Assembly (NCBI GenBank): GCA_965249185.1
Contig: CBDFLS010000001.1
Location: 445,918 to 509,917 of the forward strand
DNA from: Dehalococcoidia bacterium
Lineage (GTDB): Bacteria > Chloroflexota > Dehalococcoidia > Lucifugimonadales > Australimonadaceae
Length of the DNA: 64,000 nucleotides
Direction of reading: 5' to 3'
In this document: in pieces, positions 1 through 64,000 of the stretch
Numbering within the stretch: the stretch's first letter is position 1
How the letters are laid out: every line of letters starts with the position of its first letter
Translations under genes and position numbers: made by a program
The notes under the pieces: generated by a model
What the model saw: the letters and a program-made list of their open reading frames with translations, nothing else
Databases searched by the model: none
Told to the model about the DNA's origin: nothing

Positions 1-2
1 GC

Positions 3-992
3 AACCCGTGGAACCCGGAACGGGTGGCCGGGGGTTCCAGCGGCGGCGCGGGCTCCTCCCTGGCCGCGGGGCTGAACCCCATCGCCCAGGGAAGCGACGG
101 CGGCGGCTCCATCCGCATCCCGTCGTCCTTCTGCGGGGTGTACGGCATCAAGGGAACGCAAGGGCGGGTCCCGCGCAGGTACAACGCCCTCATGGGCCAT
201 CTGCCGGTGAACTTCTCCCAGATAGGCCCCATGAGCAGGACGGTCCGTGACTCGGCCATCTTCCTGCAGGTGATGGCCGGGCCCCACCCCGACGACCCCG
301 GCAGCGCCATGGGCGAGCCCCCCGATTACATCACGGACTTGGAAAAAGGGGTGAAGGGTATGCGCATGGGTTGGAGCGCCGACCTGGGCTCCGCGGCGGT
401 GGACCCCGAGGTGGCGCGGGTGGTCGAAAAGGCCGCCATGGTGTTCGAGGAGCTGGGCGCCACGGTGGAGCGGGCGCCGTTCCATCTCGACATCGCGGCG
501 GCACAGGCCCTGTACCGAACGCTGGCCGGCGTGAGCCACTACCTGGCGTATGGCAAGGCCTTCGATGAGACGCCCGAGTTGCTGACGGACTACGCGCTCG
601 CCGACATCGAGACCGGGAAGGCGATCACGGGCAGTGCGTACGCGGCCGCGACCTCAGAGCTGGCGCGGCACCGAGCGCGGGTCGCCGAGTTCTTCGAGAG
701 CTACGACGTGCTGCTGACTCCGACGCTGGCGGTGCCCGCCTTCCCCTGCGGACAGCGGCCGACGGTCATCGGGGGGAAATCCGTGAACCCCAAGGGGTAC
801 TATCCCTTCACCTTCCCGTTCAACATGTCCGGCAACCCGGCCGCCAGCGCGCCCTGCGGCTTCTCCTCCGACGGCATGCCGATAGGGCTGCACATCGTGG
901 GCCGCCGGTACGACGAGGTCACGGTGCTTCAAGCCTCCGCCGCCTTCGAGCAGGCCCGGCCCTGGGCCGATAAGCGGCCGCCCATCTCGTAG
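3..992 (+). CDS. amidase-signature family amidase, 5' end cut by window edge
   Basis: Frame open from nt 3; NPWNPERVAGGSSGG...GSDGGGSIRIPSSFCGVYG matches the amidase signature region. Confidence 0.85.
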   Translation, partial: NPWNPERVAGGSSGGAGSSLAAGLNPIAQGSDGGGSIRIPSSFCGVYGIKGTQGRVPRRYNALMGHLPVNFSQIGPMSRTVRDSAIFLQVMAGPHPDDPGSAMGEPPDYITDLEKGVKGMRMGWSADLGSAAVDPEVARVVEKAAMVFEELGATVERAPFHLDIAAAQALYRTLAGVSHYLAYGKAFDETPELLTDYALADIETGKAITGSAYAAATSELARHRARVAEFFESYDVLLTPTLAVPAFPCGQRPTVIGGKSVNPKGYYPFTFPFNMSGNPAASAPCGFSSDGMPIGLHIVGRRYDEVTVLQASAAFEQARPWADKRPPIS

Positions 993-1033
993 GGCCTACA
1001 GGGCCAAGCGCACCTCACCTCGAAAGCAGGTCC

Positions 1034-1939
1034 ATGGAACCCCAATACATCGACCCGGTCCTCCTTGAGCAGGCCGAGAAGGCGGGAGTGACCATCGCTC
1101 CCGGAGACTGGCCCTCGGAGCGGGAGGTCGTGGCCAACGGCCTGCGGCTGCACTACCTCGATTGGGGGAGCGCGGACGCGCCCGTTGTGCTCTTCCTCCA
1201 CGGCGGCGCGCAGACGGCCCATATGTGGGACTTCTCGGCCCTGGCGCTCCGGGACCGGTACCGCTGCATCGCCCTGGACCAGCGCGGGCACGGCGACAGC
1301 CAGTGGGCCCCCGACGGAAAGTACTCCGGGGAGGACCAGCAGAAAGACCTGGAGGGCTTCATCGAGGCCCTGGGGCTCACGCACCTCACGCTGGTCGGCC
1401 TCTCCATGGGAGGAGTGAACGCCTACGTCCTGGCGGCCAACCACCCGGAATGGGTGGAGCGTCTGGTCATCGTGGACATCGGCCCGGAGAGCGGCAACGA
1501 GGGTGTCAGCCAGATCAGCGCCTTCGTGCAGCTCCCCGACGAGCTGGACTCGTACGACGATTTCGTGGAGCGGGTCCGCGGCTACCAGCCCTACCGTTCC
1601 GAGGAGCAGGTCCGGTCCAGCCTGAAGCACAACATCAAACAGCTCCCCAGCGGCAAGTGGACCTGGAAGTACGACCGTGCCTTCCGGGACCCCAAGCGGC
1701 TGCGCGAGCGTCTGCCCCCCGAGTACCACTGGGGGTGTCTGGAGCGCATCGACTGCCCCACGCTCATCGTCCGAGGCGCCGGGAGCCGCATCTTCCCCGA
1801 AGCGGTGGGCAAGCGGATGGTCGAGACGATGCGCAACGCCAGGATAATTACCGTTGAGAAGGCCGGCCACCGCGTCCCCGGTGACAATCCGGTGGCCTTC
1901 GAGCGGGCTCTCGCCGGCTTTCTGGACGGTGCCTCGTAG
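1034..1939 (+). CDS. alpha/beta-fold hydrolase
   Basis: 301-aa ORF; LFLHGG oxyanion region, nucleophile elbow GLSMGG, C-terminal GH; typical abhydrolase layout. Confidence 0.8.
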   Translation: MEPQYIDPVLLEQAEKAGVTIAPGDWPSEREVVANGLRLHYLDWGSADAPVVLFLHGGAQTAHMWDFSALALRDRYRCIALDQRGHGDSQWAPDGKYSGEDQQKDLEGFIEALGLTHLTLVGLSMGGVNAYVLAANHPEWVERLVIVDIGPESGNEGVSQISAFVQLPDELDSYDDFVERVRGYQPYRSEEQVRSSLKHNIKQLPSGKWTWKYDRAFRDPKRLRERLPPEYHWGCLERIDCPTLIVRGAGSRIFPEAVGKRMVETMRNARIITVEKAGHRVPGDNPVAFERALAGFLDGAS

Positions 1940-2001
1940 CGAAGCCGGCCCCCGCGCGACATCGCCGGGAGACCACGGGCCACCCCGCCGCCCTCGTCCT
2001 C

Positions 2002-2601
2002 TCACAGCACCTGAAAATGGGCCTCGGTGGGCCGCCGGTCGCGGCCGTTGATGGGGAGGATGTCCTGGGGACAGGCGGAGAAGGCGGCGACCAGGTCCAT
2101 CTCGGCGCGGAAGACCACGTAGTCGCCCGGCTTGCTGACCGGCTCCTCCCACGAGAGAGCGCCCGCCTCGTTCCAGGGTATGTTCATGAAGAGGTTGAGG
2201 GGGCTGGGCGTCTCCGGCTTTTCGAGTCCCAGCTCCGCCAGCCCGGCCGTGAGGTTGTCGGTGCAGTTGTCGTGGTACCCCTCGTAGCCCAGGAGGCCGT
2301 AGCGCGGGGCGTCGCAGGCGGCTATGAGCGTATCGTGGGCGCCGGGTGACGTATCCTCGACGAGGGTGAGCACCGGCCGCCGCTGGTTGGTGACCAGCGT
2401 ATCCCCAACCCGGGGCACGAGCCCCATGAAGTAGGCGCGGCTATGCTCCATGGACATGAGCTCGGTCAAGTCACCGGCGTTGAAGGCCCAAGTGTCGACC
2501 ACCTGCTCGCCGTGGGTGTTGATCACCTTGACCAGCCGCCCGCTTCCAACGCGGGCGGCCTTGCCCCGCCGAGCGGGGATGGTGACGAGCTCCGCTGCCA
2601 T
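2002..2601 (-). CDS. DUF1989 (urea-carboxylase-associated) family protein
   Basis: 199-aa ORF; overall resemblance to DUF1989 proteins (family call from memory, not searched). Confidence 0.6.
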   Translation of the reverse strand: MAAELVTIPARRGKAARVGSGRLVKVINTHGEQVVDTWAFNAGDLTELMSMEHSRAYFMGLVPRVGDTLVTNQRRPVLTLVEDTSPGAHDTLIAACDAPRYGLLGYEGYHDNCTDNLTAGLAELGLEKPETPSPLNLFMNIPWNEAGALSWEEPVSKPGDYVVFRAEMDLVAAFSACPQDILPINGRDRRPTEAHFQVL

Positions 2602-2884
2602 GGCCTGCCTCCACTGCGCTAAGAGCTGCCCGCTCCGCCGACGCCGGCACTATACGCCAAACGGGAGAGGCTGGAAATCCGGGTGGCTGGAGCGCCTCCG
2701 AGATTCGCCCAACAGCCCCATGCCTCGAACGCCATGTGCGTATAATGGGCCGGTGGTCTCCATTGCCGAAGAGGCGTGTCCTAATGACCTCCACAGCCGT
2801 AAATAGCGTGCGCGCCGCCGCTATCGTCAGCTTCTCCCACACGGTGGAGGGCAACCCCAGCGCGCCGTCCCAAGGGGGCGGGCC

Positions 2885-4225
2885 TTGAGACCGCTCCGTG
2901 GCGGCGTGGCGAGCATGGGCTACGGAGCGCTGGCCCTCATGCTGCTGGCCGCCGCCTGCGGCAGCCCAGCGCCCACGCCGGAGCCGACCCCCACCCCCAC
3001 TCCCGAGCCTCCGTCGCAGCGGGTGGCCTACGTGACCGGGAACTACGCCATTTTCACGGCCAAGCAGGACGGCGGCGGCGTGCAACGTTTGCTGGGTGAG
3101 GAGGCCGGCGCCGCCTCCGGCGAGGCCGGCACCGACGTGGCAGACAGCCGACCGCGCTACGCCTGGCCGACCTGGTCCCCCACCGGCGAGCACCTGGCCT
3201 TCAGCCGGGTACCCGGCACCGCCCGCGGGTCGGCCGCCGCGCTGATGGTGCTCACCATGAGCAACAGGCGGCTGGAGGCGGCCCACAACATGACGCCCGG
3301 GCACATAGGGCTGGTGGTCCAGAACGGCCCCCACTACACCCAGTGGTCGCCCGATGGCCGTCGCCTCACCTTCGTCGTCCCCGATAGCAACGGCCTGCTT
3401 GTCTACATGGTTACTGTCACCGGTCTACTGGTCCCTCAGGTCTTGATCGACCAGGCGCCCGTCTATTTCGATTGGGACCGGGAGTCGTCGAACCTCTTTA
3501 TCCACCGGCAGACCCAACTGTTCCAATACAGCCTGGCCGATGAGCAGATGACACCCATCGAGGAGCGGTCCGCGCTCTACCGCGTGCCGGCCATCGGTCC
3601 GGCGGGCGACCGAATAGCCTTTCTCGCGGAACGGGACGGCGTTACGACCCTCGTGGTCAGAACGATGGCCACGGGCGAGGAAGAGTGGCTCGCCACGGCG
3701 CCCCGGGAGACCGCCTTCATCTGGTCCCCCACCGAGCAATACATCGCCATCACCAGCAGGTCGGGAGCCGTCCCGGCGTTCTACGACGGGCTGGACCTTA
3801 TCAACGTAGACACCGGCGAGCGGCGGCGGCTCCTGGACGGTCTCGTCCTCTCCTTCTTCTGGTCGCCCGACGGAGAGCGGCTGGCGGTCATCCGTGGCCT
3901 GCCCGATTCCATCTCCTTCGAGTGGAGCGTGGTGGAGCTCGCCTCGGGCGACACGCGGCCCCTCACCACCTTCCTCCCCTCCGCCGATATGCTGAGCCTC
4001 CTGACCTTCTTCGACCAGTTCAGCACCTCTCACTCGCCGTGGGCCGAAGACTCCATGCACCTCGTCTTCGCGGGCCAGGTGCGGACGTCCACGGACGCCA
4101 GCTCGACCGGCGCCGCCAGCATCTACGTCCTGGACACCTCCGGTGATGGGACTCCCCAGGCTATCGCGGAGGGCAACCTGGCCATCTGGATCCCCAGCGC
4201 GGCTTCACATTACTTCGAAGACTAG
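2885..4225 (+). CDS. PD40/TolB-like beta-propeller lipoprotein
   Basis: Lipobox LLAAACGS, Pro/Thr linker, repeated WSPDG/WSPTG PD40-type motifs. Confidence 0.65.
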   Translation: MRPLRGGVASMGYGALALMLLAAACGSPAPTPEPTPTPTPEPPSQRVAYVTGNYAIFTAKQDGGGVQRLLGEEAGAASGEAGTDVADSRPRYAWPTWSPTGEHLAFSRVPGTARGSAAALMVLTMSNRRLEAAHNMTPGHIGLVVQNGPHYTQWSPDGRRLTFVVPDSNGLLVYMVTVTGLLVPQVLIDQAPVYFDWDRESSNLFIHRQTQLFQYSLADEQMTPIEERSALYRVPAIGPAGDRIAFLAERDGVTTLVVRTMATGEEEWLATAPRETAFIWSPTEQYIAITSRSGAVPAFYDGLDLINVDTGERRRLLDGLVLSFFWSPDGERLAVIRGLPDSISFEWSVVELASGDTRPLTTFLPSADMLSLLTFFDQFSTSHSPWAEDSMHLVFAGQVRTSTDASSTGAASIYVLDTSGDGTPQAIAEGNLAIWIPSAASHYFED

Positions 4226-4305
4226 CCGGGCGTGGCGCCGCCGAACAGGCGGGCGAGGCATCTCGAGCGCGTAAGCGGTGGCCGGAGCGGGGCCGTCCCC
4301 GAAGC

Positions 4306-5346
4306 TCACGTCGCACGGCCGGCATACCGGCGGCCGGAATCCTCGTGCAGGTAGCATGCCGCCAGGTGGCCGGGGCGGACCTCCTGCAGGGCCGGACGCT
4401 CCAGCTCGCAGAGGCCGGGCATGAACTGGGGACACCGGGTATGGAAGGGACAGCCGCCGGGGAGGTTTGCGGGGCTGGGGGCCTCGCCGGCGACCACGGG
4501 CCGGTGGCGGTGCAGGTTCGCGGGGTCCGGTTCCGGCACGGCATCGATGAGCGCCCGCGTGTACGGATGCAGGGGACGCTCGATTACGTCGTCGGGCCTC
4601 CCCTGCTCCACGATGCTGCCGCCATACATAACGGCGATCTGGTCGGAGAAATGTCTCGCGCTGGCGATGTCATGGGTGATGTACAGAAAGGCGATGCCGT
4701 AGCGCTGCTGGAGGTCGCGCATCAGGTAGAGGAGCTCCGCCCGGCTGGAGGCATCGATCATGGATACCGGCTCGTCGGCCACGATGTATTTCGGCTGCAG
4801 CACCAACGCGCGGGCGATGCCGACACGCTGGCGCTGGCCCCCCGAGAGGGTGTGGGGGTAGCTGGCCGCGAAGTTGGCGGCCGGTCGGAGGTGGACATCC
4901 TCCAACGCCTGGCGCACGCGGTCCATGCGCTCGGGTCTCTTGCCCAGGCCATGGACCACCAGCGGCTCCTCCACGGTCTGCGACACGCTCCGATAGGGGT
5001 TGATGCTGGAATACGGGTCCTGGAAGACGACCTGGGCCTGGCGCCGGAAGCCCTTGAGCTTCCCCTCTTCCAGGCGCGTGATGTCTTCGCCGTCGAACTG
5101 CACGGTGCCCCGCACCGGACTCACCAGCCGCAGGGAGACCCGGCCCAGCGTGGTCTTCCCGCTGCCCGACTCCCCCACCATGGCGAGGGTCTCGCCCTGT
5201 CGAATCGCTAGGGAGACGCCCGTAACGGCCCGGATGGTAACCGTTTGGAAGAGTCCCTTGCGTGCGTGGAAGTGGACGTCCACGTCCCGTAGCTCCACCA
5301 GCTCGGTGGCGCTTTTGCCCTTGGCGCTCGCTTCCTGTCCTTTCAT
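4306..5346 (-). CDS. oligopeptide/dipeptide ABC transporter ATPase (OppF/DppF-like)
   Basis: Walker A GESGSGKT, signature LSGGQRQR, Walker B YIVADEP, C-terminal oligopeptide-type Cys/His extension. Confidence 0.9.
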   Translation of the reverse strand: MKGQEASAKGKSATELVELRDVDVHFHARKGLFQTVTIRAVTGVSLAIRQGETLAMVGESGSGKTTLGRVSLRLVSPVRGTVQFDGEDITRLEEGKLKGFRRQAQVVFQDPYSSINPYRSVSQTVEEPLVVHGLGKRPERMDRVRQALEDVHLRPAANFAASYPHTLSGGQRQRVGIARALVLQPKYIVADEPVSMIDASSRAELLYLMRDLQQRYGIAFLYITHDIASARHFSDQIAVMYGGSIVEQGRPDDVIERPLHPYTRALIDAVPEPDPANLHRHRPVVAGEAPSPANLPGGCPFHTRCPQFMPGLCELERPALQEVRPGHLAACYLHEDSGRRYAGRAT

Positions 5347-5361
5347 GGTCTCCCGGCCCTC

Positions 5362-6408
5362 CTATCCCTCGGGGCTCTCGCGGGCCGCCGGCCGGCCGGC
5401 GGATGCCTCGGGGCCGTAGAGCCAGCAGCGAAGGGTCTGCGTGCCCCCCGCTTCCGACCAGACGGGCGTGTCGTGGGGGCAAGGCGCGAAGGCGGAGGGA
5501 CAGCGCGGGTGGAACCGGCATCCCGTGGGGGGCTCAACGAGGTCGGGCGGGCTCCCAGGCAGGAACTCCGGCTTGGCCGGGTCGTGAAGCCTGGGGATGC
5601 TGGAGATGAGTCGCTGCGTGTACGGGTGCTTGGGCTGGGTGAGCACCTCGTCCACGGTCCCCGACTCGATGTGCTCGCCGCCGTAGGCCACCACGATGCG
5701 GTCGCAGATGTCGCTGGCCAGCGCGATGTCGTGGGTGATGAAGAGCATGGCCATGCCACGCCGGCGCTTCAGGTCCTTCAGTAGATTGAGCACCTGGGCT
5801 TGGACGCTCACGTCCAGGGCCGAGGTGGGCTCGTCCAGAATGAGGAGCTGGGGGTCCATGATCAGGGCCATGGCCAGCACCACCCGCTGCTTCATGCCGC
5901 CGCTGAGCTCATGGGGGTAGCGCCGCAGCACCTCCGCGGGCAGGCCCACCAGTCCAAGCAGCTCCTCGGCCCGTCGGTACGCCTCCCGTTTCGACGAGCC
6001 GCCATCCTGCAACGCCCGCTCGGTGATCTGCTGGTCCACGCGAAGCACCGGGTTCAGCGAGTTCATCGCGCCCTGGAACACCATGGCCATGGTGCGCCAT
6101 CGGATCTCTTTTCGAAACTGCTCGCTGGAAAGCGACATGAGGTCCCTCCCCTTCCAGAGGAGCTGGCCCTGGTAGAGGACGACGTTCCTCGGCAACAGCC
6201 GCATGAGGGCCAGCGCCAGGCTGCTCTTGCCGCTCCCCGACTCACCCACTATCCCCAACGTCTCTCCCTCTCCCCCGATGGTGAAGGAGACCCCATCCAC
6301 CGCACGGACGGGCCCGGCGGCAGTCCTGTAGTGGAGCTTCAGGTCCCGGACATCTAGTAGTGGCGGCATAGGCTTGGCCTTAACGGGTGCCCCGACGGGC
6401 GGGATCAA
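5362..6408 (-). CDS. oligopeptide/dipeptide ABC transporter ATPase (OppD/DppD-like)
   Basis: GESGSGKS, LSGGMKQR, LLILDEPT. The start could instead be the ATG at 6369. Confidence 0.9.
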   Translation of the reverse strand: MIPPVGAPVKAKPMPPLLDVRDLKLHYRTAAGPVRAVDGVSFTIGGEGETLGIVGESGSGKSSLALALMRLLPRNVVLYQGQLLWKGRDLMSLSSEQFRKEIRWRTMAMVFQGAMNSLNPVLRVDQQITERALQDGGSSKREAYRRAEELLGLVGLPAEVLRRYPHELSGGMKQRVVLAMALIMDPQLLILDEPTSALDVSVQAQVLNLLKDLKRRRGMAMLFITHDIALASDICDRIVVAYGGEHIESGTVDEVLTQPKHPYTQRLISSIPRLHDPAKPEFLPGSPPDLVEPPTGCRFHPRCPSAFAPCPHDTPVWSEAGGTQTLRCWLYGPEASAGRPAARESPEG

Positions 6409-7858
6409 CGCGGGCGAAGGATGTGGAACCCATACGCCGGAGCCTCGGGTTCACCACCGGCTCCATGGCCAGGGCCAACAGCATAAAGGTCACGGCGGTG
6501 ATAACGATGAGCACTCCGGGAGGGACGATCCACCACCACCAGCCCAAGAAGACGGCGCCGGTCCTGAACCCCTGCTCCAGAATCTGCCCCCACGTGGGGA
6601 TGGAGGGGTCGCCCAGCCCCAGGAAGCTGAGTCCCGCCTCGGCCAAGATAGCGGCGGGCGCGAAGAAGATCATCTGGGCGAAGACGAAGGGCGCTGTGTG
6701 AGGAAATACGTGGCGGTACATGATCCTCCAACGGGACGCCCCCACGGCGACGGCGGACTCCACAAGCTGCCCGGAGCGAAGCTGCAGCACCATGGAGCGG
6801 ACCAGGATGGTGAGACCGGGCCAGCTAAATGCCACCAGGAACAGGATGATGAGCAGGAGATGGGACCCCAGTATGAAGACGAGAAAGATGAGCAGCGGCA
6901 GGAGGGGCACATTCGCCACGATATCGGTCAGCCGCTGGATGACCAGGTCGGTCTTGCCTCCCGAATAGCCGCTGATCACGCCCAGGGTGGTGCCGATGGC
7001 CGTTGTGGCCACCGACGCCAGCAGCGCGATAAGCAGAGCGATGGGCAGCCCGAAGAGGAGGCCCTGGGCCAGGTCTCTGCCCAGGGAGTCGGTGCCCATG
7101 AGCCCGAAGAGCGAGCCACCCACGACAAATTTCACCTGGTCCACCGAGTCCCGGGGGTCGCTCACGGTCACCCGCAGTATGAGCTCGTACCCGCCGTTGA
7201 GGAGGCGAAGCCCCTCCACGGCGGCCGGGTCGGGCAGGCCGACGATGGCCCGGGAGGTCGCGTCTCGAAACTGCTCCAGCGGCAGGCTTGCCCCGTATTC
7301 GTCCGCGAAGAAGTCCCGCATGGCCGCCGCCGTTTGCGGAGCGGCCGTGAGGGACACGCGCAGTGGTTCCTGATGGAACCGCTGGAAGGGCCCGGTCTCC
7401 TCTGAGCGGGGACTCGGCACCACCTGACGGTGCAGCGTCACCTCCGTGCCATCGGGCCGCGCCACGGAGGCGGCCAGGACCGGTGGCCGTCCGTAGTAGG
7501 TGACTCCCGCCACGCTGAAGTTCATGAATGTCGGCGGCTCGGCGGCGGTGAACTCCAGCGGCAGCCGATATGTCCGCACCTCGGTCGTGCCGGAAACGGC
7601 GACTTCGTCCGGCTCATCGCTGACCAGCGTGGCATGATGTACCGGTTTACGGCCGGAAAACAGACCGGTCCAGACCGGAGGGGCGCTCTTGGGGTTGTCC
7701 GCCCATACAGCCGGATTGTTCCACCTGCTCGTGCCGAAGTCCAGGGGGAAAGTGGCCACCACGTAGACCGATAGCGACACGAGCACCGTCAGCAGCGCCA
7801 CGCCGGCCTTGCCCGTGCCGCTGGAGAACAGCTCCCGGAGCATCCCGCGCAAGGTCAT
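6380..7858 (-). CDS. ABC peptide permease (OppC/DppC-like) with long N-terminal extracytoplasmic extension
   Basis: 492 aa; C-terminal half is a BPD-type permease core; overlaps neighbouring genes in operon fashion. Confidence 0.85.
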   Translation of the reverse strand: MTLRGMLRELFSSGTGKAGVALLTVLVSLSVYVVATFPLDFGTSRWNNPAVWADNPKSAPPVWTGLFSGRKPVHHATLVSDEPDEVAVSGTTEVRTYRLPLEFTAAEPPTFMNFSVAGVTYYGRPPVLAASVARPDGTEVTLHRQVVPSPRSEETGPFQRFHQEPLRVSLTAAPQTAAAMRDFFADEYGASLPLEQFRDATSRAIVGLPDPAAVEGLRLLNGGYELILRVTVSDPRDSVDQVKFVVGGSLFGLMGTDSLGRDLAQGLLFGLPIALLIALLASVATTAIGTTLGVISGYSGGKTDLVIQRLTDIVANVPLLPLLIFLVFILGSHLLLIILFLVAFSWPGLTILVRSMVLQLRSGQLVESAVAVGASRWRIMYRHVFPHTAPFVFAQMIFFAPAAILAEAGLSFLGLGDPSIPTWGQILEQGFRTGAVFLGWWWWIVPPGVLIVITAVTFMLLALAMEPVVNPRLRRMGSTSFARVDPARRGTR

Positions 7859-8910
7859 GAGCTGTACCTCACTCGCGGGTCCAGCACCACGTACAGGACC
7901 TCGAGCACCATGCGGGCCACCACGTACATCAGGGTGAATATGAACGTGAGGGCGACGATAACCGCCTCATCGGGCGTGCCGGCGATGGCGTCGAAGTAGA
8001 GCCGGCCCATCCCCCGCCAGTCGAAGACGGTCTCGATAAGGATCGCCCCGCCCAGGGAGCCGGTGAGCCCCAGGATGAGGCCGGTCACGATGGGAGGTGC
8101 GGCCACCCGCAGGATGTGACGCCGGATGACGACTCCTTCTGGCAACCCCTTCGCCCTGGCGACGGTGACATGGTCCTCCTGGGCCACGTTCAGCGTCATG
8201 GTCCTGACGGTGTACAGATAGGGGCCCACGCTGACCAGGACGAGTGAGGCAACGGGCAAAATGGCGTGCTTCAGTAGGTCCAGAGTGCGGCCGATGCCGC
8301 CCTCCGGCGGAGGCGTGCTGTACATGCCGCCCGCGGGGAGGATGCCCAGCTTGAAAGCGAAGACGAGGATCATGAGGATCCCTATCCACCAGGCCGGTGT
8401 CGCGAAGGAGATGGCCGAGAAGTAGGAGATGACGCGGTCCAGCTTGGAGCCGGCCCGCGCCGCCATCCGCGCTCCCACCGCCAGTCCCACCACGGCGGTG
8501 ATGATCATGGCAGTGGTCAGCAGCAGGACGGTATTGGGCAGCCGCTCCAGGATGATGTCTGAGACTCGGGGGCTTCCGGAGGAGCTCCTGAGCGTCCGGG
8601 CCTCGCCCAGATCAAGGGCGAGCACTCGGAAGAGGGTGTCGGGGAGCCGAGTGTACCATCGCTGGTCGACGCCATAGAAGGCCTCCAGCTCCTGCCGCTG
8701 GACCTCCAGCGTACGCTCCAGCTCGTCCGGATCGCGGATCGTCTGGGCCAGCGAGACCCGCAGGCCCCGCAGCTCCTCGCCCACCTGGGCGTTCAGCAGG
8801 CGGTCCGAAAATCCGGTGGCGCCCAGGCTGATGACCAGCAGCACCAGGACGGCCACCAGGACGCCGAGAAGCGTCAACCCCCGTATGGCTAACGGCCGGA
8901 CGAAGGACAT
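7855..8910 (-). CDS. ABC peptide permease (OppB/DppB-like)
   Basis: 351 aa polytopic membrane protein; 4-nt overlap with the downstream permease gene. Confidence 0.85.
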   Translation of the reverse strand: MSFVRPLAIRGLTLLGVLVAVLVLLVISLGATGFSDRLLNAQVGEELRGLRVSLAQTIRDPDELERTLEVQRQELEAFYGVDQRWYTRLPDTLFRVLALDLGEARTLRSSSGSPRVSDIILERLPNTVLLLTTAMIITAVVGLAVGARMAARAGSKLDRVISYFSAISFATPAWWIGILMILVFAFKLGILPAGGMYSTPPPEGGIGRTLDLLKHAILPVASLVLVSVGPYLYTVRTMTLNVAQEDHVTVARAKGLPEGVVIRRHILRVAAPPIVTGLILGLTGSLGGAILIETVFDWRGMGRLYFDAIAGTPDEAVIVALTFIFTLMYVVARMVLEVLYVVLDPRVRYSS

Positions 8911-9045
8911 GGCCGCAGGGCCTCCGCTTCTATACCAGAGAGGTCTCGGCTGCTTGAGGACGCCCAGCGAGCATGATGGGGCTCCTTTCTACCGGCGAAA
9001 GGGGGCGGCGAAAGGGGGCGGCCGCGGAAGGCCCTCACGCTTGGC

Positions 9046-11529
9046 CTAGGGGACCACGTCCAAGCCGACGGCCCGCTCGGCCAGGGAGGCGATCTCGTCG
9101 CTGAAGGCAGCCAGGGAGAGAGTGTACACCCCAGGGACGAGTCCGGCGGTCGTCCCCGAGTCGAGCCGGACGGTGAAACTGCCGCCGGAGGACGGCTCGA
9201 CCTGCCCATCGGCGACGATCCTGCCCTCAGACGGGTCCACAAGCACATAGCGCAGGCTCAGCTTCCCCGGCCCCTCAACCTCGACCGTGACCTCGGCGGC
9301 CCGGCCCGCGGTGACCGGCTCCACCGTCACCCGGCCGATCTCGAGGCGAGGCGCGGCTCCGAGGAACCACTGGCCCGGCCGGTAGGGATAGCTCGGGTCA
9401 CGGTAGGCCACGATCTCGGCGAACTGGGCCGGCGGGTCGTACCGGGTCAGCATGAAGGGACCATTGCTGATCACCAGGAGGCCATGCTCGTCAAACCAGT
9501 CGATAGCCGCCTGATACCGGTCCTCGGCCTCCGCCTCGCTGGTCAAGGACACGTTTCCGACCGTGAACACTCCCTTGGGCAAGGCGGCGGCGGTGGCGAA
9601 GTCACGCAGGGCGCGGACCACCAGCCGGGCATCCCTGTCCACGACCAGGCTCAGCCAGCTCACCTTGAACCGGGCGGCGGCGGTGTCGCTGTAGGCGGCG
9701 CGCCGCTGCTCAAACACCAAGTCGTCCATGGCGGCCAGCAGCTCCCAGGGAGTGCTCAGGCCCGTGGGCGAGGCGTAGGACGCGATCTGGCGCTCATCGA
9801 AGTGCCAGAAGTCTACGTAGACCTCCAGCCTGTTGTCGTCCAGGATGCGGTAGCCACGGATCGTGTCGAGATAGGGCCGCGCCGTGACCCCCAGGGCGAA
9901 CTCGATCTTCACCTTGTTGGGGTCGTAGGAGATCTCATGGGACTGGGCGATGGAGTAGACCGCATCGGCCATGGTGATGGGCTGACCGTGGTGCCACTTG
10001 GCGCTGAAGTACTTGGAATAGTCGAAGGTCACCTTGCTGGTGGCCTGGACCCCCTGGCCCAGCGCGCGCCACTGGTCGCGGACGGCGTCCCACATGACGG
10101 CGTCGGCGGGCACATCGAGCTTCTGCTGAGGCCCCGCGGTCTCCACCTCAAAGCCGGCCCGGAAGGGCATGGGGATGCCGGTGAAGGGGTGGTTCCAGAC
10201 CGGCGGGTCGTGGAGATTTATCCAGATATCGTTGCTGTAGACATCGCCGAAGCCGCCCACCGGGTTCCAGGTGGTGCGGTCGGTCCACACCCAGAGATTC
10301 CCCACCGTCAGATCGGTCTCGCCGGGGACGAAGGCTTCCCGGACGCTCCAGGGACCCTTGGGGCCGGCCACCAGGTCGGTGGTGATGCCGCGCACGTCCA
10401 CGCTCACGGGAAAGCTGTTCATGACCGTTGCCACGCCGATGCGGACCGACTCGTCCAGCGCGAGCTCCGTCATGCGCCGGTAGATCTCGTCCCGCTCCTG
10501 GGCGTTCTGAAAGTCTCCCGTGAACAGGCGTTGTCCCAGCTCGTCCAGCTCATCCTGCTGGTACTGCCAGAAGCCGACCTCCCGCCAGCCGGGCATGTTG
10601 CCCAGCCAGGGGGCCGCCATCTGATTGATGGTGGCGAAATCGTACCGCTGGGAAGCCGAGCGGCCCCAGCCCTCGGTGTAGAGGTGCCAGCTAAAGGCTT
10701 GCGGGTCGGAAGCGTAGACCCCGAGGACCGCCGGAGCGAACTGCTGGTAGCTGGGGGCGACGGTAAAGCCCGCCTTCTCCAGCTCCACACGCAGCAGGTT
10801 GCCGACGTCCCAGCGCTCGTCCTCCACCCGGATAATGAAGGTGAGCCGAACGGACTGACCCTGGTAGTGCCACTTCCCGTCCACCAGATCGGCCCCCATT
10901 GCGGCCATCTCCCGCTGAATGATGCTCCGGGCCCGCTCCGGGTCGTAGCGGATATCCGACCCCTTCACCTGGCTGTAGACGGTGAGGAAATCGAAATCGC
11001 TGGCGCCCAGGTGGGTGATCATGGGGAGGGCCATGCCCTGATAGATGTCGCTGACAATGAACTCGCGGTCGACCAGATACTGGACCGCCTGACGGACCGC
11101 CTTGCTGGAGAAGGGATTGAGGCGGCCCTCCGGGGGAGGGGCCGGGTTCAGGATGATGGAGATGGTGCTGGCAGGAGCCTCGTGGATCAGTAGGTTGGTC
11201 TCTTTGCGAAGCTCGCGGGCGGCGGGAGTCTTGAGGCTGAACAGGTACATATCCATCTCGCCCGCCTGCATGTGCAAAGGCGCCCGGTCCACGTGGAAGG
11301 ACTTGAAAAACACACGGTCGGCGGCGGGGCCGGGCCGATTGTGGGGCGGCGCATACTCCGCCGGGGTGATGGCAGGCCGCCGCGTGGGTGTCGGCGGCGT
11401 CTGTCCCGCCGTACCGGTCTCGGTAGTCCCGAGAGCAGCCGTGGCGGTGGGCTTCGCATCGCCGCTGCAGGCAGCCGCCATCAGGCCGACGGCCAGCAGC
11501 GAGATGCCCAGCCAACGCGGTTCGTGCAT
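9046..11529 (-). CDS. family-5 (peptide/nickel type) solute-binding lipoprotein, unusually long (827 aa)
   Basis: Start moved to MHEPRWLGISLLAVGLMAAACSG (lipobox); SBP_bac_5-like body plus extra C-terminal beta-rich domain. Confidence 0.8.
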   Translation of the reverse strand: MHEPRWLGISLLAVGLMAAACSGDAKPTATAALGTTETGTAGQTPPTPTRRPAITPAEYAPPHNRPGPAADRVFFKSFHVDRAPLHMQAGEMDMYLFSLKTPAARELRKETNLLIHEAPASTISIILNPAPPPEGRLNPFSSKAVRQAVQYLVDREFIVSDIYQGMALPMITHLGASDFDFLTVYSQVKGSDIRYDPERARSIIQREMAAMGADLVDGKWHYQGQSVRLTFIIRVEDERWDVGNLLRVELEKAGFTVAPSYQQFAPAVLGVYASDPQAFSWHLYTEGWGRSASQRYDFATINQMAAPWLGNMPGWREVGFWQYQQDELDELGQRLFTGDFQNAQERDEIYRRMTELALDESVRIGVATVMNSFPVSVDVRGITTDLVAGPKGPWSVREAFVPGETDLTVGNLWVWTDRTTWNPVGGFGDVYSNDIWINLHDPPVWNHPFTGIPMPFRAGFEVETAGPQQKLDVPADAVMWDAVRDQWRALGQGVQATSKVTFDYSKYFSAKWHHGQPITMADAVYSIAQSHEISYDPNKVKIEFALGVTARPYLDTIRGYRILDDNRLEVYVDFWHFDERQIASYASPTGLSTPWELLAAMDDLVFEQRRAAYSDTAAARFKVSWLSLVVDRDARLVVRALRDFATAAALPKGVFTVGNVSLTSEAEAEDRYQAAIDWFDEHGLLVISNGPFMLTRYDPPAQFAEIVAYRDPSYPYRPGQWFLGAAPRLEIGRVTVEPVTAGRAAEVTVEVEGPGKLSLRYVLVDPSEGRIVADGQVEPSSGGSFTVRLDSGTTAGLVPGVYTLSLAAFSDEIASLAERAVGLDVVP

Positions 11530-11534
11530 CACGG

Positions 11535-13952
11535 TTAGCTTCCCCCCCACGGCGGGCCGTCGCGGCGGCGTCTCGCCTGGAGCGCGATGGTCAGATAGGC
11601 AGCACCTACGGCCGCCAGGCCCGCGGCTCCGAGCGCCGATAAGACAATCGTCCACCAGGGCGTGCTCCCGCCGCCATCGCCCCGCCCCTCATCCTCCAGC
11701 AGGACCTGCACGCGCTGCAGCTCGACGCCAAGCTGTGCGGCTTCAACGCCCTCGCTGGTCTCGATCGTCCGCGTCAGCTCCTCCAGCCGCGCCTCCACGT
11801 CCCGCTGAATGTCACGGATGCTGCCGAAGCCGAACTCGGCGAAGAAGGAGGTAACGGCCAGGTTGCCCGACTCATCGAAGACACGCACGTCCTGAGCGCC
11901 CTCTCCAGAGACAGGCATAAACAGCCGTGACGTGAACTGGCCCTCGCCGTTGGTGCGCTCCGTGGCCACGGAGACGCCGCCAACCGTGACGAAGACATTG
12001 AGGTCCGGCTGGAAGTTGAACCCCTGGAGGGTCACCTCCTGGCCGCCGGGGCCGGCGGCGGGGCTGAGGAACACCTCGGCCGAGATCAGGGCGCTGCGCC
12101 GGGCGAAGCCTATCTTTTGGTTGGGCGCGCCGAACTCGCCCAGCCGCGCATCGGCCCATACGGCGTAGACGTCGTCCCCGGTGGCGGAAAGGGAGAAGTA
12201 ATCGCCGATGAACAGGCCGAAGGGAAAGGCCCTGTTCGGATTGGATGAGAAGTCGGTCACCCGGGTATCCGCGGTCCGGAAGTCCAGCTCGGGAAGCTCG
12301 AACCCCCACGTCTCGCCCTCGTCCTCCGACTGGGTCATGTAGAGGTGGTACCGGGTCTCGGATGCGTCATCCCGCATGTCTCCCCACATGACATAGATAT
12401 TTCCCGCAGGGTCCGTGTCTATGGCGGGAAAGAACTGGAACCTGTCGGTCTCGTCGCCGCCCAGGATCCGCGCCCTGCTCCAGGTCACGCCCCGGTCCCG
12501 GGAGCGAATGAAGTAGACATCGCCATCGTCGGTGGGCTTGGCGGGGTTGAGGCCCACATACACAACGTAGATCTCGCCGCCGGGCCCAATGGCGATCTGG
12601 GGGAAGGCGGAGGCCCAGGAGCGGAAGAACGCATTCTTGGAGCGGAACTCCGGCTCGCGGAACAGGCTCGCGTTGACCGGCTTGGTGAACGTCTTGCCCG
12701 CGTCATCCGAGCGGGCAACATATATCTCCGCGAGGCCCTTCTGTGAATCGTCATCCGTGCTGTCCATCCAGGTCACGTACACCGTGCCGTCGGGGGCAAC
12801 CCTCGGCTGGGAGCCCTGCACGACGCGCTTCAGGCCTTCCACCACAGCGGCGGCCGGCCCGGGCTCATCGCCCGAGGCACGCCGGACGGTGGGGCTCACG
12901 GAGATGGGCGCGCTCCACGTCTGTCCATCATCCTCCGACTGGACGAGTCTGATGGTGGTCTGTACTTCGTTTACGGCCAGCGCGGGCACATCGCCGATGT
13001 AGAGCACCGAGGCGATGACGGTGAAATCGGTGTACGTGATGTAGTTGACGTCCCGGTCGGGAGCGGTGGGATGTGGGCCAACGGCCATCCACGGCTTGTC
13101 CAGGAAGGAGATGCTGACCTCGCCCCGGGGCTGACCGCTCCTATCCACGAACAGATCGGAGGTGACCTTTCCGCGGGCGGTTGATATTGACTCCCCCCAT
13201 GAAAGGCCGCCGTCCTCCGATTTGGAATGGGCGATAGCGGACACTACCGCCTGGAGAACGAAGGGGCCGACGGTGAACTCCTCGACGCCGATGGAGATGA
13301 AGATGAGGTGAACGTTGCCATCCCGGTCGAACGCCACCACCGGGTCGCCGGCCGACACGAGGTCCTCTCTCAAGAAGGAGCTCTGAAACGGACCCTCCCA
13401 GATCTGGCCGCCGTCGAAGGAGACGTACGTGACGACGGAGGGGAAGTTGTAATCGATGACTCCCACCACGATGTGCTTGGGGTCATTAGGGTTCACCGCC
13501 ATGTGCGGCTCGGTCTGAAACGGAGAATTGCCGAAGTCTCTGGTCACGAGGACCGTGCGGCTGAAGGCCGGCGAGGGGTCCCGGAAGGGCACCAGCACAC
13601 CACCGCCCGGCTGCTGCAAGGTGGACCCGGCGCTGATGAACGGGCCCTCCAGGTCCCGCCACGCCAGTCTGGTCACGACATCCCAGCCAGGCCGTTTGAG
13701 CAGTCGCGGGTCCATACCCTCGGAGACGAGCCATGCCGTCCCCGAGGCCGCTTGCCTGAAGATGTCGGAGATAGTCTCATTCTTGACGCGAGAGCCTATC
13801 CCTTTAACTTTAAGACCAAATTCCCCCTCTTCGGCTTGTACCGTCGCCGGGACCGCGACACCGCCGCCGGAGCCCGTGGCTCCAGAGAGCGCCACCACCA
13901 GCGCCAGCGTGAGGATAAAGAGACCGCCCTTCAACATTGTTTTGGTGCCCAT
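11535..13952 (-). CDS. secreted BNR/Asp-box repeat (sialidase-fold-like) protein with C-terminal TM anchor
   Basis: Signal peptide; six SxDxGxTW-type boxes (SFDGGQIW, SEDGGLSW, SEDDGQTW, SDDAGKTF, SRDRGVTW, SEDEGETW); C-terminal TM. Confidence 0.7.
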   Translation of the reverse strand: MGTKTMLKGGLFILTLALVVALSGATGSGGGVAVPATVQAEEGEFGLKVKGIGSRVKNETISDIFRQAASGTAWLVSEGMDPRLLKRPGWDVVTRLAWRDLEGPFISAGSTLQQPGGGVLVPFRDPSPAFSRTVLVTRDFGNSPFQTEPHMAVNPNDPKHIVVGVIDYNFPSVVTYVSFDGGQIWEGPFQSSFLREDLVSAGDPVVAFDRDGNVHLIFISIGVEEFTVGPFVLQAVVSAIAHSKSEDGGLSWGESISTARGKVTSDLFVDRSGQPRGEVSISFLDKPWMAVGPHPTAPDRDVNYITYTDFTVIASVLYIGDVPALAVNEVQTTIRLVQSEDDGQTWSAPISVSPTVRRASGDEPGPAAAVVEGLKRVVQGSQPRVAPDGTVYVTWMDSTDDDSQKGLAEIYVARSDDAGKTFTKPVNASLFREPEFRSKNAFFRSWASAFPQIAIGPGGEIYVVYVGLNPAKPTDDGDVYFIRSRDRGVTWSRARILGGDETDRFQFFPAIDTDPAGNIYVMWGDMRDDASETRYHLYMTQSEDEGETWGFELPELDFRTADTRVTDFSSNPNRAFPFGLFIGDYFSLSATGDDVYAVWADARLGEFGAPNQKIGFARRSALISAEVFLSPAAGPGGQEVTLQGFNFQPDLNVFVTVGGVSVATERTNGEGQFTSRLFMPVSGEGAQDVRVFDESGNLAVTSFFAEFGFGSIRDIQRDVEARLEELTRTIETSEGVEAAQLGVELQRVQVLLEDEGRGDGGGSTPWWTIVLSALGAAGLAAVGAAYLTIALQARRRRDGPPWGGS

Positions 13953-14010
13953 ATGCTCCAGCCTCTGTACTCCAGCCTCACTTGAGCGCGTCTATCACGA
14001 GAATTGGTTG

Positions 14011-14667
14011 CTACCGGCTGTCTGTAACCCGCACGAGGATGTCGATACGGTCTATAAGGGCGAGAAGCACCGACTGCCAGAAATCGTCCGTGGCCTGAAA
14101 GTAGTTGTTCGCCCCCGTGCGCACATAGCTGGCACTAGAGGCTTCAGCGCCGCCCCCCGACGTCTCGAGCCATTCGATGTAGGCCGGGAGATGATTGACC
14201 ACCCGGTCTACCTTGGGGCCCAGGGATACATTCGACTTGACCGCCAGGGACTTTACCTGGGACCAATAGACCGTCGCCTCTTCCATCGCCCGGGGCGGAC
14301 TCTTGCGGATCTCAGCGAGGAGGAGACGGTCGTTTTCGAAATCATCGACCAGCTCCGTGATGGCCTGGATAGTATCCTCCGCTCCGGCCACGTCGGTGAA
14401 GCGCTCCGGCCGCGCTCCCTCAGACCCGCCACTCCCCACCTGTGCGCCGGCCTGCGCAGCGGAAGCAAGGGCCGCTGGGTCCAGCGCCTGAACCAGCTCA
14501 TCCACCTGAGTGCGAAGGCGCGAGACTTCGCTCTCCAAGCCGTTGTGCCCGCTGGCTGCCGGCCACACGAGATATGCGATGGCGAACCCGGCGCCAGCGG
14601 CCACGAGCAGGGCGATGGCCGCGCGCCGCCGTCCCAGCAGAAGACGCCCAACCGCTACGCGCTGCAC
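14011..14667 (-). CDS. hypothetical N-terminally anchored protein
   Basis: 218-aa ORF with one N-terminal TM helix; no recognisable family. Confidence 0.45.
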   Translation of the reverse strand: MQRVAVGRLLLGRRRAAIALLVAAGAGFAIAYLVWPAASGHNGLESEVSRLRTQVDELVQALDPAALASAAQAGAQVGSGGSEGARPERFTDVAGAEDTIQAITELVDDFENDRLLLAEIRKSPPRAMEEATVYWSQVKSLAVKSNVSLGPKVDRVVNHLPAYIEWLETSGGGAEASSASYVRTGANNYFQATDDFWQSVLLALIDRIDILVRVTDSR

Positions 14668-14960
14668 TATAGCCCCGCCTCACTACCTGCCAAGATTTAG
14701 AACCGAATGCCTCCCACTTGCTCGGAGAGAGGACCCGCCCGCCAAAGTATACGCAAATGGACCTGGGCCGGATCAGAAGGGGCCGTTGCGGGTAGCCAAG
14801 GCCTGCCCCAAGGCCGGCAAGCAGGCTTACAAGGGCGCGAGGGTATCACCAACCAGTCTGCCGGACAACCCCGTCGTGAGCGCTCGGTCAGGGCGAGCAC
14901 CACGGCCGCGTACGTAGCTTACAGCGAACGTGCCACCCGGGACCGCGGTTGCAGCGCGCC

Positions 14961-16241
14961 TCAGCGGCTTGCCTGGGCGGGCGCTGGCGCTGGTGGGTCG
15001 GAGGCGCTGACTACCCCCAGGCCGCGCAGCGCCGGGCTGAACATGTTCACGGCCAGGATGTTTACGATGAGGAACACAGCCGCTCCACCAAATGCCCATG
15101 GCACACCGGTGAAATTGGCCACGGCGGCCACCATGCCGGCGCCCAGGGGGGGCAAGCTCCAAACGATGCCATACAGGCCCATTACACGACCTCGCAGCTC
15201 GTCCGGCACGTGTGTCTGAAGCGTAACCTCTGTCGCGACGGTATACATGATCCCCGAAAATCCTACCATCGCTAACAGAAAGAGTGAGAGGAGAAACCAC
15301 GGACTAGCGGCGAAGGCCACCAAGGACCCGCCAAAAGCGATAGTGCCCAGCGTGAATATGCTCCTCCCCCTGTAGCGCCGCAGGATGTTGGGCACTATGA
15401 GCACCGCCATTATTCCTCCGACCGGCGCGGCTGAGGCCAGGATCCCAAGGCCTCTCGAGTCGACTTGCAGAACATCCTTGGCGAATATGGGGAGCAGAAA
15501 GAGATAGCTCATGCCAAGAAGGTTATTCATGTAGCACGTGCCAATCAGGACACGAAAGAGAGGACGGCTCCAGATATACCGAAGGCCATCCGCCATGTTC
15601 CCAACCATGTTGCGCTGCTTCGCTGGAGGCACACGACGGGGCCGGAGCATCTGCACTACCGCCGCCATAATGCCGAAGCCCATGGCGCCCATAAAGAAAC
15701 TGGCTTCTGGGCCCGCTACATAAATAATGAATCCGGCGGCGGCCGGCCAGGCGATCCGGTTGAGGTCCCAGGCCATGCTGATGAGTGGAACGGCATTGGC
15801 CAGTTGCCGACGGTCTGGCAGCAGACGGGGATAGAGTGCCTGTCGACTGGGGTGATCGAAGGCCAGGAATGCGCCCATGAGAGCGGCTCCGACCACCAAG
15901 TGCCAGAGCTCCACTCGTTCCGTGAGGGTCAGGAAAGCCAGCACACCGACGATCGTGGCGGCGATCGATTGGACGACGGTGAGCACGTGTTTTGGGTTCA
16001 ACCGGTCGGCCACGGCGCCACCCACGACATTCAAGGTAATGCTGGGCACGGCCAGAGCCAGGGTCACAAAGCTTAGGTCCAAAGCTGAGCCGGTCAGATG
16101 AAAGGCCAGCCACGCAATGGTGAAGTAGGTCAGGGCGTAGCCCATGATGTGGAACTGGAAACCCGTCCAATAGAGACGGAAGCTCGGGTACCGTAGTACG
16201 GCAAAGACCTGGAACTGGCGCGCGATGAGGGTCCTCAGCAT
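14961..16241 (-). CDS. MFS transporter
   Basis: 426 aa, about 12 hydrophobic segments, MFS-type loop motifs. Confidence 0.85.
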   Translation of the reverse strand: MLRTLIARQFQVFAVLRYPSFRLYWTGFQFHIMGYALTYFTIAWLAFHLTGSALDLSFVTLALAVPSITLNVVGGAVADRLNPKHVLTVVQSIAATIVGVLAFLTLTERVELWHLVVGAALMGAFLAFDHPSRQALYPRLLPDRRQLANAVPLISMAWDLNRIAWPAAAGFIIYVAGPEASFFMGAMGFGIMAAVVQMLRPRRVPPAKQRNMVGNMADGLRYIWSRPLFRVLIGTCYMNNLLGMSYLFLLPIFAKDVLQVDSRGLGILASAAPVGGIMAVLIVPNILRRYRGRSIFTLGTIAFGGSLVAFAASPWFLLSLFLLAMVGFSGIMYTVATEVTLQTHVPDELRGRVMGLYGIVWSLPPLGAGMVAAVANFTGVPWAFGGAAVFLIVNILAVNMFSPALRGLGVVSASDPPAPAPAQASR

Positions 16242-16657
16242 AGTGCTGCTCCATCACCTATCCGTATCGGCGCGTTCCCGTGCGGGGCGAAAGCGAGCAT
16301 TCGGGTGGCCTACAGTCTAGCGGAGCGTGGCGGGAGTGCGAGGGGGTCGAACCGTCCCGTGGAAAACGTACAGCCAGAAGGTTACCACGACGCCCACGCC
16401 TCCCAGTTGACCGGTGACTCCTCGGGTGGGGGCACTACCATGTCGGACGCGCTCTGTACCATCGCCACGGGCTTGAGAAAGCTCGCTGATGCATTCGAAG
16501 AGGTGGCCCAGACAAAGTTTAAATGACGCATCGGTCGGCAGATTTCGACCGAGGCCCAACCTACCAATGATCTACCGCTCGACGTGTCCCAGAGTCTCTA
16601 TTTAGAGCCAAAATGCTTAGCCGGCTGCACTCCACGTCGTCAGCGAGTATTCAAGAA

Positions 16658-17503
16658 GGGTATAGTCCCAAAACAGCCACCTGTGAGAGAATGGTGGCAT
16701 GGGACGGAAGATTGGGTGCCCTCGATGTCAACACGCCAAGAGCTGGAGCATTCGGCGAGGTAAGAGTCGTTGTGCAGCCTGCCACTACGAGTGGGTGCCC
16801 AGGGCGCTGCCGCTTCGGTTGTCGCCAGGGGAGTGGCGGCGACTGTTGCGCTGGTTCGTCTTGGGGCAGAGTGCCGAGGTGATTGCCCAGGAGGCCCGCC
16901 TGGAGCGAAAGCGAGTCCTGCGCGCCCTGATCGTGGTGCGCCAGGCCATGGTCCGGGACGTTCCCCATGTCTTCTCCGGCGTGGTGGAGGTCGACGAGAC
17001 CTACCTGGGAGGTTCCTGGCGCAACAGGCGCCTGGCAAAGCGTGTTCAGGGCACGAAGCGGGGCCGTGGAACCACTAAGCAAGCTGTCTTTGGGATCCTG
17101 TGTCGAGGTGGCCTGGTGTGGGCGCAAGTGGTACCTAACGTGGAAGCCAAGACGCTGCTGCCGCTCCTGCACCAACGCGTGCAACGTGGCTCCATCGTCT
17201 GCTCGGACACCTTTACCAGCTACACGGGCGTCGCAGCGGGGGGCTACGTCCACCGGCTTGTGGACCACAGCCAGGCGTTCAGCGATCGGCAAGGGAGCCA
17301 CGTCAACGGCTTGGAGGGCTTCTGGGGTTATCTCAAGCGGCGTCTGGCAGCCAAAGGGGGAGTCCGCCGAGAACGGCTGCCCCTCTATCTTGCTGAGTAT
17401 GTCTGGCGCTACAATCATCGGCGTCTGTTGGGACCAGAACAGGTTAAGATATTGTTCAAGCTGCTTCAAAGCTAATCCGGTGGCTAAAACGGGACTTTAC
17501 CCT
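16658..17503 (+). mobile_element. IS1595-family insertion sequence (846 bp)
   Basis: Terminal inverted repeats GGGTATAGTCCCAAAACAGCCACC (16658-16681) and GGTGGCTAAAACGGGACTTTACCC (17479-17503, reverse complement) bracket the transposase. Flanking 8-mers differ, so no target-site duplication. Confidence 0.8.
16699..17475 (+). CDS. IS1595-family DDE transposase
   Basis: N-terminal zinc ribbon CPRC...CAAC, VEVDETYLGG, SDTFTSY, HVNGLEGFWGYLKRR...AEYVWRYNHR. Confidence 0.9.
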   Translation: MGRKIGCPRCQHAKSWSIRRGKSRCAACHYEWVPRALPLRLSPGEWRRLLRWFVLGQSAEVIAQEARLERKRVLRALIVVRQAMVRDVPHVFSGVVEVDETYLGGSWRNRRLAKRVQGTKRGRGTTKQAVFGILCRGGLVWAQVVPNVEAKTLLPLLHQRVQRGSIVCSDTFTSYTGVAAGGYVHRLVDHSQAFSDRQGSHVNGLEGFWGYLKRRLAAKGGVRRERLPLYLAEYVWRYNHRRLLGPEQVKILFKLLQS

Positions 17504-17715
17504 AGATAAAAGACCTTCGTATTCCTCGTGGACCGCATGAGCCGTTGCTTCTTAAGGATCTGGACCATATCCCAGGTCTCTTGGTCTATCAGCGGTGGAA
17601 TCAGCACTTCTATCCAGGCGTCCTTCGGCTGGTCGAATACCTTCGTTCCATCTTCGGTCGAGACTTGCCGGGTCTTCCCGTAGGCCCAGATGTCCAAGTA
17701 GCTGTCGTTTCTCAG
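17497..17715 (-). pseudogene. fragment of a large serine recombinase ('recombinase' domain only)
   Basis: LLRNDSYLDIWAYGKTR...WIEVLIPPLIDQETWDMVQILKKQR. No catalytic domain upstream; 3' end cut at the IS1595 right end. Confidence 0.55.
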
Positions 17716-17860
17716 GAGGCTATGCACCTGGGCCTGACGCCTCCGCCGGGCCGAGTTACCGCCATCGTCGGCCCTAACGCTTACGGCAAATCCACGCTGT
17801 GAAGGCATTCGCCCGCTTGCTCAGCCCCATGGAAGGCATTACCCGGATTGCTGGCCTTGG
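17707..17860 (+). pseudogene. fragment of an ABC transporter ATPase (Walker A region), frameshifted
   Basis: LGLTPPPGRVTAIVGPNAYGKSTL then stop; another frame continues as VKAFARLLSPMEGI. No rest of the gene. Confidence 0.5.
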
Positions 17861-18221
17861 AAGTTCGGCAGGGCTGCCTCAGGGACTACATCCGTGTCCT
17901 TGTTCTTCCATGATTGCCTCTCCTGATTCGATCTTTCCACCCCCATGACACTGAGACTTTGAGGCAGGCCAGATATCGAACGTCTCCCTCTTTCCCCAGC
18001 GTGCAACTTGCACGATTCTGCCAGGGTTTTGGTGCAATGCACTCTTTATCCAAAGTGCTCGCTGAAATGACGCAAACTACATCCTGTCGTTGGTCATTCC
18101 CCCCTGAATTAGCTACGCTCACGGCCCAACGTGCAACTTGTAACCAAACTCCATTCCTCTGAAACTCCATTCCTCTGTATAGCCCCCTGACTTCAATAAG
18201 GCCTCGGGCGACGGATGGGCC

Positions 18222-19412
18222 TTGCGTCTGGGTCTTATATGGCCCACACTAAAAGGAGTACATATGTTCTCTCGCATTTTCATAGAGATGCCGAGATGGA
18301 CCTCAGAACAAGCTCTTGGACGGCGTTACGTTCAACATGCCCGACCTTCACGATGGACTGTTAGGACCATTTTCCGTAAAGAGCTGGCGATTTCATACGC
18401 ACCAACTAAGAAGAACAAGTCAGGAGAGACGTTGATAGACTGTAAGCTCATCGAGCCGATCAGGGACTATGTGCGGGCTTACATGTGGCGGCATGGCCGG
18501 GGTAAAGCGGCTGATGCCTTTGGAGTCTCCCGCCACACCCTCTGGCGCTTCCTCGAACGGGGCCACATGGGGGGCTCCCTGCCCCGTGCAGTCCTTAACA
18601 CCGTTGGCGGCAGCGCCGAAGCTCTCGAAGCAGTCAGGCACGAGCTTGTCGTTGGCCTGCCGGGACTGAGAATCGACAATTCCCTTCACCCTCTGTCCGA
18701 AGGGCTTGAGGACACGCTCCTGCTGCTGTGTGCCACGCCCCTGGCCACGGAGGGGGAGCTGTCGCGCTTCGGAAGGGTCCCGCCCTCTACCCTCCACGAC
18801 CGGCTTGGGAAGCTCGCTGAGCGGGGCCTGGTGGATTCGGTGTCGCATCGCATGGGACCTCTAGGGCCTCAGCCACACCGCCGGTACTTCCCAACGGAGA
18901 AAGGCATCACCGCCGGCGGCGCAGCCCTGTCGGGCAGGACCGACTTCCTGCGAGACTTCCCTGTGTCGCGCCAGTGGTTCTGGCTGCTGGCCGAGCGGTT
19001 GGATGCCGTTGCCGTGCTCTACAACGTGGCGGCTCTGGTTGCTGATGCCGACCCGCACCGTAAACCCATGAGAGTCGACCACTACCGCCAGGGGCCGTAC
19101 GACATCCTGCTCACCCTGTCAGGCGGCCGTTCCCTCGGTCTGATTCGGCAGGGTCCGATGCTGCCCACGTCGAACCTGCGCTACCGCCTGAGAAGCATGG
19201 AGCAGATGGACCACGATGAGAAACCCTTGGTCACGTTGGTGCTGACCTACTCCGACCAGGCCACCCGCCGGGCTATCCGTTCCCTTGGCGACCCGATAGA
19301 ACACCGCACCACCTTCGTGGCGACCGAGGGGAGCTCCTGGCTGGAAACGCTGAGGCTGTCGTGTGGCAGCGGTGTGGGACAGGAATCGCGGATGACCCTC
19401 CAGTGTCGATAA
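18222..19412 (+). CDS. winged-HTH protein, replication-relaxation/MarR-like
   Basis: FGVSRHTLWRFLERG and LATEGELSRFGRVPPSTLHDRLGKLAERGLV segments; start codon uncertain. Confidence 0.5.
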   Translation: MRLGLIWPTLKGVHMFSRIFIEMPRWTSEQALGRRYVQHARPSRWTVRTIFRKELAISYAPTKKNKSGETLIDCKLIEPIRDYVRAYMWRHGRGKAADAFGVSRHTLWRFLERGHMGGSLPRAVLNTVGGSAEALEAVRHELVVGLPGLRIDNSLHPLSEGLEDTLLLLCATPLATEGELSRFGRVPPSTLHDRLGKLAERGLVDSVSHRMGPLGPQPHRRYFPTEKGITAGGAALSGRTDFLRDFPVSRQWFWLLAERLDAVAVLYNVAALVADADPHRKPMRVDHYRQGPYDILLTLSGGRSLGLIRQGPMLPTSNLRYRLRSMEQMDHDEKPLVTLVLTYSDQATRRAIRSLGDPIEHRTTFVATEGSSWLETLRLSCGSGVGQESRMTLQCR

Positions 19413-19834
19413 CGCCAGATGTATCCCTGTCCACCATCGTGGGGTGGACCGACCGGCTTGTCGATGCGTCCCACCACGCATCCAGCCAGGAGACACAGAA
19501 TACTCCGACACCAGACCCCGACGCCCTGTACCCTTCCGACGTGCAGGCCGCCATACCGCAACCTTCCTACCAGCTTGCATCCGCCCTCTCCGCTCAACTG
19601 ACCCGCTCCGACAAGGACGTACTCGACCTGTTGGCGGCCTGGCCGCTCTGCACCCGCGACCAGCTCGCAGGGCTGATGGGCGGAGTCACCCTCCGCCGCG
19701 TCGACCAGGCGCTTCGTTCATTGCTGCGTCGCTCCCTAGTTCGCTCAGACGGCTCTGATTCAGTTCGACGAGCCGGTGCTGGAAATCAGTCTCCCATTGC
19801 CCGACCAGGTTCCCGTGCCGATTGTCGACACTGA
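19361..19834 (+). CDS. second wHTH (replication-relaxation-like) ORF, possibly a frameshifted continuation of the upstream gene
   Basis: LTRSDKDVLDLLAAWPLCTRDQLAGLMGGVTLRRVDQALRSLLRRSLV; overlaps the end of 18222..19412 in another frame. Confidence 0.35.
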   Translation: MWQRCGTGIADDPPVSITPDVSLSTIVGWTDRLVDASHHASSQETQNTPTPDPDALYPSDVQAAIPQPSYQLASALSAQLTRSDKDVLDLLAAWPLCTRDQLAGLMGGVTLRRVDQALRSLLRRSLVRSDGSDSVRRAGAGNQSPIARPGSRADCRH

Positions 19835-20708
19835 TCTTCCAGAGGGCCATTACCTGCGGGGAGTATGGGTGGTTGGGTATTCCGAGGGGTCCGTGGAGAT
19901 CCACGGTTTCAAACACGTCTATCTGGTCAGTGACCCATCCCGGACAAGTGATGAGTCTCGACCGATCCCGGTGGACAAACCGACCATATCGGTGGAGCAA
20001 CCGACGAGTGTCCCTCCAGTTGCGGTGGCGAGACCGGCGGCGCCGGTCACCAAACACACCTGGGAGGTGGACTCGTACCCAAGACCAACCGACCACGGCC
20101 CGCGCGAATGGGACATTGGAGACTATAATGATGAGCCGATGGCTATGCAGTTTGCGAACAGCGGCCCTACTCTCGCCTTTCGCGATCAGCCGTTCGGTAG
20201 CAACACGGTTACGGTCAACATATCCGTTACCGGCAGCGTCGACGACGATCTGTTCGGCTTCGCGGTAGGGTGCGGGCCGGGGGATGCGACCAACGAATCG
20301 GCCGACTACCTGCTGTTGGACTGGAAGAAGGCGGACGAGTCCTACGATTTCCCGGACCCCTCAGTGTCCGACGGCGGCCTCTCAAGCCAGGGCATTGCTC
20401 TCTCCCGAGTGCGGGGAGTGCCCGATGCTGACGAGTTTTGGCAGCACAGGAACCTGGACGGCACGCCCTCCCGCAGCGGGCTGGAGGAACTACAGCGGGG
20501 CGTTAGTGAGGCTTCCTCCGGCTGGAGGTTCGATCAAGAGTACAAATTCAGGCTGGAGCTCACGCCGTCCAACTTCAGGGTTTTGCTTAACGGGGAGCTG
20601 GTAATCGATGCACCGACCCCAAGGGACTGCACCAGCGGCCGCCTGGCGTACTATGCGCTCTCCCAAGCCGACATCTCGTTCTGGGAAAGCACTGGGACCC
20701 GGCGATAG
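19776..20708 (+). CDS. hypothetical protein with C-terminal ConA/LamG-like jelly-roll pattern
   Basis: DDDLFGFAVG...YLLLDWKK...GIALSRV...YKFRLELTPSNFRVLLNGELV; frame open from 19740, start uncertain. Confidence 0.5.
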   Translation: MLEISLPLPDQVPVPIVDTDLPEGHYLRGVWVVGYSEGSVEIHGFKHVYLVSDPSRTSDESRPIPVDKPTISVEQPTSVPPVAVARPAAPVTKHTWEVDSYPRPTDHGPREWDIGDYNDEPMAMQFANSGPTLAFRDQPFGSNTVTVNISVTGSVDDDLFGFAVGCGPGDATNESADYLLLDWKKADESYDFPDPSVSDGGLSSQGIALSRVRGVPDADEFWQHRNLDGTPSRSGLEELQRGVSEASSGWRFDQEYKFRLELTPSNFRVLLNGELVIDAPTPRDCTSGRLAYYALSQADISFWESTGTRR

Positions 20709-20807
20709 GCTGGAAGAGCCGCTGCCATGAGAAGAATCACAAGGCTACTATCCACTGAAAAGTTCGCAGTTCAGTACATGTAGGCCCACCAACCGGTGAT
20801 TAGCTGC

Positions 20808-20875
20808 TGGCTCAGTGGTAAGAGCGTCCCGACGTGTCGGGAAGGTTCCGGGTTCGAGTCCTGCTTCGACCACCA
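20808..20875 (+). pseudogene. tRNA-like relic (D arm to CCA, no 5' acceptor strand)
   Basis: GCTC-AGTGGTAA-GAGC D arm, TCCCG/CGGGA stem with only a 6-nt loop (ACGTGT), GGTTCGAGTCC T loop, ...TTCGACC-A-CCA. Upstream 7 nt cannot pair with the 3' acceptor strand. Confidence 0.4.
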
Positions 20876-20883
20876 GGCCCCGC

Positions 20884-21195
20884 CTAGCGTTTGCTGGCGC
20901 TTCTCTGGCGGGCTTGGAAGAAAGCCAATATCAGCAGACCGACGCTCAACGCAAGGCAGACACTCACCATGGCGATAAAGCCGATGTTGATGCTGTCCGC
21001 GAGCGTATCGATATCCACGTAGTGCTTGTAAAGCTTCGTAAGCGCCACGGGGCTATGGAGTGCGAGCCACCAGACCACGCCAACGCCGATGGCCGATACC
21101 AGGAAGAAAAGGCCCAGGCCCAAGGTCCGTCGGCTATAGCCTTCCTCCTCGGACGGGGTGTCAAGGCCCTCAACCGGCCTCTGGTCTGTGGTCAT
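20884..21195 (-). CDS. small membrane protein (2 TM)
   Basis: 103-aa ORF with two clear hydrophobic helices. Confidence 0.5.
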   Translation of the reverse strand: MTTDQRPVEGLDTPSEEEGYSRRTLGLGLFFLVSAIGVGVVWWLALHSPVALTKLYKHYVDIDTLADSINIGFIAMVSVCLALSVGLLILAFFQARQRSASKR

Positions 21196-21246
21196 AAAGG
21201 GATCTCCGGAGCTACGTTCGATTCGAGCGCTTCAGGGAGAGCTCGC

Positions 21247-22563
21247 TCAGTTAGAGAACGTGGTGGGCGAATCAACCTTGGTCTCGAGCGCCTCCAGGGC
21301 CTTGAGGACCAGGGCCCTGCGGAACTCCCTCTCCTTCCCGGGCGACAGGCTTGGGTCACCTGTGACGTGGGGAATTGACTTACCTTTGACGATACGGTTG
21401 GCGCCAACGGCTTCGGCCACCGAGTCGAGGGTGGTGATGTAGGCCGTCGGAATACCCTGGGCCTCCAACTCTTTCGCTAGCATGGCACCGCCACGGCTGC
21501 AGGACCCTCAGGTGGCGGTGAGGACGACGCCATCCACGCCCGCCTGCTTGAGCTCTTTGACCATCTCCTGGCCAAACTGGTGCATCATCGCTCCGGTGGC
21601 CCCGTTGCCGGTGGTGGAGAATATCTCCTGGTGGAGCTGGCCGAAAACGCCCTCCTTCTCCAGCTCTCGGATGGCGTCCAGCGGCACGACCCGGTTGGGG
21701 TCGGCGTTGACAGCGGTGGTGTCAAACCCGCCATGGATGCTCTCCCAACTGTCGGAGGAGAGCTCACTGTGGTCGTGGATGTCGTACTTCAGCCATTTCG
21801 ACGCCCACGCCCGCTCAAGCCGGTCCGGGTTGCCTTTGGAGACCAGGCTGCCGGTAGTCATCAGGGCTAGCTTCTTCTTGGCCAGTCCTTGGATGGCCTG
21901 CGCCGGGACCACGCGGTGGTATTTGGGCAGCGGCCACTCGGTTACGAAGGGCTCTCCCTTCACTTTCTTCAGCAGCATTTCGATGGCCCGCGGAGCCGCG
22001 GGGCGGTCGCTGATCTTGAACACCCGGCGCCCCATGGGGAAGTAGCCCTCATCGCTGGGAGAGCCCACCGGCTCGTCCCGGCCCAGCCTGACAGCCAGCC
22101 CCGCCATGTGCTTGATGGCTTCGTTCATCCCCACGGCCGAATCTCGCGTGCTTACAATGTGCACCTGGGTCTGGTACGAGTCCACGCCGGGGTTCTCCTC
22201 GTGCATGCCCGAGACGACAGGCACGCCCAGAGCCTCCTTCGCGTCGGCGCAGACCCTGCCGCAGTTCAGGCCATACCGGCCCGCGGCGAAGGCCGGTCCG
22301 GCCACCACCACATCGGGCTTGAACTTGGCGATGAGCGCGACGATCTGGGGCACCACCTCTCCAGGCCGCTCCGCGGCGAGGTTGTCACCGCAGAAGACGG
22401 TCCCCACCACCTCACCGGCGTCTCCGAGCGCCGCCTTCAGCGCCAGTCCAGGCCCTACAGGGCCATCCTTGGACGCCGGGGGAGTGTTCGCCTTCTCCTC
22501 CGCGCCGACTCCAGCGAAGAACTGGTTCAGGTAATGGACGACTCTCAACGTACTCATACGCAC
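21247..22563 (-). CDS. grdB: glycine reductase complex selenoprotein B (GrdB), in-frame UGA = Sec at 21508..21510
   Basis: ORFs 21508..22563 and 21247..21483 are in one frame, joined by ...VVLTAT-U-GSCSRGGAMLAKE... N-terminus MSTLRVVHYLNQFFAG is GrdB-like. Confidence 0.9.
21484..21502 (-). promoter_or_regulatory. candidate SECIS hairpin for grdB
   Basis: RNA GCAGCCGUGGCGGUGC just 3' of the UGA can form a 5-bp stem with a bulged G and a GUGGC loop. Folded by hand only. Confidence 0.35.
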
Positions 22564-22614
22564 CTCCCGTTCAATCGGTCGACGCCCCGGCTGCCGATGG
22601 GGTCGGCAGCACGG

Positions 22615-23907
22615 CTACTCCAGCTCGGTGACCAGATAGTTCATGCCCAACAGGTTGTTCGCGCCCACGATGTAGCGCAGGCTGGTGGTAAACTCTCCAG
22701 CCGCGTCCACGTCCTCATGCAACAGGCGCTCCCCGCCCACCAGGGCCTCCACGGGCGGAAGGGTCACCTCCTGCTCGCGGCTGCCCACGTTGACGATGGC
22801 ATCGGCTTCCGGAACAAAGTGGACGAAACCGGGGTCGTCGTTCCCCTTCCCCACCTCTTTGTAGATGATGGTGGTCTTGATGCCCATCTGCTCGCACTTC
22901 TGCACGGTCAGCATGGAATCCACGGTTGCATTGCTATCGCTCTGGCCCATGAAGACCGCGGCCTCCGCTCCGAGCAGGCGCACCAGGTTGGAGGTGGAGC
23001 TGCTCATCCGCTCCTTCTCCGGGTTGGTGCTGGTGTTGCCCCCGAAGACAATGTATCCAACGAAGTTGAGCTCCTTACCGTGGCGCCGGCAGAGCTCCAT
23101 AAGCACCCCATTGTTCTGCTCCATGTAGAGGGTGGGGTGGAGCGTGGTAGGGGAGCCCGCGCCGGTCATAATCGCGCCGTCGAAGCTCTCGTTGGGATGA
23201 AGCAGCGTGCCGACGTGGAGCTGGGCCAGGGTGCCGTACACGCGGGGGCGAGACGTTTGATACACGCAGGCCACCTTCGGCAACGAGGGGTCGCAGGGGC
23301 CCAGTTCGACAGTCTCCACCCTAGAAGGAGTTTTTCCGGCGGTAGCGGCCCGGGCGAGGTAGGCGGCGGCCTTGCACCCGACCGCATGGACAGCCCGGTA
23401 GTACTCCACCACTTGAGGGGTGGCCTGCAAGTTTGCGCCAGCGCCATCTTGCGCGGGGAAGAAGTCGAGGCTGGGAATGAGCGTGAGCACGACGTTACGT
23501 AGCTGGCTGAAGGGAGAGAAGACGGCCCCAGGGCCGCTCATATCCACGATACCTTCACGCCAGTAAACGGGCTCTCCGGGAGCCGCTCCTCCCGCTACGA
23601 CCACCGCCGCTCCCGAGAGGGCGTTGGTCCTTCCCTGCCCGACGGTGGTTGGAGGGCCAACGAAACCGGGGAAGACGTTTCCGGGCCCCTCCACTTTCCA
23701 GCGGGGCTCGACCACGTCGAAGACGTGAACGATGCGGGACGACTCACCCGGCCGCGCCAGGTCTATCTTCACATCCGCGAAGGCAGGGTCGTCCAGGAGC
23801 TGCTCTTTGAGCTCCTGCTTATCGATAACCAACGTGCCGCCGGCCAACTCGGTCTTGTCCCCGAAGGCTATCTCTGTCACGTCGAAAGAAGCGACGTCCA
23901 GGCGCAC
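22615..23907 (-). CDS. grdE: glycine reductase complex component B proprotein (GrdE)
   Basis: 430 aa; MRLDVASFDV...VHVFDVVEPRWKVEGPG N-terminus and position between grdA and grdB. Confidence 0.85.
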   Translation of the reverse strand: MRLDVASFDVTEIAFGDKTELAGGTLVIDKQELKEQLLDDPAFADVKIDLARPGESSRIVHVFDVVEPRWKVEGPGNVFPGFVGPPTTVGQGRTNALSGAAVVVAGGAAPGEPVYWREGIVDMSGPGAVFSPFSQLRNVVLTLIPSLDFFPAQDGAGANLQATPQVVEYYRAVHAVGCKAAAYLARAATAGKTPSRVETVELGPCDPSLPKVACVYQTSRPRVYGTLAQLHVGTLLHPNESFDGAIMTGAGSPTTLHPTLYMEQNNGVLMELCRRHGKELNFVGYIVFGGNTSTNPEKERMSSSTSNLVRLLGAEAAVFMGQSDSNATVDSMLTVQKCEQMGIKTTIIYKEVGKGNDDPGFVHFVPEADAIVNVGSREQEVTLPPVEALVGGERLLHEDVDAAGEFTTSLRYIVGANNLLGMNYLVTELE

Positions 23908-23988
23908 TAACCACCCCCTAGCAATGAATGCCTACGACGCTGAGAGGGCCTCCGGACGGGGGTCCGGCCGGAGGCCGGCGGAGCGACG

Positions 23989-24459
23989 CTACGCGCCAAT
24001 TGGCATCTGTTCCCGCACCTTCCGCACTGCCTCGCTGATGGAGGCCCCATCCAACACCATCTCCGAGAGGCCTATCTGCTCGCTATACACGGCGGGGTCT
24101 ACCTGCTCTTTTACCTCGGGCTCAAGGATGTGGTAGACGGGAATGCCGAGCGGCACCCCGGCGAGAGGGCCCGCCCACGTGGGGTCGCCGCTGGTCACCG
24201 TCAGCGCGTAGACCTCGCTGCTGTCGGGCGTGGGGGTGCCGAGGACCACAACCACATCCTCTCCCGCATGCTTTTCCGCAGTCTGCTGAATCAACTCTTG
24301 ACCTTCCAGGTCAAGTGCACCGGCGGCAGTTCAGACGAAGCACTGGGTGACCTCCATCACCACCTCACCACCCGCACTCCTCACGGACTCCGCGAGAGCC
24401 GGGCCTTGAATGCCATCGCGCTCCCCCAGTGCGATCACTTTTTTCCCAGACAGGTCCAT
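23989..24459 (-). CDS. grdA: glycine reductase complex selenoprotein A (GrdA), in-frame UGA = Sec at 24331..24333
   Basis: ATG at 24459: [54 protein letters not shown]... continues into ORF 23989..24294. CxxU motif. Confidence 0.9.
24297..24315 (-). promoter_or_regulatory. candidate SECIS hairpin for grdA
   Basis: RNA CUUGACC-UGGAA-GGUCAAG: perfect 7-bp stem, 5-nt loop, starting 15 nt after the UGA. Confidence 0.55.
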
Positions 24460-24498
24460 GATTCCTCCTTACCTAAACAACGCGCAAGTACGACAGAG

Positions 24499-24825
24499 CT
24501 ATTTAGGCACCATTGCCTTGACCCATTCGGTCAGCTCGTGGTCGGAGATCATGCTCCGGCTCAGCCGGGCCACTGCGTCTCCATCCCGAAAGACGATAAA
24601 GGTGGGCAAGCCCAGAACCTTCAGATCGACGCAGAGCTGCCGATGGTCCGGCGAGTTCACCTTGATCACCTTAAGCTGCCCCGCATACTGCTCCTCCAGC
24701 TCCGCCACCGTGGGGTTGAGGGCGATGCAGGGCTGGCACTGGGGGCCCCAGAAGTCGAGGAGCACCGGCACGGGGGATTTCAGCACTTCGCTCTCGAACT
24801 GGCCCGTCTGAAGGTCGCTTGGCAT
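24499..24825 (-). CDS. thioredoxin with atypical CQPC active site
   Basis: 108 aa; LLDFWGPQCQPCIAL in place of WCGPC; thioredoxin-fold spacing; embedded in the grd operon. Confidence 0.85.
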   Translation of the reverse strand: MPSDLQTGQFESEVLKSPVPVLLDFWGPQCQPCIALNPTVAELEEQYAGQLKVIKVNSPDHRQLCVDLKVLGLPTFIVFRDGDAVARLSRSMISDHELTEWVKAMVPK

Positions 24826-24829
24826 CGTC

Positions 24830-26284
24830 TTACCCTCCGTTTCGCTCGAGGATCACGGAGACCCCATCCGAGAGCTGGGTCATCCTGCCCAGAAATAGGC
24901 TCCCTTTCGCCAAGAACAAGGCGCTGTCCAACTCACCCTTCTCCATCTCCTGCTGGGCATGGGCCAGGAAGGGGATGGCCGAGGCGATATGCCCCTGGGT
25001 GGGCGAGTAGCCCGGCATGCCGTGGGTGTCCACAAACTGGGGCATCTCCTCCCGCGTAATCTCTTTCCGCAGCACCGCCATGGCCGCGATCATGTTGTAG
25101 TTGGTCTGCGGAACGTTCCCGCTGCCCGACGGCTCCGTCACCTCCGGGTTATGCAGCTCCGTGGCGTATTTGTCCACATCGGTGAGCTTCCGGCCGGTCC
25201 GCTCCGCGGGCTCGACCACGAGGCCCTGGATGATCGCCTGCTGCGACGAGCCGGTGCCGATAGTATGCCTCCCAACGGCATCTATACGCAACAGGGGGCT
25301 TCGCCCATCGTTCTCTCCGATGATGGTGGCGAACCCCGCCAGGACGTCCTCCAGGATGGGCATGTCGTGTTTCAGGTGTCCCTGGTACTTCATGCCCAGC
25401 TTGGCCAAGGAGCAGCCGCCCACGACTGCCGTGTGGCGATGCATGCGCGAGGCGACCATCGCCCCAGCGATGGTCATGGCCTGGACGGGGCCACAGCAGA
25501 AGTCTTTTATGTCGGCGCCGCTGGCCTGGGTGCACCCGCTCATTTCGCCGATGGCCTTGGCCAGGTTTCCACCGCCGGGGTTGTACCTGTCGCCAACGGA
25601 CTCCTCGCCGGAGCCGAGAATGAACTCGATGGACTCGGGCGCGGTGCCATTGGATGCGAGCAAGCTTCGGAGCGATAGCATGGCCGTGGCCTTGCAGCTC
25701 AGGTTCTCCAGCAACCGCGTAGCCGTCAGCGCCGGGTCTTCCTCGTGGGCCCGATGGAAGCACCCGACCAGCCGCTGGCCATCCAGATAGAGCGGGACGG
25801 CGGCATCCGGCGTTGAGAGCGCCTCTTCGATCTGCTCGTAGCTCCTGCCCTCGTCCAGCTTCTTCAGGTCCGCCGCGGTGATCAGGGAGTGGGCCGTGAG
25901 CTTCTGCCGGACCTCCTCGGCAAAGCCACTCTCAAGCCACACGAGGTCGAAGTCGTCCACGATGCGGAGCACGCCGTAGAACTCGTCCTCCGGCATGATC
26001 TCTCCGTACTTTCCATGGCGCGAGGCCGATTCCAGAGGATGCTCATACCACGGTCTGGGGATACCTTTCAGATCGTCCGGGGCTATCCCACCCACAAAGG
26101 CCTGGTTTGGGGGATATGCCAGCGCACTCTCGAAGGGCTGCAGGTGGTCCTGAATGGTGCCGAGCAGGTCGGGCTGGCGAGCGATATCACGCAGCGGCTT
26201 GGAGCCGAACCGGACCAAGTCGGGGGCGTGGACCAGCACGAATTCAGTCCCCTGGACGACCGGCTGCTCTATGAGGTTGGCCAT
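24830..26284 (-). CDS. grdC: glycine reductase complex component C, beta subunit (GrdC)
   Basis: YGEIMPEDEF, HTIGTGSSQQA, GMPGYSPTQGHI, GSLFLGRMT blocks match GrdC. ATG at 26284 preferred over the TTG at 26290. Confidence 0.85.
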   Translation of the reverse strand: MANLIEQPVVQGTEFVLVHAPDLVRFGSKPLRDIARQPDLLGTIQDHLQPFESALAYPPNQAFVGGIAPDDLKGIPRPWYEHPLESASRHGKYGEIMPEDEFYGVLRIVDDFDLVWLESGFAEEVRQKLTAHSLITAADLKKLDEGRSYEQIEEALSTPDAAVPLYLDGQRLVGCFHRAHEEDPALTATRLLENLSCKATAMLSLRSLLASNGTAPESIEFILGSGEESVGDRYNPGGGNLAKAIGEMSGCTQASGADIKDFCCGPVQAMTIAGAMVASRMHRHTAVVGGCSLAKLGMKYQGHLKHDMPILEDVLAGFATIIGENDGRSPLLRIDAVGRHTIGTGSSQQAIIQGLVVEPAERTGRKLTDVDKYATELHNPEVTEPSGSGNVPQTNYNMIAAMAVLRKEITREEMPQFVDTHGMPGYSPTQGHIASAIPFLAHAQQEMEKGELDSALFLAKGSLFLGRMTQLSDGVSVILERNGG

Positions 26285-26406
26285 CTGCAATTCACTGGAG
26301 GCGAGGGGCTGCCCATCTCCGCCTATGTCGGAACTCTAACGCACGGCGGGCCGCGGCTGTCACGAGTAGACGACACTCAGAGAGGGCTCGGGCGCCGAAC
26401 ACATAT

Positions 26407-26435
26407 ATTCTAGGTATCCTTACAATAGCTGTCAA
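26407..26435 (-). promoter_or_regulatory. sigma-70-type promoter upstream of grdC
   Basis: On the minus strand: TTGACA (26435..26430), 17-nt spacer, TAGAAT (26412..26407), in an AT-rich tract; leader of about 110 nt to the grdC ATG. Confidence 0.5.
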
Positions 26436-26458
26436 TTTCCTTGCGCTCGGGGCCGGTT

Positions 26459-27757
26459 TCAGGAGGCCGCCTGTTCCCGATCCTCGCTGACTCCCTGCAA
26501 GATCAGGAAGCCCGCGAGGATCTGCACGAAGAGGACGGCCAGGGCAATCCGGTACGCGACGATGCCGAAGTCAGTGAAGATGTCGATGGTGATGCCCCAG
26601 ATGAGGGGCCCCAGCACGGCGCTGAGCTTGCCCATAAGGCCGTAGAGGCCGAAGTACTGCCCTAGCTGCCCGCGCGGCGCCAGCCGCATGAGGAAGACCC
26701 GGTCCGTCGTCCAGGTCGCCCCCAGACTCAGGCCGGCCAGGGCACCGATGGCCCAGAAGGAGGGGATGTACACCGTGCTGGCGCCCGCTACAAGGACCAC
26801 GGCCCACTGGATTAGGATCAGGGACAGCGTTTTCTTGGGCCCGATCCGCTCGACCACGCGCCCGTAAGCCAGGGCGCCGATGATGGCGAAGACGGTGCCC
26901 ACCAGTACGAAGGAGCGGTTCATGGCGTCGGTGAAATCGAACACCTTCAGCGCATACACCGCCGCGAAGATACTCACGGTAGTGATGGCGTCCATATAAA
27001 AGAAGCGCGCCACCAGGTAGCGAATGATGTTGGTGTGGCGCCGCGCATTCTGGAGCGTATGCAGGAGTTGACCGTAACCTTCTCGCAGGTAGCCCCACTT
27101 CCATCGGCCAACGCGACGCTCCTTCACCAGAAGAAAGCAGGGGAGCGAGAAGAGAAGGAAGAGGATGCCCGCGGGAAGGAAGGCCCCGCTACGGCCACCG
27201 ATGTCGACGAAGGGCTTCAGCAGCAGCACGCCGATGATGACGCCCAGATATCCCAGCGCCACCCCCAGACCGGAGATGCGCCCCCGGCTATCTTCGTCGC
27301 TGACGGTTTCCAGAAGGGAATCGTAGTAGACCAGGGCGAGCTGGAAGCAGAACATGGCCAGGGCGAAGAAGAGGAGGTTGAGCACTATCCGGTCGCTCAG
27401 GCCAATGAGTCCCATAGGGACGACGGCCATCAAGGTGAAGAGCATCAGGAAAGGCAGGCGCCGGCCGTACCGGTCGGAGACGGCGCCGAGCAGCGGAGAC
27501 AGCAGCGCGATGGCGAGCATGGTAACGGAGAAGACGGCCGCATAGGCCAGGTCCGTCACCTCGCGGTCCACGGTGAACCACGGCGCAACGTAGAGTGTGA
27601 CGGTGATGGGCCAGATGGAGTTGCCCAGGTCGTAGAGGGCCCAGCCCGCGACGGAGGGACGCCCCGCCCTGCCGCTGGACGTGGCGTTAAGCCAAGCGCC
27701 GTACAGCGCGGCGACGAGTGTGCCTGGGTTAAGGCTGAGGTTGCGCGAGCGTCTCAA
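26459..27757 (-). CDS. MFS transporter (UMF1-like)
   Basis: 432 aa, about 12 TM segments. Confidence 0.8.
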   Translation of the reverse strand: MRRSRNLSLNPGTLVAALYGAWLNATSSGRAGRPSVAGWALYDLGNSIWPITVTLYVAPWFTVDREVTDLAYAAVFSVTMLAIALLSPLLGAVSDRYGRRLPFLMLFTLMAVVPMGLIGLSDRIVLNLLFFALAMFCFQLALVYYDSLLETVSDEDSRGRISGLGVALGYLGVIIGVLLLKPFVDIGGRSGAFLPAGILFLLFSLPCFLLVKERRVGRWKWGYLREGYGQLLHTLQNARRHTNIIRYLVARFFYMDAITTVSIFAAVYALKVFDFTDAMNRSFVLVGTVFAIIGALAYGRVVERIGPKKTLSLILIQWAVVLVAGASTVYIPSFWAIGALAGLSLGATWTTDRVFLMRLAPRGQLGQYFGLYGLMGKLSAVLGPLIWGITIDIFTDFGIVAYRIALAVLFVQILAGFLILQGVSEDREQAAS

Positions 27758-27981
27758 AATCCGTGACCGGTGGCTTCCGCGGCGTCGTAGCGATTCCGGA
27801 CGCCCTCAACATGCCGCTGGAGATGGAAGATGCCCACGCCCGATAACTTAGCATGCCTGAGAAGAGGCATCCGCCCGGATATGAAGGGATAGGGTGCGTT
27901 CCATGAAGAGACGCGGGCGGGGCAGGTAGCCCTGCCTGCGTCTCTTAAGCTTCCTTTGTGCTGACCTACGCGTGTGATGAC

Positions 27982-28797
27982 CTACGCGCGGTTGCTCGCG
28001 GGCGCCAGGCGAGGCAGGGCGATCTGCGTCCGCTCGCGGACCGCCCCGTACTGCTCCCGCATCACGAGGTTGAACAGCGAGAGGTCGGTGGAGTAGGCGA
28101 TGGCCCGGCAGCCCTTCTCGACCTGGTGCGCGGCCTGGTCCACACCCCACGCCAGGTTCATGACCGGGATACCCCGCTTGTTGCACGCCTCCAGGGTCTT
28201 GTCCAGGTACTTGTCCACCATCGCCTCGGCCTCGGGAGTGCCTACCCCGCCCAGCCGCTGGGCCAGGTCATAGGGACCGAAGAAAGCGATGTCGATGCCG
28301 GGCACATCCAGGATGGACTCGATGTTGTCGAGGCCTCGGGGCTCCTCGAAGAGGGGAATCACCATTACCTCCTCGTTGCTCCGGGCCACGAACTGAGGCC
28401 ATGGCTCCCAGCCGTGCTTGGCCGCGCGGACCGGTGGCGCGCAACTCCTGTTGCCGACAGGAGGCAGCTTGATGCCCTGCACCATCCGGTGCATCTCCTC
28501 CGCGTCGTTGATGTGGGGAACGATGATGCCCTTGGCGCCGAAGTTCCCCGCCTTGAGGAGCTGCCCAACCTCTTTAGAGGTGGTGCGGACCAGGGGCGTA
28601 ACGTCCGCGGCGTAGGCGGCGCGGACCAGTCCCTCGAGCTCCTGCCCCCAAGCCGAGGTGGCGGCATGCTCACAGTCGATAATCACGAAGTCGGCGCCGC
28701 TATATCCGATGGTCTCCACCATGGTAGCGCTTCCGGTGACCGAAAAAGGGCCGAGCACCACTTCACCGGCGCGCATAGCGGACATGAGGTCTTTCAT
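27982..28797 (-). CDS. HpcH/HpaI-family aldolase
   Basis: Start reassigned to MKDLMSAMRAGE (ATG 28797). FVIIDCEH, IVPHINDAEE, EEPRGLDNIE motifs. Confidence 0.8.
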   Translation of the reverse strand: MKDLMSAMRAGEVVLGPFSVTGSATMVETIGYSGADFVIIDCEHAATSAWGQELEGLVRAAYAADVTPLVRTTSKEVGQLLKAGNFGAKGIIVPHINDAEEMHRMVQGIKLPPVGNRSCAPPVRAAKHGWEPWPQFVARSNEEVMVIPLFEEPRGLDNIESILDVPGIDIAFFGPYDLAQRLGGVGTPEAEAMVDKYLDKTLEACNKRGIPVMNLAWGVDQAAHQVEKGCRAIAYSTDLSLFNLVMREQYGAVRERTQIALPRLAPASNRA

Positions 28798-28846
28798 ACG
28801 AGTACCCCTCCTGGCAAGTTCATTGGGCTGCGGTCGGGAGCGAGAT

Positions 28847-29638
28847 CTACGAAAGTCCGGCCACCAACTCCGAGGCCGCCTCGGTGACCATCTCTCGGCT
28901 GGCCTGGTAGAAGATCTGCGCGTCCACTCCCAAGCAGCAATAGCGGATGCCGTGCCTGACCCACTCGCGGGCGGCCTCGGGCGTCTCCACAAAGAGGCCC
29001 ACCACCACTCCGGCGGCCTGCGCCTTCTCACACACCTCGCGGATCTTGTCGACCACCAGCGGGTGGTTGGGCTCCCCAACGACGCCCAGTGACTGGGAGA
29101 GGTCGTAGGGGCCGACAAAGACGGCGCTGAGGCCCTCAATGGTCAGTATGTCGTCGAGGTTGCTGAGCCCCTCTTGGCCCTCGATGGAGACGATGGCCAG
29201 AGTATCTTCGTTGGCCTGCAGGTAGTATTCGCGGTCATTGTTGGCCGAATAGTCGGCCGATCTGACGAAGGGACAGACGCCGCGGTTTCCGACAGGCCCA
29301 AACTTGGTTGCCCGCACCGCGTCCCGTGCGGCTTCCACGGTGCTCACGTGGGGCACATGCACCCCATCGGCGCCGATGTTGAGCGCCGCGGTAATCAGCT
29401 CCGGGCGGTTGGAAAGCACACGGACGATGGCCGCAATGCCCTGGGCATTGGCCGCTCGGACCATATTTTCAGCCGTCTCGAAATTGATCGCCCCATGCTC
29501 GAGGTCGATAATCACATAGTCAAAACCGGCATGAGCGAAGATTTCCACTGCTCCCACCGAGGGAAGCTGCACGAACGGACCGAACGCCGGAGACCCCGTA
29601 GCCCACTGCAACCGCAGGTTCTTGCTTCTCACCGCCAT
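28847..29638 (-). CDS. HpcH/HpaI-family aldolase (paralogue)
   Basis: 263 aa; YVIIDLEHG, HVPHVSTVEAA, IEGQEGLSNLDDI. Confidence 0.8.
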   Translation of the reverse strand: MAVRSKNLRLQWATGSPAFGPFVQLPSVGAVEIFAHAGFDYVIIDLEHGAINFETAENMVRAANAQGIAAIVRVLSNRPELITAALNIGADGVHVPHVSTVEAARDAVRATKFGPVGNRGVCPFVRSADYSANNDREYYLQANEDTLAIVSIEGQEGLSNLDDILTIEGLSAVFVGPYDLSQSLGVVGEPNHPLVVDKIREVCEKAQAAGVVVGLFVETPEAAREWVRHGIRYCCLGVDAQIFYQASREMVTEAASELVAGLS

Positions 29639-30013
29639 CCTCCTTCCGTGAACTGCTCAGAGATGGAGGTACATGAGCCCGTGGAACTTGCGCCATTACC
29701 TTTGTACCACCGCGCGCCAGTTTCTACAAGAGCGGGGCCGGTCCCCTGCACCCCAAATCGGGCATGGAGGCCGCATCTCGCACGCATCAGGCCCCTCCCG
29801 CTCAAGTTCTCCCGGCTCATCCAAAAGGCCACGGTCCCTACCGTTGGCGGGCATCCAGACGCCTGGACTCATCGAAGCCTGTGAGCCGGCGCAACCAGAT
29901 GGCGAGGCGTATGCTCATGTCGCCATATTTTCGGTCCCGCGGAGCGACACGCGCCTCTTGGCACCCACGATATTCCGCATATAGTATCGCAACGCGACAG
30001 GCCTGACCGCTCG

Positions 30014-30553
30014 ATGAGGAGGCGACCGATGCAAAGGCTCTTCTTCGATATCCTCGATACGTCGTGGGGCTGGGTGGGCGTGATTGGGTCGGCCACGGGC
30101 ATCCGGCGCACAACGCTGCCCATGGCCACTCCCACCGAGGCCTTGGCGGACCTTGGCCCGGAGGCGGGACGGGCTGAGGAGCGGCCGAACGCATTCCAGG
30201 AGTTCCGCCAGCAGTTGGAGGGATACCTTCGGGGCGAGCGCGTGGAGTGGGACGTGGCGCTGGACCTGAGCGGCGTCTCCGACTTCTACCAGCGAGCGTG
30301 GGCGGCGTGCCGGTCCATACCGGCGGGCGAGACGCGAAGCTACGGATGGCTGGCGGCCGAGGCGGGCAGCCCTGGGGCGTCGCGCGCGGCGGGCCAGGCC
30401 ATGGCCCGCAACCGCATCCCACTGGTGATCCCCTGCCACCGGGTCATCGGCAGCGACGGCCGGCTGCACGGGTTTGGCGGCGCGGGGCTGCCCTTGAAGG
30501 CACGGCTGTTGGCGCTGGACCATGACGGCGGCGTCCTGACTGCACGGGCCTAG
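30014..30553 (+). CDS. ogt: methylated-DNA--protein-cysteine methyltransferase
   Basis: C-terminal IPAGETRSYGWLA...NRIPLVIPCHRVIGSDG (PCHR active site). Confidence 0.85.
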   Translation: MRRRPMQRLFFDILDTSWGWVGVIGSATGIRRTTLPMATPTEALADLGPEAGRAEERPNAFQEFRQQLEGYLRGERVEWDVALDLSGVSDFYQRAWAACRSIPAGETRSYGWLAAEAGSPGASRAAGQAMARNRIPLVIPCHRVIGSDGRLHGFGGAGLPLKARLLALDHDGGVLTARA

Positions 30554-30611
30554 CACCTCACCGGTCATTCAGGCAGTCTCATCATTCTGTCCCATGACTC
30601 TGGAGGGCCCA

Positions 30612-30852
30612 TCACGCTGGCGGGCCCTCCCCTTCGGAGGCCGCCTGCGCCAAGTGCTCCTCCAGGACAGTCAGGGCCTGCGCATTCAGGTGCTCGGGGA
30701 CCAGCACGCGGCAGGGGGTGAGCGCTCACCCCGAGGAAGCTGCTGACATCGCCGGAGCGCAGCCGGGCTGGGACGTGCGCGTTCACCAGCAGCTCAAGCC
30801 ACATCTCCGCGGTGAGCTGGTCGGGCGCGGTGGCGGCCACCACCCACTTCAT
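30612..30852 (-). pseudogene. DUF2007-like small protein interrupted by a +1 frameshift in a C5/G5 run
   Basis: MKWVVAATAPDQLTAEMWLELLVNAHVPARL...FLGVSAH, then the family-typical PCRVLVPEHLNAQALTVLEEHL continues in another frame after the G5 run at 30714..30718. Confidence 0.6.
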
Positions 30853-30871
30853 CTGGTGGCCCTTCCCACGC

Positions 30872-33800
30872 TCACGCCGATGCCGGCTGAACGCTCACCG
30901 CATCCTCGTGGCCCAGCCTCTCGCCTAGCAGGCGATGCAGCTCGGAGCAGTAGCCCGTGGTAATGATGGGCATCTCCAACCGCCACCGCTTGCCCTGACT
31001 GAAGATGATCAGGTCCACTCCGTCGGTGCCGGGGAACTCCAGGAGGAGTTGGAGCAGTCCCTTCAGGAAACGGGCGTCCTCCTCCGGCCGGTCGGTCTCG
31101 GTGAGATTGATCAGCACCTTCTGCCGTTTCTCTTCCCGCGATGCCCGGTCCCCGTTGGAGGGGGGAGAGGCCTGGGCCGAAACGCTGCTAGCCTTCGGCG
31201 GGCCGTCGCCGTCCTGCACCGCGGGCCCGAGAGCGGTGTCCGCGGAGCGGGCCGTAGCGCCGTTCGTATGAGGCGCGGCTTGCGGCGTGGCTTGCTCAGG
31301 CGCCGCCTCAGAGCTGGGCGCGGCCTCGTAGCTGGGCGCAGCCTTGGACGGGGGCTCGGTCCACTCCTCCACCTTGGGGGATTCCACAGGTGATTCCTCG
31401 GGCTCAGTAACCTCGGCGGGCGCCTCGTAGAGGACAGCCTTTTCGCACGAGACCGTCAGGTTATCGCCCTGGCGGCGGATACGGCCCAGGACCTGAACAA
31501 TGGCGCCCTCCTGCCACAGGTCGGCGGTGGCGGTGTAGACATCGGGCCAGACGGCCACCTCCACCGACTCCACGAAGAGCTCCAGGGTGACGAAGAGGCA
31601 GCGCCGGCGGTCCTTGGTGTAGCCCTGACGCACCGAGGAGACCGGCCCCACCACGGTGACCCGGGCGCCCTGCTTCTCCAGCTCCAACTGGTCCCGGGCC
31701 AGGATCACATGGGAGGGGACTTGGCCGGCCAGGTAGCTCAACGGGTTGCCGGAGAGGGAGACGCCGAGGAGCTGGCGCTCCCAGGCCGCCTGCTCACCAG
31801 CGGAGACCGCCGGCGCTTCGCGGAGCTGCACCGCGTCCAGAGGCGTGGGGACGGACTGGCCGAAGAGGTCGAACATGGTCACCTGACCGGACTTGCGGAG
31901 CTGGGACTCCCGCTGCGCCAGACCGATAAGCTGGTCGACGCTTGCCAGAAGCGCTCCCCGAGGCCCCAGGCAGTCGAGGGCGCCCACGCGCACCAGGCTC
32001 TCCAGCGCCCGCCGGCCAGCCACCGCCAGCCCCGACCGGCGGCAATAGTCCTCCAGGTCCGCGAATACGCCTTCCTCCCGCCGCGCCTCCACCATCGGGC
32101 TCACGGCGGACGCGCCGACGTTCTTGATGGCCGCCAGACCGAACCGAATGGCGGGGCGGCCATCCTCATCGGTGTCGAGGGAGAATCCGACATCGCTCCG
32201 GTTGACGTCGGGTGGGAGCACGGGAATGCGAAGGCGGGCGCACTCGCCGACGACGGCCATCACCTTATCCGCGTTGCCCAGGTAGGCGTTCAGCACGGAG
32301 GTCATGAACGCGACGGGGTAGTTGGCCTTGAAGTACGCGGTGGCGTAGGCCACGAGCGCATAGCTCACGCTGTGGGCCTTATTGAAGGCGTAGCCGGCGA
32401 AGGGCTCGATCAGGTCGAACACCTCCTCGGCCAGCCGACGGTCGTAGCCTTGGGCAACCGCCCCATCGAGAAAGCGGTCTCTCTCCTGGGCCATGAGCTC
32501 GCGGATTTTCTTGCCCATGGCCTTGCGGACGATGTCCGCGGTGCCCAGGGAGTAGCCCGCAAAGGCACGGAGCACCAGCAGCACCTGGTCCTGATAGACG
32601 ATGACCCCGTAGGTCTCCTCCAGGATCTCCTGCAGGACCGTATGAGGGTATTTGGGAGGTACACGGCCATGCTTGGCATCGATAAACGTGCCGATATGCT
32701 CCATGGGGCCGGGCCGGTAGAGGGCGATCATGGCCGCGAGGTCGCTCAGGGTGGAGGGCTGCAAGTCCTTGATGTACCGCCGCATGCCGGGGCTCTCCAG
32801 TTGGAATAACCCTGTGGTCTCGCCCGACCCGAGCAGCTCAAAGGTGAGCCTGTCGTCCGGCGGGAGTTTCTGGACGTCGATCTCAATGCCCCGGCTGCGC
32901 TTTACCAGGTCGCGCGTCATGCTCAGGATGGTGAGGTTGGCGAGGCCCAAGAAGTCCATCTTCAGCAGCCCCAGCTTGGCCAGGGGCCCCATGGAGTACT
33001 GGGTCATGGCGATGGCGTTCTCGTCGCCCTTCACCGGCCGCTGGAGGGGCACCTGCTCCACCAGGGGGTCCTCGGAGATGACGACGCCGGCGGCGTGGGT
33101 GCTGGCGTGGCGGACCACTCCCTCCAGCTTGCGGGCGGTGTCCACGAGCTCCCGGAGCGTATCGTCGGCGGAGTAGGCCTCTTGGAGCTCGGGGGAAGAC
33201 TGATAGGCGTCGTCGATGGTCACGCCCAAGCGGTTGGGGACCAGGCGCGCAATGCGGTCCACATCGGCGTAGGGCAGCGCCAGGGCTCTGCCCACGTCCC
33301 GGATCGCCGCCTTGGCGCCCAGGGTGCCGAAGGTGATGATCTGGGCGACGTGGTCGTGGCCGTACTTATCGACGACGTAACGGATGGCCTCATCGCGCCG
33401 GTCATCCTGGAAATCGATATCTATGTCGGGCATCTCCTTGCGCTCCACATTGAGGAAGCGCTCGAAGACCAGCCGGTGCTCCAGGGGGTTGATATCGGTG
33501 ACGCTCAAGCAGTAGAGCGCCATGGAGGAGGCGGCGCTTCCGCGCACACCGAGCATGATGCCGTTGCGGCGGGCGAAATCGGCGATGTCGGCCACCACCA
33601 GGAAGTAGTTGGCGTAGCGGGTCTTGGCGATAACGTCCAGCTCATACTCCAGGCGCTCCCCGGCATCCGACGACCGCGGAACGGTGAATCGGCGCTGGAA
33701 GCCCTCCCAGCAGAGCCGCGCCAGGTAATCGTCCGGCCCCTCCGAAGCAGGGGTGGGGAACTGGGGGAGGTGGAGGGTGGAGAAGTCCAAGGTCACCTGG

Positions 33801-34618
33801 CACATCTCCGCGATGCGCTGGGTGTTGTCGATGGCTTCGGGCAAGTCGGCGAAGAGCGCCTCCATCTCCTGGGGACTCTTCAGGTAGTACGAGTCATCGG
33901 CCATCTTCATACGCTTGTCGTCGTTGACGTTGGTGTTGGTCTGGATGCAGACCATCACGTCCTGATAGGGGGCGTCCTCCACGTTGACGTAATGGAGGTC
34001 GTTGGTGGCCACCAGTGGAATGTCAAACTCCGACCGCAATCGCAGAAGGCCCTCGTTGAGCTCGTCGAGAAATGGGAGGTTGCCGTGGCGCTGGAGCTCC
34101 AGATAGAAGTCGGGAAAGCGCTCCTTGTACCACCGGGCCGCCCGTGTCGCCCCATCCATGTCGCCGTCCCTGAGGAGACGGGAGAGCTCCGAGCTGGGAC
34201 AACCGGAGAGGACCACGAGGCCCTCGCCGTGCTGCTCCAGCAGCTCCTTGTCCACCCGGGGCTTGTAGTAGAAGCCCTCCAGGTTGGAACTGGTGACCAG
34301 CTTCATCAGATTCTGGTAGCCCTGGTTGTCCTTGGCCAGGACCGTCAGATGGAAGGGGGTCTTGTCAGCGGGGGTCTTGTCATGGCGACTGCCGGAGGCC
34401 ACATAGAGCTCGCAGCCGATGATGGGCTTGATGCCCGCCTCCAGACAAGCCGAGTAGAACTCCACCACGCCGTACAGGCCGCCGTGGTCGGTGATAGCGA
34501 TGGAGCCCATCTCCAGCTCCTGGGCGCGCCGGAGCAGCGGGTCGATGCGGCTCAGGCCATCCAGCAGGCTATATTCGGTGTGCAGATGGAGGTGAGTGAA
34601 CAAGGACGCTCCAGCCAT
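30872..34618 (-). CDS. dnaE: DNA polymerase III alpha subunit
   Basis: 1248 aa; PHP domain HLHLHTEYSLLDG, pol IIIa core, OB fold, plus a low-complexity Ala/Pro/Ser C-terminal insert. Confidence 0.95.
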   Translation of the reverse strand: MAGASLFTHLHLHTEYSLLDGLSRIDPLLRRAQELEMGSIAITDHGGLYGVVEFYSACLEAGIKPIIGCELYVASGSRHDKTPADKTPFHLTVLAKDNQGYQNLMKLVTSSNLEGFYYKPRVDKELLEQHGEGLVVLSGCPSSELSRLLRDGDMDGATRAARWYKERFPDFYLELQRHGNLPFLDELNEGLLRLRSEFDIPLVATNDLHYVNVEDAPYQDVMVCIQTNTNVNDDKRMKMADDSYYLKSPQEMEALFADLPEAIDNTQRIAEMCQVTLDFSTLHLPQFPTPASEGPDDYLARLCWEGFQRRFTVPRSSDAGERLEYELDVIAKTRYANYFLVVADIADFARRNGIMLGVRGSAASSMALYCLSVTDINPLEHRLVFERFLNVERKEMPDIDIDFQDDRRDEAIRYVVDKYGHDHVAQIITFGTLGAKAAIRDVGRALALPYADVDRIARLVPNRLGVTIDDAYQSSPELQEAYSADDTLRELVDTARKLEGVVRHASTHAAGVVISEDPLVEQVPLQRPVKGDENAIAMTQYSMGPLAKLGLLKMDFLGLANLTILSMTRDLVKRSRGIEIDVQKLPPDDRLTFELLGSGETTGLFQLESPGMRRYIKDLQPSTLSDLAAMIALYRPGPMEHIGTFIDAKHGRVPPKYPHTVLQEILEETYGVIVYQDQVLLVLRAFAGYSLGTADIVRKAMGKKIRELMAQERDRFLDGAVAQGYDRRLAEEVFDLIEPFAGYAFNKAHSVSYALVAYATAYFKANYPVAFMTSVLNAYLGNADKVMAVVGECARLRIPVLPPDVNRSDVGFSLDTDEDGRPAIRFGLAAIKNVGASAVSPMVEARREEGVFADLEDYCRRSGLAVAGRRALESLVRVGALDCLGPRGALLASVDQLIGLAQRESQLRKSGQVTMFDLFGQSVPTPLDAVQLREAPAVSAGEQAAWERQLLGVSLSGNPLSYLAGQVPSHVILARDQLELEKQGARVTVVGPVSSVRQGYTKDRRRCLFVTLELFVESVEVAVWPDVYTATADLWQEGAIVQVLGRIRRQGDNLTVSCEKAVLYEAPAEVTEPEESPVESPKVEEWTEPPSKAAPSYEAAPSSEAAPEQATPQAAPHTNGATARSADTALGPAVQDGDGPPKASSVSAQASPPSNGDRASREEKRQKVLINLTETDRPEEDARFLKGLLQLLLEFPGTDGVDLIIFSQGKRWRLEMPIITTGYCSELHRLLGERLGHEDAVSVQPASA

Positions 34619-34713
34619 TTCCGATGACGACGGGGGGCCATTATACCGGTGCGGGCCGGGCGCACCAAGAGTAAAAACCTCAACATTTTGCGGCGTGAGA
34701 CAACCCTAACCCC

Positions 34714-35913
34714 TCATCCGGTAGCGGAGGTCCGAGGCGCCCCGGGCCCTTGTGCAATCGTGTGGAGCATGGCCTGGGCGAGCAGGTCCACCTCCGCCTC
34801 GGTGTTGAACGGCGCCGTGCTGAACCGGACGCCCGCGGGGTAGGCTACGGCCCGGGCCGCGATCCGCCAGCTCTCCCACAGCTCGTCCACCAGGGCTTCG
34901 GGCTCCCAGCCCTCGACGGACACGGACACGAGGCCGGACGAAAGCTCCGGGGTCTCAGGCGAGGTAACGGTGCAGCCGGGCATCTCCGACAGCGTGCGCC
35001 GGAGCCTTGTGGCCAGGGCCACGCAATGCTGCTCCACGGTCTCCATACCAATGCCGGTGATGAGCTTGATGGCCTCGGTGAGCCCGGCCAGGAGCGCCAT
35101 GCTCTGCGAGGCGGTGGCCTGCAACAGCTCCAGGGGCGAGCGCGGGGCCGGATAGCCCCTGGCCTCGGCCTGCCGCTGGGCCCGAGGGGTGGTGAAGGAT
35201 GCGCTGAGGCGCTCCCAGTGGTCAGGTGCGACGAAGAGGGCTCCGGTCCCCAGAGGCCCAAGCAGCCATTTCTGGCCCGAGATGGCGTAGAAGTCGACGC
35301 CCAGCTCACGCATGTCCAGGGCGAGATGGCCGGTGGCCTGGGCGCCGTCCACCAGCAGCAGGGCGCCAGCCCGGTGAGCCGCCTCAGCGATCTCTCTCAT
35401 GGGCATGCGGAGCCCGCAGGAGTACTGAACGTGGCTGAGGGCCACCAGCCTGGTGCGCGGGCCCAAAGCGTGTTGGAGCGAGCTCACTATCTCGTCGGCC
35501 GACGAGCGGGGCGAGATCTCCACGACCTTCACCACGACACCCCGGCGCTCGACCAGGACCTCCGCCGGCACCTGGAGGGCCGGGTGCTCGAGGTCGCAGG
35601 TCACCAGCTCATCGCCGGGCTCCCAAGGGAGGCCGTGCAGCACGATGTTGACACCCTCGGTGGTGCCGTGGGTGAGCAGCATCTCCCGTGGGTCGGCGCG
35701 CACCAGGGCGGCCACCGCGGCCTGGGCCTCACCGTGGACCGTGGCGGCCAAGCGGAGACCGTCAAGACCGGCGGGGCCGGCTTCGCTCTCCTGGCGCAGC
35801 ACCTGGCGGACCCGCTCCACGACCGGCTCCGGCGACGGCCCAGCCCAGCCGGTGTTCAGATAGACCATCTTCCTGGTGGCTGGCACCAGCTCGCGGAGGG
35901 AATCTATGTCCAT
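34714..35913 (-). CDS. class-V aminotransferase / cysteine desulfurase-like PLP enzyme
   Basis: 399 aa; SGQKWLLGPLGTGALFV PLP-lysine region. Confidence 0.8.
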   Translation of the reverse strand: MDIDSLRELVPATRKMVYLNTGWAGPSPEPVVERVRQVLRQESEAGPAGLDGLRLAATVHGEAQAAVAALVRADPREMLLTHGTTEGVNIVLHGLPWEPGDELVTCDLEHPALQVPAEVLVERRGVVVKVVEISPRSSADEIVSSLQHALGPRTRLVALSHVQYSCGLRMPMREIAEAAHRAGALLLVDGAQATGHLALDMRELGVDFYAISGQKWLLGPLGTGALFVAPDHWERLSASFTTPRAQRQAEARGYPAPRSPLELLQATASQSMALLAGLTEAIKLITGIGMETVEQHCVALATRLRRTLSEMPGCTVTSPETPELSSGLVSVSVEGWEPEALVDELWESWRIAARAVAYPAGVRFSTAPFNTEAEVDLLAQAMLHTIAQGPGAPRTSATG

Positions 35914-35949
35914 CTCAACGCCTTTCGACGGTATGCTCCGGGAGTTTGG

Positions 35950-36951
35950 TCACGGGGTTTCCGCTTGCTGGGCCTGCTTTCGACGCTCAATCATGGCGCG
36001 GACCGCGCCGATGGAGCCCAGCCCCTCCCGGGGGAGCACGAAGACCGCAATGACGGTAGGAGGGAGAAAGAGGAGGACGTGCAGGAGGATGGCAAAGCCG
36101 AGGGCGAGGTCCCTGGGGACTCCCCACAAGCCCAGCAGGGAGACGGTGGCGAACTCGAAGGTCCCCACGGCCCCCGGAAGGCCGGGAAGCGCGGTGGAGA
36201 AGAAGATGGCCCCCACGACTGTGACCATCGCCTCGGCAAAGGTGATCTCGATGCCAAGCCCGCGAGCGAGGACCAGCCCCACGGGGCCGAGCAGGAGCCA
36301 GTAGGCGCAGGTCAGGGCAAAGGACGCCCCCACCCGGCGTTTGCTGGCCCAAAGGTTGGCCAGGACCTCCTCGAAGGAGGTGATTCCGGGGAGCCGGCGC
36401 ATGAAGGGGAGGAACCGAACTATCCTCCTTAGGTTGAGCATGATCAGAAGCCATCCGATGGCAAATGCGCTGGTGGCGGCAATGGCGGGGGTGAAGCGAA
36501 GGAGCGTGGGGAGCGCGATAACGGCCGCGCTGACGAAGAAGATGGTGAAGGTGAGGTCCTGAATCCTACTCATCAGCATGGTGGCTATCACCGAGCCGCC
36601 GGGAAGGCGGTCGCGCACGGTAAGGATGCCGAAGGTCACTATCTCGTCCATGGCCCGGACGGGCGAGATGTTGTTCATGCCCAGCGCGGCGTTTTCGATC
36701 CAGAACAGGCGGAGCGGGCTGACCCGCGCGGTGGTCCACATGAGCCACCAGCGCACGGACCTGAGATACATGGAGAGCAGGAGTATTGCGACGGCCAAGA
36801 CTAGGAGGCCGGGCGGGAACTCCTTCAGCGCCATCCCGACCCGGTCCCACTCGACTCCCCGGCCGGCCAGCCAGCCGAGCAACAGCCCCAGGCCGGCGCC
36901 CAGGGACCCGATGCCGGTCCAGGTCAGCAATCGCCGCGTGTTGTCCGTCAT
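35950..36951 (-). CDS. UPF0104 / lysylphosphatidylglycerol-synthase-TM-region-like (flippase-like) membrane protein
   Basis: 333 aa, about 8 TM segments; family call from general pattern. Confidence 0.6.
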   Translation of the reverse strand: MTDNTRRLLTWTGIGSLGAGLGLLLGWLAGRGVEWDRVGMALKEFPPGLLVLAVAILLLSMYLRSVRWWLMWTTARVSPLRLFWIENAALGMNNISPVRAMDEIVTFGILTVRDRLPGGSVIATMLMSRIQDLTFTIFFVSAAVIALPTLLRFTPAIAATSAFAIGWLLIMLNLRRIVRFLPFMRRLPGITSFEEVLANLWASKRRVGASFALTCAYWLLLGPVGLVLARGLGIEITFAEAMVTVVGAIFFSTALPGLPGAVGTFEFATVSLLGLWGVPRDLALGFAILLHVLLFLPPTVIAVFVLPREGLGSIGAVRAMIERRKQAQQAETP

Positions 36952-37178
36952 CTCTCCGTGTGCCTCGCGCCGCCTTCGAGCAAGTCAAACGCCTCGTTCA
37001 ATAAAAGTGCGGTTCTATAATACATAGGGAACGCAACAGCGCCTCGCGGAGAAACGGCGAGAACGCCCACTCCGCCATCAGATGGCTGCCGCCCCGCCGG
37101 GGTCTGTATAATAGCTTCGGCTGTCGATAGCGGCTCCCGACCCCTTATCTGAAGGGGCCGTTTTGAGGAGGGTGATTC

Positions 37179-38132
37179 TTGGCCATGGTCCTGGTAACGG
37201 GCGCCGCCGGCTTTGTGGGAAGGCGGGTAGTTCGTGCGCTGCGCCAGCGAGGCCAGCACGTGCGGGGGCTGCTGCGCTCCCGCGGAAACGCGGCGTTGGT
37301 GTTGGAGACCGGGGCGGAGACGGCCATTGGAGACGTCACCGATCCCGCTTCGCTGGAGGCCGCGCTGACGGGCGTCACCCACGTGGTGCATCTGGTGGCC
37401 ATCATCCGGGAGCGCGGAGGGCGCACCTTCGTCTCGGTGAACAGAGAGGGAACGCGGAACCTGGTGGAGGCGGCCCAGCGGTGTGGAGTCCGGCGCCTGG
37501 TCCACCTGAGCGCCATGGGCGCGCGGGACAACCCGCGGTTCCCCTACCTCCGCTCCAAGTGGCAGGGGGAGCAGGTGGTGGGCCAGGGGAATATTCCATT
37601 CACTATTCTCAAACCCTCCATGCTGTTTGGGGCGGGCGATGCGTTCTTCAATCCACTGGCCGCGGGGGTGAAGGCGCTGCCGGTAACTCCCATTATTGGC
37701 AACGGGCGGGTGGCGTTCCAGCCCGTGTCCGTCGATGAGGTGGCGGAGGTGGTGGCCAACACGCTGGAGGATGACTCCACCGTGGGAGAGGTGCTCGAGC
37801 TAGGCGGCCCCGAGCGAATGACCTACAATCAGCTCATGGACGCGGTGCGCAAGCACCTGAACGTTCGCAGGCCGCGAGTGCACATCCCCGCAGCGCTGCT
37901 GCGGCCCTTCATCGCCGTTGGCGAGAGAGTGCTCCGCCAGCCGCCCATCACACGCCCCATGCTGGACATGGTGGCGTTGGACAATGTAACGGAGGCCAAC
38001 GCCATGCCCCGCTTGCTGGGCCGCACCCCCCTTTCGGTGGCCGAGGGCATCGGTTACATTCGTGACATCAGCTTTGCCCAGGCATGGCGGATGCTCCTGG
38101 GATTTACACCCGCCAGCATCAGGGACCACTGA
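37179..38132 (+). CDS. NAD(P)-binding epimerase/dehydratase-family (NDUFA9/NmrA-like) protein
   Basis: N-terminal Rossmann VLVTGAAGFVGRRVV; 317 aa. Confidence 0.8.
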   Translation: MAMVLVTGAAGFVGRRVVRALRQRGQHVRGLLRSRGNAALVLETGAETAIGDVTDPASLEAALTGVTHVVHLVAIIRERGGRTFVSVNREGTRNLVEAAQRCGVRRLVHLSAMGARDNPRFPYLRSKWQGEQVVGQGNIPFTILKPSMLFGAGDAFFNPLAAGVKALPVTPIIGNGRVAFQPVSVDEVAEVVANTLEDDSTVGEVLELGGPERMTYNQLMDAVRKHLNVRRPRVHIPAALLRPFIAVGERVLRQPPITRPMLDMVALDNVTEANAMPRLLGRTPLSVAEGIGYIRDISFAQAWRMLLGFTPASIRDH

Positions 38133-38137
38133 GGCCC

Positions 38138-39550
38138 ATGCGTACGAAAAGCACCTCCTCCACCCCAGCTTCCGCCTACGCCTCGGCGCTACGGCGGCTG
38201 CTGAGCCTGGTGGACTTCGAGCGCATGACGGGCATAGGCGCTCCCCTGCTGAAACAGGACCTAGCCCGCGTGGAGGAGCTGATGCGCCGGCTGGGGAACC
38301 CCCAGGGGTGCGCCCCGGTAGTGCATATCGCCGGCACCAAAGGCAAGGGGAGCGTGGCCGCGATGGTGGCCAGCATCCTGCGGGCCGCCGGACTGCGCAC
38401 CGGGCTCTTCACCTCTCCACACCTCTACACGTTCCGCGAGCGCATTCGTTTGGACTGCAAGCCGGTGTCGGAGGAGCTCTTCGCTCACGAGCTGGACCGC
38501 GTCTGGCCGGCGGTGGAGGCGATGGGCGTTGCCGGCAGCGATAGCCGGCCCACCACCTTCGAAACGCTGACGGCCATGGCCTTCGACCTCTTTCGCGAGC
38601 AGCAGGTGGACGTGCAGGTGATCGAAGTCGGCTTGGGCGGGCGGCTCGACTCCACGAACGTAGCCCACGGCGATGTGGCGGTCATCACGTCTCTGAGCCT
38701 GGACCACACCGCCATTCTGGGCAATACGCTGGCCCAAATAGCCGCGGAGAAGGCGGGCATCATCAAGCCCGGCGCCCGGGTGGTGCTGGCGCCTCAGCCG
38801 TCCGAAGCAGCAGAGGTGGTGCTCAACCGGTGCGGCGAGCAAGGGGCGTCGGTGCTGCGCCTGGGCCACGAGGTGACTTGGCGGCCCGGGAGCTTCGATC
38901 TGCGGGGTCAGGAGCTGCGGGTGACCACACCCCTCCGCGTATACGGTCTATCGGTGCCCCTTTTGGGCGACCACCAGCGGGAGAATGCGGCCGCGGCCGT
39001 GGCGGCGGTAGAAGCGCTGGGGATGGACGTGAGCGCGGACGCGGTGGCCCAGGGGCTGCGCGCCGTGGAGTGGCCGGGAAGGTTCCAGGTGCTCTCCACC
39101 GACCCCGATGTGGTGGTGGACGGCGCCCACAACCCCCACTCCATGGCCCGGCTGCGCCAGACGGCGCTGGAGTATTTCTCCCCCGGGAAAACGATTGTGG
39201 TGTTCGGCTGCGGCACGGACAAGGACCTGGCGGGCATGGTGACGGAGCTGGCGCCCATCGCTCAACAGGCCGTGGTATGCGCCTCCCGCCACCCCAAGAC
39301 GGTGCCCCCCTCGCGCCTCCAAGAAGTGTTCCGGCGGGCCGGAGTAGCGGCCCAGATAGCGCCGGGAGTGCCGGGTGCGCTGAGCACGGCCCTGGCCCTA
39401 GCGGAGCCCAATGACCTGGTGCTGATCACCGGCTCCCTGTTCGTGGTTGCCGAGACGCTGGAGACCTGGTATGGAATTCCCGCGGAGCGGTACCCGGAGC
39501 TGGAGGTCCCGAAGGCGGCCACTCCCGAGGCGATGGTGCAGAGCCCATGA
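38138..39550 (+). CDS. folC: folylpolyglutamate synthase / dihydrofolate synthase
   Basis: Start moved to the ATG at 38138, after the upstream stop. HIAGTKGKGS P-loop and Mur-ligase layout. Confidence 0.85.
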   Translation: MRTKSTSSTPASAYASALRRLLSLVDFERMTGIGAPLLKQDLARVEELMRRLGNPQGCAPVVHIAGTKGKGSVAAMVASILRAAGLRTGLFTSPHLYTFRERIRLDCKPVSEELFAHELDRVWPAVEAMGVAGSDSRPTTFETLTAMAFDLFREQQVDVQVIEVGLGGRLDSTNVAHGDVAVITSLSLDHTAILGNTLAQIAAEKAGIIKPGARVVLAPQPSEAAEVVLNRCGEQGASVLRLGHEVTWRPGSFDLRGQELRVTTPLRVYGLSVPLLGDHQRENAAAAVAAVEALGMDVSADAVAQGLRAVEWPGRFQVLSTDPDVVVDGAHNPHSMARLRQTALEYFSPGKTIVVFGCGTDKDLAGMVTELAPIAQQAVVCASRHPKTVPPSRLQEVFRRAGVAAQIAPGVPGALSTALALAEPNDLVLITGSLFVVAETLETWYGIPAERYPELEVPKAATPEAMVQSP

Positions 39551-40812
39551 CTGAGCTTCTACGCAACGGCAGAAGGCGAGTGGTGGCCACCGGCATGGGC
39601 GCCGTCACACCACTGGGTCGAAATGTGGAGTCGTTCTGGGATGGCCTGGCCCAGGGACGCTCAGGCATCGGGCCGATGACGCTCTGCGACCCCACGGACT
39701 TTCCCTGCCGGATAGCCGGCGAGGTGAAGGGCTTTGACCCGCAGGAACACATGGATCGGCGGGAGGCCAGGCGGATGGCCCGCTTCTCGCAGTTGGCCGT
39801 CGCGGCTACTCAGGAGGCCTTCGGGAACGCCCGGCTGGAGTCAGCGAAGGTGAACTCCGAGCGAGTAGGTGTGCTGCTGGGCAACGGCAACGGCGGGTTC
39901 CCGACCATCGAGGAGGGCGTCCGGGTGCTGGCGGCTGGAAACGGCATGAAGATCAGTCCCTTCTTCTTCCCCATGATCCTGCCGAACATGGCGGCGGCCA
40001 ATGTGAGCAGGGTCTTCGGCGCCAAGGGTTTCAGCAGCACGGTGACCACGGCCTGCGCCGCCGCCACCCAGGCCATCGGCGAGGCGGCGGAGGTGATCCG
40101 CCGGGGCGCGGCGGATGTGATGCTCACCGGCGGCACGGAGGCGGGGATCAGCCAGTTGGGGCTGGCCGGCTTTGCCGTCATGCGGGCCCTCAGCACCCTT
40201 AGAAATGAGACACCGGAGCTGGCCAGCCGGCCCTTCGATGCCGAACGCGACGGCTTCGTGCCGGCCGAGGGCGCGGGCATAATTGTGCTGGAGGGCCTGG
40301 ACCACGCCCTGCGCAGGGACGCCCCTATCCTGGCGGAGGTCCTCGGCTTCGGCTGCTCCTCCGACGCCTACCACTCCTTCCAGCCCGACAGCGACGGCGA
40401 CGGGGCCAGCCGCGCCATCCGCTGGACCCTTGAGGACGCGGGCGTAGGCCCCCACCAGGTGGACTACATCAACGCCCACGGCACTTCCACTCCCCTGAAC
40501 GACGCCTCGGAGACCGCCGCCATCAAACGGGCCTTCGGCGACCTGGCCTACCGAGTCCCGGTCAGCTCCACGAAGTCGATGATCGGCCACGCTTTGGGCG
40601 GAGCGGGCGGCATGGAGGCCATCGCCTGCATCAAGACGATCCTGGACGGCGTCATGCACCCGACGGTCAATCTCCATAACCCGGACCCCGCCTGCGACCT
40701 GGACTATATCCCGAACGTGGCCAGGCACGGACGCGTGGAACGCGCGCTCTCCAACAGCTTCGGGTTCGGCGGGCAGAACGCCTGCTTGCTGCTGGGCGCG
40801 TACCATCCATAG
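39547..40812 (+). CDS. fabF: beta-ketoacyl-ACP synthase II
   Basis: 421 aa; TACAAATQAIG active-site Cys, INAHGTSTPLND, SFGFGGQN. Confidence 0.92.
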   Translation: MTELLRNGRRRVVATGMGAVTPLGRNVESFWDGLAQGRSGIGPMTLCDPTDFPCRIAGEVKGFDPQEHMDRREARRMARFSQLAVAATQEAFGNARLESAKVNSERVGVLLGNGNGGFPTIEEGVRVLAAGNGMKISPFFFPMILPNMAAANVSRVFGAKGFSSTVTTACAAATQAIGEAAEVIRRGAADVMLTGGTEAGISQLGLAGFAVMRALSTLRNETPELASRPFDAERDGFVPAEGAGIIVLEGLDHALRRDAPILAEVLGFGCSSDAYHSFQPDSDGDGASRAIRWTLEDAGVGPHQVDYINAHGTSTPLNDASETAAIKRAFGDLAYRVPVSSTKSMIGHALGGAGGMEAIACIKTILDGVMHPTVNLHNPDPACDLDYIPNVARHGRVERALSNSFGFGGQNACLLLGAYHP

Positions 40813-40844
40813 GCCATAGGAAGGGCCATAGGCCATAGGAAGCG
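40807..40844 (+). repeat. 2 x 19-bp tandem repeat (each holding CCATAGG twice) across the fabF stop codon
   Basis: ccataggccataggaaggg / ccataggccataggaagcg read directly. Confidence 0.85.
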
Positions 40845-40921
40845 CCAATTCCCAATCCGCGGCATGGGCGCCCGACCGCTTGCCCTAGCGAGGCCCTTTA
40901 CGCTGTTCGTGGACTATTGAT

Positions 40922-41158
40922 ATGATGGATGCCATGAACAGCACCGCAACCCTGGTCCTCTACACCCACCCGGACTGCTCCTACTCCTCCGCGGCCAAAG
41001 AAGAGCTGGACCAGCAGCAAGCCGCCTACCATGAGATAGACGTGACGATCCATCCCGAGGCGGTGGCAGAGCTGATGCGGCTGACCGGGGGCGAGCGCAT
41101 CACCCCCGTGATAGTCGAGGGGGAGAAGGTCACGGTGGGGTTCCGGGGCGGTGGCTGA
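40922..41158 (+). CDS. glutaredoxin/NrdH-like small redox protein, monothiol CSYS site
   Basis: 78 aa; LYTHPDCSYSSAAKEEL...ITPVIVEG...VGF glutaredoxin-fold pattern. Confidence 0.6.
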   Translation: MMDAMNSTATLVLYTHPDCSYSSAAKEELDQQQAAYHEIDVTIHPEAVAELMRLTGGERITPVIVEGEKVTVGFRGGG

Positions 41159-41206
41159 AACTTCTAGTCCGGAGCGGGCCGTGGGCCCGCCCCAAGCGCG
41201 GTGCGC

Positions 41207-41285
41207 GGCCCGGTGGTGTAGCCTGGTTTAACACACCTCCCTGTCAAGGAGGAGATCGCCGGTTCGAATCCGGTCCGGGTCGCCA
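41207..41285 (+). tRNA. tRNA-Asp(GUC): tRNA-Asp (anticodon GUC), CCA encoded
   Basis: Hand-folded cloverleaf: acceptor GGCCCGG/CCGGGTC, D stem GTGT/ACAC, anticodon stem CCTCC/GGAGG with loop CTGTCAA, T arm GCCGG-TTCGAAT-CCGGT, G73, CCA. Confidence 0.9.
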
Positions 41286-41309
41286 GCTTGGACAACCGAA
41301 TACAAAAGT

Positions 41310-41340
41310 GCCCGCCCAGTGTTGACAGCACCGGACGGGC
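41310..41340. promoter_or_regulatory. 31-bp dyad-symmetric box (P-box copy 1) containing TTGACA
   Basis: GCCCGCCCAGTGTTGACAGCACCGGACGGGC; 24 nt identical to copy 2; lies about 18 nt upstream of an RBS and small-TM gene. Confidence 0.4.
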
Positions 41341-41357
41341 GAAGAACGGAGGCCCCC

Positions 41358-41564
41358 GTGAAAGGAACTCCACAGAAGATTATAGCAGCCTTCGGGGTAT
41401 TGCTTCTACTTACGATAGGGACAGCAATCGGTGGGCCGATTCTGGTCAGTATGCAGCCAAGCGAAATGAAGGCGGTCACGACGGCTGGGGTCGTGATAGC
41501 TCCGTTGGCAATTGGTGCGGGCGGAGCGTACGGCTTGTTGAGGAAAATGATGAAGGGAAGGTGA
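41358..41564 (+). CDS. small 2-TM membrane protein; C-terminal half is 'S' repeat copy 1
   Basis: GGAGG then GTG at 41358; KGTPQKIIAAFGVLLLLTIG...MKAVTTAGVVIAPLAIGAGGAYGLLRKMMKGR. Confidence 0.55.
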   Translation: MKGTPQKIIAAFGVLLLLTIGTAIGGPILVSMQPSEMKAVTTAGVVIAPLAIGAGGAYGLLRKMMKGR

Positions 41565-41568
41565 AGCT

Positions 41569-41901
41569 ATGGTACGTGCTCGCTCGCCGGTGATACAACC
41601 GGAAGCAGCCCCATCCCTTCGGGACCGAGTGGCCCGAATCAGGGCTGTGAAAGAGGCGGAGATGGTCTTGGCCATAGAGCAGGAACTCCCACCAAAGGGA
41701 ACCCCAATCACCATGCGGGCAGGCGGTGAGAAATACGGCATCGCTGGCAATACGGTGGCCAATTGGGTGCGCTATGGCTTCGTCAGCGTTCTCACGCCAG
41801 GGAAGGGCCAGGGTTCCAAAACGCACGTGGACGAATACGATATAGCTAGAATTGTGGCGACGCAAGACGTTAGCCAAGGGAAAAGGACTAAGGCCCCATA
41901 A
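41569..41901 (+). CDS. excisionase/MerR-type (HTH_17-like) small DNA-binding protein, paralogue H1
   Basis: 110 aa; coiled N-terminus RVARIRAVKEAEMV, HTH ...EKYGIAGNTVANWVRYGFVSVL, wing PGKGQGSKTHVDEYD. Confidence 0.65.
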   Translation: MVRARSPVIQPEAAPSLRDRVARIRAVKEAEMVLAIEQELPPKGTPITMRAGGEKYGIAGNTVANWVRYGFVSVLTPGKGQGSKTHVDEYDIARIVATQDVSQGKRTKAP

Positions 41902-42024
41902 ATGAAGGCGGTCACGACGGCTGGGGTCGTGATAGCTCCGTTGGCAATTGGTGCGGGCGGAGCGTACGGCTTGTTGAGGACAATGATGAAGGGACTGAAT
42001 AGAGAATTGCCCGCCCAGTGTTGA
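41902..42024 (+). CDS. 'S' repeat copy 2: 40-aa single-TM peptide
   Basis: MKAVTTAGVVIAPLAIGAGGAYGLLRTMMKGLNRELPAQC; its ATG abuts the H1 stop; its 3' end runs into P-box 2. Confidence 0.4.
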   Translation: MKAVTTAGVVIAPLAIGAGGAYGLLRTMMKGLNRELPAQC

Positions 42025-42039
42025 CAGCACCAGGCGGGC
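42009..42039. promoter_or_regulatory. 31-bp dyad-symmetric box (P-box copy 2)
   Basis: GCCCGCCCAGTGTTGACAGCACCAGGCGGGC; outer 7-bp arms are perfect complements, 12/15 dyad matches overall. Confidence 0.4.
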
Positions 42040-42057
42040 GGCACCAGGAGGCCCAAC

Positions 42058-42255
42058 TTGGAAAAGGCCCTGGAAAGAGTAATCATAGCAGGTGCCATCC
42101 TCTTTGCGCTAGCGGCGGCCTTTGTAATCACTATGGTTGTGGGCCTAGCGGATAACCTAACAGGGAAAGCGGTGGCAGGCATTGTATTGGGGAGCATCGG
42201 GGGGGTGCTGGTGGCGGTGTGGATGATAGTCGGAGACCGGTTCAGAGACCGATGA
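42058..42255 (+). CDS. small 2-TM membrane protein
   Basis: AGGAGG then TTG start; EKALERVIIAGAILFALAAAFVITMVVG...IVLGSIGGVLVAVWMIV. Confidence 0.55.
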   Translation: MEKALERVIIAGAILFALAAAFVITMVVGLADNLTGKAVAGIVLGSIGGVLVAVWMIVGDRFRDR

Positions 42256-42310
42256 AAAAGACTCTGGCGGCAATCAGCGTTTGGAATATCCATAACTGGC
42301 GGTAGTAGCT

Positions 42311-42646
42311 ATGGTACGTGCTCGCTCGCCGGTGATACAACCGGAAGCAGCCCCATCCCTTCGGGACCGAGTGGCCCGAATCAGGGCTGTGAAAGAGGCG
42401 GAGATGGTCTTGGCCATAGAGCAGGAACTCCCACCAAAGGGCACGCCGATCACAATGAATCGGGCGGCGATGAAATACGGCATTACACCGCCCACGGTGA
42501 GGAACTGGGTGAGGTACGGGTTCTTAACCGTGCTGAAACCCGGCAAAGGTCAGGGCTCCGCAACCTACGTGGACGAATATGACGTGGCCAAGATCATAGC
42601 CACCCAGGACGTGGGTCCGGGGAAGAGGATAAAGCCGCATAAATGA
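42311..42646 (+). CDS. excisionase/MerR-type HTH protein, paralogue H2
   Basis: First about 130 nt identical to H1. C-terminal half differs (MKYGITPPTVRNWVRYGFLTVLKPGKGQGSATYVDEYD), largely at synonymous sites. Confidence 0.65.
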   Translation: MVRARSPVIQPEAAPSLRDRVARIRAVKEAEMVLAIEQELPPKGTPITMNRAAMKYGITPPTVRNWVRYGFLTVLKPGKGQGSATYVDEYDVAKIIATQDVGPGKRIKPHK

Positions 42647-42741
42647 AGGCGGTCACGACGGCTGGGGTCGTGATAGCTCCGTTGGCAATTGGTGCGGGCG
42701 GAGCGTACGGCTTCTTGAGGACAATGATGAAGGGAAGGTGA
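42643..42741 (+). CDS. 'S' repeat copy 3: 32-aa single-TM peptide
   Basis: MKAVTTAGVVIAPLAIGAGGAYGFLRTMMKGR; ATG overlaps the H2 stop (AAATGA). Confidence 0.4.
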   Translation: MKAVTTAGVVIAPLAIGAGGAYGFLRTMMKGR

Positions 42742-42745
42742 AGCT

Positions 42746-43519
42746 ATGGTACGTGCCCGCGACCGGATGGTAGGATTGAAGGCAGGACCATCGCTACAGG
42801 AGCGCGTGGCCCGAATCAGGGCTGTGAAAGAGGCGGAGATGGTCTTGGCCGTAGAGCAGGAACTCCCACCAAAGGGCACGCCGATCACAATGAATCGGGC
42901 GGCGATGAAATACGGCATTACACCGCCCACGGTGGGGAACTGGGTGAGGTACGGGTTCTTAACCGTGCTGAAACCCGGCAAAGGTCAGGGCTCCGCAACC
43001 TACGTGGACGAATATGACGTGGCCAAGATCATAACCACCCAGGACGTGGGTCAGGGAAAGAGGACTAAGCCGCCAGGTCAATCACAACGAGTTAAAGTTG
43101 TCAATAGGGTACGTGCACGCGACCGGATGGTAGGATTGAAGGCAGGGCCATCGCTGCAGGAGCACGTGGCCCGAATCAGAGCCGTGAACGATGCGGAGGT
43201 GCGGGTCATCATCGGAGCGGAGATAGCGGAGTTCCATCATCACTTGGCCCAAATCATGGCTGTGAAAGAGGCGGAGATGGTCGTGGCCATAGATAAGGCA
43301 CTCCCACCAAAGGGCACGCCGATCACAATGAATCGGGCGGCGATGAAATACGGCATTACACCGCCCACGGTGGGGAACTGGGTGAGGTACGGGTTCTTAA
43401 CCGTGCTGAAACCCGGCAAAGGTCAGGGCTCCGCAACCTACGTGGACGAATACGACGTGGCCAAGATCATAGCCACCCAGGACGTGGGTCCGGGGAAGAG
43501 GATAAAGCCGCCAGTTTAA
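42746..43519 (+). CDS. fused double HTH protein (paralogues H3+H4 read through as one 257-aa ORF)
   Basis: Two complete H units with a variant N-terminus (MVRARDRMVGLKAGPSLQE...). H4 carries a 25-30 aa insertion. No stop between the units. Confidence 0.6.
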   Translation: MVRARDRMVGLKAGPSLQERVARIRAVKEAEMVLAVEQELPPKGTPITMNRAAMKYGITPPTVGNWVRYGFLTVLKPGKGQGSATYVDEYDVAKIITTQDVGQGKRTKPPGQSQRVKVVNRVRARDRMVGLKAGPSLQEHVARIRAVNDAEVRVIIGAEIAEFHHHLAQIMAVKEAEMVVAIDKALPPKGTPITMNRAAMKYGITPPTVGNWVRYGFLTVLKPGKGQGSATYVDEYDVAKIIATQDVGPGKRIKPPV

Positions 43520-43566
43520 CCACCGATGATAATCGATTGACACTTCTTAAAAGTTGTGATTGACTA

Positions 43567-43590
43567 GCGGGCGTCATGAGTGACGCCCGC
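43567..43590 (+). promoter_or_regulatory. perfect 10-bp hairpin enclosing the start codon of the 100-aa TM ORF
   Basis: GCGGGCGTCA-TGAG-TGACGCCCGC; the ATG at 43576 sits at the stem top and loop; identical copy at 46000..46023. Confidence 0.6.
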
Positions 43591-43878
43591 TTTGCTGTGT
43601 ATATCGTTGCGCTCGTGCTGTTGGCGATGGAGCAGCACTACGCGATGAAAGCCCTCCTTAAGTGGGTCCGCCCCAAAAAACGGGCAATCCGTTTCATAGG
43701 GGTCAACATAACGGCCATGCAACTCATCTCATGGTCAGCGTTCGTTTGGCTACTATGGTCAACGACGTTGAGCACCGAAGAGAAGCTGACAGTACTGGCG
43801 ATAGGGACAGCACTGGTCGGTGGCTTAATCATCTTTGTCTGGCGAATTATTCTGCCACATATCAGGGTGAGGCGCTGA
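43576..43878 (+). CDS. 100-aa 3-TM membrane protein, paralogue A
   Basis: MSDARFAVYIVALVLLAMEQHY...; hydrophobic periodicity conserved with paralogue B. Confidence 0.6.
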   Translation: MSDARFAVYIVALVLLAMEQHYAMKALLKWVRPKKRAIRFIGVNITAMQLISWSAFVWLLWSTTLSTEEKLTVLAIGTALVGGLIIFVWRIILPHIRVRR

Positions 43879-43904
43879 TCTCATGAGTGGCGCCCGTTTT
43901 TATT
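43871..43904 (+). terminator. rho-independent terminator-like hairpin plus T tract
   Basis: GGCGC...CTCATGAG...GCGCC followed by CGTTTTTATTAT; identical copy at 46304..46337. Confidence 0.5.
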
Positions 43905-44009
43905 ATCCCGAAGTCCTCCCGCTACGGTGGGCATCGTAACTTCGAACATACTGACCACCCAAACTCCGGACCAGTACGGGTCCAACGCAAGCGGTCGAAG
44001 GGCTGGCGC

Positions 44010-44263
44010 ATGCCGCCGAACACGGTCTATGTGGGAAGGCCCGGCATGTGGGGGAACCCATTCAAGGCAGGTCAGGCTTACCACTTCGGAGGCGGGCTGA
44101 TAGACAACCCCATCCTCGCCTTTAGGCTAACCATGACTAATGAGGCCGCTTGGCCGTACATGAAAAGGTGAGGGCCGCGCTGCGTGGCAAGAACCTGGCC
44201 TGCTGTTGCCCGCTGAACCAGCCGTGCCACGCCGACGTGCTGCTGGAGATCGCAAATGGGTAG
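44010..44263 (+). pseudogene. DUF4326-family protein with an apparent -1 frameshift near 44150
   Basis: MPPNTVYVGRPGMWGNPF... in frame 0. The family C-terminus VRAALRGKNLACCCPLNQPCHADVLLEIANG is in the -1 frame, open from 44144. Confidence 0.6.
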
Positions 44264-45764
44264 TGGCTTCAATTCGAAGGTGCATTGGACCAACGGCACG
44301 TCCACGCTGCTGCACGGCGACGCACGGGATCTCCCGCTGCCAGACGAGAGCGTGGGCTGCGTGGTCACCAGCCCGCCGTACTGGGGGCTGAGGGACTACG
44401 GGCTCCCGCACAGCGTATGGGGTGGCGATGCCGAGCCTGAGCACGAGTGGGAAAACGCCTCTTACCCGCGGCGATCCAACGATAACGGGACCACCGAGAA
44501 GCAACTGAGCAACCAGGGGGCCAACGAGCTTGACGTTCCTGTGCATCACCTCTTCTGCCCCTGCGGTGCATGGCAGGGGTGTCTCGGCTTGGAGCCCACG
44601 CCGGAACTATACGTCCAGCACATGGTTGAGGTGTTCCGCGAGGTGTGGCGGGTGCTGAAGCCCACGGGTACGGTGTGGCTGAACATGGGTGATAGCTACG
44701 CCAATGATGGTAAATGGGGAGGCTCGACCGGAGGGAAGTACGCTGCTGTCCTGCATGGGGAAACGGGGATAGGGCGGCAACGCGCCACTACCGGCCTTAA
44801 GCCAAAAGACCTCGTGGGCATCCCCTGGCGCGTGGCCTTCGCGCTCCAGGCCGACGGCTGGTGGCTCAGGAGCGACATCATCTGGTCGAAGCCCAACCCC
44901 ATGCCAGAGAGCGTGACCGACAGGCCCACCAAGAGCCATGAGTGCGTGTTCTTGCTCACGAAGGGCCAGCGATATTATTACGATGCGGAGGCGGTGAGGG
45001 AACGATGGGCGGATGGGCGTAACGGCCGCGATGGTGGCCGCGCCCCATCTCAGCGCAATCGGGGAGGCAGGGCCGATGGCTTCACAAAGCCAAGCGGTAT
45101 TGACCCATCATCCAACGGAGGTCGCAACCGCCGCTCCGTCTGGGACATCGCCACGCAGCCGATGGACTGGGAGATGTGCGAAGCCTGCGGGTGCATCTAC
45201 TCAGGTGCCCAGTATGGGCGGCTCCCGTTCGTTGAGTACCGCGTCTTGAACGTTGAGACGGAGGAGTGGGGGATCAAGGCGGCGAAGCAGTGCCGCCGGT
45301 GCAAGGGCTACGATGCCTGGATGAGCCACTTCGCCACGTTTCCTGAGAAGCTGGTCGAGCCGTGTGTCCTGGCCGGCAGCAGCGAGCGGGGCGTGTGCTC
45401 CGAGTGCGGGAAGCCTTGGGAACGATTGGTAGAGAAGAACCGCCATTTTGAGAGTGGGTCTGGACGTGCTGGTCACATGCCTGTCGGAAAGAATGGAGCA
45501 GGACTCCAAGGTGGTGGGGAAACATTGGACGTGCGGCGTGGCCCCGTAGTAAGCACCATCACCACCGGCTGGGCCGCCACCTGCGCCTGCGGGGCCCCTA
45601 CGGTGCCCGCTACGGTGCTGGACCCGTTCGCCGGGTCAGGGACAACGCTGCTGGTGGCGCAGCGGCTCGGCAAGCGGGCCGTGGGTGTGGAGCTGAGCGA
45701 GAAGTACCTGGCGCTGGCGCAAAAGAGGCTGGAGGCCGTATCGCTGCCGATGGTGCTGGCGTGA
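44256..45764 (+). CDS. beta-class N6-adenine/N4-cytosine DNA methyltransferase with internal Cys-rich insert
   Basis: Motif IV VVTSPPYWGLRDYG near the N-terminus, motif I DPFAGSGTT near the C-terminus; CEACGC...CRRCKG...CSECG cluster. No cognate nuclease seen. Confidence 0.88.
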   Translation: MGSGFNSKVHWTNGTSTLLHGDARDLPLPDESVGCVVTSPPYWGLRDYGLPHSVWGGDAEPEHEWENASYPRRSNDNGTTEKQLSNQGANELDVPVHHLFCPCGAWQGCLGLEPTPELYVQHMVEVFREVWRVLKPTGTVWLNMGDSYANDGKWGGSTGGKYAAVLHGETGIGRQRATTGLKPKDLVGIPWRVAFALQADGWWLRSDIIWSKPNPMPESVTDRPTKSHECVFLLTKGQRYYYDAEAVRERWADGRNGRDGGRAPSQRNRGGRADGFTKPSGIDPSSNGGRNRRSVWDIATQPMDWEMCEACGCIYSGAQYGRLPFVEYRVLNVETEEWGIKAAKQCRRCKGYDAWMSHFATFPEKLVEPCVLAGSSERGVCSECGKPWERLVEKNRHFESGSGRAGHMPVGKNGAGLQGGGETLDVRRGPVVSTITTGWAATCACGAPTVPATVLDPFAGSGTTLLVAQRLGKRAVGVELSEKYLALAQKRLEAVSLPMVLA

Positions 45765-45952
45765 ACGTGCTCAGTCTCTGCTCAGGCATCGGTGGCAATA
45801 CGGTGGCCAATTGGGTGCGCTATGGCTTCGTCAGCGTTCTCACGCCAGGGAAGGGCCAGGGTTCCAAAACGCATGTGGACGAATATGACGTGGCCAAGAG
45901 CATAGCCACCCAGGACGTGGGTCCGGGGAAGAGGATAAAGCCGCCAGTTTAA
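45761..45952 (+). pseudogene. chimeric ORF: first 12 codons of a C5-cytosine methyltransferase fused to an H-type HTH 3' part
   Basis: (M)NVLSLCSGIGG (motif I), then NTVANWVRYGFVSVLTPGKGQGSKTHVDEYD, nt-identical to H1, then VAKSIATQDVGPGKRIKPPV, H4-like. Confidence 0.7.
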
Positions 45953-46394
45953 CCACCGATGATAATCGATTGACACTTCTTAAAAGTTGTGATTGACTAG
46001 CGGGCGTCATGAGTGACGCCCGCTTTGCTGTGTTTATCGTTGCGATCGTGCTGTTGACGATGGCGCACCACTACGCGATGAAAGCCATCTATAAGTGGGT
46101 CCGGCCCCAAGAACGGGCAATCCGTTTCATAGGGGTCAACTTTACGGCCACGCAACTCATCTCATGGTCAGCGTTCGTTTGGCTAATATGGTCAACGACG
46201 TTGAGCACCGAAGAGAAGCTGACATTGCTGGCGATAGTGACAGCACTGGTCGGTGGCGTAATCATCTTTCTCTGGCGAATGATTCTGGCACATATCAGGG
46301 TGAGGCGCTGATCTCATGAGTGGCGCCCGTTTTTATTATCCCAAAGTCCTCCCGCTACGGTGGGCATCGTGACTTCGAGCATACTGACCACCCA
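45875..46394 (+). repeat. 520-bp direct repeat, copy B
   Basis: See copy A; offset is exactly 2,433 bp at both ends. Confidence 0.85.
46009..46311 (+). CDS. 100-aa 3-TM membrane protein, paralogue B
   Basis: Same length as paralogue A; 18 aa substitutions and 1 synonymous codon difference (manual alignment). Confidence 0.6.
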   Translation: MSDARFAVFIVAIVLLTMAHHYAMKAIYKWVRPQERAIRFIGVNFTATQLISWSAFVWLIWSTTLSTEEKLTLLAIVTALVGGVIIFLWRMILAHIRVRR

Positions 46395-46671
46395 GGCAAC
46401 GGCGCCGGATGTGTATTGGGTAACGGTCTATCTCCACAGCCCTCATCCTTGGAGCACCGCCCCAGCCCAAAAGGTGGAGTTTCGGTGTATCGGGACCCCA
46501 GACAGCAGGGAAAAATGGCACCTGGACTTGGCGGAGCCAACGCTCCCATTGAAACGGATACCCAAAGGGCAGAGCGAGTACCTGATCAATGCGCTGGCAA
46601 CTCAACTAGCACCCCTGGTCTTTCCGCGAAGGCTGCGGAGATTCAACACGGGGATCGTGAGCGTGGAGTAA
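46360..46671 (+). CDS. hypothetical protein
   Basis: 103-aa ORF; start uncertain because it begins inside the repeat; no family recognised. Confidence 0.4.
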   Translation: MGIVTSSILTTQATAPDVYWVTVYLHSPHPWSTAPAQKVEFRCIGTPDSREKWHLDLAEPTLPLKRIPKGQSEYLINALATQLAPLVFPRRLRRFNTGIVSVE

Positions 46672-46674
46672 GCC

Positions 46675-47469
46675 ATGCCCAGGCGAATGACCACCGCTGC
46701 GCGGAAAGTCATTTACCCGGTCCTGGTCGCTAGGGACGGTGAGCGGTGCCGACTATGCGGGCGACGGCCAGAGCAAACGGCAGAGGAATTTCTAGAGATT
46801 GACCACGTAGACGGAGACTCGGAACACAACGTACTCGACAACTATCGTTTGCTCTGTAAGCCCTGCAACGTCGGAGAGGAAAACAGGCTGCGGGCGGAAA
46901 TAGTGCAGAAATCGCGCGCCGGGCGCAGCGTTATGTCAAGTAGCAACGGCAAGCTGCCTAGCTACGAAAATGGCCGTGCTATTCACCGAGTGCCCGGCGG
47001 CAGAGAGAGAGAGAAAAAAAACGGGAACACTCCCGCACTCCCTCATATCGACTCTATCCATGACCACCTTGATTACGGTCGTGGTTCACTGGAAATGCAA
47101 GCTAATGAACACTTTGAAGTCCCTTGGGTGACTTGGTTAGTGCGACGACTACTGACTGAGGGGCCAGTGAATGCCAAGGATGCCGTAAACGCTGGCGCTG
47201 AACACGTCGGTTGCAATCCGTCCACAGCAAAGAAATACCTAGACAAGAAAACGTCCAGTGAGGGGATGTTCGAGCTGGTCAAAGACCCGATCACACGCCG
47301 GTCAATGGTGCATCTGCGAAGCAACGTATTTGGCCCCCGGTCAACGGACGGACCAGCGGACCACGCGGCCCCGGTCAACGGACGGACCAGTAGGAGCATA
47401 GTCAGCGCGGGCGCTAAGAGACAGGCGCGGCGCGAGCGCAAGAACGGGCATGGCAAGCCACATGGGTAG
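46675..47469 (+). CDS. HNH endonuclease-domain protein with C-terminal wHTH-like region
   Basis: CRLCGRRP...EIDHVDGDSEHNVLDNYRLLCKPCN (HNH/zinc-finger pattern). Confidence 0.75.
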   Translation: MPRRMTTAARKVIYPVLVARDGERCRLCGRRPEQTAEEFLEIDHVDGDSEHNVLDNYRLLCKPCNVGEENRLRAEIVQKSRAGRSVMSSSNGKLPSYENGRAIHRVPGGREREKKNGNTPALPHIDSIHDHLDYGRGSLEMQANEHFEVPWVTWLVRRLLTEGPVNAKDAVNAGAEHVGCNPSTAKKYLDKKTSSEGMFELVKDPITRRSMVHLRSNVFGPRSTDGPADHAAPVNGRTSRSIVSAGAKRQARRERKNGHGKPHG

Positions 47470-47477
47470 CTTCATTA

Positions 47478-47684
47478 TGGGGAAGCAGACCAACCCTGCT
47501 CTTTTGCCCAAAATGCGGCGGGCAGCACATAGACAAGGGGATATGGGCCACGACTCGCCTCCACCGAACGCACCTTTGCGAGCATTGTGGAACCGAATGG
47601 AGGCCGTACTCCGTTCATACGATTGGCGTAGATGTCGCTCCCACGCCACGGGAGGCGCGGCGTCCTGAGGAGATGACCGGATGA
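47478..47684 (+). CDS. small zinc-ribbon protein, translationally coupled to the C5-MTase stub; start codon unclear
   Basis: ...LLFCPKCGGQHIDKGIWATTRLHRTHLCEHCGTEWRPYSVH...; stop overlaps the next ATG (ATGA at 47681). No canonical start in the open frame. Confidence 0.45.
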   Translation, partial: WGSRPTLLFCPKCGGQHIDKGIWATTRLHRTHLCEHCGTEWRPYSVHTIGVDVAPTPREARRPEEMTG

Positions 47685-47812
47685 GTAGGCAATTCCTGGT
47701 GGCCGATCTCTTCTGCGGCGCGGGCGGCAGCAGCACCGGCGCGGAGCGTGCTGTGCGGGAACTCGACGCCGAGTCGGTGCCCTCGGTGCGGGTGGTTCCA
47801 TGCGTCGGGTGA
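47681..47812 (+). pseudogene. C5-cytosine DNA methyltransferase, N-terminal fragment (motif I only)
   Basis: MSRQFLVADLFCGAGGSSTGAERAVRELDA, then unrelated residues and a stop after 43 codons. Confidence 0.7.
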
Positions 47813-47860
47813 GTGCCCATCCAGGCAGGAGGATAGCTGACTCACTAAGGGGGTGAGCTG

Positions 47861-48028
47861 GTGAAGTGCCGAATGTGCGGTAAGTACATGATGGACGAGG
47901 AGGAGGCTATGGAGCTGCGATCAGAGATTGAGGCGTCGAGCGCCTCTCTGGAGGGGCGATTCTCGGACCTGAACAACCTGAATCTCTGCGATCCCTGCCT
48001 CCGCCGCCAGCTCCAGGAGCGGCGCTAA
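47861..48028 (+). CDS. 55-aa CxxC...CxxC micro-protein lying between the two C5-MTase fragments
   Basis: AAGGGGG RBS then GTG; VKCRMCGKYMMDEEEAMELRSEIE...NLCDPCLRRQLQERR; its stop overlaps the next ATG (TAATG). Confidence 0.5.
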   Translation: MKCRMCGKYMMDEEEAMELRSEIEASSASLEGRFSDLNNLNLCDPCLRRQLQERR

Positions 48029-48654
48029 TGGCAGCCTGGAAGCGATGCTTGTTGGTGGAGAACGTGCGCGAGTTCGTGGAATGGGGACCGCTGACGGCCG
48101 ATGGCCGTCCTGACCACTCCAAGCGAGGCATCTACTTTGAAGCATGGATCCGGGCCATGTGGGAGCTGGGCTACCAGGCCGAATGGCGCTATCTGAACGC
48201 CGCGGACTATGGGGATGCCACCACGCGGATCCGCTTCTTTCTCCAGGCCCGCAAGGACGGCCTGCCCATCCGGTGGCCGGAGCCCACGCACGCGGCGCCA
48301 AGTGCCGGTGGGCTCTTCGATGGCCTCCTCCCTTGGCGGCCCGCCCGGGAGGTTATCGACTGGGAGAACAGAGGCCGGTCGCTGCTGGATGACCCTCGCT
48401 ATCAGAAGCGGCCGTTGAGCGATAAGACCCGCATGCGTATCGCCCGTGGGCTTAAGCGGTTCGATGGTCCACTGGCCCCGCTGTACATCGGACTGCTGGA
48501 CCTGGAGCCCACGGAGGGACCAGGCGGGCCCGGTCCGCAGCCCTTCGTCTGGTGGGCCTCGTTCTGCGTGATCCTGGGAACTGCCGGGGTGATCTGGTCG
48601 TACCGGGTCACATGGGACGCAGTACGGAACATTACCCGCGTGGGAGGCAATTGA
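48028..48654 (+). pseudogene. C5-cytosine DNA methyltransferase, central fragment (motifs VI-VIII); catalytic PC motif and C-terminal motifs absent
   Basis: LLVENVREFVEWGP (ENV), LGYQAEWRYLNAADYGDATTRIRFFLQARK (QxRxR-like); the tail degenerates. Confidence 0.65.
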
Positions 48655-48656
48655 AC

Positions 48657-49502
48657 ATGGACAGGAATGTACGGATCGGCGACACGATCGAGTACACCAA
48701 GGGTATGAGCACACCGCGTCTAACGTATCTAAGCCTGGGCTGGGGCGTCCAATCCTTCACGATGGCGGCGATGATCGCACTCGGCGACCTTCCCCCCGTC
48801 GATTTCGCCATCCACGCCGATACAGGACACGAAGCAGCCGGCACCTACGCACACGCAAAGGCCTGGACGCCCTGGCTTGCACAGCACGGCGTCCAGGTCG
48901 TTACGGTCAAAGGGAGCCGGACCGACGTAGTACGCGAGGACTGGGGCTCCGTGATGATCCCGGCCTTCACGACGGACTGCAAAACGGGCAGCAGGGGGCA
49001 GGTCCGGCGCCAGTGCACGCACGACTGGAAGATCATGCCAATTCGTCGGTTCCTCCGTTCGATTATGGGCTCACGGCCAGCTCCCGGCGCTGTCGAATGC
49101 TGGCAGGGGATTACGATTGACGAGTTTCAACGAATGCGGACCTCCGACGTGAAATACACCACCAACGCCTATCCGTTGGTGGACCGGCGAATATCCCGCG
49201 CCGATTGCATAGGTTGGCTCGTTGCACACGGCTTGACGGTGCCACCTAAGTCGGCCTGTACGTTCTGCCCGTTCCACTCACTAGACGCCTGGCGGCGGAT
49301 GAAACGAGCGGGCGGCTCGGATTGGAAGCGCGCCGTATTCGTGGACCAGGCCATCCGAGAGGAGCGGCCAAAACACGAGCTATTCGTTCACCCGGCGAGG
49401 AAGCCACTCCCGCTGGCTGTGTCCATCCCTGAGGACCACGGCGGCGCCCAGGCGGAAATGGACTTGGAGACGCCTTGCGATGGTGGAGTGTGCTTCACAT
49501 GA
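48657..49502 (+). CDS. phage-type PAPS-reductase-like (adenine-nucleotide alpha-hydrolase) protein
   Basis: GGGAGG RBS; SLGWGVQSFTMAAM...HADTGHE...RRQCTHDWKIMPIRRFLR...ACTFCPFHS. Confidence 0.75.
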   Translation: MDRNVRIGDTIEYTKGMSTPRLTYLSLGWGVQSFTMAAMIALGDLPPVDFAIHADTGHEAAGTYAHAKAWTPWLAQHGVQVVTVKGSRTDVVREDWGSVMIPAFTTDCKTGSRGQVRRQCTHDWKIMPIRRFLRSIMGSRPAPGAVECWQGITIDEFQRMRTSDVKYTTNAYPLVDRRISRADCIGWLVAHGLTVPPKSACTFCPFHSLDAWRRMKRAGGSDWKRAVFVDQAIREERPKHELFVHPARKPLPLAVSIPEDHGGAQAEMDLETPCDGGVCFT

Positions 49503-50023
49503 AAGCCGCCCTCTGGCTCCGCGTCTCGACTCAGGAGCAGGAGACGGCCAATCAGGGGGCCGCGCTGTCCAAACTTGCCGCCGCCCGAGATCTCGAGATC
49601 GCACGCACCTTCACCGTCACGGAGAGCGCCTACAAAGGCGAGCACCGCGCCCAGCTCCAAGAGCTGATCAAGGGCGCCCAGCAGGGCCAGTATCAAGTCG
49701 TGTTCATATGGGCGCTGGACCGGCTCTCCCGTGAAGGCCCCCTGGCGACGCTGGAGGCCGTGGATCGGCTGCTCAGGGCTGGCTGTACCGTCGTCTCGCT
49801 ACAGGAGCCGTGGTTAGAGGCCAGCGGCGAGCTCAGGGATTTGCTGATCTCCCTGGTGGCGTGGATTGCCCGTTGGGAGTCCGCCCGGCGCTCGGAGCGG
49901 ACCAAGGCCGGGCTCGCGCGGGCCGTCGCCGAGGGTAAGCCGCTGGGCCGGCCAACCGGAGCCGGAGACAAGCGCAAGCGCCAGAGCCGACGCGAGGCCG
50001 ATTACCGCCGGCGTTATACGTGA
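49499..50023 (+). CDS. small serine recombinase (resolvase/invertase catalytic domain) without a C-terminal HTH
   Basis: MKAALWLRVSTQEQ (nucleophile Ser), WALDRLSREG, E-helix ...RTKAGLARAVAEGKPLGRP, then only a 25-aa Arg/Lys tail. Confidence 0.85.
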   Translation: MKAALWLRVSTQEQETANQGAALSKLAAARDLEIARTFTVTESAYKGEHRAQLQELIKGAQQGQYQVVFIWALDRLSREGPLATLEAVDRLLRAGCTVVSLQEPWLEASGELRDLLISLVAWIARWESARRSERTKAGLARAVAEGKPLGRPTGAGDKRKRQSRREADYRRRYT

Positions 50024-50133
50024 ACTGCAGTGCGATAAAAACGTCACCCGAAATGCGGCCGCACTTCAGCTACGGCGCCGGCCCGTTTCGCCGGCAGGAT
50101 AAATAGGAACCTTTTTAGCAGTTAGGAGGCGTG

Positions 50134-50274
50134 ATGAAGGTCATAAATGAGTTCCACGACCACCTAGACGTTTGCCAACAGCGCGAAGCTCATCCGTTTA
50201 ACCTTTGTACGACAGGGGCTAGGCTCCTGGAAGAAACAGTTGATCGAATACAGAATGAAATGGAGCGGCGCTAG
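50134..50274 (+). CDS. 46-aa hypothetical protein
   Basis: AGGAGG RBS 5 nt upstream; MKVINEFHDHLDVCQQREAHPFNLC...; its stop abuts the next ATG. Confidence 0.45.
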   Translation: MKVINEFHDHLDVCQQREAHPFNLCTTGARLLEETVDRIQNEMERR

Positions 50275-50550
50275 ATGAACATCATTGCCTACCGAGTCGC
50301 TTCCGCTGGGCTCGGGCTCACGGTGCTCAGTGTCCTGCGCGTTGCTTGGTGGCTGTGGGTGCATTATTACGTCCCCCTCCACGCTCGGGCGCCCCGGTCT
50401 GGCGAGCCCGCCTGGTTCTATCTCGGTGGCCCCCCGTGTTCGCTGTGCCCGGCGATAGGGGCCAAGGGCAGGGCGCGCGCGCAGGCAGAGGACGACTGCC
50501 GTGCGCTCCACGCCGAGCTTCCGTTTCCGCCCAGGAGGGAACCAGTGTGA
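50275..50550 (+). CDS. 91-aa hypothetical membrane protein
   Basis: One N-terminal TM helix; coupled to its neighbours by overlapping stop/start codons. Confidence 0.4.
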   Translation: MNIIAYRVASAGLGLTVLSVLRVAWWLWVHYYVPLHARAPRSGEPAWFYLGGPPCSLCPAIGAKGRARAQAEDDCRALHAELPFPPRREPV

Positions 50551-50714
50551 TCCACGCAATTGCCGAGGAATGCGCCCACCATTGGATGCTAGAGCGGCCC
50601 GCTGGTGGTGCCGTAGTGTCCGGTGTCTGCCGTCTCTGTGGAGCGGGCCCACGCGACTTTCCGGTGGCGCCGCCGGACAAGACGGCCTGGAAGCGCAGGA
50701 CCTATGAGTCGTAG
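50547..50714 (+). CDS. 55-aa Cys/His-motif protein
   Basis: AGGAGGGA RBS then GTG; VIHAIAEECAHHWMLERPAGGAVVSGVCRLCGAGPRDF (C-x-HH-W ... CxxC). Confidence 0.45.
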   Translation: MIHAIAEECAHHWMLERPAGGAVVSGVCRLCGAGPRDFPVAPPDKTAWKRRTYES

Positions 50715-50889
50715 GCGTCCGCTACATCTTATCCCACATTTCCCAGATCAGCCGCGTGGGTGCGTCGTAATCCGGTAAGAGTGCTGCCTATTTGAGCCGC
50801 CTACCTGGGCGTTATGGGCAGTGTGGGTGCTAGACTGGCCGAGCTAGCGGGTCTAGTTCTGGATACCGCAATCTCGCTGGAGGCACCCA

Positions 50890-51363
50890 ATGGGTGAAAG
50901 CTCCGACACCCCTTTGAAGCTCCAATTCGACCGCAGAGTCCGCCTGGATTTTCGTGGCGCTACCATCACCTCGGACGCCGGACTCCTGGCATGCCGCGAG
51001 CTTGATGCCGCTCTGGGGCTCACAGAGACAGCCAACGATTATATCCATGAAAGCCGCACCGGCCGCAATGTGCAACACCCGCTGTTGCCCTTGCTCAGAC
51101 AATCGGTGTATAGCCGTCTCGCTGGCTACGAGGACACCAACGACGCTGAACGGCTTGCCCAAGACCCGGCTATGCGTGTCATCGTCGGGTGGCAAGGTAC
51201 TGATAAGCAGGCAGCCAGCACCAATACTATGAGCCGATTTGAGACTGAGGTGTTAACCGAAGAGGAAAACCTGGATGGGCTTGCGCGCCTGAATGTTGAG
51301 TGGGTGGCTAGGGCCATGGCCCAGACATCTCACCAGCGAGTTATCCTAGACATGGACAGCTCT
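50890..51363 (+). pseudogene. IS1380-family transposase, N-terminal about 157 codons only
   Basis: LKLQFDRRVRLDFRGATITSDAGLLACRELD...LLRQSVYSRLAGYEDTNDAERL...VILDMDSS, then homology stops abruptly. Confidence 0.7.
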
Positions 51364-51383
51364 ACACAGGGCTGGCTCTTGGC

Positions 51384-52235
51384 GTGGCCAGCGTATCGGT
51401 GGCCGCCATCCTCATCCGCCTGGCCGATGCCGAGCCTTTGACCGTGGCCGCCTACCGAATGGGCCTCGCCGCATTACTGGTGTCCGGCTTCGCCATGGCG
51501 AGGGCACGGAGCCAGTTCCGGGGACTCTCCTGGGGGGATGGGCGATGGCTGCTGGTGTCGGGCGGTTTGCTGGCAATCCATTTTGCGGGATTTATCGGCT
51601 CCCTGGAGCTCACCTCCGTGGCCAACTCGGTCTTCCTCAGCACCACGGCGCCCCTCTTCGTGGCCATCGGCTCCCATTGGGGCCTGCGGGAGCGAGTGGG
51701 GCCCGTAGTAGCGGGGGCGGTGCTAATAAGTCTGGCCGGCGGCGCGGTACTGGCCGTGGGCGATTGGCGGGATGGTGCCGACTCGCTGCGTGGCGATGGA
51801 CTGGCCCTGCTAGGGGGGCTGGCGGCCGCGGGCTATCTGCTGGTAGGACGCAGGGTACGCCGCCGGTTGCCGCTGCTGCCCTACATCAGCGTGGTCTACA
51901 CCGTTGCAGCGGTACTGCTCCTGGCGTCCGCCTTGGCTGCGGGGTCGCCACTCTCCGGCTATCCCTCCTCCAGCTACGTTTGGATGGTGCTGGTGGCCCT
52001 GATCCCTCAGGTGACCGGCCACTCGGCCATAAACTGGGCGCTGGCCCATCTGGACGCTACCATCGTTTCGCTCTCCATCCGCGCCGAGCCGGTCATCGCC
52101 ACCGCCCTGGCCGTGCCGGTCCTTGGCGAAACACCACGCTGGACCGTCGTCCCTGGTGGTCTGCTCATCCTGGCCGGCGTCTATCTGGCCGTGCGCGCCA
52201 GCGCGCCGTCCCGGGGCCGGTCTGGCGCGGTATAA
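51384..52235 (+). CDS. EamA/DMT-family transporter, N-terminus apparently clipped
   Basis: 10-TM EamA-like repeats. In-frame upstream codons (GLALGV) continue TM1 back to the IS junction at about 51363. GTG 51384 is only a possible start. Confidence 0.75.
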   Translation: MASVSVAAILIRLADAEPLTVAAYRMGLAALLVSGFAMARARSQFRGLSWGDGRWLLVSGGLLAIHFAGFIGSLELTSVANSVFLSTTAPLFVAIGSHWGLRERVGPVVAGAVLISLAGGAVLAVGDWRDGADSLRGDGLALLGGLAAAGYLLVGRRVRRRLPLLPYISVVYTVAAVLLLASALAAGSPLSGYPSSSYVWMVLVALIPQVTGHSAINWALAHLDATIVSLSIRAEPVIATALAVPVLGETPRWTVVPGGLLILAGVYLAVRASAPSRGRSGAV

Positions 52236-52262
52236 TGGCGCCGTTGCGCAGGCGGTCACCCC

Positions 52263-52316
52263 ATGCTGTTGGAACTCACCGTTCGGAACTTCGCCGTCAT
52301 CGAGGAGGCTCGGCTG
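52263..52316 (+). pseudogene. recN: recN 5' stub (first about 18 codons)
   Basis: MLLELTVRNFAVIEEARL matches the canonical RecN N-terminus (MLxxLxIxNFAxIe). No GETGAGKS follows. Confidence 0.6.
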
Positions 52317-52366
52317 ATGCTGGCTAAGAGTCGCTACCTGCCAAGCCACTTGAAAGGACTCAGGGA

Positions 52367-52522
52367 ATGACTGCCAAAAGAGACACGAATCTGAAGGATA
52401 CGCTCACACAGGAACAAGCACAGCGCAAAGCTGTTGTGACCAAGATGCTTGCGGAGCGAGAGCAGCGCCAGCGAGTGTCCCATGAGGAGATAAGGAGGAT
52501 GCGCAGCGAGGGCCGCCACTAG
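52367..52522 (+). CDS. putative antitoxin (51 aa, charged), coupled to a PIN-toxin stub
   Basis: ...SHEEIRRMRSEGRH C-terminus; its stop overlaps the GTG of the PIN stub; family assignment weak. Confidence 0.4.
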   Translation: MTAKRDTNLKDTLTQEQAQRKAVVTKMLAEREQRQRVSHEEIRRMRSEGRH

Positions 52523-52568
52523 TGGCCATCGTCATTGATGCGTCCGTCGCGGCAGCTTGGTGTTTTCC
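52522..52568 (+). pseudogene. vapC (PIN-domain toxin) 5' stub, about 15 codons
   Basis: VAIVIDASVAAAWCF is the typical PIN N-terminal strand with the catalytic Asp. Homology ends at about 52568. Confidence 0.55.
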
Positions 52569-52683
52569 CCCTTATAGGGCTTGGAGCGCCGCCCCCGGGG
52601 TATATAATTCGCCCGAAGTCTAGGCTCGGCGATGGAAGAGGTAGAGGGAATGAGAAAAGATACAACACCGGCTGAAACAGAGG

Positions 52684-53190
52684 GTGGTGATGATCGGGCG
52701 ATGGCGAATATGGCGGCGGCTAGAGAAGAATGGTACGGCGAAGAAGTCCTATCGCGCTCAGCGGCGGACAGCGCTGAGGATCATGCGGGCAGTGGCGAAC
52801 GATCCACAGCGCATCTATGGTTTGTGGGCCTACCTTGCCGATTCCCATTATCATCTCGGCCCGTCGCCCACTCGATATGAGTGCCCCGCATGCAACCTCC
52901 ACCGTCGGCGGGTCCTGGCTGGCTATATTCAATCGCCTCTATCGTTTTATGACAAGCGAAAGCCGGGGTTCGCCGGCGCCTTTTATTTCTGTCGGATGTG
53001 CAAGTTCGCTGTGCCGTGTCCAACATGGGAGTTGGGGCTGGCGGAGTTGGGCGTCACGATGCGATGGCTGCTCCGTATCGCGTTCCCACGCAGCGGGACA
53101 AAAGGACTTGCTTCCGTGGACGAATTGGGCTGGCCTGCCGCCGCTACGGAGCGGGAGCGAGCGCTGGCTGCGCTAGACGCCCTTCGGTGA
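52684..53190 (+). CDS. Cys-rich hypothetical protein (first gene of the virus-like element)
   Basis: 168-aa ORF; CPACN...CRMCKFAVPC; start uncertain. Confidence 0.45.
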   Translation: MVMIGRWRIWRRLEKNGTAKKSYRAQRRTALRIMRAVANDPQRIYGLWAYLADSHYHLGPSPTRYECPACNLHRRRVLAGYIQSPLSFYDKRKPGFAGAFYFCRMCKFAVPCPTWELGLAELGVTMRWLLRIAFPRSGTKGLASVDELGWPAAATERERALAALDALR

Positions 53191-53545
53191 TGGTGACGTG
53201 GACCTGGCTCGTGGGGGTCAGCAGCAGGCGGGTGGCCGCTCCTCCATCGAAGGCCAGCCACCTGAGCTCCTGAAAGCCACCGAAGCTCGTTGTAACCACG
53301 GGGCCCTGAGCGTAGTAGACCGCGGGTTCTGTTCCTCCCCCATCGCTCGACACCTCGATCACCCACAGCCGGTCCGGGCTGGACAGGTCAACGAATCTGT
53401 CCGGTAGCGGCGCTACGGAGGGCGTAGGGGTCGGCTCGGTCGTCGCCGTGGCCCTCGGCAGTATGTCGATCACGCGCTGGTCCCCGCCGCCGCAAGCGGC
53501 CAGCAGTAACAGGGCCAGTACTGGTAAGAGAAGTCTCTTTTTCAT
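53144..53545 (-). CDS. lipoprotein
   Basis: MKKRLLLPVLALLLLAACGGG lipobox; 133 aa. Confidence 0.7.
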   Translation of the reverse strand: MKKRLLLPVLALLLLAACGGGDQRVIDILPRATATTEPTPTPSVAPLPDRFVDLSSPDRLWVIEVSSDGGGTEPAVYYAQGPVVTTSFGGFQELRWLAFDGGAATRLLLTPTSQVHVTITEGRLAQPALAPAP

Positions 53546-54207
53546 CGGGCAACTCCTGTCGCTTGGATATTCACGTCCTGGTCCACGAGCATGAACGGGT
53601 ACTTCCCCGTTGGGATCGGTATGAAAACCGCATAGGGGGCGGGCGGGTCATCGTTCGTTCGGAAGGTGATGGTGTAGACCACCGTTGCGGCCGTGGGCGC
53701 CGTGGTGGTGGCGTTGACCGCCGTGTCCCCATAACCGATCCGCACGGTGGTGGACGTGGCGGCCGCCGCCAACGGATGCCCTTGTAGGGACGTGATATAG
53801 AGGGTTTGGCCGGCGGGCACCACGTAGTCCGTGCCTTGGGGCGATTCGTAGGAGTCGTAGTAATCGGCGGTGACCGGCGAGGTGGAGTTGACCAGCGCGG
53901 TGACGCTGGGGAAGTCGCGTGTGGAGAGGCCCCCCACCTGCGCCGACGCCTGGAAACCGGCGAACACAAACACCGCCAGCACCACCGCCAGGCCGGCCCA
54001 GCTCGTCGGCAGGAAGCCTCGGACGCTCTTGCCCGTGATGAGCTGCCCCCAGTCGGCCATCATGGCGTCTATGAGCGCCACCAGCGTTACCAGCACCCCG
54101 CCGGCCAGCACCGCCAGCCCGAGGGGGGTATCGTTCAGCGCCGAGAAGCCGAAGATGGAGAGCCAGAGCCACGCCAGCAGCGCGGCCATGTGTGCGAGCG
54201 TGTTCAT
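53542..54207 (-). CDS. 3-TM membrane protein with beta-rich ectodomain
   Basis: 221 aa; overlapping ATGA-type junction with the lipoprotein gene. Confidence 0.55.
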   Translation of the reverse strand: MNTLAHMAALLAWLWLSIFGFSALNDTPLGLAVLAGGVLVTLVALIDAMMADWGQLITGKSVRGFLPTSWAGLAVVLAVFVFAGFQASAQVGGLSTRDFPSVTALVNSTSPVTADYYDSYESPQGTDYVVPAGQTLYITSLQGHPLAAAATSTTVRIGYGDTAVNATTTAPTAATVVYTITFRTNDDPPAPYAVFIPIPTGKYPFMLVDQDVNIQATGVAR

Positions 54208-54234
54208 TCGTCTGTCTCCTCCGTGAGCGCCTTA

Positions 54235-55317
54235 CTAAGCGGGAACGGGCGTTGCTTCCGTTGTGGGTTCTGCAAAGGTCTGCCCACCCTTCTTTACGAT
54301 GCGATAATTGTGCTGCTCCAAGACTCCCGCAAGCTCGCCGGCCGTCATGCCCGGCTCGAATAGCTGCGCCTCGGTCAAGGGCCGGCGGATGTTGAACGGC
54401 GTGGTCCTGCCGATCCACTGGGCCAGCACGTCATCCGCGTTCTGGGGCACGCTGGCCGTTGGGATCACAATGCCCGCCTCGACGCCTGAATAGTCATCGT
54501 CGAAGCGGCGTATGAGCTTGCCGGTGTGCCCCTTGACCGCCCACTCGTTGATCACCTGGGCGAACCGCTGCTCCTGGTCCTGGTACGTGGGCGGGATGTA
54601 CTCGTATCGGTCGTAGAGCCCGAAAACAGTGTTGACGTTCAGCAACTCCAGTGTCCAGTCCGCCTCCCAGAAGGGCGGTGGCCACGTCTTGCGCCAGAAG
54701 TTGCCGGTGACCTGCCCCCAGTAATCGTGAACGTAGAGCATGCACGAGCGGTTGTCCGGCTGGAGGTCGCACTCTATGAAATAGTCCACCTGGATGAGCA
54801 GTTGATAGTCCACCACCTGGGGAAACTGCGTCGTGAGCAGCACGTCCAGGCGTTGCTTCCGTAGCTGCGTAAGGTACTGGGAGAGCCCGACGTTATAGCG
54901 GCTCATGGACCGGCGGGACGAGGCGAACGACTGAATCTCGTCGATGCACATCAACCCATCCTTCACCTGCCCCATGTACCGGGGGTCCGTCACGGCGTCG
55001 AGTATGAAGGGGTCGGCGAAGTCGGCGATCTCGTTCCAGTAATTCGTGTAGATGCTCAGGCGCTTTTGGGATTTGGCGTATCGCGCCTTCATGATCTTGG
55101 AGAGCACCGTCAGCGTGAGTGTTTTGCCACGCCCGCGCCTGGCGAACATGAGCCCCACCGTTGGCGATCCGCCGCCGCCCTGCGCCCCCAGTTCCTCGGG
55201 GCGCCAGAGCGCCTTCACTGGATCGTCGGTGCCGGTTGCAAGGCTGGGCGGCCTGCTCGTATGGAACCGGGACATCATCGCGGCGCCCGTTGGCATCCGG
55301 CTCAGGGCCGTGCTCAT
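54235..55317 (-). CDS. Zot/pI-like P-loop morphogenesis ATPase
   Basis: Walker A ARRGRGKT, Walker B LMCIDEIQ, then LRKQRLDVLLTTQ, resembling the hRHxGxDhhhhTQ block of Zot-family ATPases. Confidence 0.6.
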   Translation of the reverse strand: MSTALSRMPTGAAMMSRFHTSRPPSLATGTDDPVKALWRPEELGAQGGGGSPTVGLMFARRGRGKTLTLTVLSKIMKARYAKSQKRLSIYTNYWNEIADFADPFILDAVTDPRYMGQVKDGLMCIDEIQSFASSRRSMSRYNVGLSQYLTQLRKQRLDVLLTTQFPQVVDYQLLIQVDYFIECDLQPDNRSCMLYVHDYWGQVTGNFWRKTWPPPFWEADWTLELLNVNTVFGLYDRYEYIPPTYQDQEQRFAQVINEWAVKGHTGKLIRRFDDDYSGVEAGIVIPTASVPQNADDVLAQWIGRTTPFNIRRPLTEAQLFEPGMTAGELAGVLEQHNYRIVKKGGQTFAEPTTEATPVPA

Positions 55318-55781
55318 TCGGGGTTCCCCGGCCTGTTCGTCGGAGGCGGTGCCTGCGCCCGCACCCTATCGGACGCCGGGGTGCTCACGCGGCCAGACAT
55401 GGCGAACTTCCGCGCCTCCCCGATGGCCACGGAGATCACCTGTTCGCGGCCAACCCCGCCGACGCTGTTTAGGACGGTGGCCTGGAAGTGCATGGACCGG
55501 AGCAGATCAACGTGCCCAGTCAACAGCCGTTGCTCGCTATTGAATATGCGGGTCCACCGCTGCGCCTTCGCCTCGTTGATATTCGTGCGCCCGCCCCAGT
55601 GGCCAATGTCCTCCGGCATCTCGGCGAGCTCGCGGCCCGGGTTCCACGAGGAGCCCGCCGGCCGCATGAATATCTCCTCTGTGGTGGGGATGCTTCCCCG
55701 CTGCTCGTCCTCTTTTGTGCTTACCACCACCTCGGGCTCTGGTGGCTGCTCTACAGTCTCTGCCTTGGCCTTTGCTGTCAT
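55314..55781 (-). CDS. hypothetical protein
   Basis: 155-aa ORF, operonic overlap with the ATPase gene. Confidence 0.45.
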   Translation of the reverse strand: MTAKAKAETVEQPPEPEVVVSTKEDEQRGSIPTTEEIFMRPAGSSWNPGRELAEMPEDIGHWGGRTNINEAKAQRWTRIFNSEQRLLTGHVDLLRSMHFQATVLNSVGGVGREQVISVAIGEARKFAMSGRVSTPASDRVRAQAPPPTNRPGNPE

Positions 55782-55783
55782 CG

Positions 55784-56509
55784 TTACCTCCCAGTCAGGG
55801 CGATGATGATAAAGAAGCCGATGCCGATGATGCTGAAGATGGCCATGAGGGGAATGCCGATGTCGAGCAGCGTGTCACGGAACGACTTGGGCAGCCGGTT
55901 CTCCTCGCGCCAGTCGCGTTGCTTCATCCATAGGTACAGGTGGTCCGAGCGATAAACCATCGGGGCGCTCGCCTCCGCGTTGGCCTGGTGCTCCTCCAGC
56001 TCCACGTAATCGGCGAGCAGGGGCTGTACCGAAACCGGCTCCAGGTGCGTCACCCCGTCCTCTATCCAGCGTCGGAATACCCATATGGGTTGGGGCTTGA
56101 ATCGGCCTCCGAATAGCCAGCCCAGAGCGGCGAGCGGGAGAGTCCCGACGGGCACGGCGGCGGCGGGAATAACCACGCTCCAGACCCAGGAGTTGTACCA
56201 CCAGAAGATCATGCTGCCCAGGATCGTGCCAATCAGACCTCCGATGAGGGCGGAGAAGATGCGCTTGGTGTTGTACGACGTGGGGCCGTACATCCCCCGG
56301 GTGGCCGTGGCCTTCAGCAGTTCGTCCCTGGGCACCGACGCTATCCATGTGTGCGGATGGTCCACGATGTAGACGGTATCTCGGATGACCTTCGGTGGCT
56401 TCGCCCGCCTCTCTTGTCCCGCCCTCCGTGTGAACCAGCCGCGGAGATTAGCCCTTAGCGCTTGTAGAAGCCCCGCCGAAGTGAGCCTGAGTCGTAGGGT
56501 GCGCTGCAT
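55784..56509 (-). CDS. 3-TM membrane protein
   Basis: 241 aa; hydrophobic helices at about residues 95-140 and the C-terminus. Confidence 0.5.
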   Translation of the reverse strand: MQRTLRLRLTSAGLLQALRANLRGWFTRRAGQERRAKPPKVIRDTVYIVDHPHTWIASVPRDELLKATATRGMYGPTSYNTKRIFSALIGGLIGTILGSMIFWWYNSWVWSVVIPAAAVPVGTLPLAALGWLFGGRFKPQPIWVFRRWIEDGVTHLEPVSVQPLLADYVELEEHQANAEASAPMVYRSDHLYLWMKQRDWREENRLPKSFRDTLLDIGIPLMAIFSIIGIGFFIIIALTGR

Positions 56510-56518
56510 CCGTTTCCC

Positions 56519-57010
56519 CTATCCTGCCGCCGGGCCGCCGCCCAGCCCCGACGTGATGAGAATAAAGCCGATGATGCCCAGGCCGACCATCGCGGCGATC
56601 ATCAGGGCGTTGAACCACATTCGGGTCGTCTCGGTGCGCTGCGTCGCCTCGGCGGCGCCCAGGTCCACATCGGCGAGCGTCACCTGGTGGGCCACCTTCA
56701 CTTCGAGTTGCGTCAAGGCCGGCTGCGCGGGGCCCTCGGGCATCATCGGGACTATCGTGTTGTCCTCGATGACGACGACCCGCCGGGACGAGGTTAAGTC
56801 CTCGTATGGCACTGGAGCCAGATCATATGAGGCCAGGTCGGCCACCGAGTCCACCAGGACGGGCTTGTTCGGTGCGAAAACGCGGTTCCTGGAGATGGTG
56901 TGGGCCTGGCGGTCGTGGTGGTTCTCCACCCACTTGTCCCTGATCTTCCCATTCCGAAACCGGAACCGCCCGCTTATATCAACGTACACGAGCTGTACTG
57001 ATTGTCCCAT
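56519..57010 (-). CDS. C-terminally anchored protein
   Basis: Start reassigned to the ATG at 57010 (AAAGGAAGC RBS): MGQSVQLVYVDISGRF...; C-terminal TM MWFNALMIAAMVGLGIIGFILI. Confidence 0.5.
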   Translation of the reverse strand: MGQSVQLVYVDISGRFRFRNGKIRDKWVENHHDRQAHTISRNRVFAPNKPVLVDSVADLASYDLAPVPYEDLTSSRRVVVIEDNTIVPMMPEGPAQPALTQLEVKVAHQVTLADVDLGAAEATQRTETTRMWFNALMIAAMVGLGIIGFILITSGLGGGPAAG

Positions 57011-57410
57011 GCTTCCTTTCCTTTTCGGCGCCAATCCGCCGCTCGACTTCGGCCTCCCATGCCGGCCAGTAAGCCTTCCCATTGAAGTTGATGATGTCCA
57101 GCTTCCCCGCTGTGTGAAGGACGAGTAGGTGGAGCACCCTGACCATATAGGCCTGGGATGGCCTGGAATCACCTGACAGCCACCTATAGATGGTAGAAAA
57201 CTGGGGCAAGGACAGAAACTTTGCGAATTGATAGGTGGATAGGCCGATCAGGTCTCGAATGGTGACGAGGGTATGGGTCGAGATGGCATGGGAGGCGTAC
57301 TTAGACGCCTGGAGCTGTCCATTGACGACCCGGTGCCAACTCCCGGCTCCGGCAGGCGCCGAGTCCGGGAACACGGCGACAGTCCGCTCCGTCAACGCCT
57401 CATTCGACAT
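56979..57410 (-). CDS. XRE-type HTH regulator
   Basis: LIGLSTYQFAKFLSLPQFSTIYRWLSGDSRPS helix-turn-helix; first gene of the minus-strand operon. Confidence 0.6.
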   Translation of the reverse strand: MSNEALTERTVAVFPDSAPAGAGSWHRVVNGQLQASKYASHAISTHTLVTIRDLIGLSTYQFAKFLSLPQFSTIYRWLSGDSRPSQAYMVRVLHLLVLHTAGKLDIINFNGKAYWPAWEAEVERRIGAEKERKHGTISTARVR

Positions 57411-57442
57411 ATGCTTGTCCGCTTCTATTGTATGACTGCCTA

Positions 57443-57488
57443 GTCACCACTTGGACTATACAACTGTTTGGTGACCGGCTCTTATAAT
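57443..57488. promoter_or_regulatory. divergent control region: 7-bp inverted repeat plus TATAAT
   Basis: GTCACCA (57443-49) / TGGTGAC (57469-75) separated by 19 nt, then TATAAT at 57483-88, within an AT-rich 136-bp intergenic gap. Confidence 0.4.
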
Positions 57489-57546
57489 ACAAAGGGGTAA
57501 TCGAAATGCACAACATATAGCGCATACAAGACAGTCTTGTCCGCCA

Positions 57547-57798
57547 GTGGTAGTGGTGGCTACTATCGCTCGCATGGGCGCAGGTCACCTCACAGCAGCC
57601 CTTGGTCTGGTCCTCGCGATAGTGGCGGGGCTGCTCATCGTCACCTCGGTATCGAGTCTCCAGACGATGGGGGAGGCCGAGGCCGGGGCTATCGGCACGT
57701 TTTTCACCCACCTCACACCCATCTTCGTCTACATGGTCAGTGGCGTTCTCGCCTGCGGGACGCTCATCGCCACGGTGCTGCTGGTGACGCGCCGGTGA
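57547..57798 (+). CDS. small 2-TM protein, coat-protein-like, basic C-terminus
   Basis: 83 aa (start uncertain); ...LVLAIVAGLLIV...IFVYMVSGVLACGTLIATVLLVTRR. Confidence 0.5.
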   Translation: MVVVATIARMGAGHLTAALGLVLAIVAGLLIVTSVSSLQTMGEAEAGAIGTFFTHLTPIFVYMVSGVLACGTLIATVLLVTRR

Positions 57799-57877
57799 AC
57801 AGGACACATAGGGGTCGTCGTGGAGTGATCACCCACAGAACCCCCAATCTTGGTGTAGGAAGGAGGCAACACCTTTT

Positions 57878-58138
57878 ATGGGATCAATTAAGAACAGCAT
57901 CATGGTCATCATCGCGGGGGTCATCACCTTTGTGGTGGGCCTGAGCCTGGCGAGCACCGTGCTCTCGCAGGCGGCTACTGCTGGGTCCGCAGCGACCATC
58001 GGGTCGTTTAGCGGAGCGCAGAGCTTGAACGACCTCACGCCGCTGCTGTACTACGCGATCATCATCTTCCTGGGGGTTTCGATGATGGCCGTGGGAGGCG
58101 CCGGTGTCAGCGGGAAAGGCCCCATGTCCAAGCGGTAA
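57878..58138 (+). CDS. small 2-TM protein with inovirus-major-coat-like architecture
   Basis: AGGAGG RBS; N-terminal hydrophobic segment, Ala/Ser/Thr/Gly-rich middle, second TM, basic tail GKGPMSKR. Confidence 0.55.
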   Translation: MGSIKNSIMVIIAGVITFVVGLSLASTVLSQAATAGSAATIGSFSGAQSLNDLTPLLYYAIIIFLGVSMMAVGGAGVSGKGPMSKR

Positions 58139-58256
58139 TCGGCCCATCGGGGCATGAGGGGCGTCGGACGGGCTTACCCGGCGCTCCCTCATGCCCCATC
58201 TTGGAAATGGCGGAGGCGGGGGAAAAATCCACATACCGCTGAATAGGGGGTAGAAG

Positions 58257-58358
58257 GTGCCAATTCGAAGGGTCAGAGTCAAGGCGGGTCACGGCCACAA
58301 GGCTTACACCCGTCGCGTGAGGGTGAAGGCAAAGCGGGCGACCAAGCGCCGCCGCTAG
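58257..58358 (+). CDS. 33-aa highly basic micro-protein
   Basis: (M)PIRRVRVKAGHGHKAYTRRVRVKAKRATKRRR; GGGGG box upstream; ends 9 nt before the next gene. Confidence 0.35.
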   Translation: MPIRRVRVKAGHGHKAYTRRVRVKAKRATKRRR

Positions 58359-58367
58359 AGGTGTCAT

Positions 58368-59870
58368 ATGCCGTTCCCGGCCCGATTCAGACTGACGCCA
58401 ATCTCCGTGCTCGCGCTCATCGCCCTGGGCCTCGTGGCGTTCCGGCTCGCCCTGTCCCTGGGCTTCGACGGGTATCTCGGCGTTGATGGTGGCGCCTATC
58501 TCCTGGGCCGCAACGCGGTACTGGGGGATGAGCCCACCGGAGCCGGGTTCCCGAGGCCCCCATTCGCACCCGGATGGCTCCTGGTGCCGTTCACGAGTGC
58601 CTGGGGCGATGACGTGGGCTATAAGGTGTGGGCGTCGGTCTTTTCATCCGTTCCTATCCTCTTTGGCTCGTTTCTGCTCGCCACGCGCTTCCTCCGTCCG
58701 TGGATCGCGGTGGCGATGTGCGGCTTCCTGGCCTTCGATCTCCTCCACGCTGAGATGTTCGTCACTGGCGGTCTCCCGCTGGTGGCCTTCGGCCTGATAG
58801 CCGTGGCTCTGTGGGCAGTGGTGGGGCTGGCGGAGCATGGCTGGCGGAGGCGCGAGGCACTGACGCTGGCCGTCGCTCTTCCATCGGTCGCGTACGTGAA
58901 TCAGACCAGCGCGGGCATCGCCGCAATAGCAATCCCCGCCCTGGTGCTCTTCTTGGTGCTCTGTGGCACCCCCGCCATACCGCTCTTGAAGCGCTTGGCG
59001 CTTCCCATCGGAGCTGGCGGCCTTCTGGCGCTGACGGCGCTGCCGTGGTATCTCTCCGTCGCCCCCGGCTCCTCGATACTCAGCTACCCAGGCCCGGTGG
59101 TCTACCTGAGCGGCTGGGGGTCCAGTGTGTGGCTCCAGTTCCTCATCGCCGTCCCGCTGGGAATCTTCGTATGGATGAAGGCCCCCAGGCCCGCCCTACG
59201 AGCGATTGGCGGCCTCGCCGTGCTCCACGGGACGCTCCTGTTGTTCCTGAGCGCTGATGAGACGGTCATCAACATCTTCTATCGCAGCCGGTACTTCGTC
59301 GCCATCCCGCTCTACATCTCGGCCGCGTGGGCCCTCTCCACCTACGCGCCCCGGTATTTCAGCCGGCGCGTGACCTACCCGCTGGGGGCGTACCTGCTCT
59401 CGTTCCTGATCATCGGGTCCATCTTCCAGTTCTATAACCAGTCGCGCTACTCGACGTTCATCACGCCCGACATGGTGCGGACCATCGAGCACCTGGAGGC
59501 CGGGGCCCCGGCTGGGCACGTCATCACCAATAACTTCTCGCAGGCGCTTTGGGTGGCGGGGCTGACCCGCCTGCCGGTCCACTACACATTCACCTGGGAG
59601 CCGCCGAGGGCGTTCACCGAGTCGGACAAGGACGTGCGCTGCGTTCTGGGCTGGGTTCCCGAGTGCGACGTTGCGGGGGCGGCGGGCAGGCTCGACGCCT
59701 CTTACGTCCTGATAGACACACGCTGGCCGTTGCCGTTCGGCAAGAGCTGGACCATCTACGGGGCGCCCTACGAGGAGCCGGAGCGCATCTGGGCGCTGAC
59801 GGCGGCGGCGCCGTGGCTGACGCCTGAGTATTCGGCGGGCTCCGTCCGCCTATGGAGGGTGAAGCTATGA
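58368..59870 (+). CDS. polytopic GT-C-fold-like glycosyltransferase (ArnT/PMT-like)
   Basis: 500 aa, about 11 TM segments, then a soluble C-terminal domain; family assignment by architecture only. Confidence 0.45.
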   Translation: MPFPARFRLTPISVLALIALGLVAFRLALSLGFDGYLGVDGGAYLLGRNAVLGDEPTGAGFPRPPFAPGWLLVPFTSAWGDDVGYKVWASVFSSVPILFGSFLLATRFLRPWIAVAMCGFLAFDLLHAEMFVTGGLPLVAFGLIAVALWAVVGLAEHGWRRREALTLAVALPSVAYVNQTSAGIAAIAIPALVLFLVLCGTPAIPLLKRLALPIGAGGLLALTALPWYLSVAPGSSILSYPGPVVYLSGWGSSVWLQFLIAVPLGIFVWMKAPRPALRAIGGLAVLHGTLLLFLSADETVINIFYRSRYFVAIPLYISAAWALSTYAPRYFSRRVTYPLGAYLLSFLIIGSIFQFYNQSRYSTFITPDMVRTIEHLEAGAPAGHVITNNFSQALWVAGLTRLPVHYTFTWEPPRAFTESDKDVRCVLGWVPECDVAGAAGRLDASYVLIDTRWPLPFGKSWTIYGAPYEEPERIWALTAAAPWLTPEYSAGSVRLWRVKL

Positions 59871-60082
59871 GACCTCAGTCTATAAAGAAGCGCCCCAGGC
59901 CGTCCGACTCCCGCGCGAGTCAGCGGGCGAAGCGGCCGGACAGGCGCTTGAAGGCTCGCATCCGGCGGCCCCGCGAGCGCCGAATGCACGACGAGTGGGA
60001 GCGTGTGTTCCGTGCCGGGATGGGGGCCACGGTGGTGATCATCGGTGGGAAGGCGCTGGCGAACGCCGCTAGCAAAGCATGA
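59867..60082 (+). CDS. 71-aa protein: Arg/Lys-rich N-terminus plus hydrophobic C-terminus
   Basis: ATGA overlaps at both ends; MRPQSIKKRPRPSDSRASQRAKRPDRRLKARIRRPRERR...GATVVIIGGKALA. Confidence 0.45.
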   Translation: MRPQSIKKRPRPSDSRASQRAKRPDRRLKARIRRPRERRMHDEWERVFRAGMGATVVIIGGKALANAASKA

Positions 60083-61167
60083 CAACCCTATCTTCCCGCT
60101 TGCCACTCCGCCTGCGCCTTGGGAGCACGGCCACGATGCGCCTGCTCTCACGCATTGTGCTGGGCGGCGCGATCAGCACTTCCTTTTTCGTTCCGCACTA
60201 CGCCCATTGGATGTTCGGCCTCTCCATCGGACTGCTGGCGCTCTCCATCGCCATCGGCGAGCCAAGGATGCCGCGCCGTGCCCCTCTGGTAGCCGTGGGA
60301 GTGATTACGGTGAGCATGGTGGCGGCGGTGCCCCTGAGCATCATCAACGGCGGCTTCTGGCCGGGCACAACGATCCTGGCCTTCTGGATGGTGCTCATGG
60401 CGGGTCTGTTCGCCGGGCCCGTCTCCTCCAGCATCCTGCCGATGCTCGTTTCTGCCTCGCTGGTCCAGGCGGCGGCCACAATCGCCCAGGGGCTCATCCA
60501 CCACGGGCAGGGGCTCCGTCAGTACGGGTTGATGAGCAACCCGAACCCCGCCGCCGGGCTCATGGCGGTGGGCGCCATCTACCTATTGACCACGAAGCGT
60601 TACCGCCCACTGGCCATCCCGCTACTGGTGGCGCTTCCTCTCAGCGGGTCCCGATGGGGCGTGGCGGTGGCCAGCGTGGTCCTGGTGGCGATGCTCGTGG
60701 CTCGCGCGGTTCCATGGAAGGCGTGGGTGGCCATCTTGGGGTGCAGCGTAGTACTCACCGTCCCATTCTGGGCGGACCTCGGCCACTCGTTACTGGGCAG
60801 GGGCACCGGCAGCGCCGAGCTGGGGGCTATCGCGGCGGTGGAGGCAGAGGCATTCACCCGCCTGTCCTCTAACGTCGCGCCCCAGCCGCTCCCCCGGGGC
60901 ATCTCGTATCAGTACGGCGCCCATTCAGCGCCCGTTCGGGTCGGCATTGAGGGCGGGATACTCTCGGCGCTGGCCTGGCTTTTCCTCTCCGGGTATGCCA
61001 TCTGGCGCGGGCATGGGGCCGTGCGCTGGCTCGCAATCGCGCTTTTGGGGCTCTCAATGCTCGACTACTACACCTGGCAGCCCTATCAGCTCTCGATGGT
61101 CTGGTGGCTCGTCATAGGCATCTCAGCGCGTAAGAATCGGAACATGGAGGCCCGTCATGGATCGTAG
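60079..61167 (+). CDS. O-antigen-ligase/Wzy_C-domain membrane protein (PglL/PilO-like candidate)
   Basis: GLMSNPNPAAGLMAVGAIYLL, LPLSGSRWGVAVASVVLV, AHSAPVRVGIEGGILSALAWLFL resemble Wzy_C blocks; about 10 TM segments. Confidence 0.55.
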   Translation: MTTLSSRLPLRLRLGSTATMRLLSRIVLGGAISTSFFVPHYAHWMFGLSIGLLALSIAIGEPRMPRRAPLVAVGVITVSMVAAVPLSIINGGFWPGTTILAFWMVLMAGLFAGPVSSSILPMLVSASLVQAAATIAQGLIHHGQGLRQYGLMSNPNPAAGLMAVGAIYLLTTKRYRPLAIPLLVALPLSGSRWGVAVASVVLVAMLVARAVPWKAWVAILGCSVVLTVPFWADLGHSLLGRGTGSAELGAIAAVEAEAFTRLSSNVAPQPLPRGISYQYGAHSAPVRVGIEGGILSALAWLFLSGYAIWRGHGAVRWLAIALLGLSMLDYYTWQPYQLSMVWWLVIGISARKNRNMEARHGS

Positions 61168-63283
61168 GGTTCTTTTCGTCCCGGCTATCATCGCGTTCAT
61201 CGCCATTGTGGCGCTCGCCCTGGCTCCCACGGTGCTCCAGAATGCCGCCAATACAGGCGGTGGTGGTGGCACCGGGTCCGTCTGGGCGGTCTGCTATCAG
61301 GAGCTCCGCAACCTCGTGGACCTCGTGCCGGTCATCTATTACGCGATGGTGGCGATGATCCTGGTTGCCGCCGTCGGCAGCGTGTGGCTCATCAACCGTC
61401 AGAACATGGGCGGCGGCGGGCTCGGCGGCGCGCAGGCGGGCTTCGCCCGCTGGCCCATCCTGGTGTTCGTGGCCATGTTCGCCATTGTCGCTGCGCTCAC
61501 CGTCCCGTCCACCGTGGGCTGGCAGAAGACGGTCAAGGCAGCGGTCACCACCTGCGTGCTCAGGGACGGCTCGCTGGCCATGACGGGCAACCTCCAGATG
61601 GGCGACTTCAATATCACCGGGGCTGATAGCATCGTGGCCACCAGCGGCACGGCGCTGTCTGTCCCCACCACCGGAACGACGTTCGCCACAACGGCCGGCG
61701 TCCAGACGCTCTCCAGTAAGACGCTCGTGGCCCCGGCCCTCGGCACGCCCGCATCTGGCGTGCTCACCAACGCCACCGACCTGCCGATCAGCACGGGGGT
61801 CTCGGGGCTGGCCGCCGGCGTGGCGGCCGCCCTTGGAACGCCCAGCAGCGCCAACCTGGCAACGGCGGTCACGGACGAGACTGGTTCGGGCCTGATCGTA
61901 TTCGCCACCAGCCCAACCCTCATTACTCCCGCCCTCGGCACACCGGCCTCGGGGGTGCTGACCAACGCCACCGACCTGCCGATCAGCACGGGAGTATCGG
62001 GGCTGTCCGCTGGGGTGGCGGCCGCCCTGGGGACACCCAGCAGCGCCAATCTCGCCACAGCGGTCACAGACGAGACTGGTAGTGGGCTGCTGGTGTTCGC
62101 AACCAGCCCCACCCTCACATCGCCGACTATCGCCACGTCCCCGACGGCGGCGGGAGCGACATGGGCCGACCTCGGGATCGTCTCATCGGTGGACATCAAC
62201 GGCGGGACCATAGACGGCGCCACGATAGGCGGGACCAGCGCGGGCGCCGGCACGTTCACCTCATTGAATCTCACGGGTGGCAACATATCCGGCGTCGGCA
62301 GCATCACATTGGATTCCATCATTGCCGACGCGACGGAGATCATCATAGATTCGGCTCAGGTTGGGACCAACATAGGGTCTGGCCCATCTGCAGGCGTCTA
62401 CTCCACCTTCCGTTACTCTAAAACAGCTTCAGCGGGTGGGGTTAGTGGACTGCGCTTGGGCGGAGTGCTCACGGCCGCTGCCAACGGCGACTCCATCCGG
62501 TTCATAGAAATGAGCGCGCTCGCTTCCACGGTGGCTTCCGGCACATTCACAGGGCTGTCGGGGGGCGGCATCTTCATGGCGCCGGGGAACTTCACCAAGA
62601 CTGGCTCTGGAACCATCGACACGTTCAGCGGCATCTACATCGCCAACGCGCCCACCATCGGAACCACCAACTGGGCCATGTACATAGACGCGGGCAACGT
62701 TCGCATCGATGGCGAGATCGGAGCATCGGGCACCCGCGTCTCGAAGATATGGACGGTGGACCAGGACACCACCAACGCCGAGGTCGTCTCCTCGTCGGAG
62801 CTGTTCAAGACGAACATCGTCCCCTACACGGGGAGCGCGACTGCCATCCTGCGCGCAGCGGAGGTCATCAAGTTCAAGCACGTTACCGACCTGGACCCGA
62901 GCGGGCGGCTGAAGCTGGGACTGGTCGCCGAGAGCCTTCAGACCGAGCCCACCATGACGCCCATCAAGAGCTACCCCGTAGGGTGGACTACAAAGACGGT
63001 ACGAAACGAGAAGGGGCAGAACGTCCAGGTGCAGGAGCCCACCTCATTCCAGGCTGCACCAGGAATCGACACCGGGGCCCTCTCTGCCGTTCTGGTCAAG
63101 GGATTCCAAGAGATAGAAGCCCGCGTGACCGACCTGGAGAAGACGAAGGGGACCCTCTCGAAGCGCCCACCATGCAACAACGGGAACAGGGGCAAGACCT
63201 TCACCGTGTTGACCCTGACGGGCGACCTTTTCCAGGTGTGTTTGAGGAGCGGGTCAGGAACCTACGATTGGGTCACGAAGTAG
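61157..63283 (+). CDS. membrane-anchored fibre protein with tail-fibre repeats and a C-terminal S74 intramolecular-chaperone-like domain
   Basis: 3 N-terminal TM helices; 2 x 65-aa repeat (LGTPASGVLTNATDLPISTGVSG...); SSSELFKTNIVPYTGSATAILRAAEVIKFKH...GLVAESLQ. Confidence 0.6.
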   Translation: MDRRVLFVPAIIAFIAIVALALAPTVLQNAANTGGGGGTGSVWAVCYQELRNLVDLVPVIYYAMVAMILVAAVGSVWLINRQNMGGGGLGGAQAGFARWPILVFVAMFAIVAALTVPSTVGWQKTVKAAVTTCVLRDGSLAMTGNLQMGDFNITGADSIVATSGTALSVPTTGTTFATTAGVQTLSSKTLVAPALGTPASGVLTNATDLPISTGVSGLAAGVAAALGTPSSANLATAVTDETGSGLIVFATSPTLITPALGTPASGVLTNATDLPISTGVSGLSAGVAAALGTPSSANLATAVTDETGSGLLVFATSPTLTSPTIATSPTAAGATWADLGIVSSVDINGGTIDGATIGGTSAGAGTFTSLNLTGGNISGVGSITLDSIIADATEIIIDSAQVGTNIGSGPSAGVYSTFRYSKTASAGGVSGLRLGGVLTAAANGDSIRFIEMSALASTVASGTFTGLSGGGIFMAPGNFTKTGSGTIDTFSGIYIANAPTIGTTNWAMYIDAGNVRIDGEIGASGTRVSKIWTVDQDTTNAEVVSSSELFKTNIVPYTGSATAILRAAEVIKFKHVTDLDPSGRLKLGLVAESLQTEPTMTPIKSYPVGWTTKTVRNEKGQNVQVQEPTSFQAAPGIDTGALSAVLVKGFQEIEARVTDLEKTKGTLSKRPPCNNGNRGKTFTVLTLTGDLFQVCLRSGSGTYDWVTK
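61733..62122 (+). repeat. 2 x 195-bp tandem in-frame repeat inside the fibre gene
   Basis: Units 61733..61927 and 61928..62122 encode PALGTPASGVLTNATDLPISTGVSGL(A/S)AGVAAALGTPSSANLATAVTDETGSGL(I/L)VFATSPTL. Confidence 0.85.
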
Positions 63284-63289
63284 GAACAT

Positions 63290-64000
63290 ATGCGCCTCTT
63301 GCGCCGGTTCATCCTCATAGGCTTGGTGGCAGCGCTCGCCCTGCTGACTGGGCGGGCGTTCGCCATCGAGCAGGCCACCATCGTGCAGGTCAACGACGTT
63401 TCGATCTTCCGCAACCTACTGGAAACGGGCGACTTCCTGGTGCTGGCCGAGTACCGCATCGAATACACCACGCTTCCCAGCGAGCACGCCGGCGAGGCGT
63501 ATATCGTCCGGCTGCTGGACGGGACCACCGAGAAGGCCAGAAACACGCCCTACCCGTTCAACGACATAGGCTACGGGTATGGGGTGGTCTCCATGTATCT
63601 GAGCGCCGCCGAGTTCACGTCCTCGGCGCTCACCTGGGGCACATCGGGCTACACCGTGCGGCTGGAGGGCAACCCCGGCCTCACCTTCACCGGCGGGCCC
63701 CAGGGCTACGACGAGACGATAGCGGCGGGCGATTACTCCACCGGCTCGACGGCCGCTACCAACATCGCGCAACTGGGCACGGAGGTGATCGCCATCGCAA
63801 CGGTGCTCCAGCAGCAATGGCAGATCACCATGCTCACCGAGGCGGGCAACCGGATCGCCACTGGGAACGCCACCAGCTACTTCACACTCGCCATCCCGGG
63901 CCTGCGCTCGATGGCACCGGACATCTTCGAGGTCACCACCACGGCGCCGACCTTCACCGATGATGTCCACCCATCCACGCTGGCGAACACGTCCCGCGAC
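63290..64000 (+). CDS. secreted hypothetical protein, 3' end beyond the window
   Basis: ATG 63290; signal peptide MRLLRRFILIGLVAALALLTGRAFA; frame stays open for 237 codons to the window edge; not in the ORF track because no stop is reached. Confidence 0.55.
   Translation, partial: MRLLRRFILIGLVAALALLTGRAFAIEQATIVQVNDVSIFRNLLETGDFLVLAEYRIEYTTLPSEHAGEAYIVRLLDGTTEKARNTPYPFNDIGYGYGVVSMYLSAAEFTSSALTWGTSGYTVRLEGNPGLTFTGGPQGYDETIAAGDYSTGSTAATNIAQLGTEVIAIATVLQQQWQITMLTEAGNRIATGNATSYFTLAIPGLRSMAPDIFEVTTTAPTFTDDVHPSTLANTSRD

Follow-up and report, generated by a model that had tools for sequence, protein, structure and literature searches.

Two paralogous genes in the window (the whole stretch of 64,000 nucleotides of DNA that was analysed; all features named below lie on its forward strand) encode 100-amino-acid proteins with three predicted transmembrane helices, TM100-1 (43576..43878) and TM100-2 (46009..46311). 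The differences between these genes are almost purely amino-acid replacements, and these fall on a single side of every helix. This is a hint of selection for divergence, although one pair of genes cannot prove it. Selection-driven divergence of one helix surface is the best reading of the pair, and we hold it tentatively, with confidence a shade short of even.

The locus and the gene pair

Both genes lie in a lower-GC island that starts directly after a tRNA-Asp gene (41207..41285); an attR copy of the tRNA end was not found in the window. Each is contained in one copy of a direct repeat (43367..43961 and 45800..46394; 595 nt, 51 mismatches, 91.4% identity and no gaps in a blastn self-comparison of the window) that comprises the 3' end of an HTH gene, an intergenic region, TM100, what is left of a zinc-ribbon ORF and the opening 35 nt of a DUF119 gene. 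Upstream of TM100-1 is a fused double HTH_17 (excisionase/MerR-like) gene (42746..43519, identified with Pfam and PHROG); upstream of TM100-2 is a truncated HTH gene (45761..45952) that joins the methyltransferase module at the microhomology GGCATCG. The left 86 nt of repeat copy 2 resemble HTH-1 (41737-41837, 98%), which places a mosaic junction at 45885/45886; to the right of this junction, copy 2 matches the repeat of copy 1 at 100% over 148 nt. The unique segment between the repeats (43962..45764) contains a frameshifted DUF4326 gene (~43989-44262) and an N4/N6 DNA methyltransferase gene (44256-45764). To the right of the cargo slot, a DUF119-like ORF (46360-46671) and a gene for an HNH-domain protein (46675-47469, by Pfam), with homologous ORFs in the sister elements L001 and L002, make up the conserved backbone of the element (46360..47469).

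The intergenic region (43520..43575, identical in copy 2 at 45953-46008) carries a TTGACA and two GATTGAC motifs and is part of a 194-nt stretch (43400-43593) that matches L001 at ~80% identity. An 11-bp GC hairpin (43566..43591, identical in copy 2 at 45999-46024) takes the TM100 start codon into its stem and loop with a folding energy of -21.5 kcal/mol (z = -2.98); its core, GGGCG/CGCCC, and a T-run are kept in both sister elements, and the invariance of the core sequence leaves no covariation to test. Prediction of sigma-70-type promoters and of terminators gave no call at the TM100 locus, which carries the TTGACA motif and the hairpin with its T-run. The 20-mer TCATGAGTGRCGCCCGYTTT at the start of TM100 (43574..43593) recurs right after the stop codon (43881-43900), as it does in copy 2 (46007-46026 and 46314-46333), giving four matches in the window against 0.03 expected. 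A decayed remnant of the 5' end of the zinc-ribbon-like ORF, followed by the first DUF119 codons, also begins after the stop codon (43881..43961, with the same remnant at 46314-46394).

TM100-1 and TM100-2 align without gaps over 303 nt each and differ by 22 nucleotides (5 transitions and 17 transversions) in 19 codons, of which 18 are non-synonymous and one is synonymous (CGC/CGG, codon 32), so that the proteins are 82% identical. The earlier note's counts of nucleotide changes, transversions, replaced codons and indels (none) were all reproduced. The divergent zone (43601-43855) is the interior of the ORF, and its flanks are nearly identical. The upstream identity claimed over 57 bp is real but longer than was stated, extending over 108 nt before the ATG and, together with the first 25 nt of the ORF, forming an identical tract of 133 nt (43468-43600); the three changes reported in the 83 bp downstream (43879-43961) were confirmed, and all are transitions. 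The spread of the 22 differences is even, no gap between them being longer than 39 nt, and clustering such as multi-nucleotide mutation events would be expected to leave is not significant (P = 0.29). The bases changed are A7/C6/G5/T4 in copy 1 and T6/G6/A5/C5 in copy 2.

The TM100 family has two known members in one genome, both on one 512-kb contig. A word-indexed search of 5.8 billion proteins found no homologue beyond the two copies; an HMM search of 1.84 billion representatives gave only weak matches in long, multi-stretch (repetitive) proteins; and back-translated scans of genome, viral and metagenome contigs, as well as tblastn against phages and plasmids, found no further homologue. 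TM100 matches no family in Pfam, PHROGs, PADLOC or NCBIfam and no sequence in the PDB, and Foldseek comparison of its model with the PDB and BFVD returned nothing at E<=0.001. The further homologues that were to be sought for a selection test are thus absent from the databases searched, and because TM100 is without a relative there, site-wise tests of selection are impossible.

Substitution rates, helix faces and competing explanations

By the Nei-Gojobori method, the TM100 pair has Sd = 2.5 and Nd = 19.5, for a dN/dS of 2.63 (Fisher P = 0.06), and 22 changes placed at random yield one synonymous codon or fewer with P = 0.03-0.04. A maximum-likelihood codon model gives omega 2.8-3.0 with kappa ~0.6, and its likelihood-ratio test against omega = 1 gives 2dlnL of 2.5-2.7 (P 0.10-0.12, two-sided). 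The result is marginal: a dN/dS of ~2.6-3.0 does not exceed 1 significantly (one-sided P 0.03-0.06 or two-sided P 0.10-0.12, depending on the test), so the dN/dS check proposed in the earlier note returned an estimate on the predicted side of 1 that fell short of significance. These rates come from one pair without an outgroup, and the case was chosen for its extreme look, a choice that makes it seem more significant than it is. The codon model rejects omega<=0.5 (2dlnL>8), and ordinary purifying selection on TM100 is therefore excluded; in contrast, such selection is evident at the end of the HTH gene within the same repeat, where 17 of 26 changes fall on third codon positions and omega is 0.18. 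With the downstream remnant (43879-43961; 3 transitions in 83 nt between the copies) taken as a neutral yardstick, non-synonymous sites differ from synonymous sites and remnant together with a Fisher P of 0.03-0.04, and the ORF differs from both flanks with P = 0.003, a comparison in which the flanks are themselves partly constrained, their promoter-like region and hairpin being conserved with L001 and L002. Divergence amounts to ~3.5% at synonymous sites and in the non-coding remnant, versus ~9% at non-synonymous sites.

AlphaFold2 places helices at residues 4-30, 35-62 and 67-97 of TM100, with a mean pLDDT of 73.7. Whether the variable residues face one side, as the earlier note had asked, can be answered for these predicted helices: along each of them the variable residues keep to one face, with a period of exactly 100 degrees per residue (P = 0.0005-0.0009 over three choices of helix limits; P = 0.017 once maximised over all angles). 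The LIVFM residues are distributed all round the helices, and the pattern holds when labels are permuted within residue class (P = 0.0005). A membrane helix could accommodate every one of the replacements, and each lies on a single face of the helix that carries it. By the positive-inside rule, the topology is probably N-out/C-in, with the segments KWVRPKKRAIR and HIRVRR placed inside and TTLSTEEK outside. With purifying selection excluded and the replacements filtered by selection, one face per helix, selection for divergence is the most economical reading of the pair.

The main rival is relaxed constraint combined with chance, a doubtful account but a serious contender, in which redundant copies drifted, nothing but hydrophobic swaps on the least constrained, lipid-facing surface was tolerated, and the scarcity of synonymous changes is a sampling fluctuation made striking by the choice of case. 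The tests do not reject omega = 1; conservation in membrane proteins is lowest at residues that face the lipid (PMC1540425), and the variable TM100 face may simply be such a lipid-facing, least constrained surface; bacterial dN/dS climbs towards 1 at short divergence (PMC3136474, PMC11379459); and Nd:Sd is 7:1 and 10:3 for young pairs of HTH paralogues in the same array. Pseudogenes surround the TM100 locus, the DUF4326 gene being frameshifted and a C5 methyltransferase gene broken, and this decay of the island makes relaxed selection a realistic background. The TM100 paralogues are, like young duplicates and recently diverged bacterial sequences (PMC3136474, PMC11379459), recent and poor in synonymous changes, and the neighbouring HTH duplicates likewise have an excess of non-synonymous change; unlike duplicates whose dN/dS tends towards 1, the TM100 copies have a point estimate of ~3 and changes that are face-specific and conservative. 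Time dependence can lift dN/dS to 1, not to ~3, and the flanks agree with the synonymous sites on the lower, neutral level of divergence. Moreover, face-specific constraint (P ~0.0005) shrinks the neutral non-synonymous target: if only about half of these sites can vary freely, which is what the face pattern suggests, the chance that 2-3 or fewer of the 22 changes are synonymous is P 0.002-0.009, the half-of-sites estimate being taken from the same TM100 data to which it is applied.

Concerted evolution, in which gene conversion wipes out neutral differences and selection retains those in amino acids, would be a variant of selection for divergence with an older duplication, and we consider it improbable. 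The region is a mosaic in which copy 2 changes partner at 45885/45886, and 133 identical nucleotides abut the divergent zone; however, the even spread of the 22 differences would demand very short conversion tracts or selection on many sites at once, and functional constraint would account for the identical upstream tract as well, since this region is conserved in L001 and L002. Very improbable is an artefact of assembly or consensus, whether alleles of different strains set in tandem or mixed, or sequencing errors. The frameshifted or fragmented genes of the island could be such errors, and both TM100 proteins are known from one contig only, but the junctions to the left and right of each copy are unique to it, with 2.4 kb of unique sequence between the two; random errors neither follow helical periodicity nor stay conservative; and merged strain alleles would leave the same non-synonymous excess to explain.

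The TM100 ORF is a real gene. Its frame is the sole one open in both copies; its GC content at codon positions 1, 2 and 3 (0.51/0.42/0.65) follows the coding-like order GC3>GC1>GC2 of neighbouring island genes; its replacements are gentler than random ones (mean BLOSUM62 +0.44 vs -0.46, P = 0.011); the changes are not synonymous in any other frame or strand of the region, where no family match was found; and Rfam reports no family there at its threshold. These features, the alpha-helical periodicity of the changes and the three confident AlphaFold2 helices make it slightly less credible even than an artefact that TM100 evolves neutrally, either as a frame left open by chance in GC-rich DNA or as a non-coding element. 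That view can point to the lack of a homologue anywhere searched, to an absent Shine-Dalgarno sequence and an ATG buried in a strong hairpin that resembles the terminator of the HTH gene, and to a probability of 0.44 that 22 random changes introduce no stop codon.

Targeted hypermutation of the ORF, DGR-like or by other programmed mutagenesis, is scarcely credible: it would fit a divergent zone that is ORF interior between near-identical flanks, but the changed bases have no adenine bias, the window contains no third (template) copy and no Y.DD motif in ORFs of at least 200 aa, no reverse transcriptase was matched among the island proteins scanned, and synonymous sites would have been struck too. 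The proposal of diversifying selection or targeted diversification with which the study began is consequently upheld in part for selection, through the rejection of omega<=0.5 and the face pattern but with omega>1 short of significance by itself (P 0.05-0.12), and fails for targeted diversification, there being no template copy, adenine bias or reverse-transcriptase motif.

Origin and possible history of TM100

In L001 and L002, the slot of TM100 is occupied by a zinc-ribbon-like ORF whose start codon is this same ATG in the hairpin. When further sister elements were sought with the HTH, DUF119 and HNH proteins, only these two and an uninformative Planctomycetota contig (L003) were returned. 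Because slot and ATG are shared with the zinc-ribbon ORF of the sister elements, the TM100 ORF appears to be a lineage-specific insertion, later duplicated around the methyltransferase module.

We infer an order of events from this arrangement. TM100-1 and TM100-2 would both be functional, as copies of a gene that is restricted to its lineage and encodes a small protein of the inner membrane with three transmembrane helices. They occupy the variable cargo slot of the mobile element beside tRNA-Asp, a slot bounded by the excisionase-like HTH gene and the DUF119/HNH backbone. The body of the ORF (~290 nt, origin unknown), flanked by two copies of the 20-nt hairpin/T-run sequence, would borrow the hairpin-embedded ATG and the first six codons of the sister elements' zinc-ribbon ORF. 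This derived arrangement would later have been duplicated as a segment of at least 509 nt, the copies of which now flank the methyltransferase module, either by unequal or Campbell-type recombination or by tandem accretion of two sister elements and subsequent deletions. Selection may then have driven or kept the copies apart on one helix surface that touches an intramembrane partner, for which the candidates are an oligomer of TM100 itself, in which case the paralogues would be kept from mixing, or a protein target. In a bolder conjecture, which we regard as rather unlikely, TM100 is a very young gene, its body spliced onto the hairpin-embedded start and first six codons of another cargo gene, and positive selection on one intramembrane helix surface drove the copies apart once they had been duplicated. 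That surface would determine specificity, so that two related elements, or two oligomeric membrane complexes, could coexist and not cross-react.

Likeness to known systems and significance

Membrane proteins of superinfection exclusion include SieA and SieB of P22, Imm of T4 and the lactococcal Sie2009. Like the moron proteins of prophages and ICEs, TM100 is a small, predicted polytopic membrane protein in a variable slot beside an excisionase-like gene; sister elements hold a different, zinc-ribbon-like ORF in this slot, and a hairpin with a T-run lies 3' of the TM100 ORF. Unlike known exclusion and moron proteins, it has no family match in PHROG, PADLOC, Pfam or NCBIfam, and no sigma-70-like promoter was called.

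The immunity proteins of pore-forming colicins and bacteriocins are small inner-membrane proteins of 3-4 helices, with specificity through intramembrane helix recognition and reported diversifying selection. TM100 is like them in that its variants differ on defined surfaces of predicted helices and that dN exceeds dS, but it has no toxin-like ORF inside or beside the repeats and no sequence or fold match, and it is carried by a methyltransferase-bearing integrated element rather than a bacteriocin operon. In size, predicted helix number and probable topology, TM100 also resembles class I holins (~100 aa, three transmembrane domains, N-out/C-in), and its start codon in an RNA hairpin recalls the translational control of the lambda S holin. 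However, there is no endolysin or lysis cassette among its neighbours (HTH, DUF4326, methyltransferase, DUF119 and HNH genes), no holin match in Pfam, PHROG or NCBIfam, and its charged C-terminal tail (HIRVRR) is very short.

Two further assignments were rejected. DGR variable regions share with TM100 a near-identical repeat pair with differences concentrated in a coding segment, but the TM100 changes run throughout a membrane protein and are not confined to a C-terminal ligand-binding fold; no reverse transcriptase (Pfam on island ORFs and a crude Y.DD screen of window stretches of at least 200 aa), adenine pattern or template copy was found in the window. Type I toxins, which TM100 resembles in the sequestration of its start codon in a hairpin, are shorter than ~60 aa and paired with a cis-antisense sRNA, whereas TM100 has 100 aa and the sole sRNA-like match, to SymR, reaches 25 bits where the gathering score is 61.

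At present, the TM100 pair is a well-characterised candidate and not a demonstrated case, and a role in exclusion, immunity or receptor function, as the earlier note had supposed, is a guess. If selection on the helix faces is confirmed, TM100 would be a compact natural example of specificity that resides purely in the surfaces of transmembrane helices, and a traceable case in which the cargo slot of a mobile element gained, and then diversified, a new membrane gene.

Divergence of the two TM100 copies

TM100-1 (43576-43878, + strand) and TM100-2 (46009-46311, + strand) are paralogous 100-aa ORFs, one in each of two direct repeats (43367-43961 and 45800-46394; 595 nt, 51 mismatches, no gaps). 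They match codon by codon with zero indels and differ at 22 nt (5 transitions and 17 transversions) spread over 19 codons, 18 of which replace the residue and one of which is synonymous, as the earlier note had counted. The three differences that it reported downstream (43879-43961) are found again, all of them transitions; the upstream identity is real and longer than it had been given, with 108 nt identical before the ATG, or 133 nt (43468-43600) when the first 25 nt of the ORF are included. The 22 changes are not significantly clustered (P = 0.29).

The TM100 reading frame is the only one of six that is open in both copies; its GC content at codon positions 1, 2 and 3 (0.51, 0.42 and 0.65) matches the pattern of neighbouring island genes, and none of the six frames examined offers an alternative in which the changes become synonymous. 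AlphaFold2, supplied with a two-sequence alignment, predicts three long helices (residues 4-30, 35-62 and 67-97; mean pLDDT 73.7), and from the charge distribution (KWVRPKKRAIR and HIRVRR versus TTLSTEEK), read by the positive-inside rule, we infer a three-pass membrane protein with N-out/C-in topology. Mean BLOSUM62 is +0.44 for the 18 replacements versus -0.46 for random non-synonymous changes (P = 0.011), so the exchanges are more conservative than chance would give. The variable residues also keep to a single face in each predicted helix: the resultant-vector statistic has a sharp maximum at 100 degrees per residue (P = 0.0005-0.0009 across three choices of helix limits; P = 0.017 once maximised over every angle between 60 and 180 degrees). 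Permuting labels within residue class leaves the pattern in place (P = 0.0005), and bulky hydrophobic residues are distributed all round the helices. Such a pattern would not be expected from random errors or from neutral drift in non-coding DNA; therefore, the ORF encodes a folded helical protein, and its differences have passed a filter at the protein level.

Possible selection on the pair, and rival readings

By the Nei-Gojobori method (S = 73.5, N = 226.5, Sd = 2.5, Nd = 19.5), dN/dS of the pair is 2.63 (Fisher P = 0.06), and random placement of the same 22 changes yields one synonymous codon or none with P = 0.03-0.04. In our own implementation of a pairwise maximum-likelihood codon model, omega is 2.8-3.0 and kappa ~0.6, with 2dlnL of 2.5-2.7 against omega = 1 (P 0.10-0.12, two-sided), 4.3-4.6 against omega <= 0.75 and >8 against omega <= 0.5. 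Ordinary purifying selection is therefore excluded, and omega > 1, for which there is a single pair, is not established by that pair alone; the formal check proposed in the earlier note thus returned a ratio of 2.6-3.0 and rejected omega <= 0.5, but did not reject omega = 1. The 3' end of the HTH gene inside the same repeat has an ordinary pattern (17 of 26 differences at codon position 3; omega 0.18). Two yardsticks, the downstream non-coding remnant (3/83) and synonymous sites (2.5/73.5), place neutral divergence at ~3.5%. With flanks that are partly constrained, non-synonymous sites differ from pooled synonymous sites plus downstream remnant at P = 0.03-0.04, and the ORF differs from both flanks at P = 0.003. 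From the face pattern, no more than roughly half of the non-synonymous sites would be free to change; with this fraction, which was estimated from the same data, 2-3 synonymous changes among 22 have P 0.002-0.009.

The best reading, which we adopt tentatively, is that selection has caused or maintained the divergence of the two copies along one helix surface, which would contact a partner within the membrane. That partner might be TM100's own oligomer, in which case the paralogues would be insulated from each other, or a target protein. The diversifying selection proposed in the earlier note gains from the exclusion of purifying selection and from the conservative, one-face changes, but stops short at omega > 1.

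The main rival, which we regard as somewhat unlikely, combines relaxed constraint on a lipid-facing surface with a chance shortage of synonymous changes. The least conserved residues of membrane proteins are lipid-facing (PMC1540425), and short divergence inflates dN/dS (PMC3136474, PMC11379459), both in its favour; the latter effect, however, lifts dN/dS towards 1, not to ~3. Relaxed selection is a realistic background for the region, because the youngest HTH paralogue pairs of the neighbouring array are likewise rich in non-synonymous change (Nd:Sd 7:1 and 10:3) and decayed genes lie nearby. The DUF4326 gene (43989-44262) is split by a frameshift near 44165-44172, its joined translation covering positions 1-82 of 82 of the Pfam model (77 bits, versus 35 bits for the first frame alone), and is a pseudogene unless the frameshift is a sequencing error; a fragmented C5 cytosine methyltransferase (47681-48654), comprising 48028-48654 (Pfam DNA_methylase) and a separate N-terminal piece (47681-47812), suggests decay of the element. 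Gene conversion that erased neutral differences and retained selected ones would agree with the mosaic structure of the repeats but requires very short conversion tracts, and we consider it improbable. An assembly artefact is unlikely, since the two copies have separate junctions and their differences follow a periodic, conservative pattern. The earlier note's other proposal, targeted diversification, is unsupported, the DGR-type form included: whichever copy is compared with the other, the changed bases lack an adenine bias, the window contains no third copy that could serve as template, and Pfam and motif screens of window and island ORFs found no reverse-transcriptase signature.

A mosaic island and the origin of TM100

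A lower-GC island (55-63% versus 65-69%) starts right after tRNA-Asp (41207-41285) and carries, in order, a tandem HTH_17 (excisionase/MerR-like) array, TM100-1, the frameshifted DUF4326 gene, an N4/N6 methyltransferase, a truncated HTH gene, TM100-2, a DUF119-like ORF, an HNH protein, the C5 methyltransferase fragments, a phage-type PAPS reductase and a resolvase. In the array (41464-43519), each HTH gene is paired with a 32-aa single-helix mini-ORF (MKAVTTAGVVIAPLAIGAGGAYGLLRKMMKGR; 41469-41564, 41902-42024 and 42643-42741) that abuts or overlaps it, and one 257-aa ORF (42746-43519) unites the third HTH copy with the fourth. A 31-nt hairpin with a 12-bp GC-rich stem, scored as terminator-like on the minus strand, occurs just past tRNA-Asp (41310-41340) and again 700 nt downstream (42009-42039), and could be an att-related or terminator element.

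The left part of the second repeat is 98% identical to HTH-1 of the array (41737-41837) and then, from 45885/45886, 100% identical to the first repeat; this switch of partner shows that recombination has occurred among the repeats. The microhomology GGCATCG joins the truncated HTH gene to the methyltransferase module, where the ORF 3' of the N4/N6 methyltransferase (45761-45800) begins MNVLSLCSGIGG, which we take to resemble motif I of C5 cytosine methyltransferases, and runs straight into the 3' part of the HTH gene; the join looks like a deletion junction. The island's right end is probably near a truncated DDE transposase (50890-51441; DDE_Tnp_1_4, covering 3-148 of the 435 profile positions) and the EamA transporter gene that follows it. 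Farther on, a P-loop protein (54235-55317, - strand) with borderline matches to Zot/phage morphogenesis protein I (Pfam 20.1 bits versus a cut-off of 20.3; PHROG E 6e-5 to 7e-3) may be left over from a filamentous-phage-like module, and a 708-aa ORF (61157-63283), unmatched in Pfam and PHROG, contains a tandem duplication of ~190 nt (61732-62117; 85% identical) that yields two protein repeats.

Metagenomes supplied two sister elements, L001 and L002, which are integrated after tRNA-Gly, encode HTH proteins 78% and 62% identical, respectively, to that of the window, and share its backbone order of HTH gene, cargo slot, DUF119 and HNH; their slot holds a zinc-ribbon-like ORF (CxxC...CxxC; Pfam matches sub-threshold). 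All three share the post-HTH intergenic region with a GC hairpin and T-run (window 43556-43604; L001 10371-10418; L002 10407-10454), which may be an attenuator or translational control for any slot cargo. The cargo start codon lies inside the hairpin in the window and in L001, where the loop ATG opens the zinc-ribbon ORF (M-G-A-M-S-A-R-F-H-F-R-P); that of TM100 lies within an 11-bp hairpin (-21.5 kcal/mol, z = -2.98) and has no Shine-Dalgarno sequence. No family in Rfam attained its threshold (SymR, 25 bits versus a gathering score of 61).

The 20-mer TCATGAGTGRCGCCCGYTTT, encoding M-S-D-A-R-F at the start of TM100, recurs directly past its stop codon, followed by a decayed remnant of the 5' end of the zinc-ribbon ORF. 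This arrangement points to TM100 as a lineage-specific insertion of ~290 nt into the resident cargo gene, whose start and first six codons it would use; the derived state, remnant included, is present in both copies, so the duplication would postdate the insertion. HTH paralogues identical or close to the window's (P0005 and P0007) occur on a 2.13-Mb NCBI/ENA contig, probably of a sister genome, from which a protein search recovered no TM100 homologue.

Relation to known systems

Among 5.8 billion proteins TM100 matches only itself and its paralogue; no relative beyond the two copies was found by its HMM in 1.84 billion representatives, by scans of genome, viral and metagenome contigs or among phages and plasmids, nor any in Pfam, PHROGs, PADLOC, NCBIfam or PDB sequences, or by fold in Foldseek searches of BFVD and PDB. 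In size and predicted topology TM100 resembles class I holins and pore-forming-bacteriocin immunity proteins, but it has neither the lysis partner of the former nor the toxin partner of the latter, and no profile or fold match to either, so that neither assignment is supported. In position and architecture it resembles the accessory 'moron' or exclusion-type membrane proteins of integrated elements. TM100 is thus a new protein family of two members and of a kind already known, namely accessory membrane genes that evolve fast in mobile-element cargo slots; its appeal lies in divergence confined to one helix face and in a traceable origin at a hairpin-embedded start codon, with positive selection remaining a candidate.

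What the first reader, a model, noticed from the sequence alone, without database searches (positions are those of the whole stretch)
52569..64000. Zot-ATPase-centred virus-like or filament-assembly element with no tailed-phage hallmark genes
Two divergent, tightly coupled operons share a 136-bp AT-rich control gap.

Minus-strand operon (57410 to 53144):
- XRE-HTH regulator
- tail-anchored protein
- 3-TM protein
- 155-aa protein
- P-loop ATPase with ARRGRGKT, LMCIDEIQ and RKQRLDVLLTTQ (Zot/pI-like)
- 3-TM protein
- lipoprotein

Plus-strand operon (57547 to beyond 64000):
- two 83-86-aa proteins built like inovirus major coat proteins (hydrophobic N-terminus, Ala/Ser/Thr-rich middle, TM, basic tail)
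- a 33-aa Arg/Lys peptide
- a GT-C-like enzyme
- a basic 71-aa protein
- a Wzy_C enzyme
- a 708-aa fibre
- a secreted protein

I see no terminase, portal, major capsid or tail genes, and no integrase, within 11.4 kb. The size, the dual-strand layout and the glycosylation genes are atypical for classical inoviruses. I cannot match this gene combination to any described family.
Basis: partly seen in the sequence, partly recalled or inferred. Interest (0 to 1): 0.85.

Follow-up and report, generated by a model that had tools for sequence, protein, structure and literature searches.

The report
Non-tailed budding-type provirus in Chloroflexota
This stretch is the particle-building half of an integrated, tail-less virus-like element in a probable Dehalococcoidia bacterium; its coat protein and assembly ATPase resemble those of archaeal spindle-shaped viruses and the recently described Dehalococcoides IME1 elements, and it also carries glycosylation-type membrane enzymes (one confirmed by fold, one probable).

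Summary
In detail: two tightly packed divergent operons flank a 136-bp, 44% GC gap, and no tailed-phage hallmark appears among the ORFs scanned.

- **ATPase (54235-55317).** It is Zot/pI-like by profile and by fold, with PDB 2r2a as best hit. It has no transmembrane segment. Its only hit among deposited phage genomes is the ATPase of Lokiarchaeota virus WyrdV1.
- **86-aa protein.** It is not shown to be an inovirus coat. It matches the SSV1 VP1 / His1 VP21 capsid family (hhalign E 2.7e-5; PHROG 11172).
- **p500.** It is a GT-C glycosyltransferase (AF2 pLDDT 95; best matches STT3, AftA, ArnT, PglB).
- **Conservation.** Eleven genes recur in metagenomic and IMG/VR relatives. Their replication and integration modules vary: PolA-UDG, AAA_25 helicase plus tyrosine integrase, or resolvase plus HNH.
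- **Boundaries.** A homologous resolvase and HNH lie upstream, next to tRNA-Asp. The left junction at 52570 cuts a vapC gene.

Best reading: the morphogenesis module of a dsDNA, membrane-assembled, probably non-lytic virus. It is related to the IME1 elements of Dehalococcoides (2026 preprint) and to archaeal spindle-shaped viruses.

It is a new variant of a recently described kind, not a classical inovirus. The right end lies beyond the window.

The parts
52323..52570 (+). vapB plus the first ~16 codons of vapC. This marks the left junction: vapC is cut after ...AAWCFP.
   Evidence: It is 98.8% identical to four Dehalococcoidia MAG loci, and only over 52323-52570. L010 has the intact 135-aa vapC. 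Just upstream, 52263-52320, is what looks (from memory of RecN sequences, no search run) like the first ~20 codons of recN.
53144..53545 (-). 133-aa protein with a lipoprotein-type N-terminus (LLAAC). Last gene of the ATPase operon; not conserved in relatives.
   Evidence: No family hit.
53542..54207 (-). m221: three N-terminal TM helices plus a ~120-aa beta-rich C-terminal domain. The TM part is the conserved small membrane partner encoded right after the ATPase in all relatives.
   Evidence: 47% identical to its L001 homologue. The N-terminal 55-60 aa match the 60-125-aa ORFs that follow the ATPase in L005, L006, L011, L018 and L021.
54235..55317 (-). Soluble Zot/pI-like P-loop ATPase, 360 aa, no TM segment. 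It has a small C-terminal alpha/beta domain.
55314..55781 (-). m155: conserved soluble protein encoded immediately upstream of the ATPase. Function unknown.
   Evidence: Conserved in L001, L005, L006, L011, L017, L018 and L021. No PDB or Pfam match.
55784..56509 (-). m241: conserved 3-TM membrane protein.
56519..57010 (-). m217: conserved tail-anchored protein, about 163 aa if it starts at M55.
   Evidence: Homology with L001 begins at residue 55. One C-terminal TM. Conserved in seven loci.
56979..57410 (-). XRE/Cro-type HTH regulator. First gene of the ATPase operon, next to the divergent control region.
   Evidence: Pfam HTH_3 E 0.049. PHROG repressor families E 0.0065-0.01. The family profile hits only XRE-type HTH proteins in the PDB (MBF1, HigA, Xre, Aca3), best E 0.0026. 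Conserved at this position in relatives.
57411..57546 (.). 136-bp divergent control region at 44% GC. By eye it holds a direct repeat CTTGTCCGC near each end and an inverted repeat GTCACCA-N19-TGGTGAC; neither was tested for significance.
   Evidence: Sequence. One weak sigma-70-like site at 57404-57431, not above the shuffle expectation.
57547..57798 (+). p83: small 2-TM hydrophobic protein. Candidate second structural membrane protein.
   Evidence: Conserved in L011, C20, L016/17 and L018. No significant similarity to p86 or to spindle-virus capsid proteins.
57878..58138 (+). p86: candidate major capsid protein, 2 TM, of the SSV1 VP1 / His1 VP21 type.
   Evidence: 57-62% identical to homologues in L011 and C20. 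PHROG 11172 E 2.3e-4 for the L011 homologue, 0.085 for the C20 homologue and 0.18 for p86, all on the same profile region.
58257..58358 (+). p33: 33-aa peptide with 15 K/R. Candidate DNA-condensing protein.
   Evidence: L021 has a 36-aa peptide with 16 K/R at the same position after the capsid-like gene. SSV1 has the gene order VP1-VP3-VP2; that VP2 is a basic DNA-binding protein is from memory.
58368..59870 (+). p500: GT-C-fold membrane glycosyltransferase, similar to oligosaccharyltransferases, ArnT and AftA.
   Evidence: More than 150 homologues, five of the 120 listed carrying Pfam PMT_2 PF13231. AF2 pLDDT 95.3, pTM 0.93. Foldseek against PDB: STT3, AftA, ArnT, PglB and AglB, E 3e-7 to 1e-4, TM 0.5-0.7.
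59852..60082 (+). p76: small basic protein, 22 K/R. Not detectably conserved.
60079..61167 (+). p362: conserved polytopic membrane protein, possibly Wzy_C / O-antigen-ligase-like.
   Evidence: Conserved in C20, L016/17, L018 and L021. No Pfam hit itself; its L018 homologue scores Wzy_C at E 0.46. hhalign against the L018 Wzy_C protein gives E 1.5e-3 and probability 17%, aligning the SR and H motifs.
61157..63283 (+). p708: candidate adhesin or fibre. It has an N-terminal p86-like two-helix module, a third TM, and two 65-aa tandem repeats (61721-62110).
   Evidence: The capsid-family HMM scores its N-terminus at 19 bits, the only other hit in the window. No Pfam or PHROG match.
63290..64000 (+). 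p_end: signal-peptide protein, truncated by the window end. Candidate spike or fusion protein; full-length homologues of 317-394 aa end in TM helices.
   Evidence: Homologues are in L006, L011, L018 and L021/22, and also in the more distant L002-L004.
41207..50023 (+). Possible second arm (integration, regulation, DNA-modification module). It runs from tRNA-Asp (41207-41285) through four HTH_17 gene copies, an N4/N6 DNA methylase (44256-45764), an HNH protein (46675-47469) and a serine recombinase (49475-50023).
   Evidence: Features. The HNH protein is 44-55% identical and the resolvase 44.6% identical to those of related element L017, in the same order. The resolvase is 49% identical to that of L002, and the methylase is similar to one in L003. 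GC dips to 55-63% here. Membership is not proven: an IS fragment, an EamA gene and the truncated recN-like reading frame lie between this arm and the element.

Best explanation
Positions 52571 to beyond 64000 are the virion-biogenesis and control module of an integrated dsDNA virus-like element. It may be partly rearranged. The host is a Chloroflexota bacterium, probably Dehalococcoidia.

The element belongs to a large, almost unannotated clade. The clade shares its two hallmark proteins with archaeal spindle-shaped viruses (SSV1, His1, wyrdviruses) and with the IME1 elements of Dehalococcoides.

Shown here:
- The ATPase is pI/Zot-like and soluble.
- p86 is a two-helix membrane protein of the SSV1 VP1 / His1 VP21 type.
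- p500 has the GT-C fold.
- An eleven-gene core is conserved, next to interchangeable replication and integration modules.
- vapC is interrupted at the left end.

Inferred mechanism:
1. The XRE-type regulator acts on the 136-bp divergent region and sets the switch between the two operons.
2. p86, and perhaps p83, insert into the cytoplasmic membrane.
3. The small basic peptides p33 and p76 condense the dsDNA.
4. The soluble ATPase docks on its membrane partners (m221 N-terminus, m241, m217). It drives delivery of the genome into a coat assembling at the membrane.
5. p708 joins the lattice through its p86-like N-terminus and serves as the terminal adhesin. p_end serves as a membrane-anchored spike.
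6. p500, a GT-C enzyme using a lipid-linked donor, and p362 glycosylate the exposed Ser/Thr/Ala-rich loops of the structural proteins.
7. Particles leave by budding or extrusion without lysis.

Particle shape, filamentous or spindle or pleomorphic, cannot be told from sequence.
For: ATPase:
- Pfam Zot E 4.9e-4; PHROG head-morphogenesis, Zot and M13 pI families.
- The 64-member family profile hits 2r2a at E 1.2e-6, ahead of ClpX at 4e-3.
- The AF2 model (pLDDT 85) has 2r2a as top hit at E 1.5e-8. In BFVD it matches AMDV2_16, Inoviridae Zot proteins, ATV ORF286 and an Acholeplasma phage L2 protein.
- The only tblastn hit in 50,697 phage records is the WyrdV1 ATPase, annotated 'related to pI' (27% identity, E 4e-5).
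- The family HMM hits the WyrdV1 ATPase at 6.5e-13 and His1 ORF16 at 4e-4.
- No TM segment, as reported for wyrdvirus and fusellovirus ATPases.

Capsid protein:
- PHROG 11172, the family that contains SSV1 VP1 according to the preprint, is hit by p86 and by its L011 and C20 homologues (E 0.18, 2.3e-4 and 0.085) on the same profile region.
- An HMM built only from the bacterial-element proteins ranks SSV1 VP1 (15.5 bits) and His1 VP21 (11-12 bits) first among 226 archaeal-virus ORFs. The next ORF scores 4.3 bits and the maximum over 4,520 shuffles is 8.8 bits.
- hhalign gives probability 74%, E 2.7e-5, over both helices. The alignments printed there also show a common L-x-(D/N)-L-x-P-L-x-Y motif, noted by eye.

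Conserved core and virus-like context:
- establish the core.
- L011 and C20 are IMG/VR viral contigs.
- Variable modules include PolA-UDG, MazG, ERCC4 and Sak4; AAA_25 helicase plus tyrosine integrase; and resolvase, HNH and methylases.

Other points:
- GT-C fold of p500.
- His1 has the same divergent layout, with the ATPase-like ORF16 operon facing the VP21, membrane-protein, spike and glycosyltransferase operon.
- The IME1 preprint reports the same hallmarks, dominance in viral-fraction metagenomes, and filaments in TEM.
- Insertion junction in vapC.
Against: - No virion, excision or circular form has been shown for this element. The right end lies outside the window.
- The capsid similarity is weak in absolute terms: 11-16 bits, hhalign probability 74%. 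It involves hydrophobic helices.
- The WyrdV1 capsid proteins themselves were not recovered by the HMM.
- No replication gene lies within 52571-64000.
- The region left of the element is scrambled: an IS fragment, an EamA gene, a truncated recN-like start and a vapC fragment. The copy may therefore be defective.
- Two relatives encode a prepilin peptidase, and p708 shares its N-terminus with p86. These are features of pilus systems.
- Glycosylation of virion proteins is an inference. The acceptor of p500 is unknown.
- Direct homology to the IME1 orthologous groups could not be tested.
Confidence: 0.65

Rival explanations
1. It is a true inovirus-type (Tubulavirales) filamentous prophage. A small ssDNA genome would replicate by rolling circle and be extruded through a pI motor, coated by pVIII-like p83 and p86.
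For: The ATPase is pI/Zot-like. Small hydrophobic proteins with basic C-termini are present. According to the preprint, Roux et al. 2019 binned IME1 contigs as Densinoviridae.
Against: - The ATPase lacks the TM and periplasmic part of pI.
- No HUH Rep was found in the window or in relatives.
- Relatives carry PolA-UDG or AAA_25 helicase and sit on contigs of 20 kb or more.
- p86 groups with SSV1 VP1 and His1 VP21.
- The visible part alone is 11.4 kb and is still incomplete.
Confidence: 0.07
2. It is a non-viral surface filament or pilus-like system with its own glycosylation enzymes, carried on a mobile island. p86 would be the major subunit, p708 a tip adhesin with a subunit-like N-terminus, and the ATPase the assembly motor.
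For: p708 and the L018 beta-helix protein share the p86-like N-terminal module. L016 and L017 encode a Peptidase_A24 prepilin peptidase in the same operon. GT-C and possible Wzy_C enzymes sit next to the subunit genes. From memory, not tested here: O-oligosaccharyltransferases of the PglL/PilO type glycosylate pilins.
Against: - There is no PilB/TadA-type ATPase and no platform protein.
- The module always travels with replication and integration genes, often on free 15-36 kb contigs.
- Two relatives are in IMG/VR.
- The subunit is related to viral capsid proteins.
- Related IME1 DNA is enriched in viral fractions.
Confidence: 0.12
3. It is a defective remnant or a satellite. The copy no longer forms particles on its own, or needs a helper virus.
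For: The left flank is scrambled, with an IS fragment and truncated vapC and recN-like sequences. No replication gene is seen in 52571-64000. The related locus L016 has its ATPase operon cut by an IS3 element. The satellite idea was raised earlier for IME1.
Against: All eleven core ORFs are intact and tightly coupled. A 98%-identical second ATPase copy is recorded on a contig of the same length, which suggests recent activity. The element encodes its own candidate structural and assembly genes.
Confidence: 0.12
4. It is one arm of an ordinary tailed prophage, with head and tail genes lying beyond 64000.
For: The window ends inside the element. One relative, C20, has a collagen-repeat protein that hits tail-fibre PHROGs.
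Against: None of the related loci (L001, L006, L011, C20, L016-L018, L021/22, together over 100 kb) shows a terminase, portal or capsid hit, either in precomputed Pfam calls or in my scans. The collagen hits are repeat-driven.
Confidence: 0.03

Closest known systems
IME1 elements of Dehalococcoides mccartyi and Dehalogenimonas (Nesbo et al., bioRxiv 10.64898/2026.09.15.751708). According to that preprint, Roux et al. 2019 classed them as Densinoviridae Sf_3.
   Same: - Chloroflexota host.
- Integrated element without tailed-phage hallmarks.
- pI-like ATPase.
- Several small TM proteins, one of them like SSV1 VP1 / PHROG 11172.
- Repressor-type HTH at a strand switch.
- Serine resolvase and HNH genes.
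- Proposed dsDNA, non-lytic budding or filamentous lifestyle.
   Different: - In IME1 the five TM genes lie directly downstream of the ATPase. Here the capsid-like genes sit in the divergent operon.
- No GT-C or Wzy-like genes are reported for IME1.
- The IME1 core includes a 5' tyrosine recombinase, an archaeal primase-helicase, and CARDB and PEP-CTERM proteins. None of these is seen in the window.
- The metagenomic loci L002-L004, which pair a resolvase with a DUF927 protein, have ATPases only about 26% identical to this one. Whether they are IME1-like is a guess.
Archaeal spindle-shaped viruses: Fuselloviridae (SSV1), Halspiviridae (His1) and the wyrdviruses of Asgard archaea
   Same: - Tandem ~80-aa two-helix capsid proteins.
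- A small basic protein encoded after the capsid genes, as VP2 is in SSV1.
- A large adhesin.
- A pI-like ATPase without TM.
- Divergent ATPase and capsid operons, and a glycosyltransferase, as in His1.
- Glycosylated capsid proteins in SSV1: the only support is the title of Quemin et al. 2015, as listed.
   Different: - The host here is bacterial.
- Similarities are remote: ATPase 27% identity, capsid protein 11-16 bits.
- The other core genes (m217, m241, m155, p83, p362, p_end) have no detectable archaeal-virus homologues.
- The glycosylation enzyme is GT-C rather than the GT4 type of His1.
- Morphology is unknown.
Inoviridae / Tubulavirales (Ff, CTXphi; pI/Zot)
   Same: An ATPase of the Zot/pI family, with 2r2a as the top structural and profile hit. 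Membrane-inserted small structural proteins. Presumed non-lytic release.
   Different: No TM segment in the ATPase. No HUH Rep. A much larger dsDNA-type gene content in relatives. The coat-like protein is related to VP1/VP21, and no relationship to pVIII was shown.

Membership tests
Zot/pI-like morphogenesis ATPases (Pfam PF05707) | Sequence or profile match to the Zot P-loop domain | tested here: met
   Pfam Zot at 20.1 bits, against a cutoff of 20.3 (E 4.9e-4). The distant relative L002 scores 26.4 bits. The family profile hits PDB 2r2a at E 1.2e-6.
Zot/pI-like morphogenesis ATPases (Pfam PF05707) | Fold closest to the Zot N-terminal domain | tested here: met
   The AF2 model (pLDDT 85) has 2r2a as top hit at E 1.5e-8, TM 0.60; the next hit is at 6e-6. 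Inoviridae Zot proteins are among the top BFVD hits.
Zot/pI-like morphogenesis ATPases (Pfam PF05707) | Transmembrane segment and periplasmic C-terminal part, as in Ff pI and Zot | tested here: not met
   No hydrophobic segment in 360 aa. A separate small TM protein is encoded immediately downstream in every relative.
Inoviridae / Tubulavirales | Rolling-circle (HUH) replication initiator and a small ssDNA-size genome of about 4-12 kb | tested here: not met
   No Rep was found in the window part. Relatives carry PolA-UDG, AAA_25 helicase or a winged-HTH Rep-like protein, on contigs of 11 to 36 kb. The nature of the packaged nucleic acid cannot be tested with these tools.
Spindle-shaped-virus major capsid protein (SSV1 VP1/VP3, His1 VP21; PHROG 11172) | An ~80-aa protein with two hydrophobic helices and detectable profile similarity | tested here: met
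   Topology. PHROG 11172 E 2.3e-4, 0.085 and 0.18. HMM ranks VP1 and VP21 above all other ORFs and above 4,520 shuffles. hhalign probability 74%, E 2.7e-5. The support is moderate, not strong.
Spindle-shaped archaeal viruses (Fuselloviridae, Halspiviridae, wyrdviruses) | Archaeal host and spindle-shaped virion | tested here: not met
   The host is most likely Dehalococcoidia: the vapB-vapC' fragment at the junction is 98.8% identical to Dehalococcoidia MAGs. Morphology is not testable.
IME1 (Nesbo et al. 2026) | pI-like ATPase plus small TM proteins with a VP1-like member, in a Chloroflexota genome | tested here: met
   and 30/33, compared with the description.
IME1 (Nesbo et al. 2026) | 5' tyrosine recombinase, SSR resolvase, archaeal primase-helicase and a terminal repressor | tested here: inconclusive
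No tyrosine recombinase or primase-helicase was found in the ORFs scanned at 41-64 kb. The right part of the element is missing. Relative L021 has a tyrosine integrase and an AAA_25 helicase.
IME1 (Nesbo et al. 2026) | Orthology to the 14 conserved IME1 HOGs | not testable with these tools
   No IME1 sequence could be retrieved and the supplementary tables are not held.
GT-C glycosyltransferases (p500) | GT-C membrane fold, and family-profile hits among homologues | tested here: met
   AF2 pLDDT 95.3. Foldseek hits STT3, AftA, ArnT, PglB, AglB and DPY19 at E 3e-7 to 1e-4. PF13231 (PMT_2) is precomputed on 5 of the 120 listed homologues. Invariant acidic residues lie in the first loop: D40 and E55 among three sequences, with D40 at 90% or more across 69.
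Wzy_C / O-antigen ligase superfamily (p362) | Pfam PF04932 match | tested here: inconclusive
   No hit for p362. Its L018 homologue scores E 0.46. hhalign against a bona fide Wzy_C protein of L018 gives E 1.5e-3, probability 17%, and aligns the S-R and H motifs.
Type IV pilus / Tad-type filament systems | PilB/TadA secretion ATPase, polytopic platform protein, prepilin peptidase | tested here: not met
   The ATPase is Zot-like. No platform protein was found. Peptidase_A24 occurs only in relatives L016 and L017, not in the window.
Caudoviricetes prophage | Terminase, portal, HK97 capsid and tail genes | tested here: not met
   None is found in the window ORFs scanned or in any related locus. 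Sequence beyond 64000 was not seen.

The most novel reading that the evidence does not exclude
The element represents a large, family-level clade of bacterial dsDNA viruses: at least 145 ATPase clusters at 50% identity and more than 150 p500 homologues. These would be true evolutionary relatives of archaeal spindle-shaped and budding viruses, sharing the VP1/VP21-type capsid protein and a TM-less pI-like ATPase. Unlike any described virus of that assemblage, they would carry their own oligosaccharyltransferase-like GT-C enzyme, plus a Wzy-like partner, to glycosylate virion proteins on the outer face of the host membrane. That would extend a virion architecture thought to be archaea-specific across the domain boundary. 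It would also be a rare case of a virus-encoded protein-glycosylation system that uses lipid-linked donors.
Probability: 0.35. Interest if true: 0.85.

Novelty: new variant of a known kind. Interest (0 to 1): 0.66.

Why it matters
Almost all known bacterial viruses are tailed, icosahedral or inovirus-type. Spindle-shaped and pleomorphic budding viruses built from small two-helix membrane proteins have been treated as an archaeal speciality.

One 2026 preprint argues that Dehalococcoides IME1 elements break that rule. This window adds an independent and much larger clade with the same two hallmark proteins:
- It has a defined eleven-gene core.
- Its replication modules are interchangeable: PolA, helicase, or resolvase.
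- It carries a conserved GT-C glycosyltransferase.

The clade offers sequence anchors for finding such viruses in metagenomes. It also gives a testable link between archaeal and bacterial viromes, and a candidate virus-encoded glycosylation system. From memory, not tested here: some Dehalococcoidia lack peptidoglycan, which would make budding plausible.

Tried and rejected
1. Extending the contig failed. Exact look-ups of the window ATPase, of P0001 and of p708 all returned 'not on record', so the right end was not seen.
2. Scans with the ATPase found nothing in genome contigs and nothing in the first viral-contig scan. The 64-sequence alignment was too diverse to seed a scan.
3. The word-index protein search found only 2-3 ATPase relatives. 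The exhaustive HMMER search was needed to reveal the family.
4. tblastn of the ATPase against plasmids gave no match. tblastn of the p86 homologue against phages gave no match, probably because of the low-complexity filter.
5. PDB sequence searches with the p500, p362, p_end and m155 family profiles gave nothing useful.
6. No copy of the tRNA-Asp 3' end, and no other att-like direct repeat, was found between 40.8 and 64 kb.
7. p83 as a paralogue of p86 or of spindle capsid proteins is not supported.
8. From memory I suspected a Peptidase_S74-type chaperone domain at the C-terminus of p708. Pfam gave no hit, so I dropped it.
9. Pfam on the m221 C-terminal domain gave only LtfC-like at E 0.15, which is not usable.
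10. The supplementary tables of the IME1 preprint are not held.

Full report
**1. Observation**

The last one starts at 63290 and runs off the window.

- Neighbouring genes overlap by 4-19 nt or sit a few bases apart.
- The two operons diverge from a 136-bp gap (57411-57546) of 44% GC, in a 58-67% GC background.
- Pfam and PHROG scans of the ten ORFs of 133 aa or more give no terminase, portal, capsid, tail or integrase. p83, p86, p76 and the last ORF gave no such PHROG hit either. p33 was not scanned.

**2. The ATPase**

- Pfam Zot scores 20.1 bits against a 20.3 cutoff. The PHROG hits are a head-morphogenesis family, Zot-like toxin and M13 protein I.
- The word-indexed protein search found only a 98% copy and one 46% relative. 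An exhaustive HMMER search of 1.84 billion cluster representatives found 781 relatives. Of these, 145 score below 1e-30, and most of those listed are 320-400 aa long.
- A profile of 64 members hits PDB 2r2a at E 1.2e-6, well ahead of ClpX-type AAA+ proteins. 2r2a is the N-terminal domain of Neisseria Zot.
- An AF2 model (pLDDT 85) has 2r2a as its top structural match at E 1.5e-8.
- In BFVD the best matches are AMDV2_16, Inoviridae Zot proteins, ATV ORF286 and a protein of Acholeplasma phage L2.
- Among 50,697 deposited phage and archaeal-virus genomes, the only tblastn hit is the ATPase of Lokiarchaeota virus WyrdV1 (27% identity, E 4e-5). Its depositors annotated it as related to pI.
- The family HMM also reaches His1 ORF16 at E 4e-4.
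- Like the wyrdvirus and fusellovirus ATPases described, and unlike pI and Zot, it has no TM segment. A small TM protein, the N-terminal part of m221, is encoded right after it in every relative.

**3. The small proteins**

p86 has 57-62% identical homologues in two IMG/VR contigs.

- p86 and these two homologues all hit PHROG 11172 on the same profile region. The best E-value is 2.3e-4, for the L011 homologue. According to the IME1 preprint, this PHROG contains SSV1 VP1.
- I built an HMM only from the bacterial-element proteins. It ranks SSV1 VP1 (15.5 bits) and His1 VP21 (11-12 bits) first among 226 ORFs of SSV1, His1 and WyrdV1.
  - The next real ORF scores 4.3 bits.
  - The best of 4,520 shuffled ORFs scores 8.8 bits.
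  - In the whole window, only p86 (97 bits) and the N-terminus of p708 (19 bits) score.
- hhalign of the two alignments gives probability 74% and E 2.7e-5 over both helices. The alignments also show a shared L-x-(D/N)-L-x-P-L-x-Y motif, noted by eye.

I take p86 to be a VP1/VP21-type capsid protein, with moderate confidence. p83 is a distinct conserved 2-TM family with no significant link to p86.

p33 has a positional analogue in L021: 36 aa with 16 K/R. This parallels the VP1-VP3-VP2 gene order of SSV1.

**4. Glycosylation genes**

- *p500.* It has more than 150 homologues, and five of the 120 listed carry Pfam PMT_2. With a 69-sequence alignment AF2 gives pLDDT 95.3. Foldseek returns STT3/OST, AftA, ArnT, PglB, AglB and DPY19, with E 3e-7 to 1e-4 and TM 0.5-0.7.
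- *p362.* It is conserved in five relatives but has no Pfam hit. An alignment to a bona fide Wzy_C protein of L018 lines up the S-R and H motifs, at E 1.5e-3 and only 17% probability. 'Wzy_C' is therefore plausible but unproven.

**5. Relatives and the conserved core**

The related loci are:

| Locus | Source | Size |
|---|---|---|
| L001 | Logan contig | 4.9 kb |
| L005 | JGI contig | 3.6 kb |
| L006 | Logan contig | 15.9 kb contig, 11.4 kb read |
| L011 | IMG/VR UViG 3300020447_000048 | 10.8 kb |
| C20 (L012 + L014) | IMG/VR UViG 3300023284_001445 | 20.2 kb |
| L016 | chromosomal, in a 918-kb contig | 21.5 kb read |
| L017 | ENA contig | 15.6 kb |
| L018 | NCBI contig | 20.5 kb |
| L021 / L022 | ENA contigs | 20 and 14.6 kb |

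Iterative HMM searches across these loci show eleven window genes recurring together:
- the XRE-type regulator
- m217
- m241
- m155
- the ATPase
- the m221 N-terminal part
- p83
- p86
- p500
- p362
- p_end

Wherever both operons are visible they diverge from the same point.

The flanking modules differ between relatives:
- L011: serine recombinase plus a winged-HTH, Rep-like protein (these labels are my reading of the translations, and the Pfam scan of the L011 proteins failed).
- C20: PolA fused to UDG, MazG, ERCC4, a Sak4-like protein and a SAM methyltransferase.
- L021: AAA_25 helicase plus a tyrosine integrase.
- L016 and L017: resolvase, HNH, DNA methylases and a Peptidase_A24.

None of these loci has a tailed-phage hallmark. 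A conserved morphogenesis block beside exchangeable replication and integration blocks is the pattern expected of a virus family.

A more distant group, L002-L004, has ATPases about 26% identical. It still has tandem p86-like genes, p_end homologues, a giant 2,123-aa protein, a resolvase and a DUF927 protein.

**6. Boundaries and host**

- The stretch 52323-52570 (vapB plus 16 codons of vapC) is 98.8% identical to four Dehalococcoidia MAGs, and only over that stretch. In L010 vapC is intact. The window diverges after ...TTTTCCCC at 52570.
- Just upstream, what looks from memory like a recN start (52263) is cut after about 20 codons. An IS fragment abuts an EamA gene. The flank has been rearranged.
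- Further left, a lower-GC island starts at tRNA-Asp (41207-41285). It holds four copies of an HTH_17 gene, an N4/N6 methylase inside a 2.4-kb duplication, an HNH protein and a serine recombinase.
  - The HNH protein is 44-55% identical, and the resolvase 44.6% identical, to those of L017, in the same order.
  - The resolvase is 49% identical to that of L002. The methylase resembles one in L003.
  - This island may be the other arm of the same element, or part of a second element. I found no att repeat within the window.
- The window ATPase (P0003) and its 98% variant (P0001) are each recorded on one contig of 512,206 nt. This suggests two copies in one genome, but I could not verify it.

**7. 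Comparison with what is known**

A preprint of September 2026 (10.64898/2026.09.15.751708) describes IME1 elements of Dehalococcoides:
- They are 21-28 kb, found both integrated and as circles.
- They have no tailed-phage hallmarks.
- They carry a pI-like ATPase and small TM proteins whose best structural match is SSV1 VP1.
- They have a repressor on the opposite strand, a tyrosine recombinase, a resolvase, a primase-helicase and HNH genes.
- They dominate viral-fraction metagenomes, and TEM shows abundant filaments.
- Roux et al. 2019 had binned them as Densinoviridae.

The window element shares the hallmarks and the host phylum. It differs in gene order and in carrying the GT-C and p362 genes and p_end. 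Orthology could not be tested.

The second reference point is the archaeal spindle-shaped viruses. WyrdV1 has two tandem His1-like capsid proteins, an adhesin and a TM-less pI-like ATPase. His1 has the same divergent ATPase and capsid layout, and a glycosyltransferase.

**8. Verdict**

The element is not inovirus-like in its coat protein or in the likely nature of its genome, and a closely comparable class has now been described.

I rate it a new variant of a known kind. It has real interest because it defines a large second clade with a virus-encoded GT-C enzyme.

The mechanism remains inferred: membrane assembly of a VP1-like coat, driven by the soluble ATPase on membrane partners, with glycosylation and non-lytic release. 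Particle shape and the packaged nucleic acid are unknown.

Noticed in passing
window 41286-46400: Directly after tRNA-Asp there are four ~300-nt copies of an HTH_17 (excisionase-like) gene at 80-92% identity. A 2.4-kb duplication also brackets the N4/N6 DNA methylase: 43367-43666 and 45800-46099, each followed by a near-identical 100-aa membrane ORF.
   Followed up: partly
window 52323-52570 and loci L007-L010: A 247-bp vapB-vapC' fragment is 98.8% identical in four different Dehalococcoidia MAG species representatives. The flanks differ on both sides; an IS3-type transposase lies upstream in L010. The toxin-antitoxin cassette appears to be moving horizontally.
   Followed up: partly
window 52263-52320: A reading frame starting MLLELTVRNFAVIEEARL is cut off after about 20 codons by the vapB fragment. 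From memory it looks like the start of recN; I ran no search on it.
   Followed up: no
window 50890-51441 and 48028-48654: There is a truncated DDE_Tnp_1_4 transposase, 183 of about 435 aa, running into the start of an EamA gene. An ORF with an ENV motif looks like a fragment of a cytosine-5 DNA methylase; that reading is from the sequence only and is untested.
   Followed up: no
L016 11621-12175 and L017 5860-6414: Two related elements encode a Peptidase_A24 (prepilin-peptidase family) protein right after the GT-C gene. This suggests that some small structural proteins of this clade are processed like type IV pilins or archaellins. The window has no such gene.
   Followed up: partly
L018 (NCBI JAWCRR010000026.1, binned as Candidatus Nitrosotenuis): A 20.5-kb contig carries the full core plus a beta-helix protein with a p86-like N-terminus and a clear Wzy_C protein. 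Its GC is 66.6%, which I recall as far above that genus, so it is probably mis-binned. If it is not, the clade reaches Thaumarchaeota.
   Followed up: partly
C20 = L012 12156-15548: A 1,130-aa fusion of a uracil-DNA-glycosylase-family domain, a 3'-5' exonuclease and a family A DNA polymerase sits in a relative of the element. MazG, ERCC4 and Sak4-like genes lie next to it.
   Followed up: no
window 61721-62110: p708 contains two tandem 195-nt (65-aa) repeats at 83% identity, in its Ala/Thr/Ser/Gly-rich middle part.
   Followed up: no
window 54235-54420 (ATPase residues ~294-351): The AF2 model shows a separate small C-terminal domain of three helices and a beta-hairpin. It looks like a winged helix and could bind DNA. 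It was not searched on its own.
   Followed up: no
window 57411-57546: By eye, the divergent control gap contains CTTGTCCGC near both ends and the inverted repeat GTCACCA-N19-TGGTGAC. These are candidate operators for the XRE-type regulator. They were not tested against relatives.
   Followed up: no
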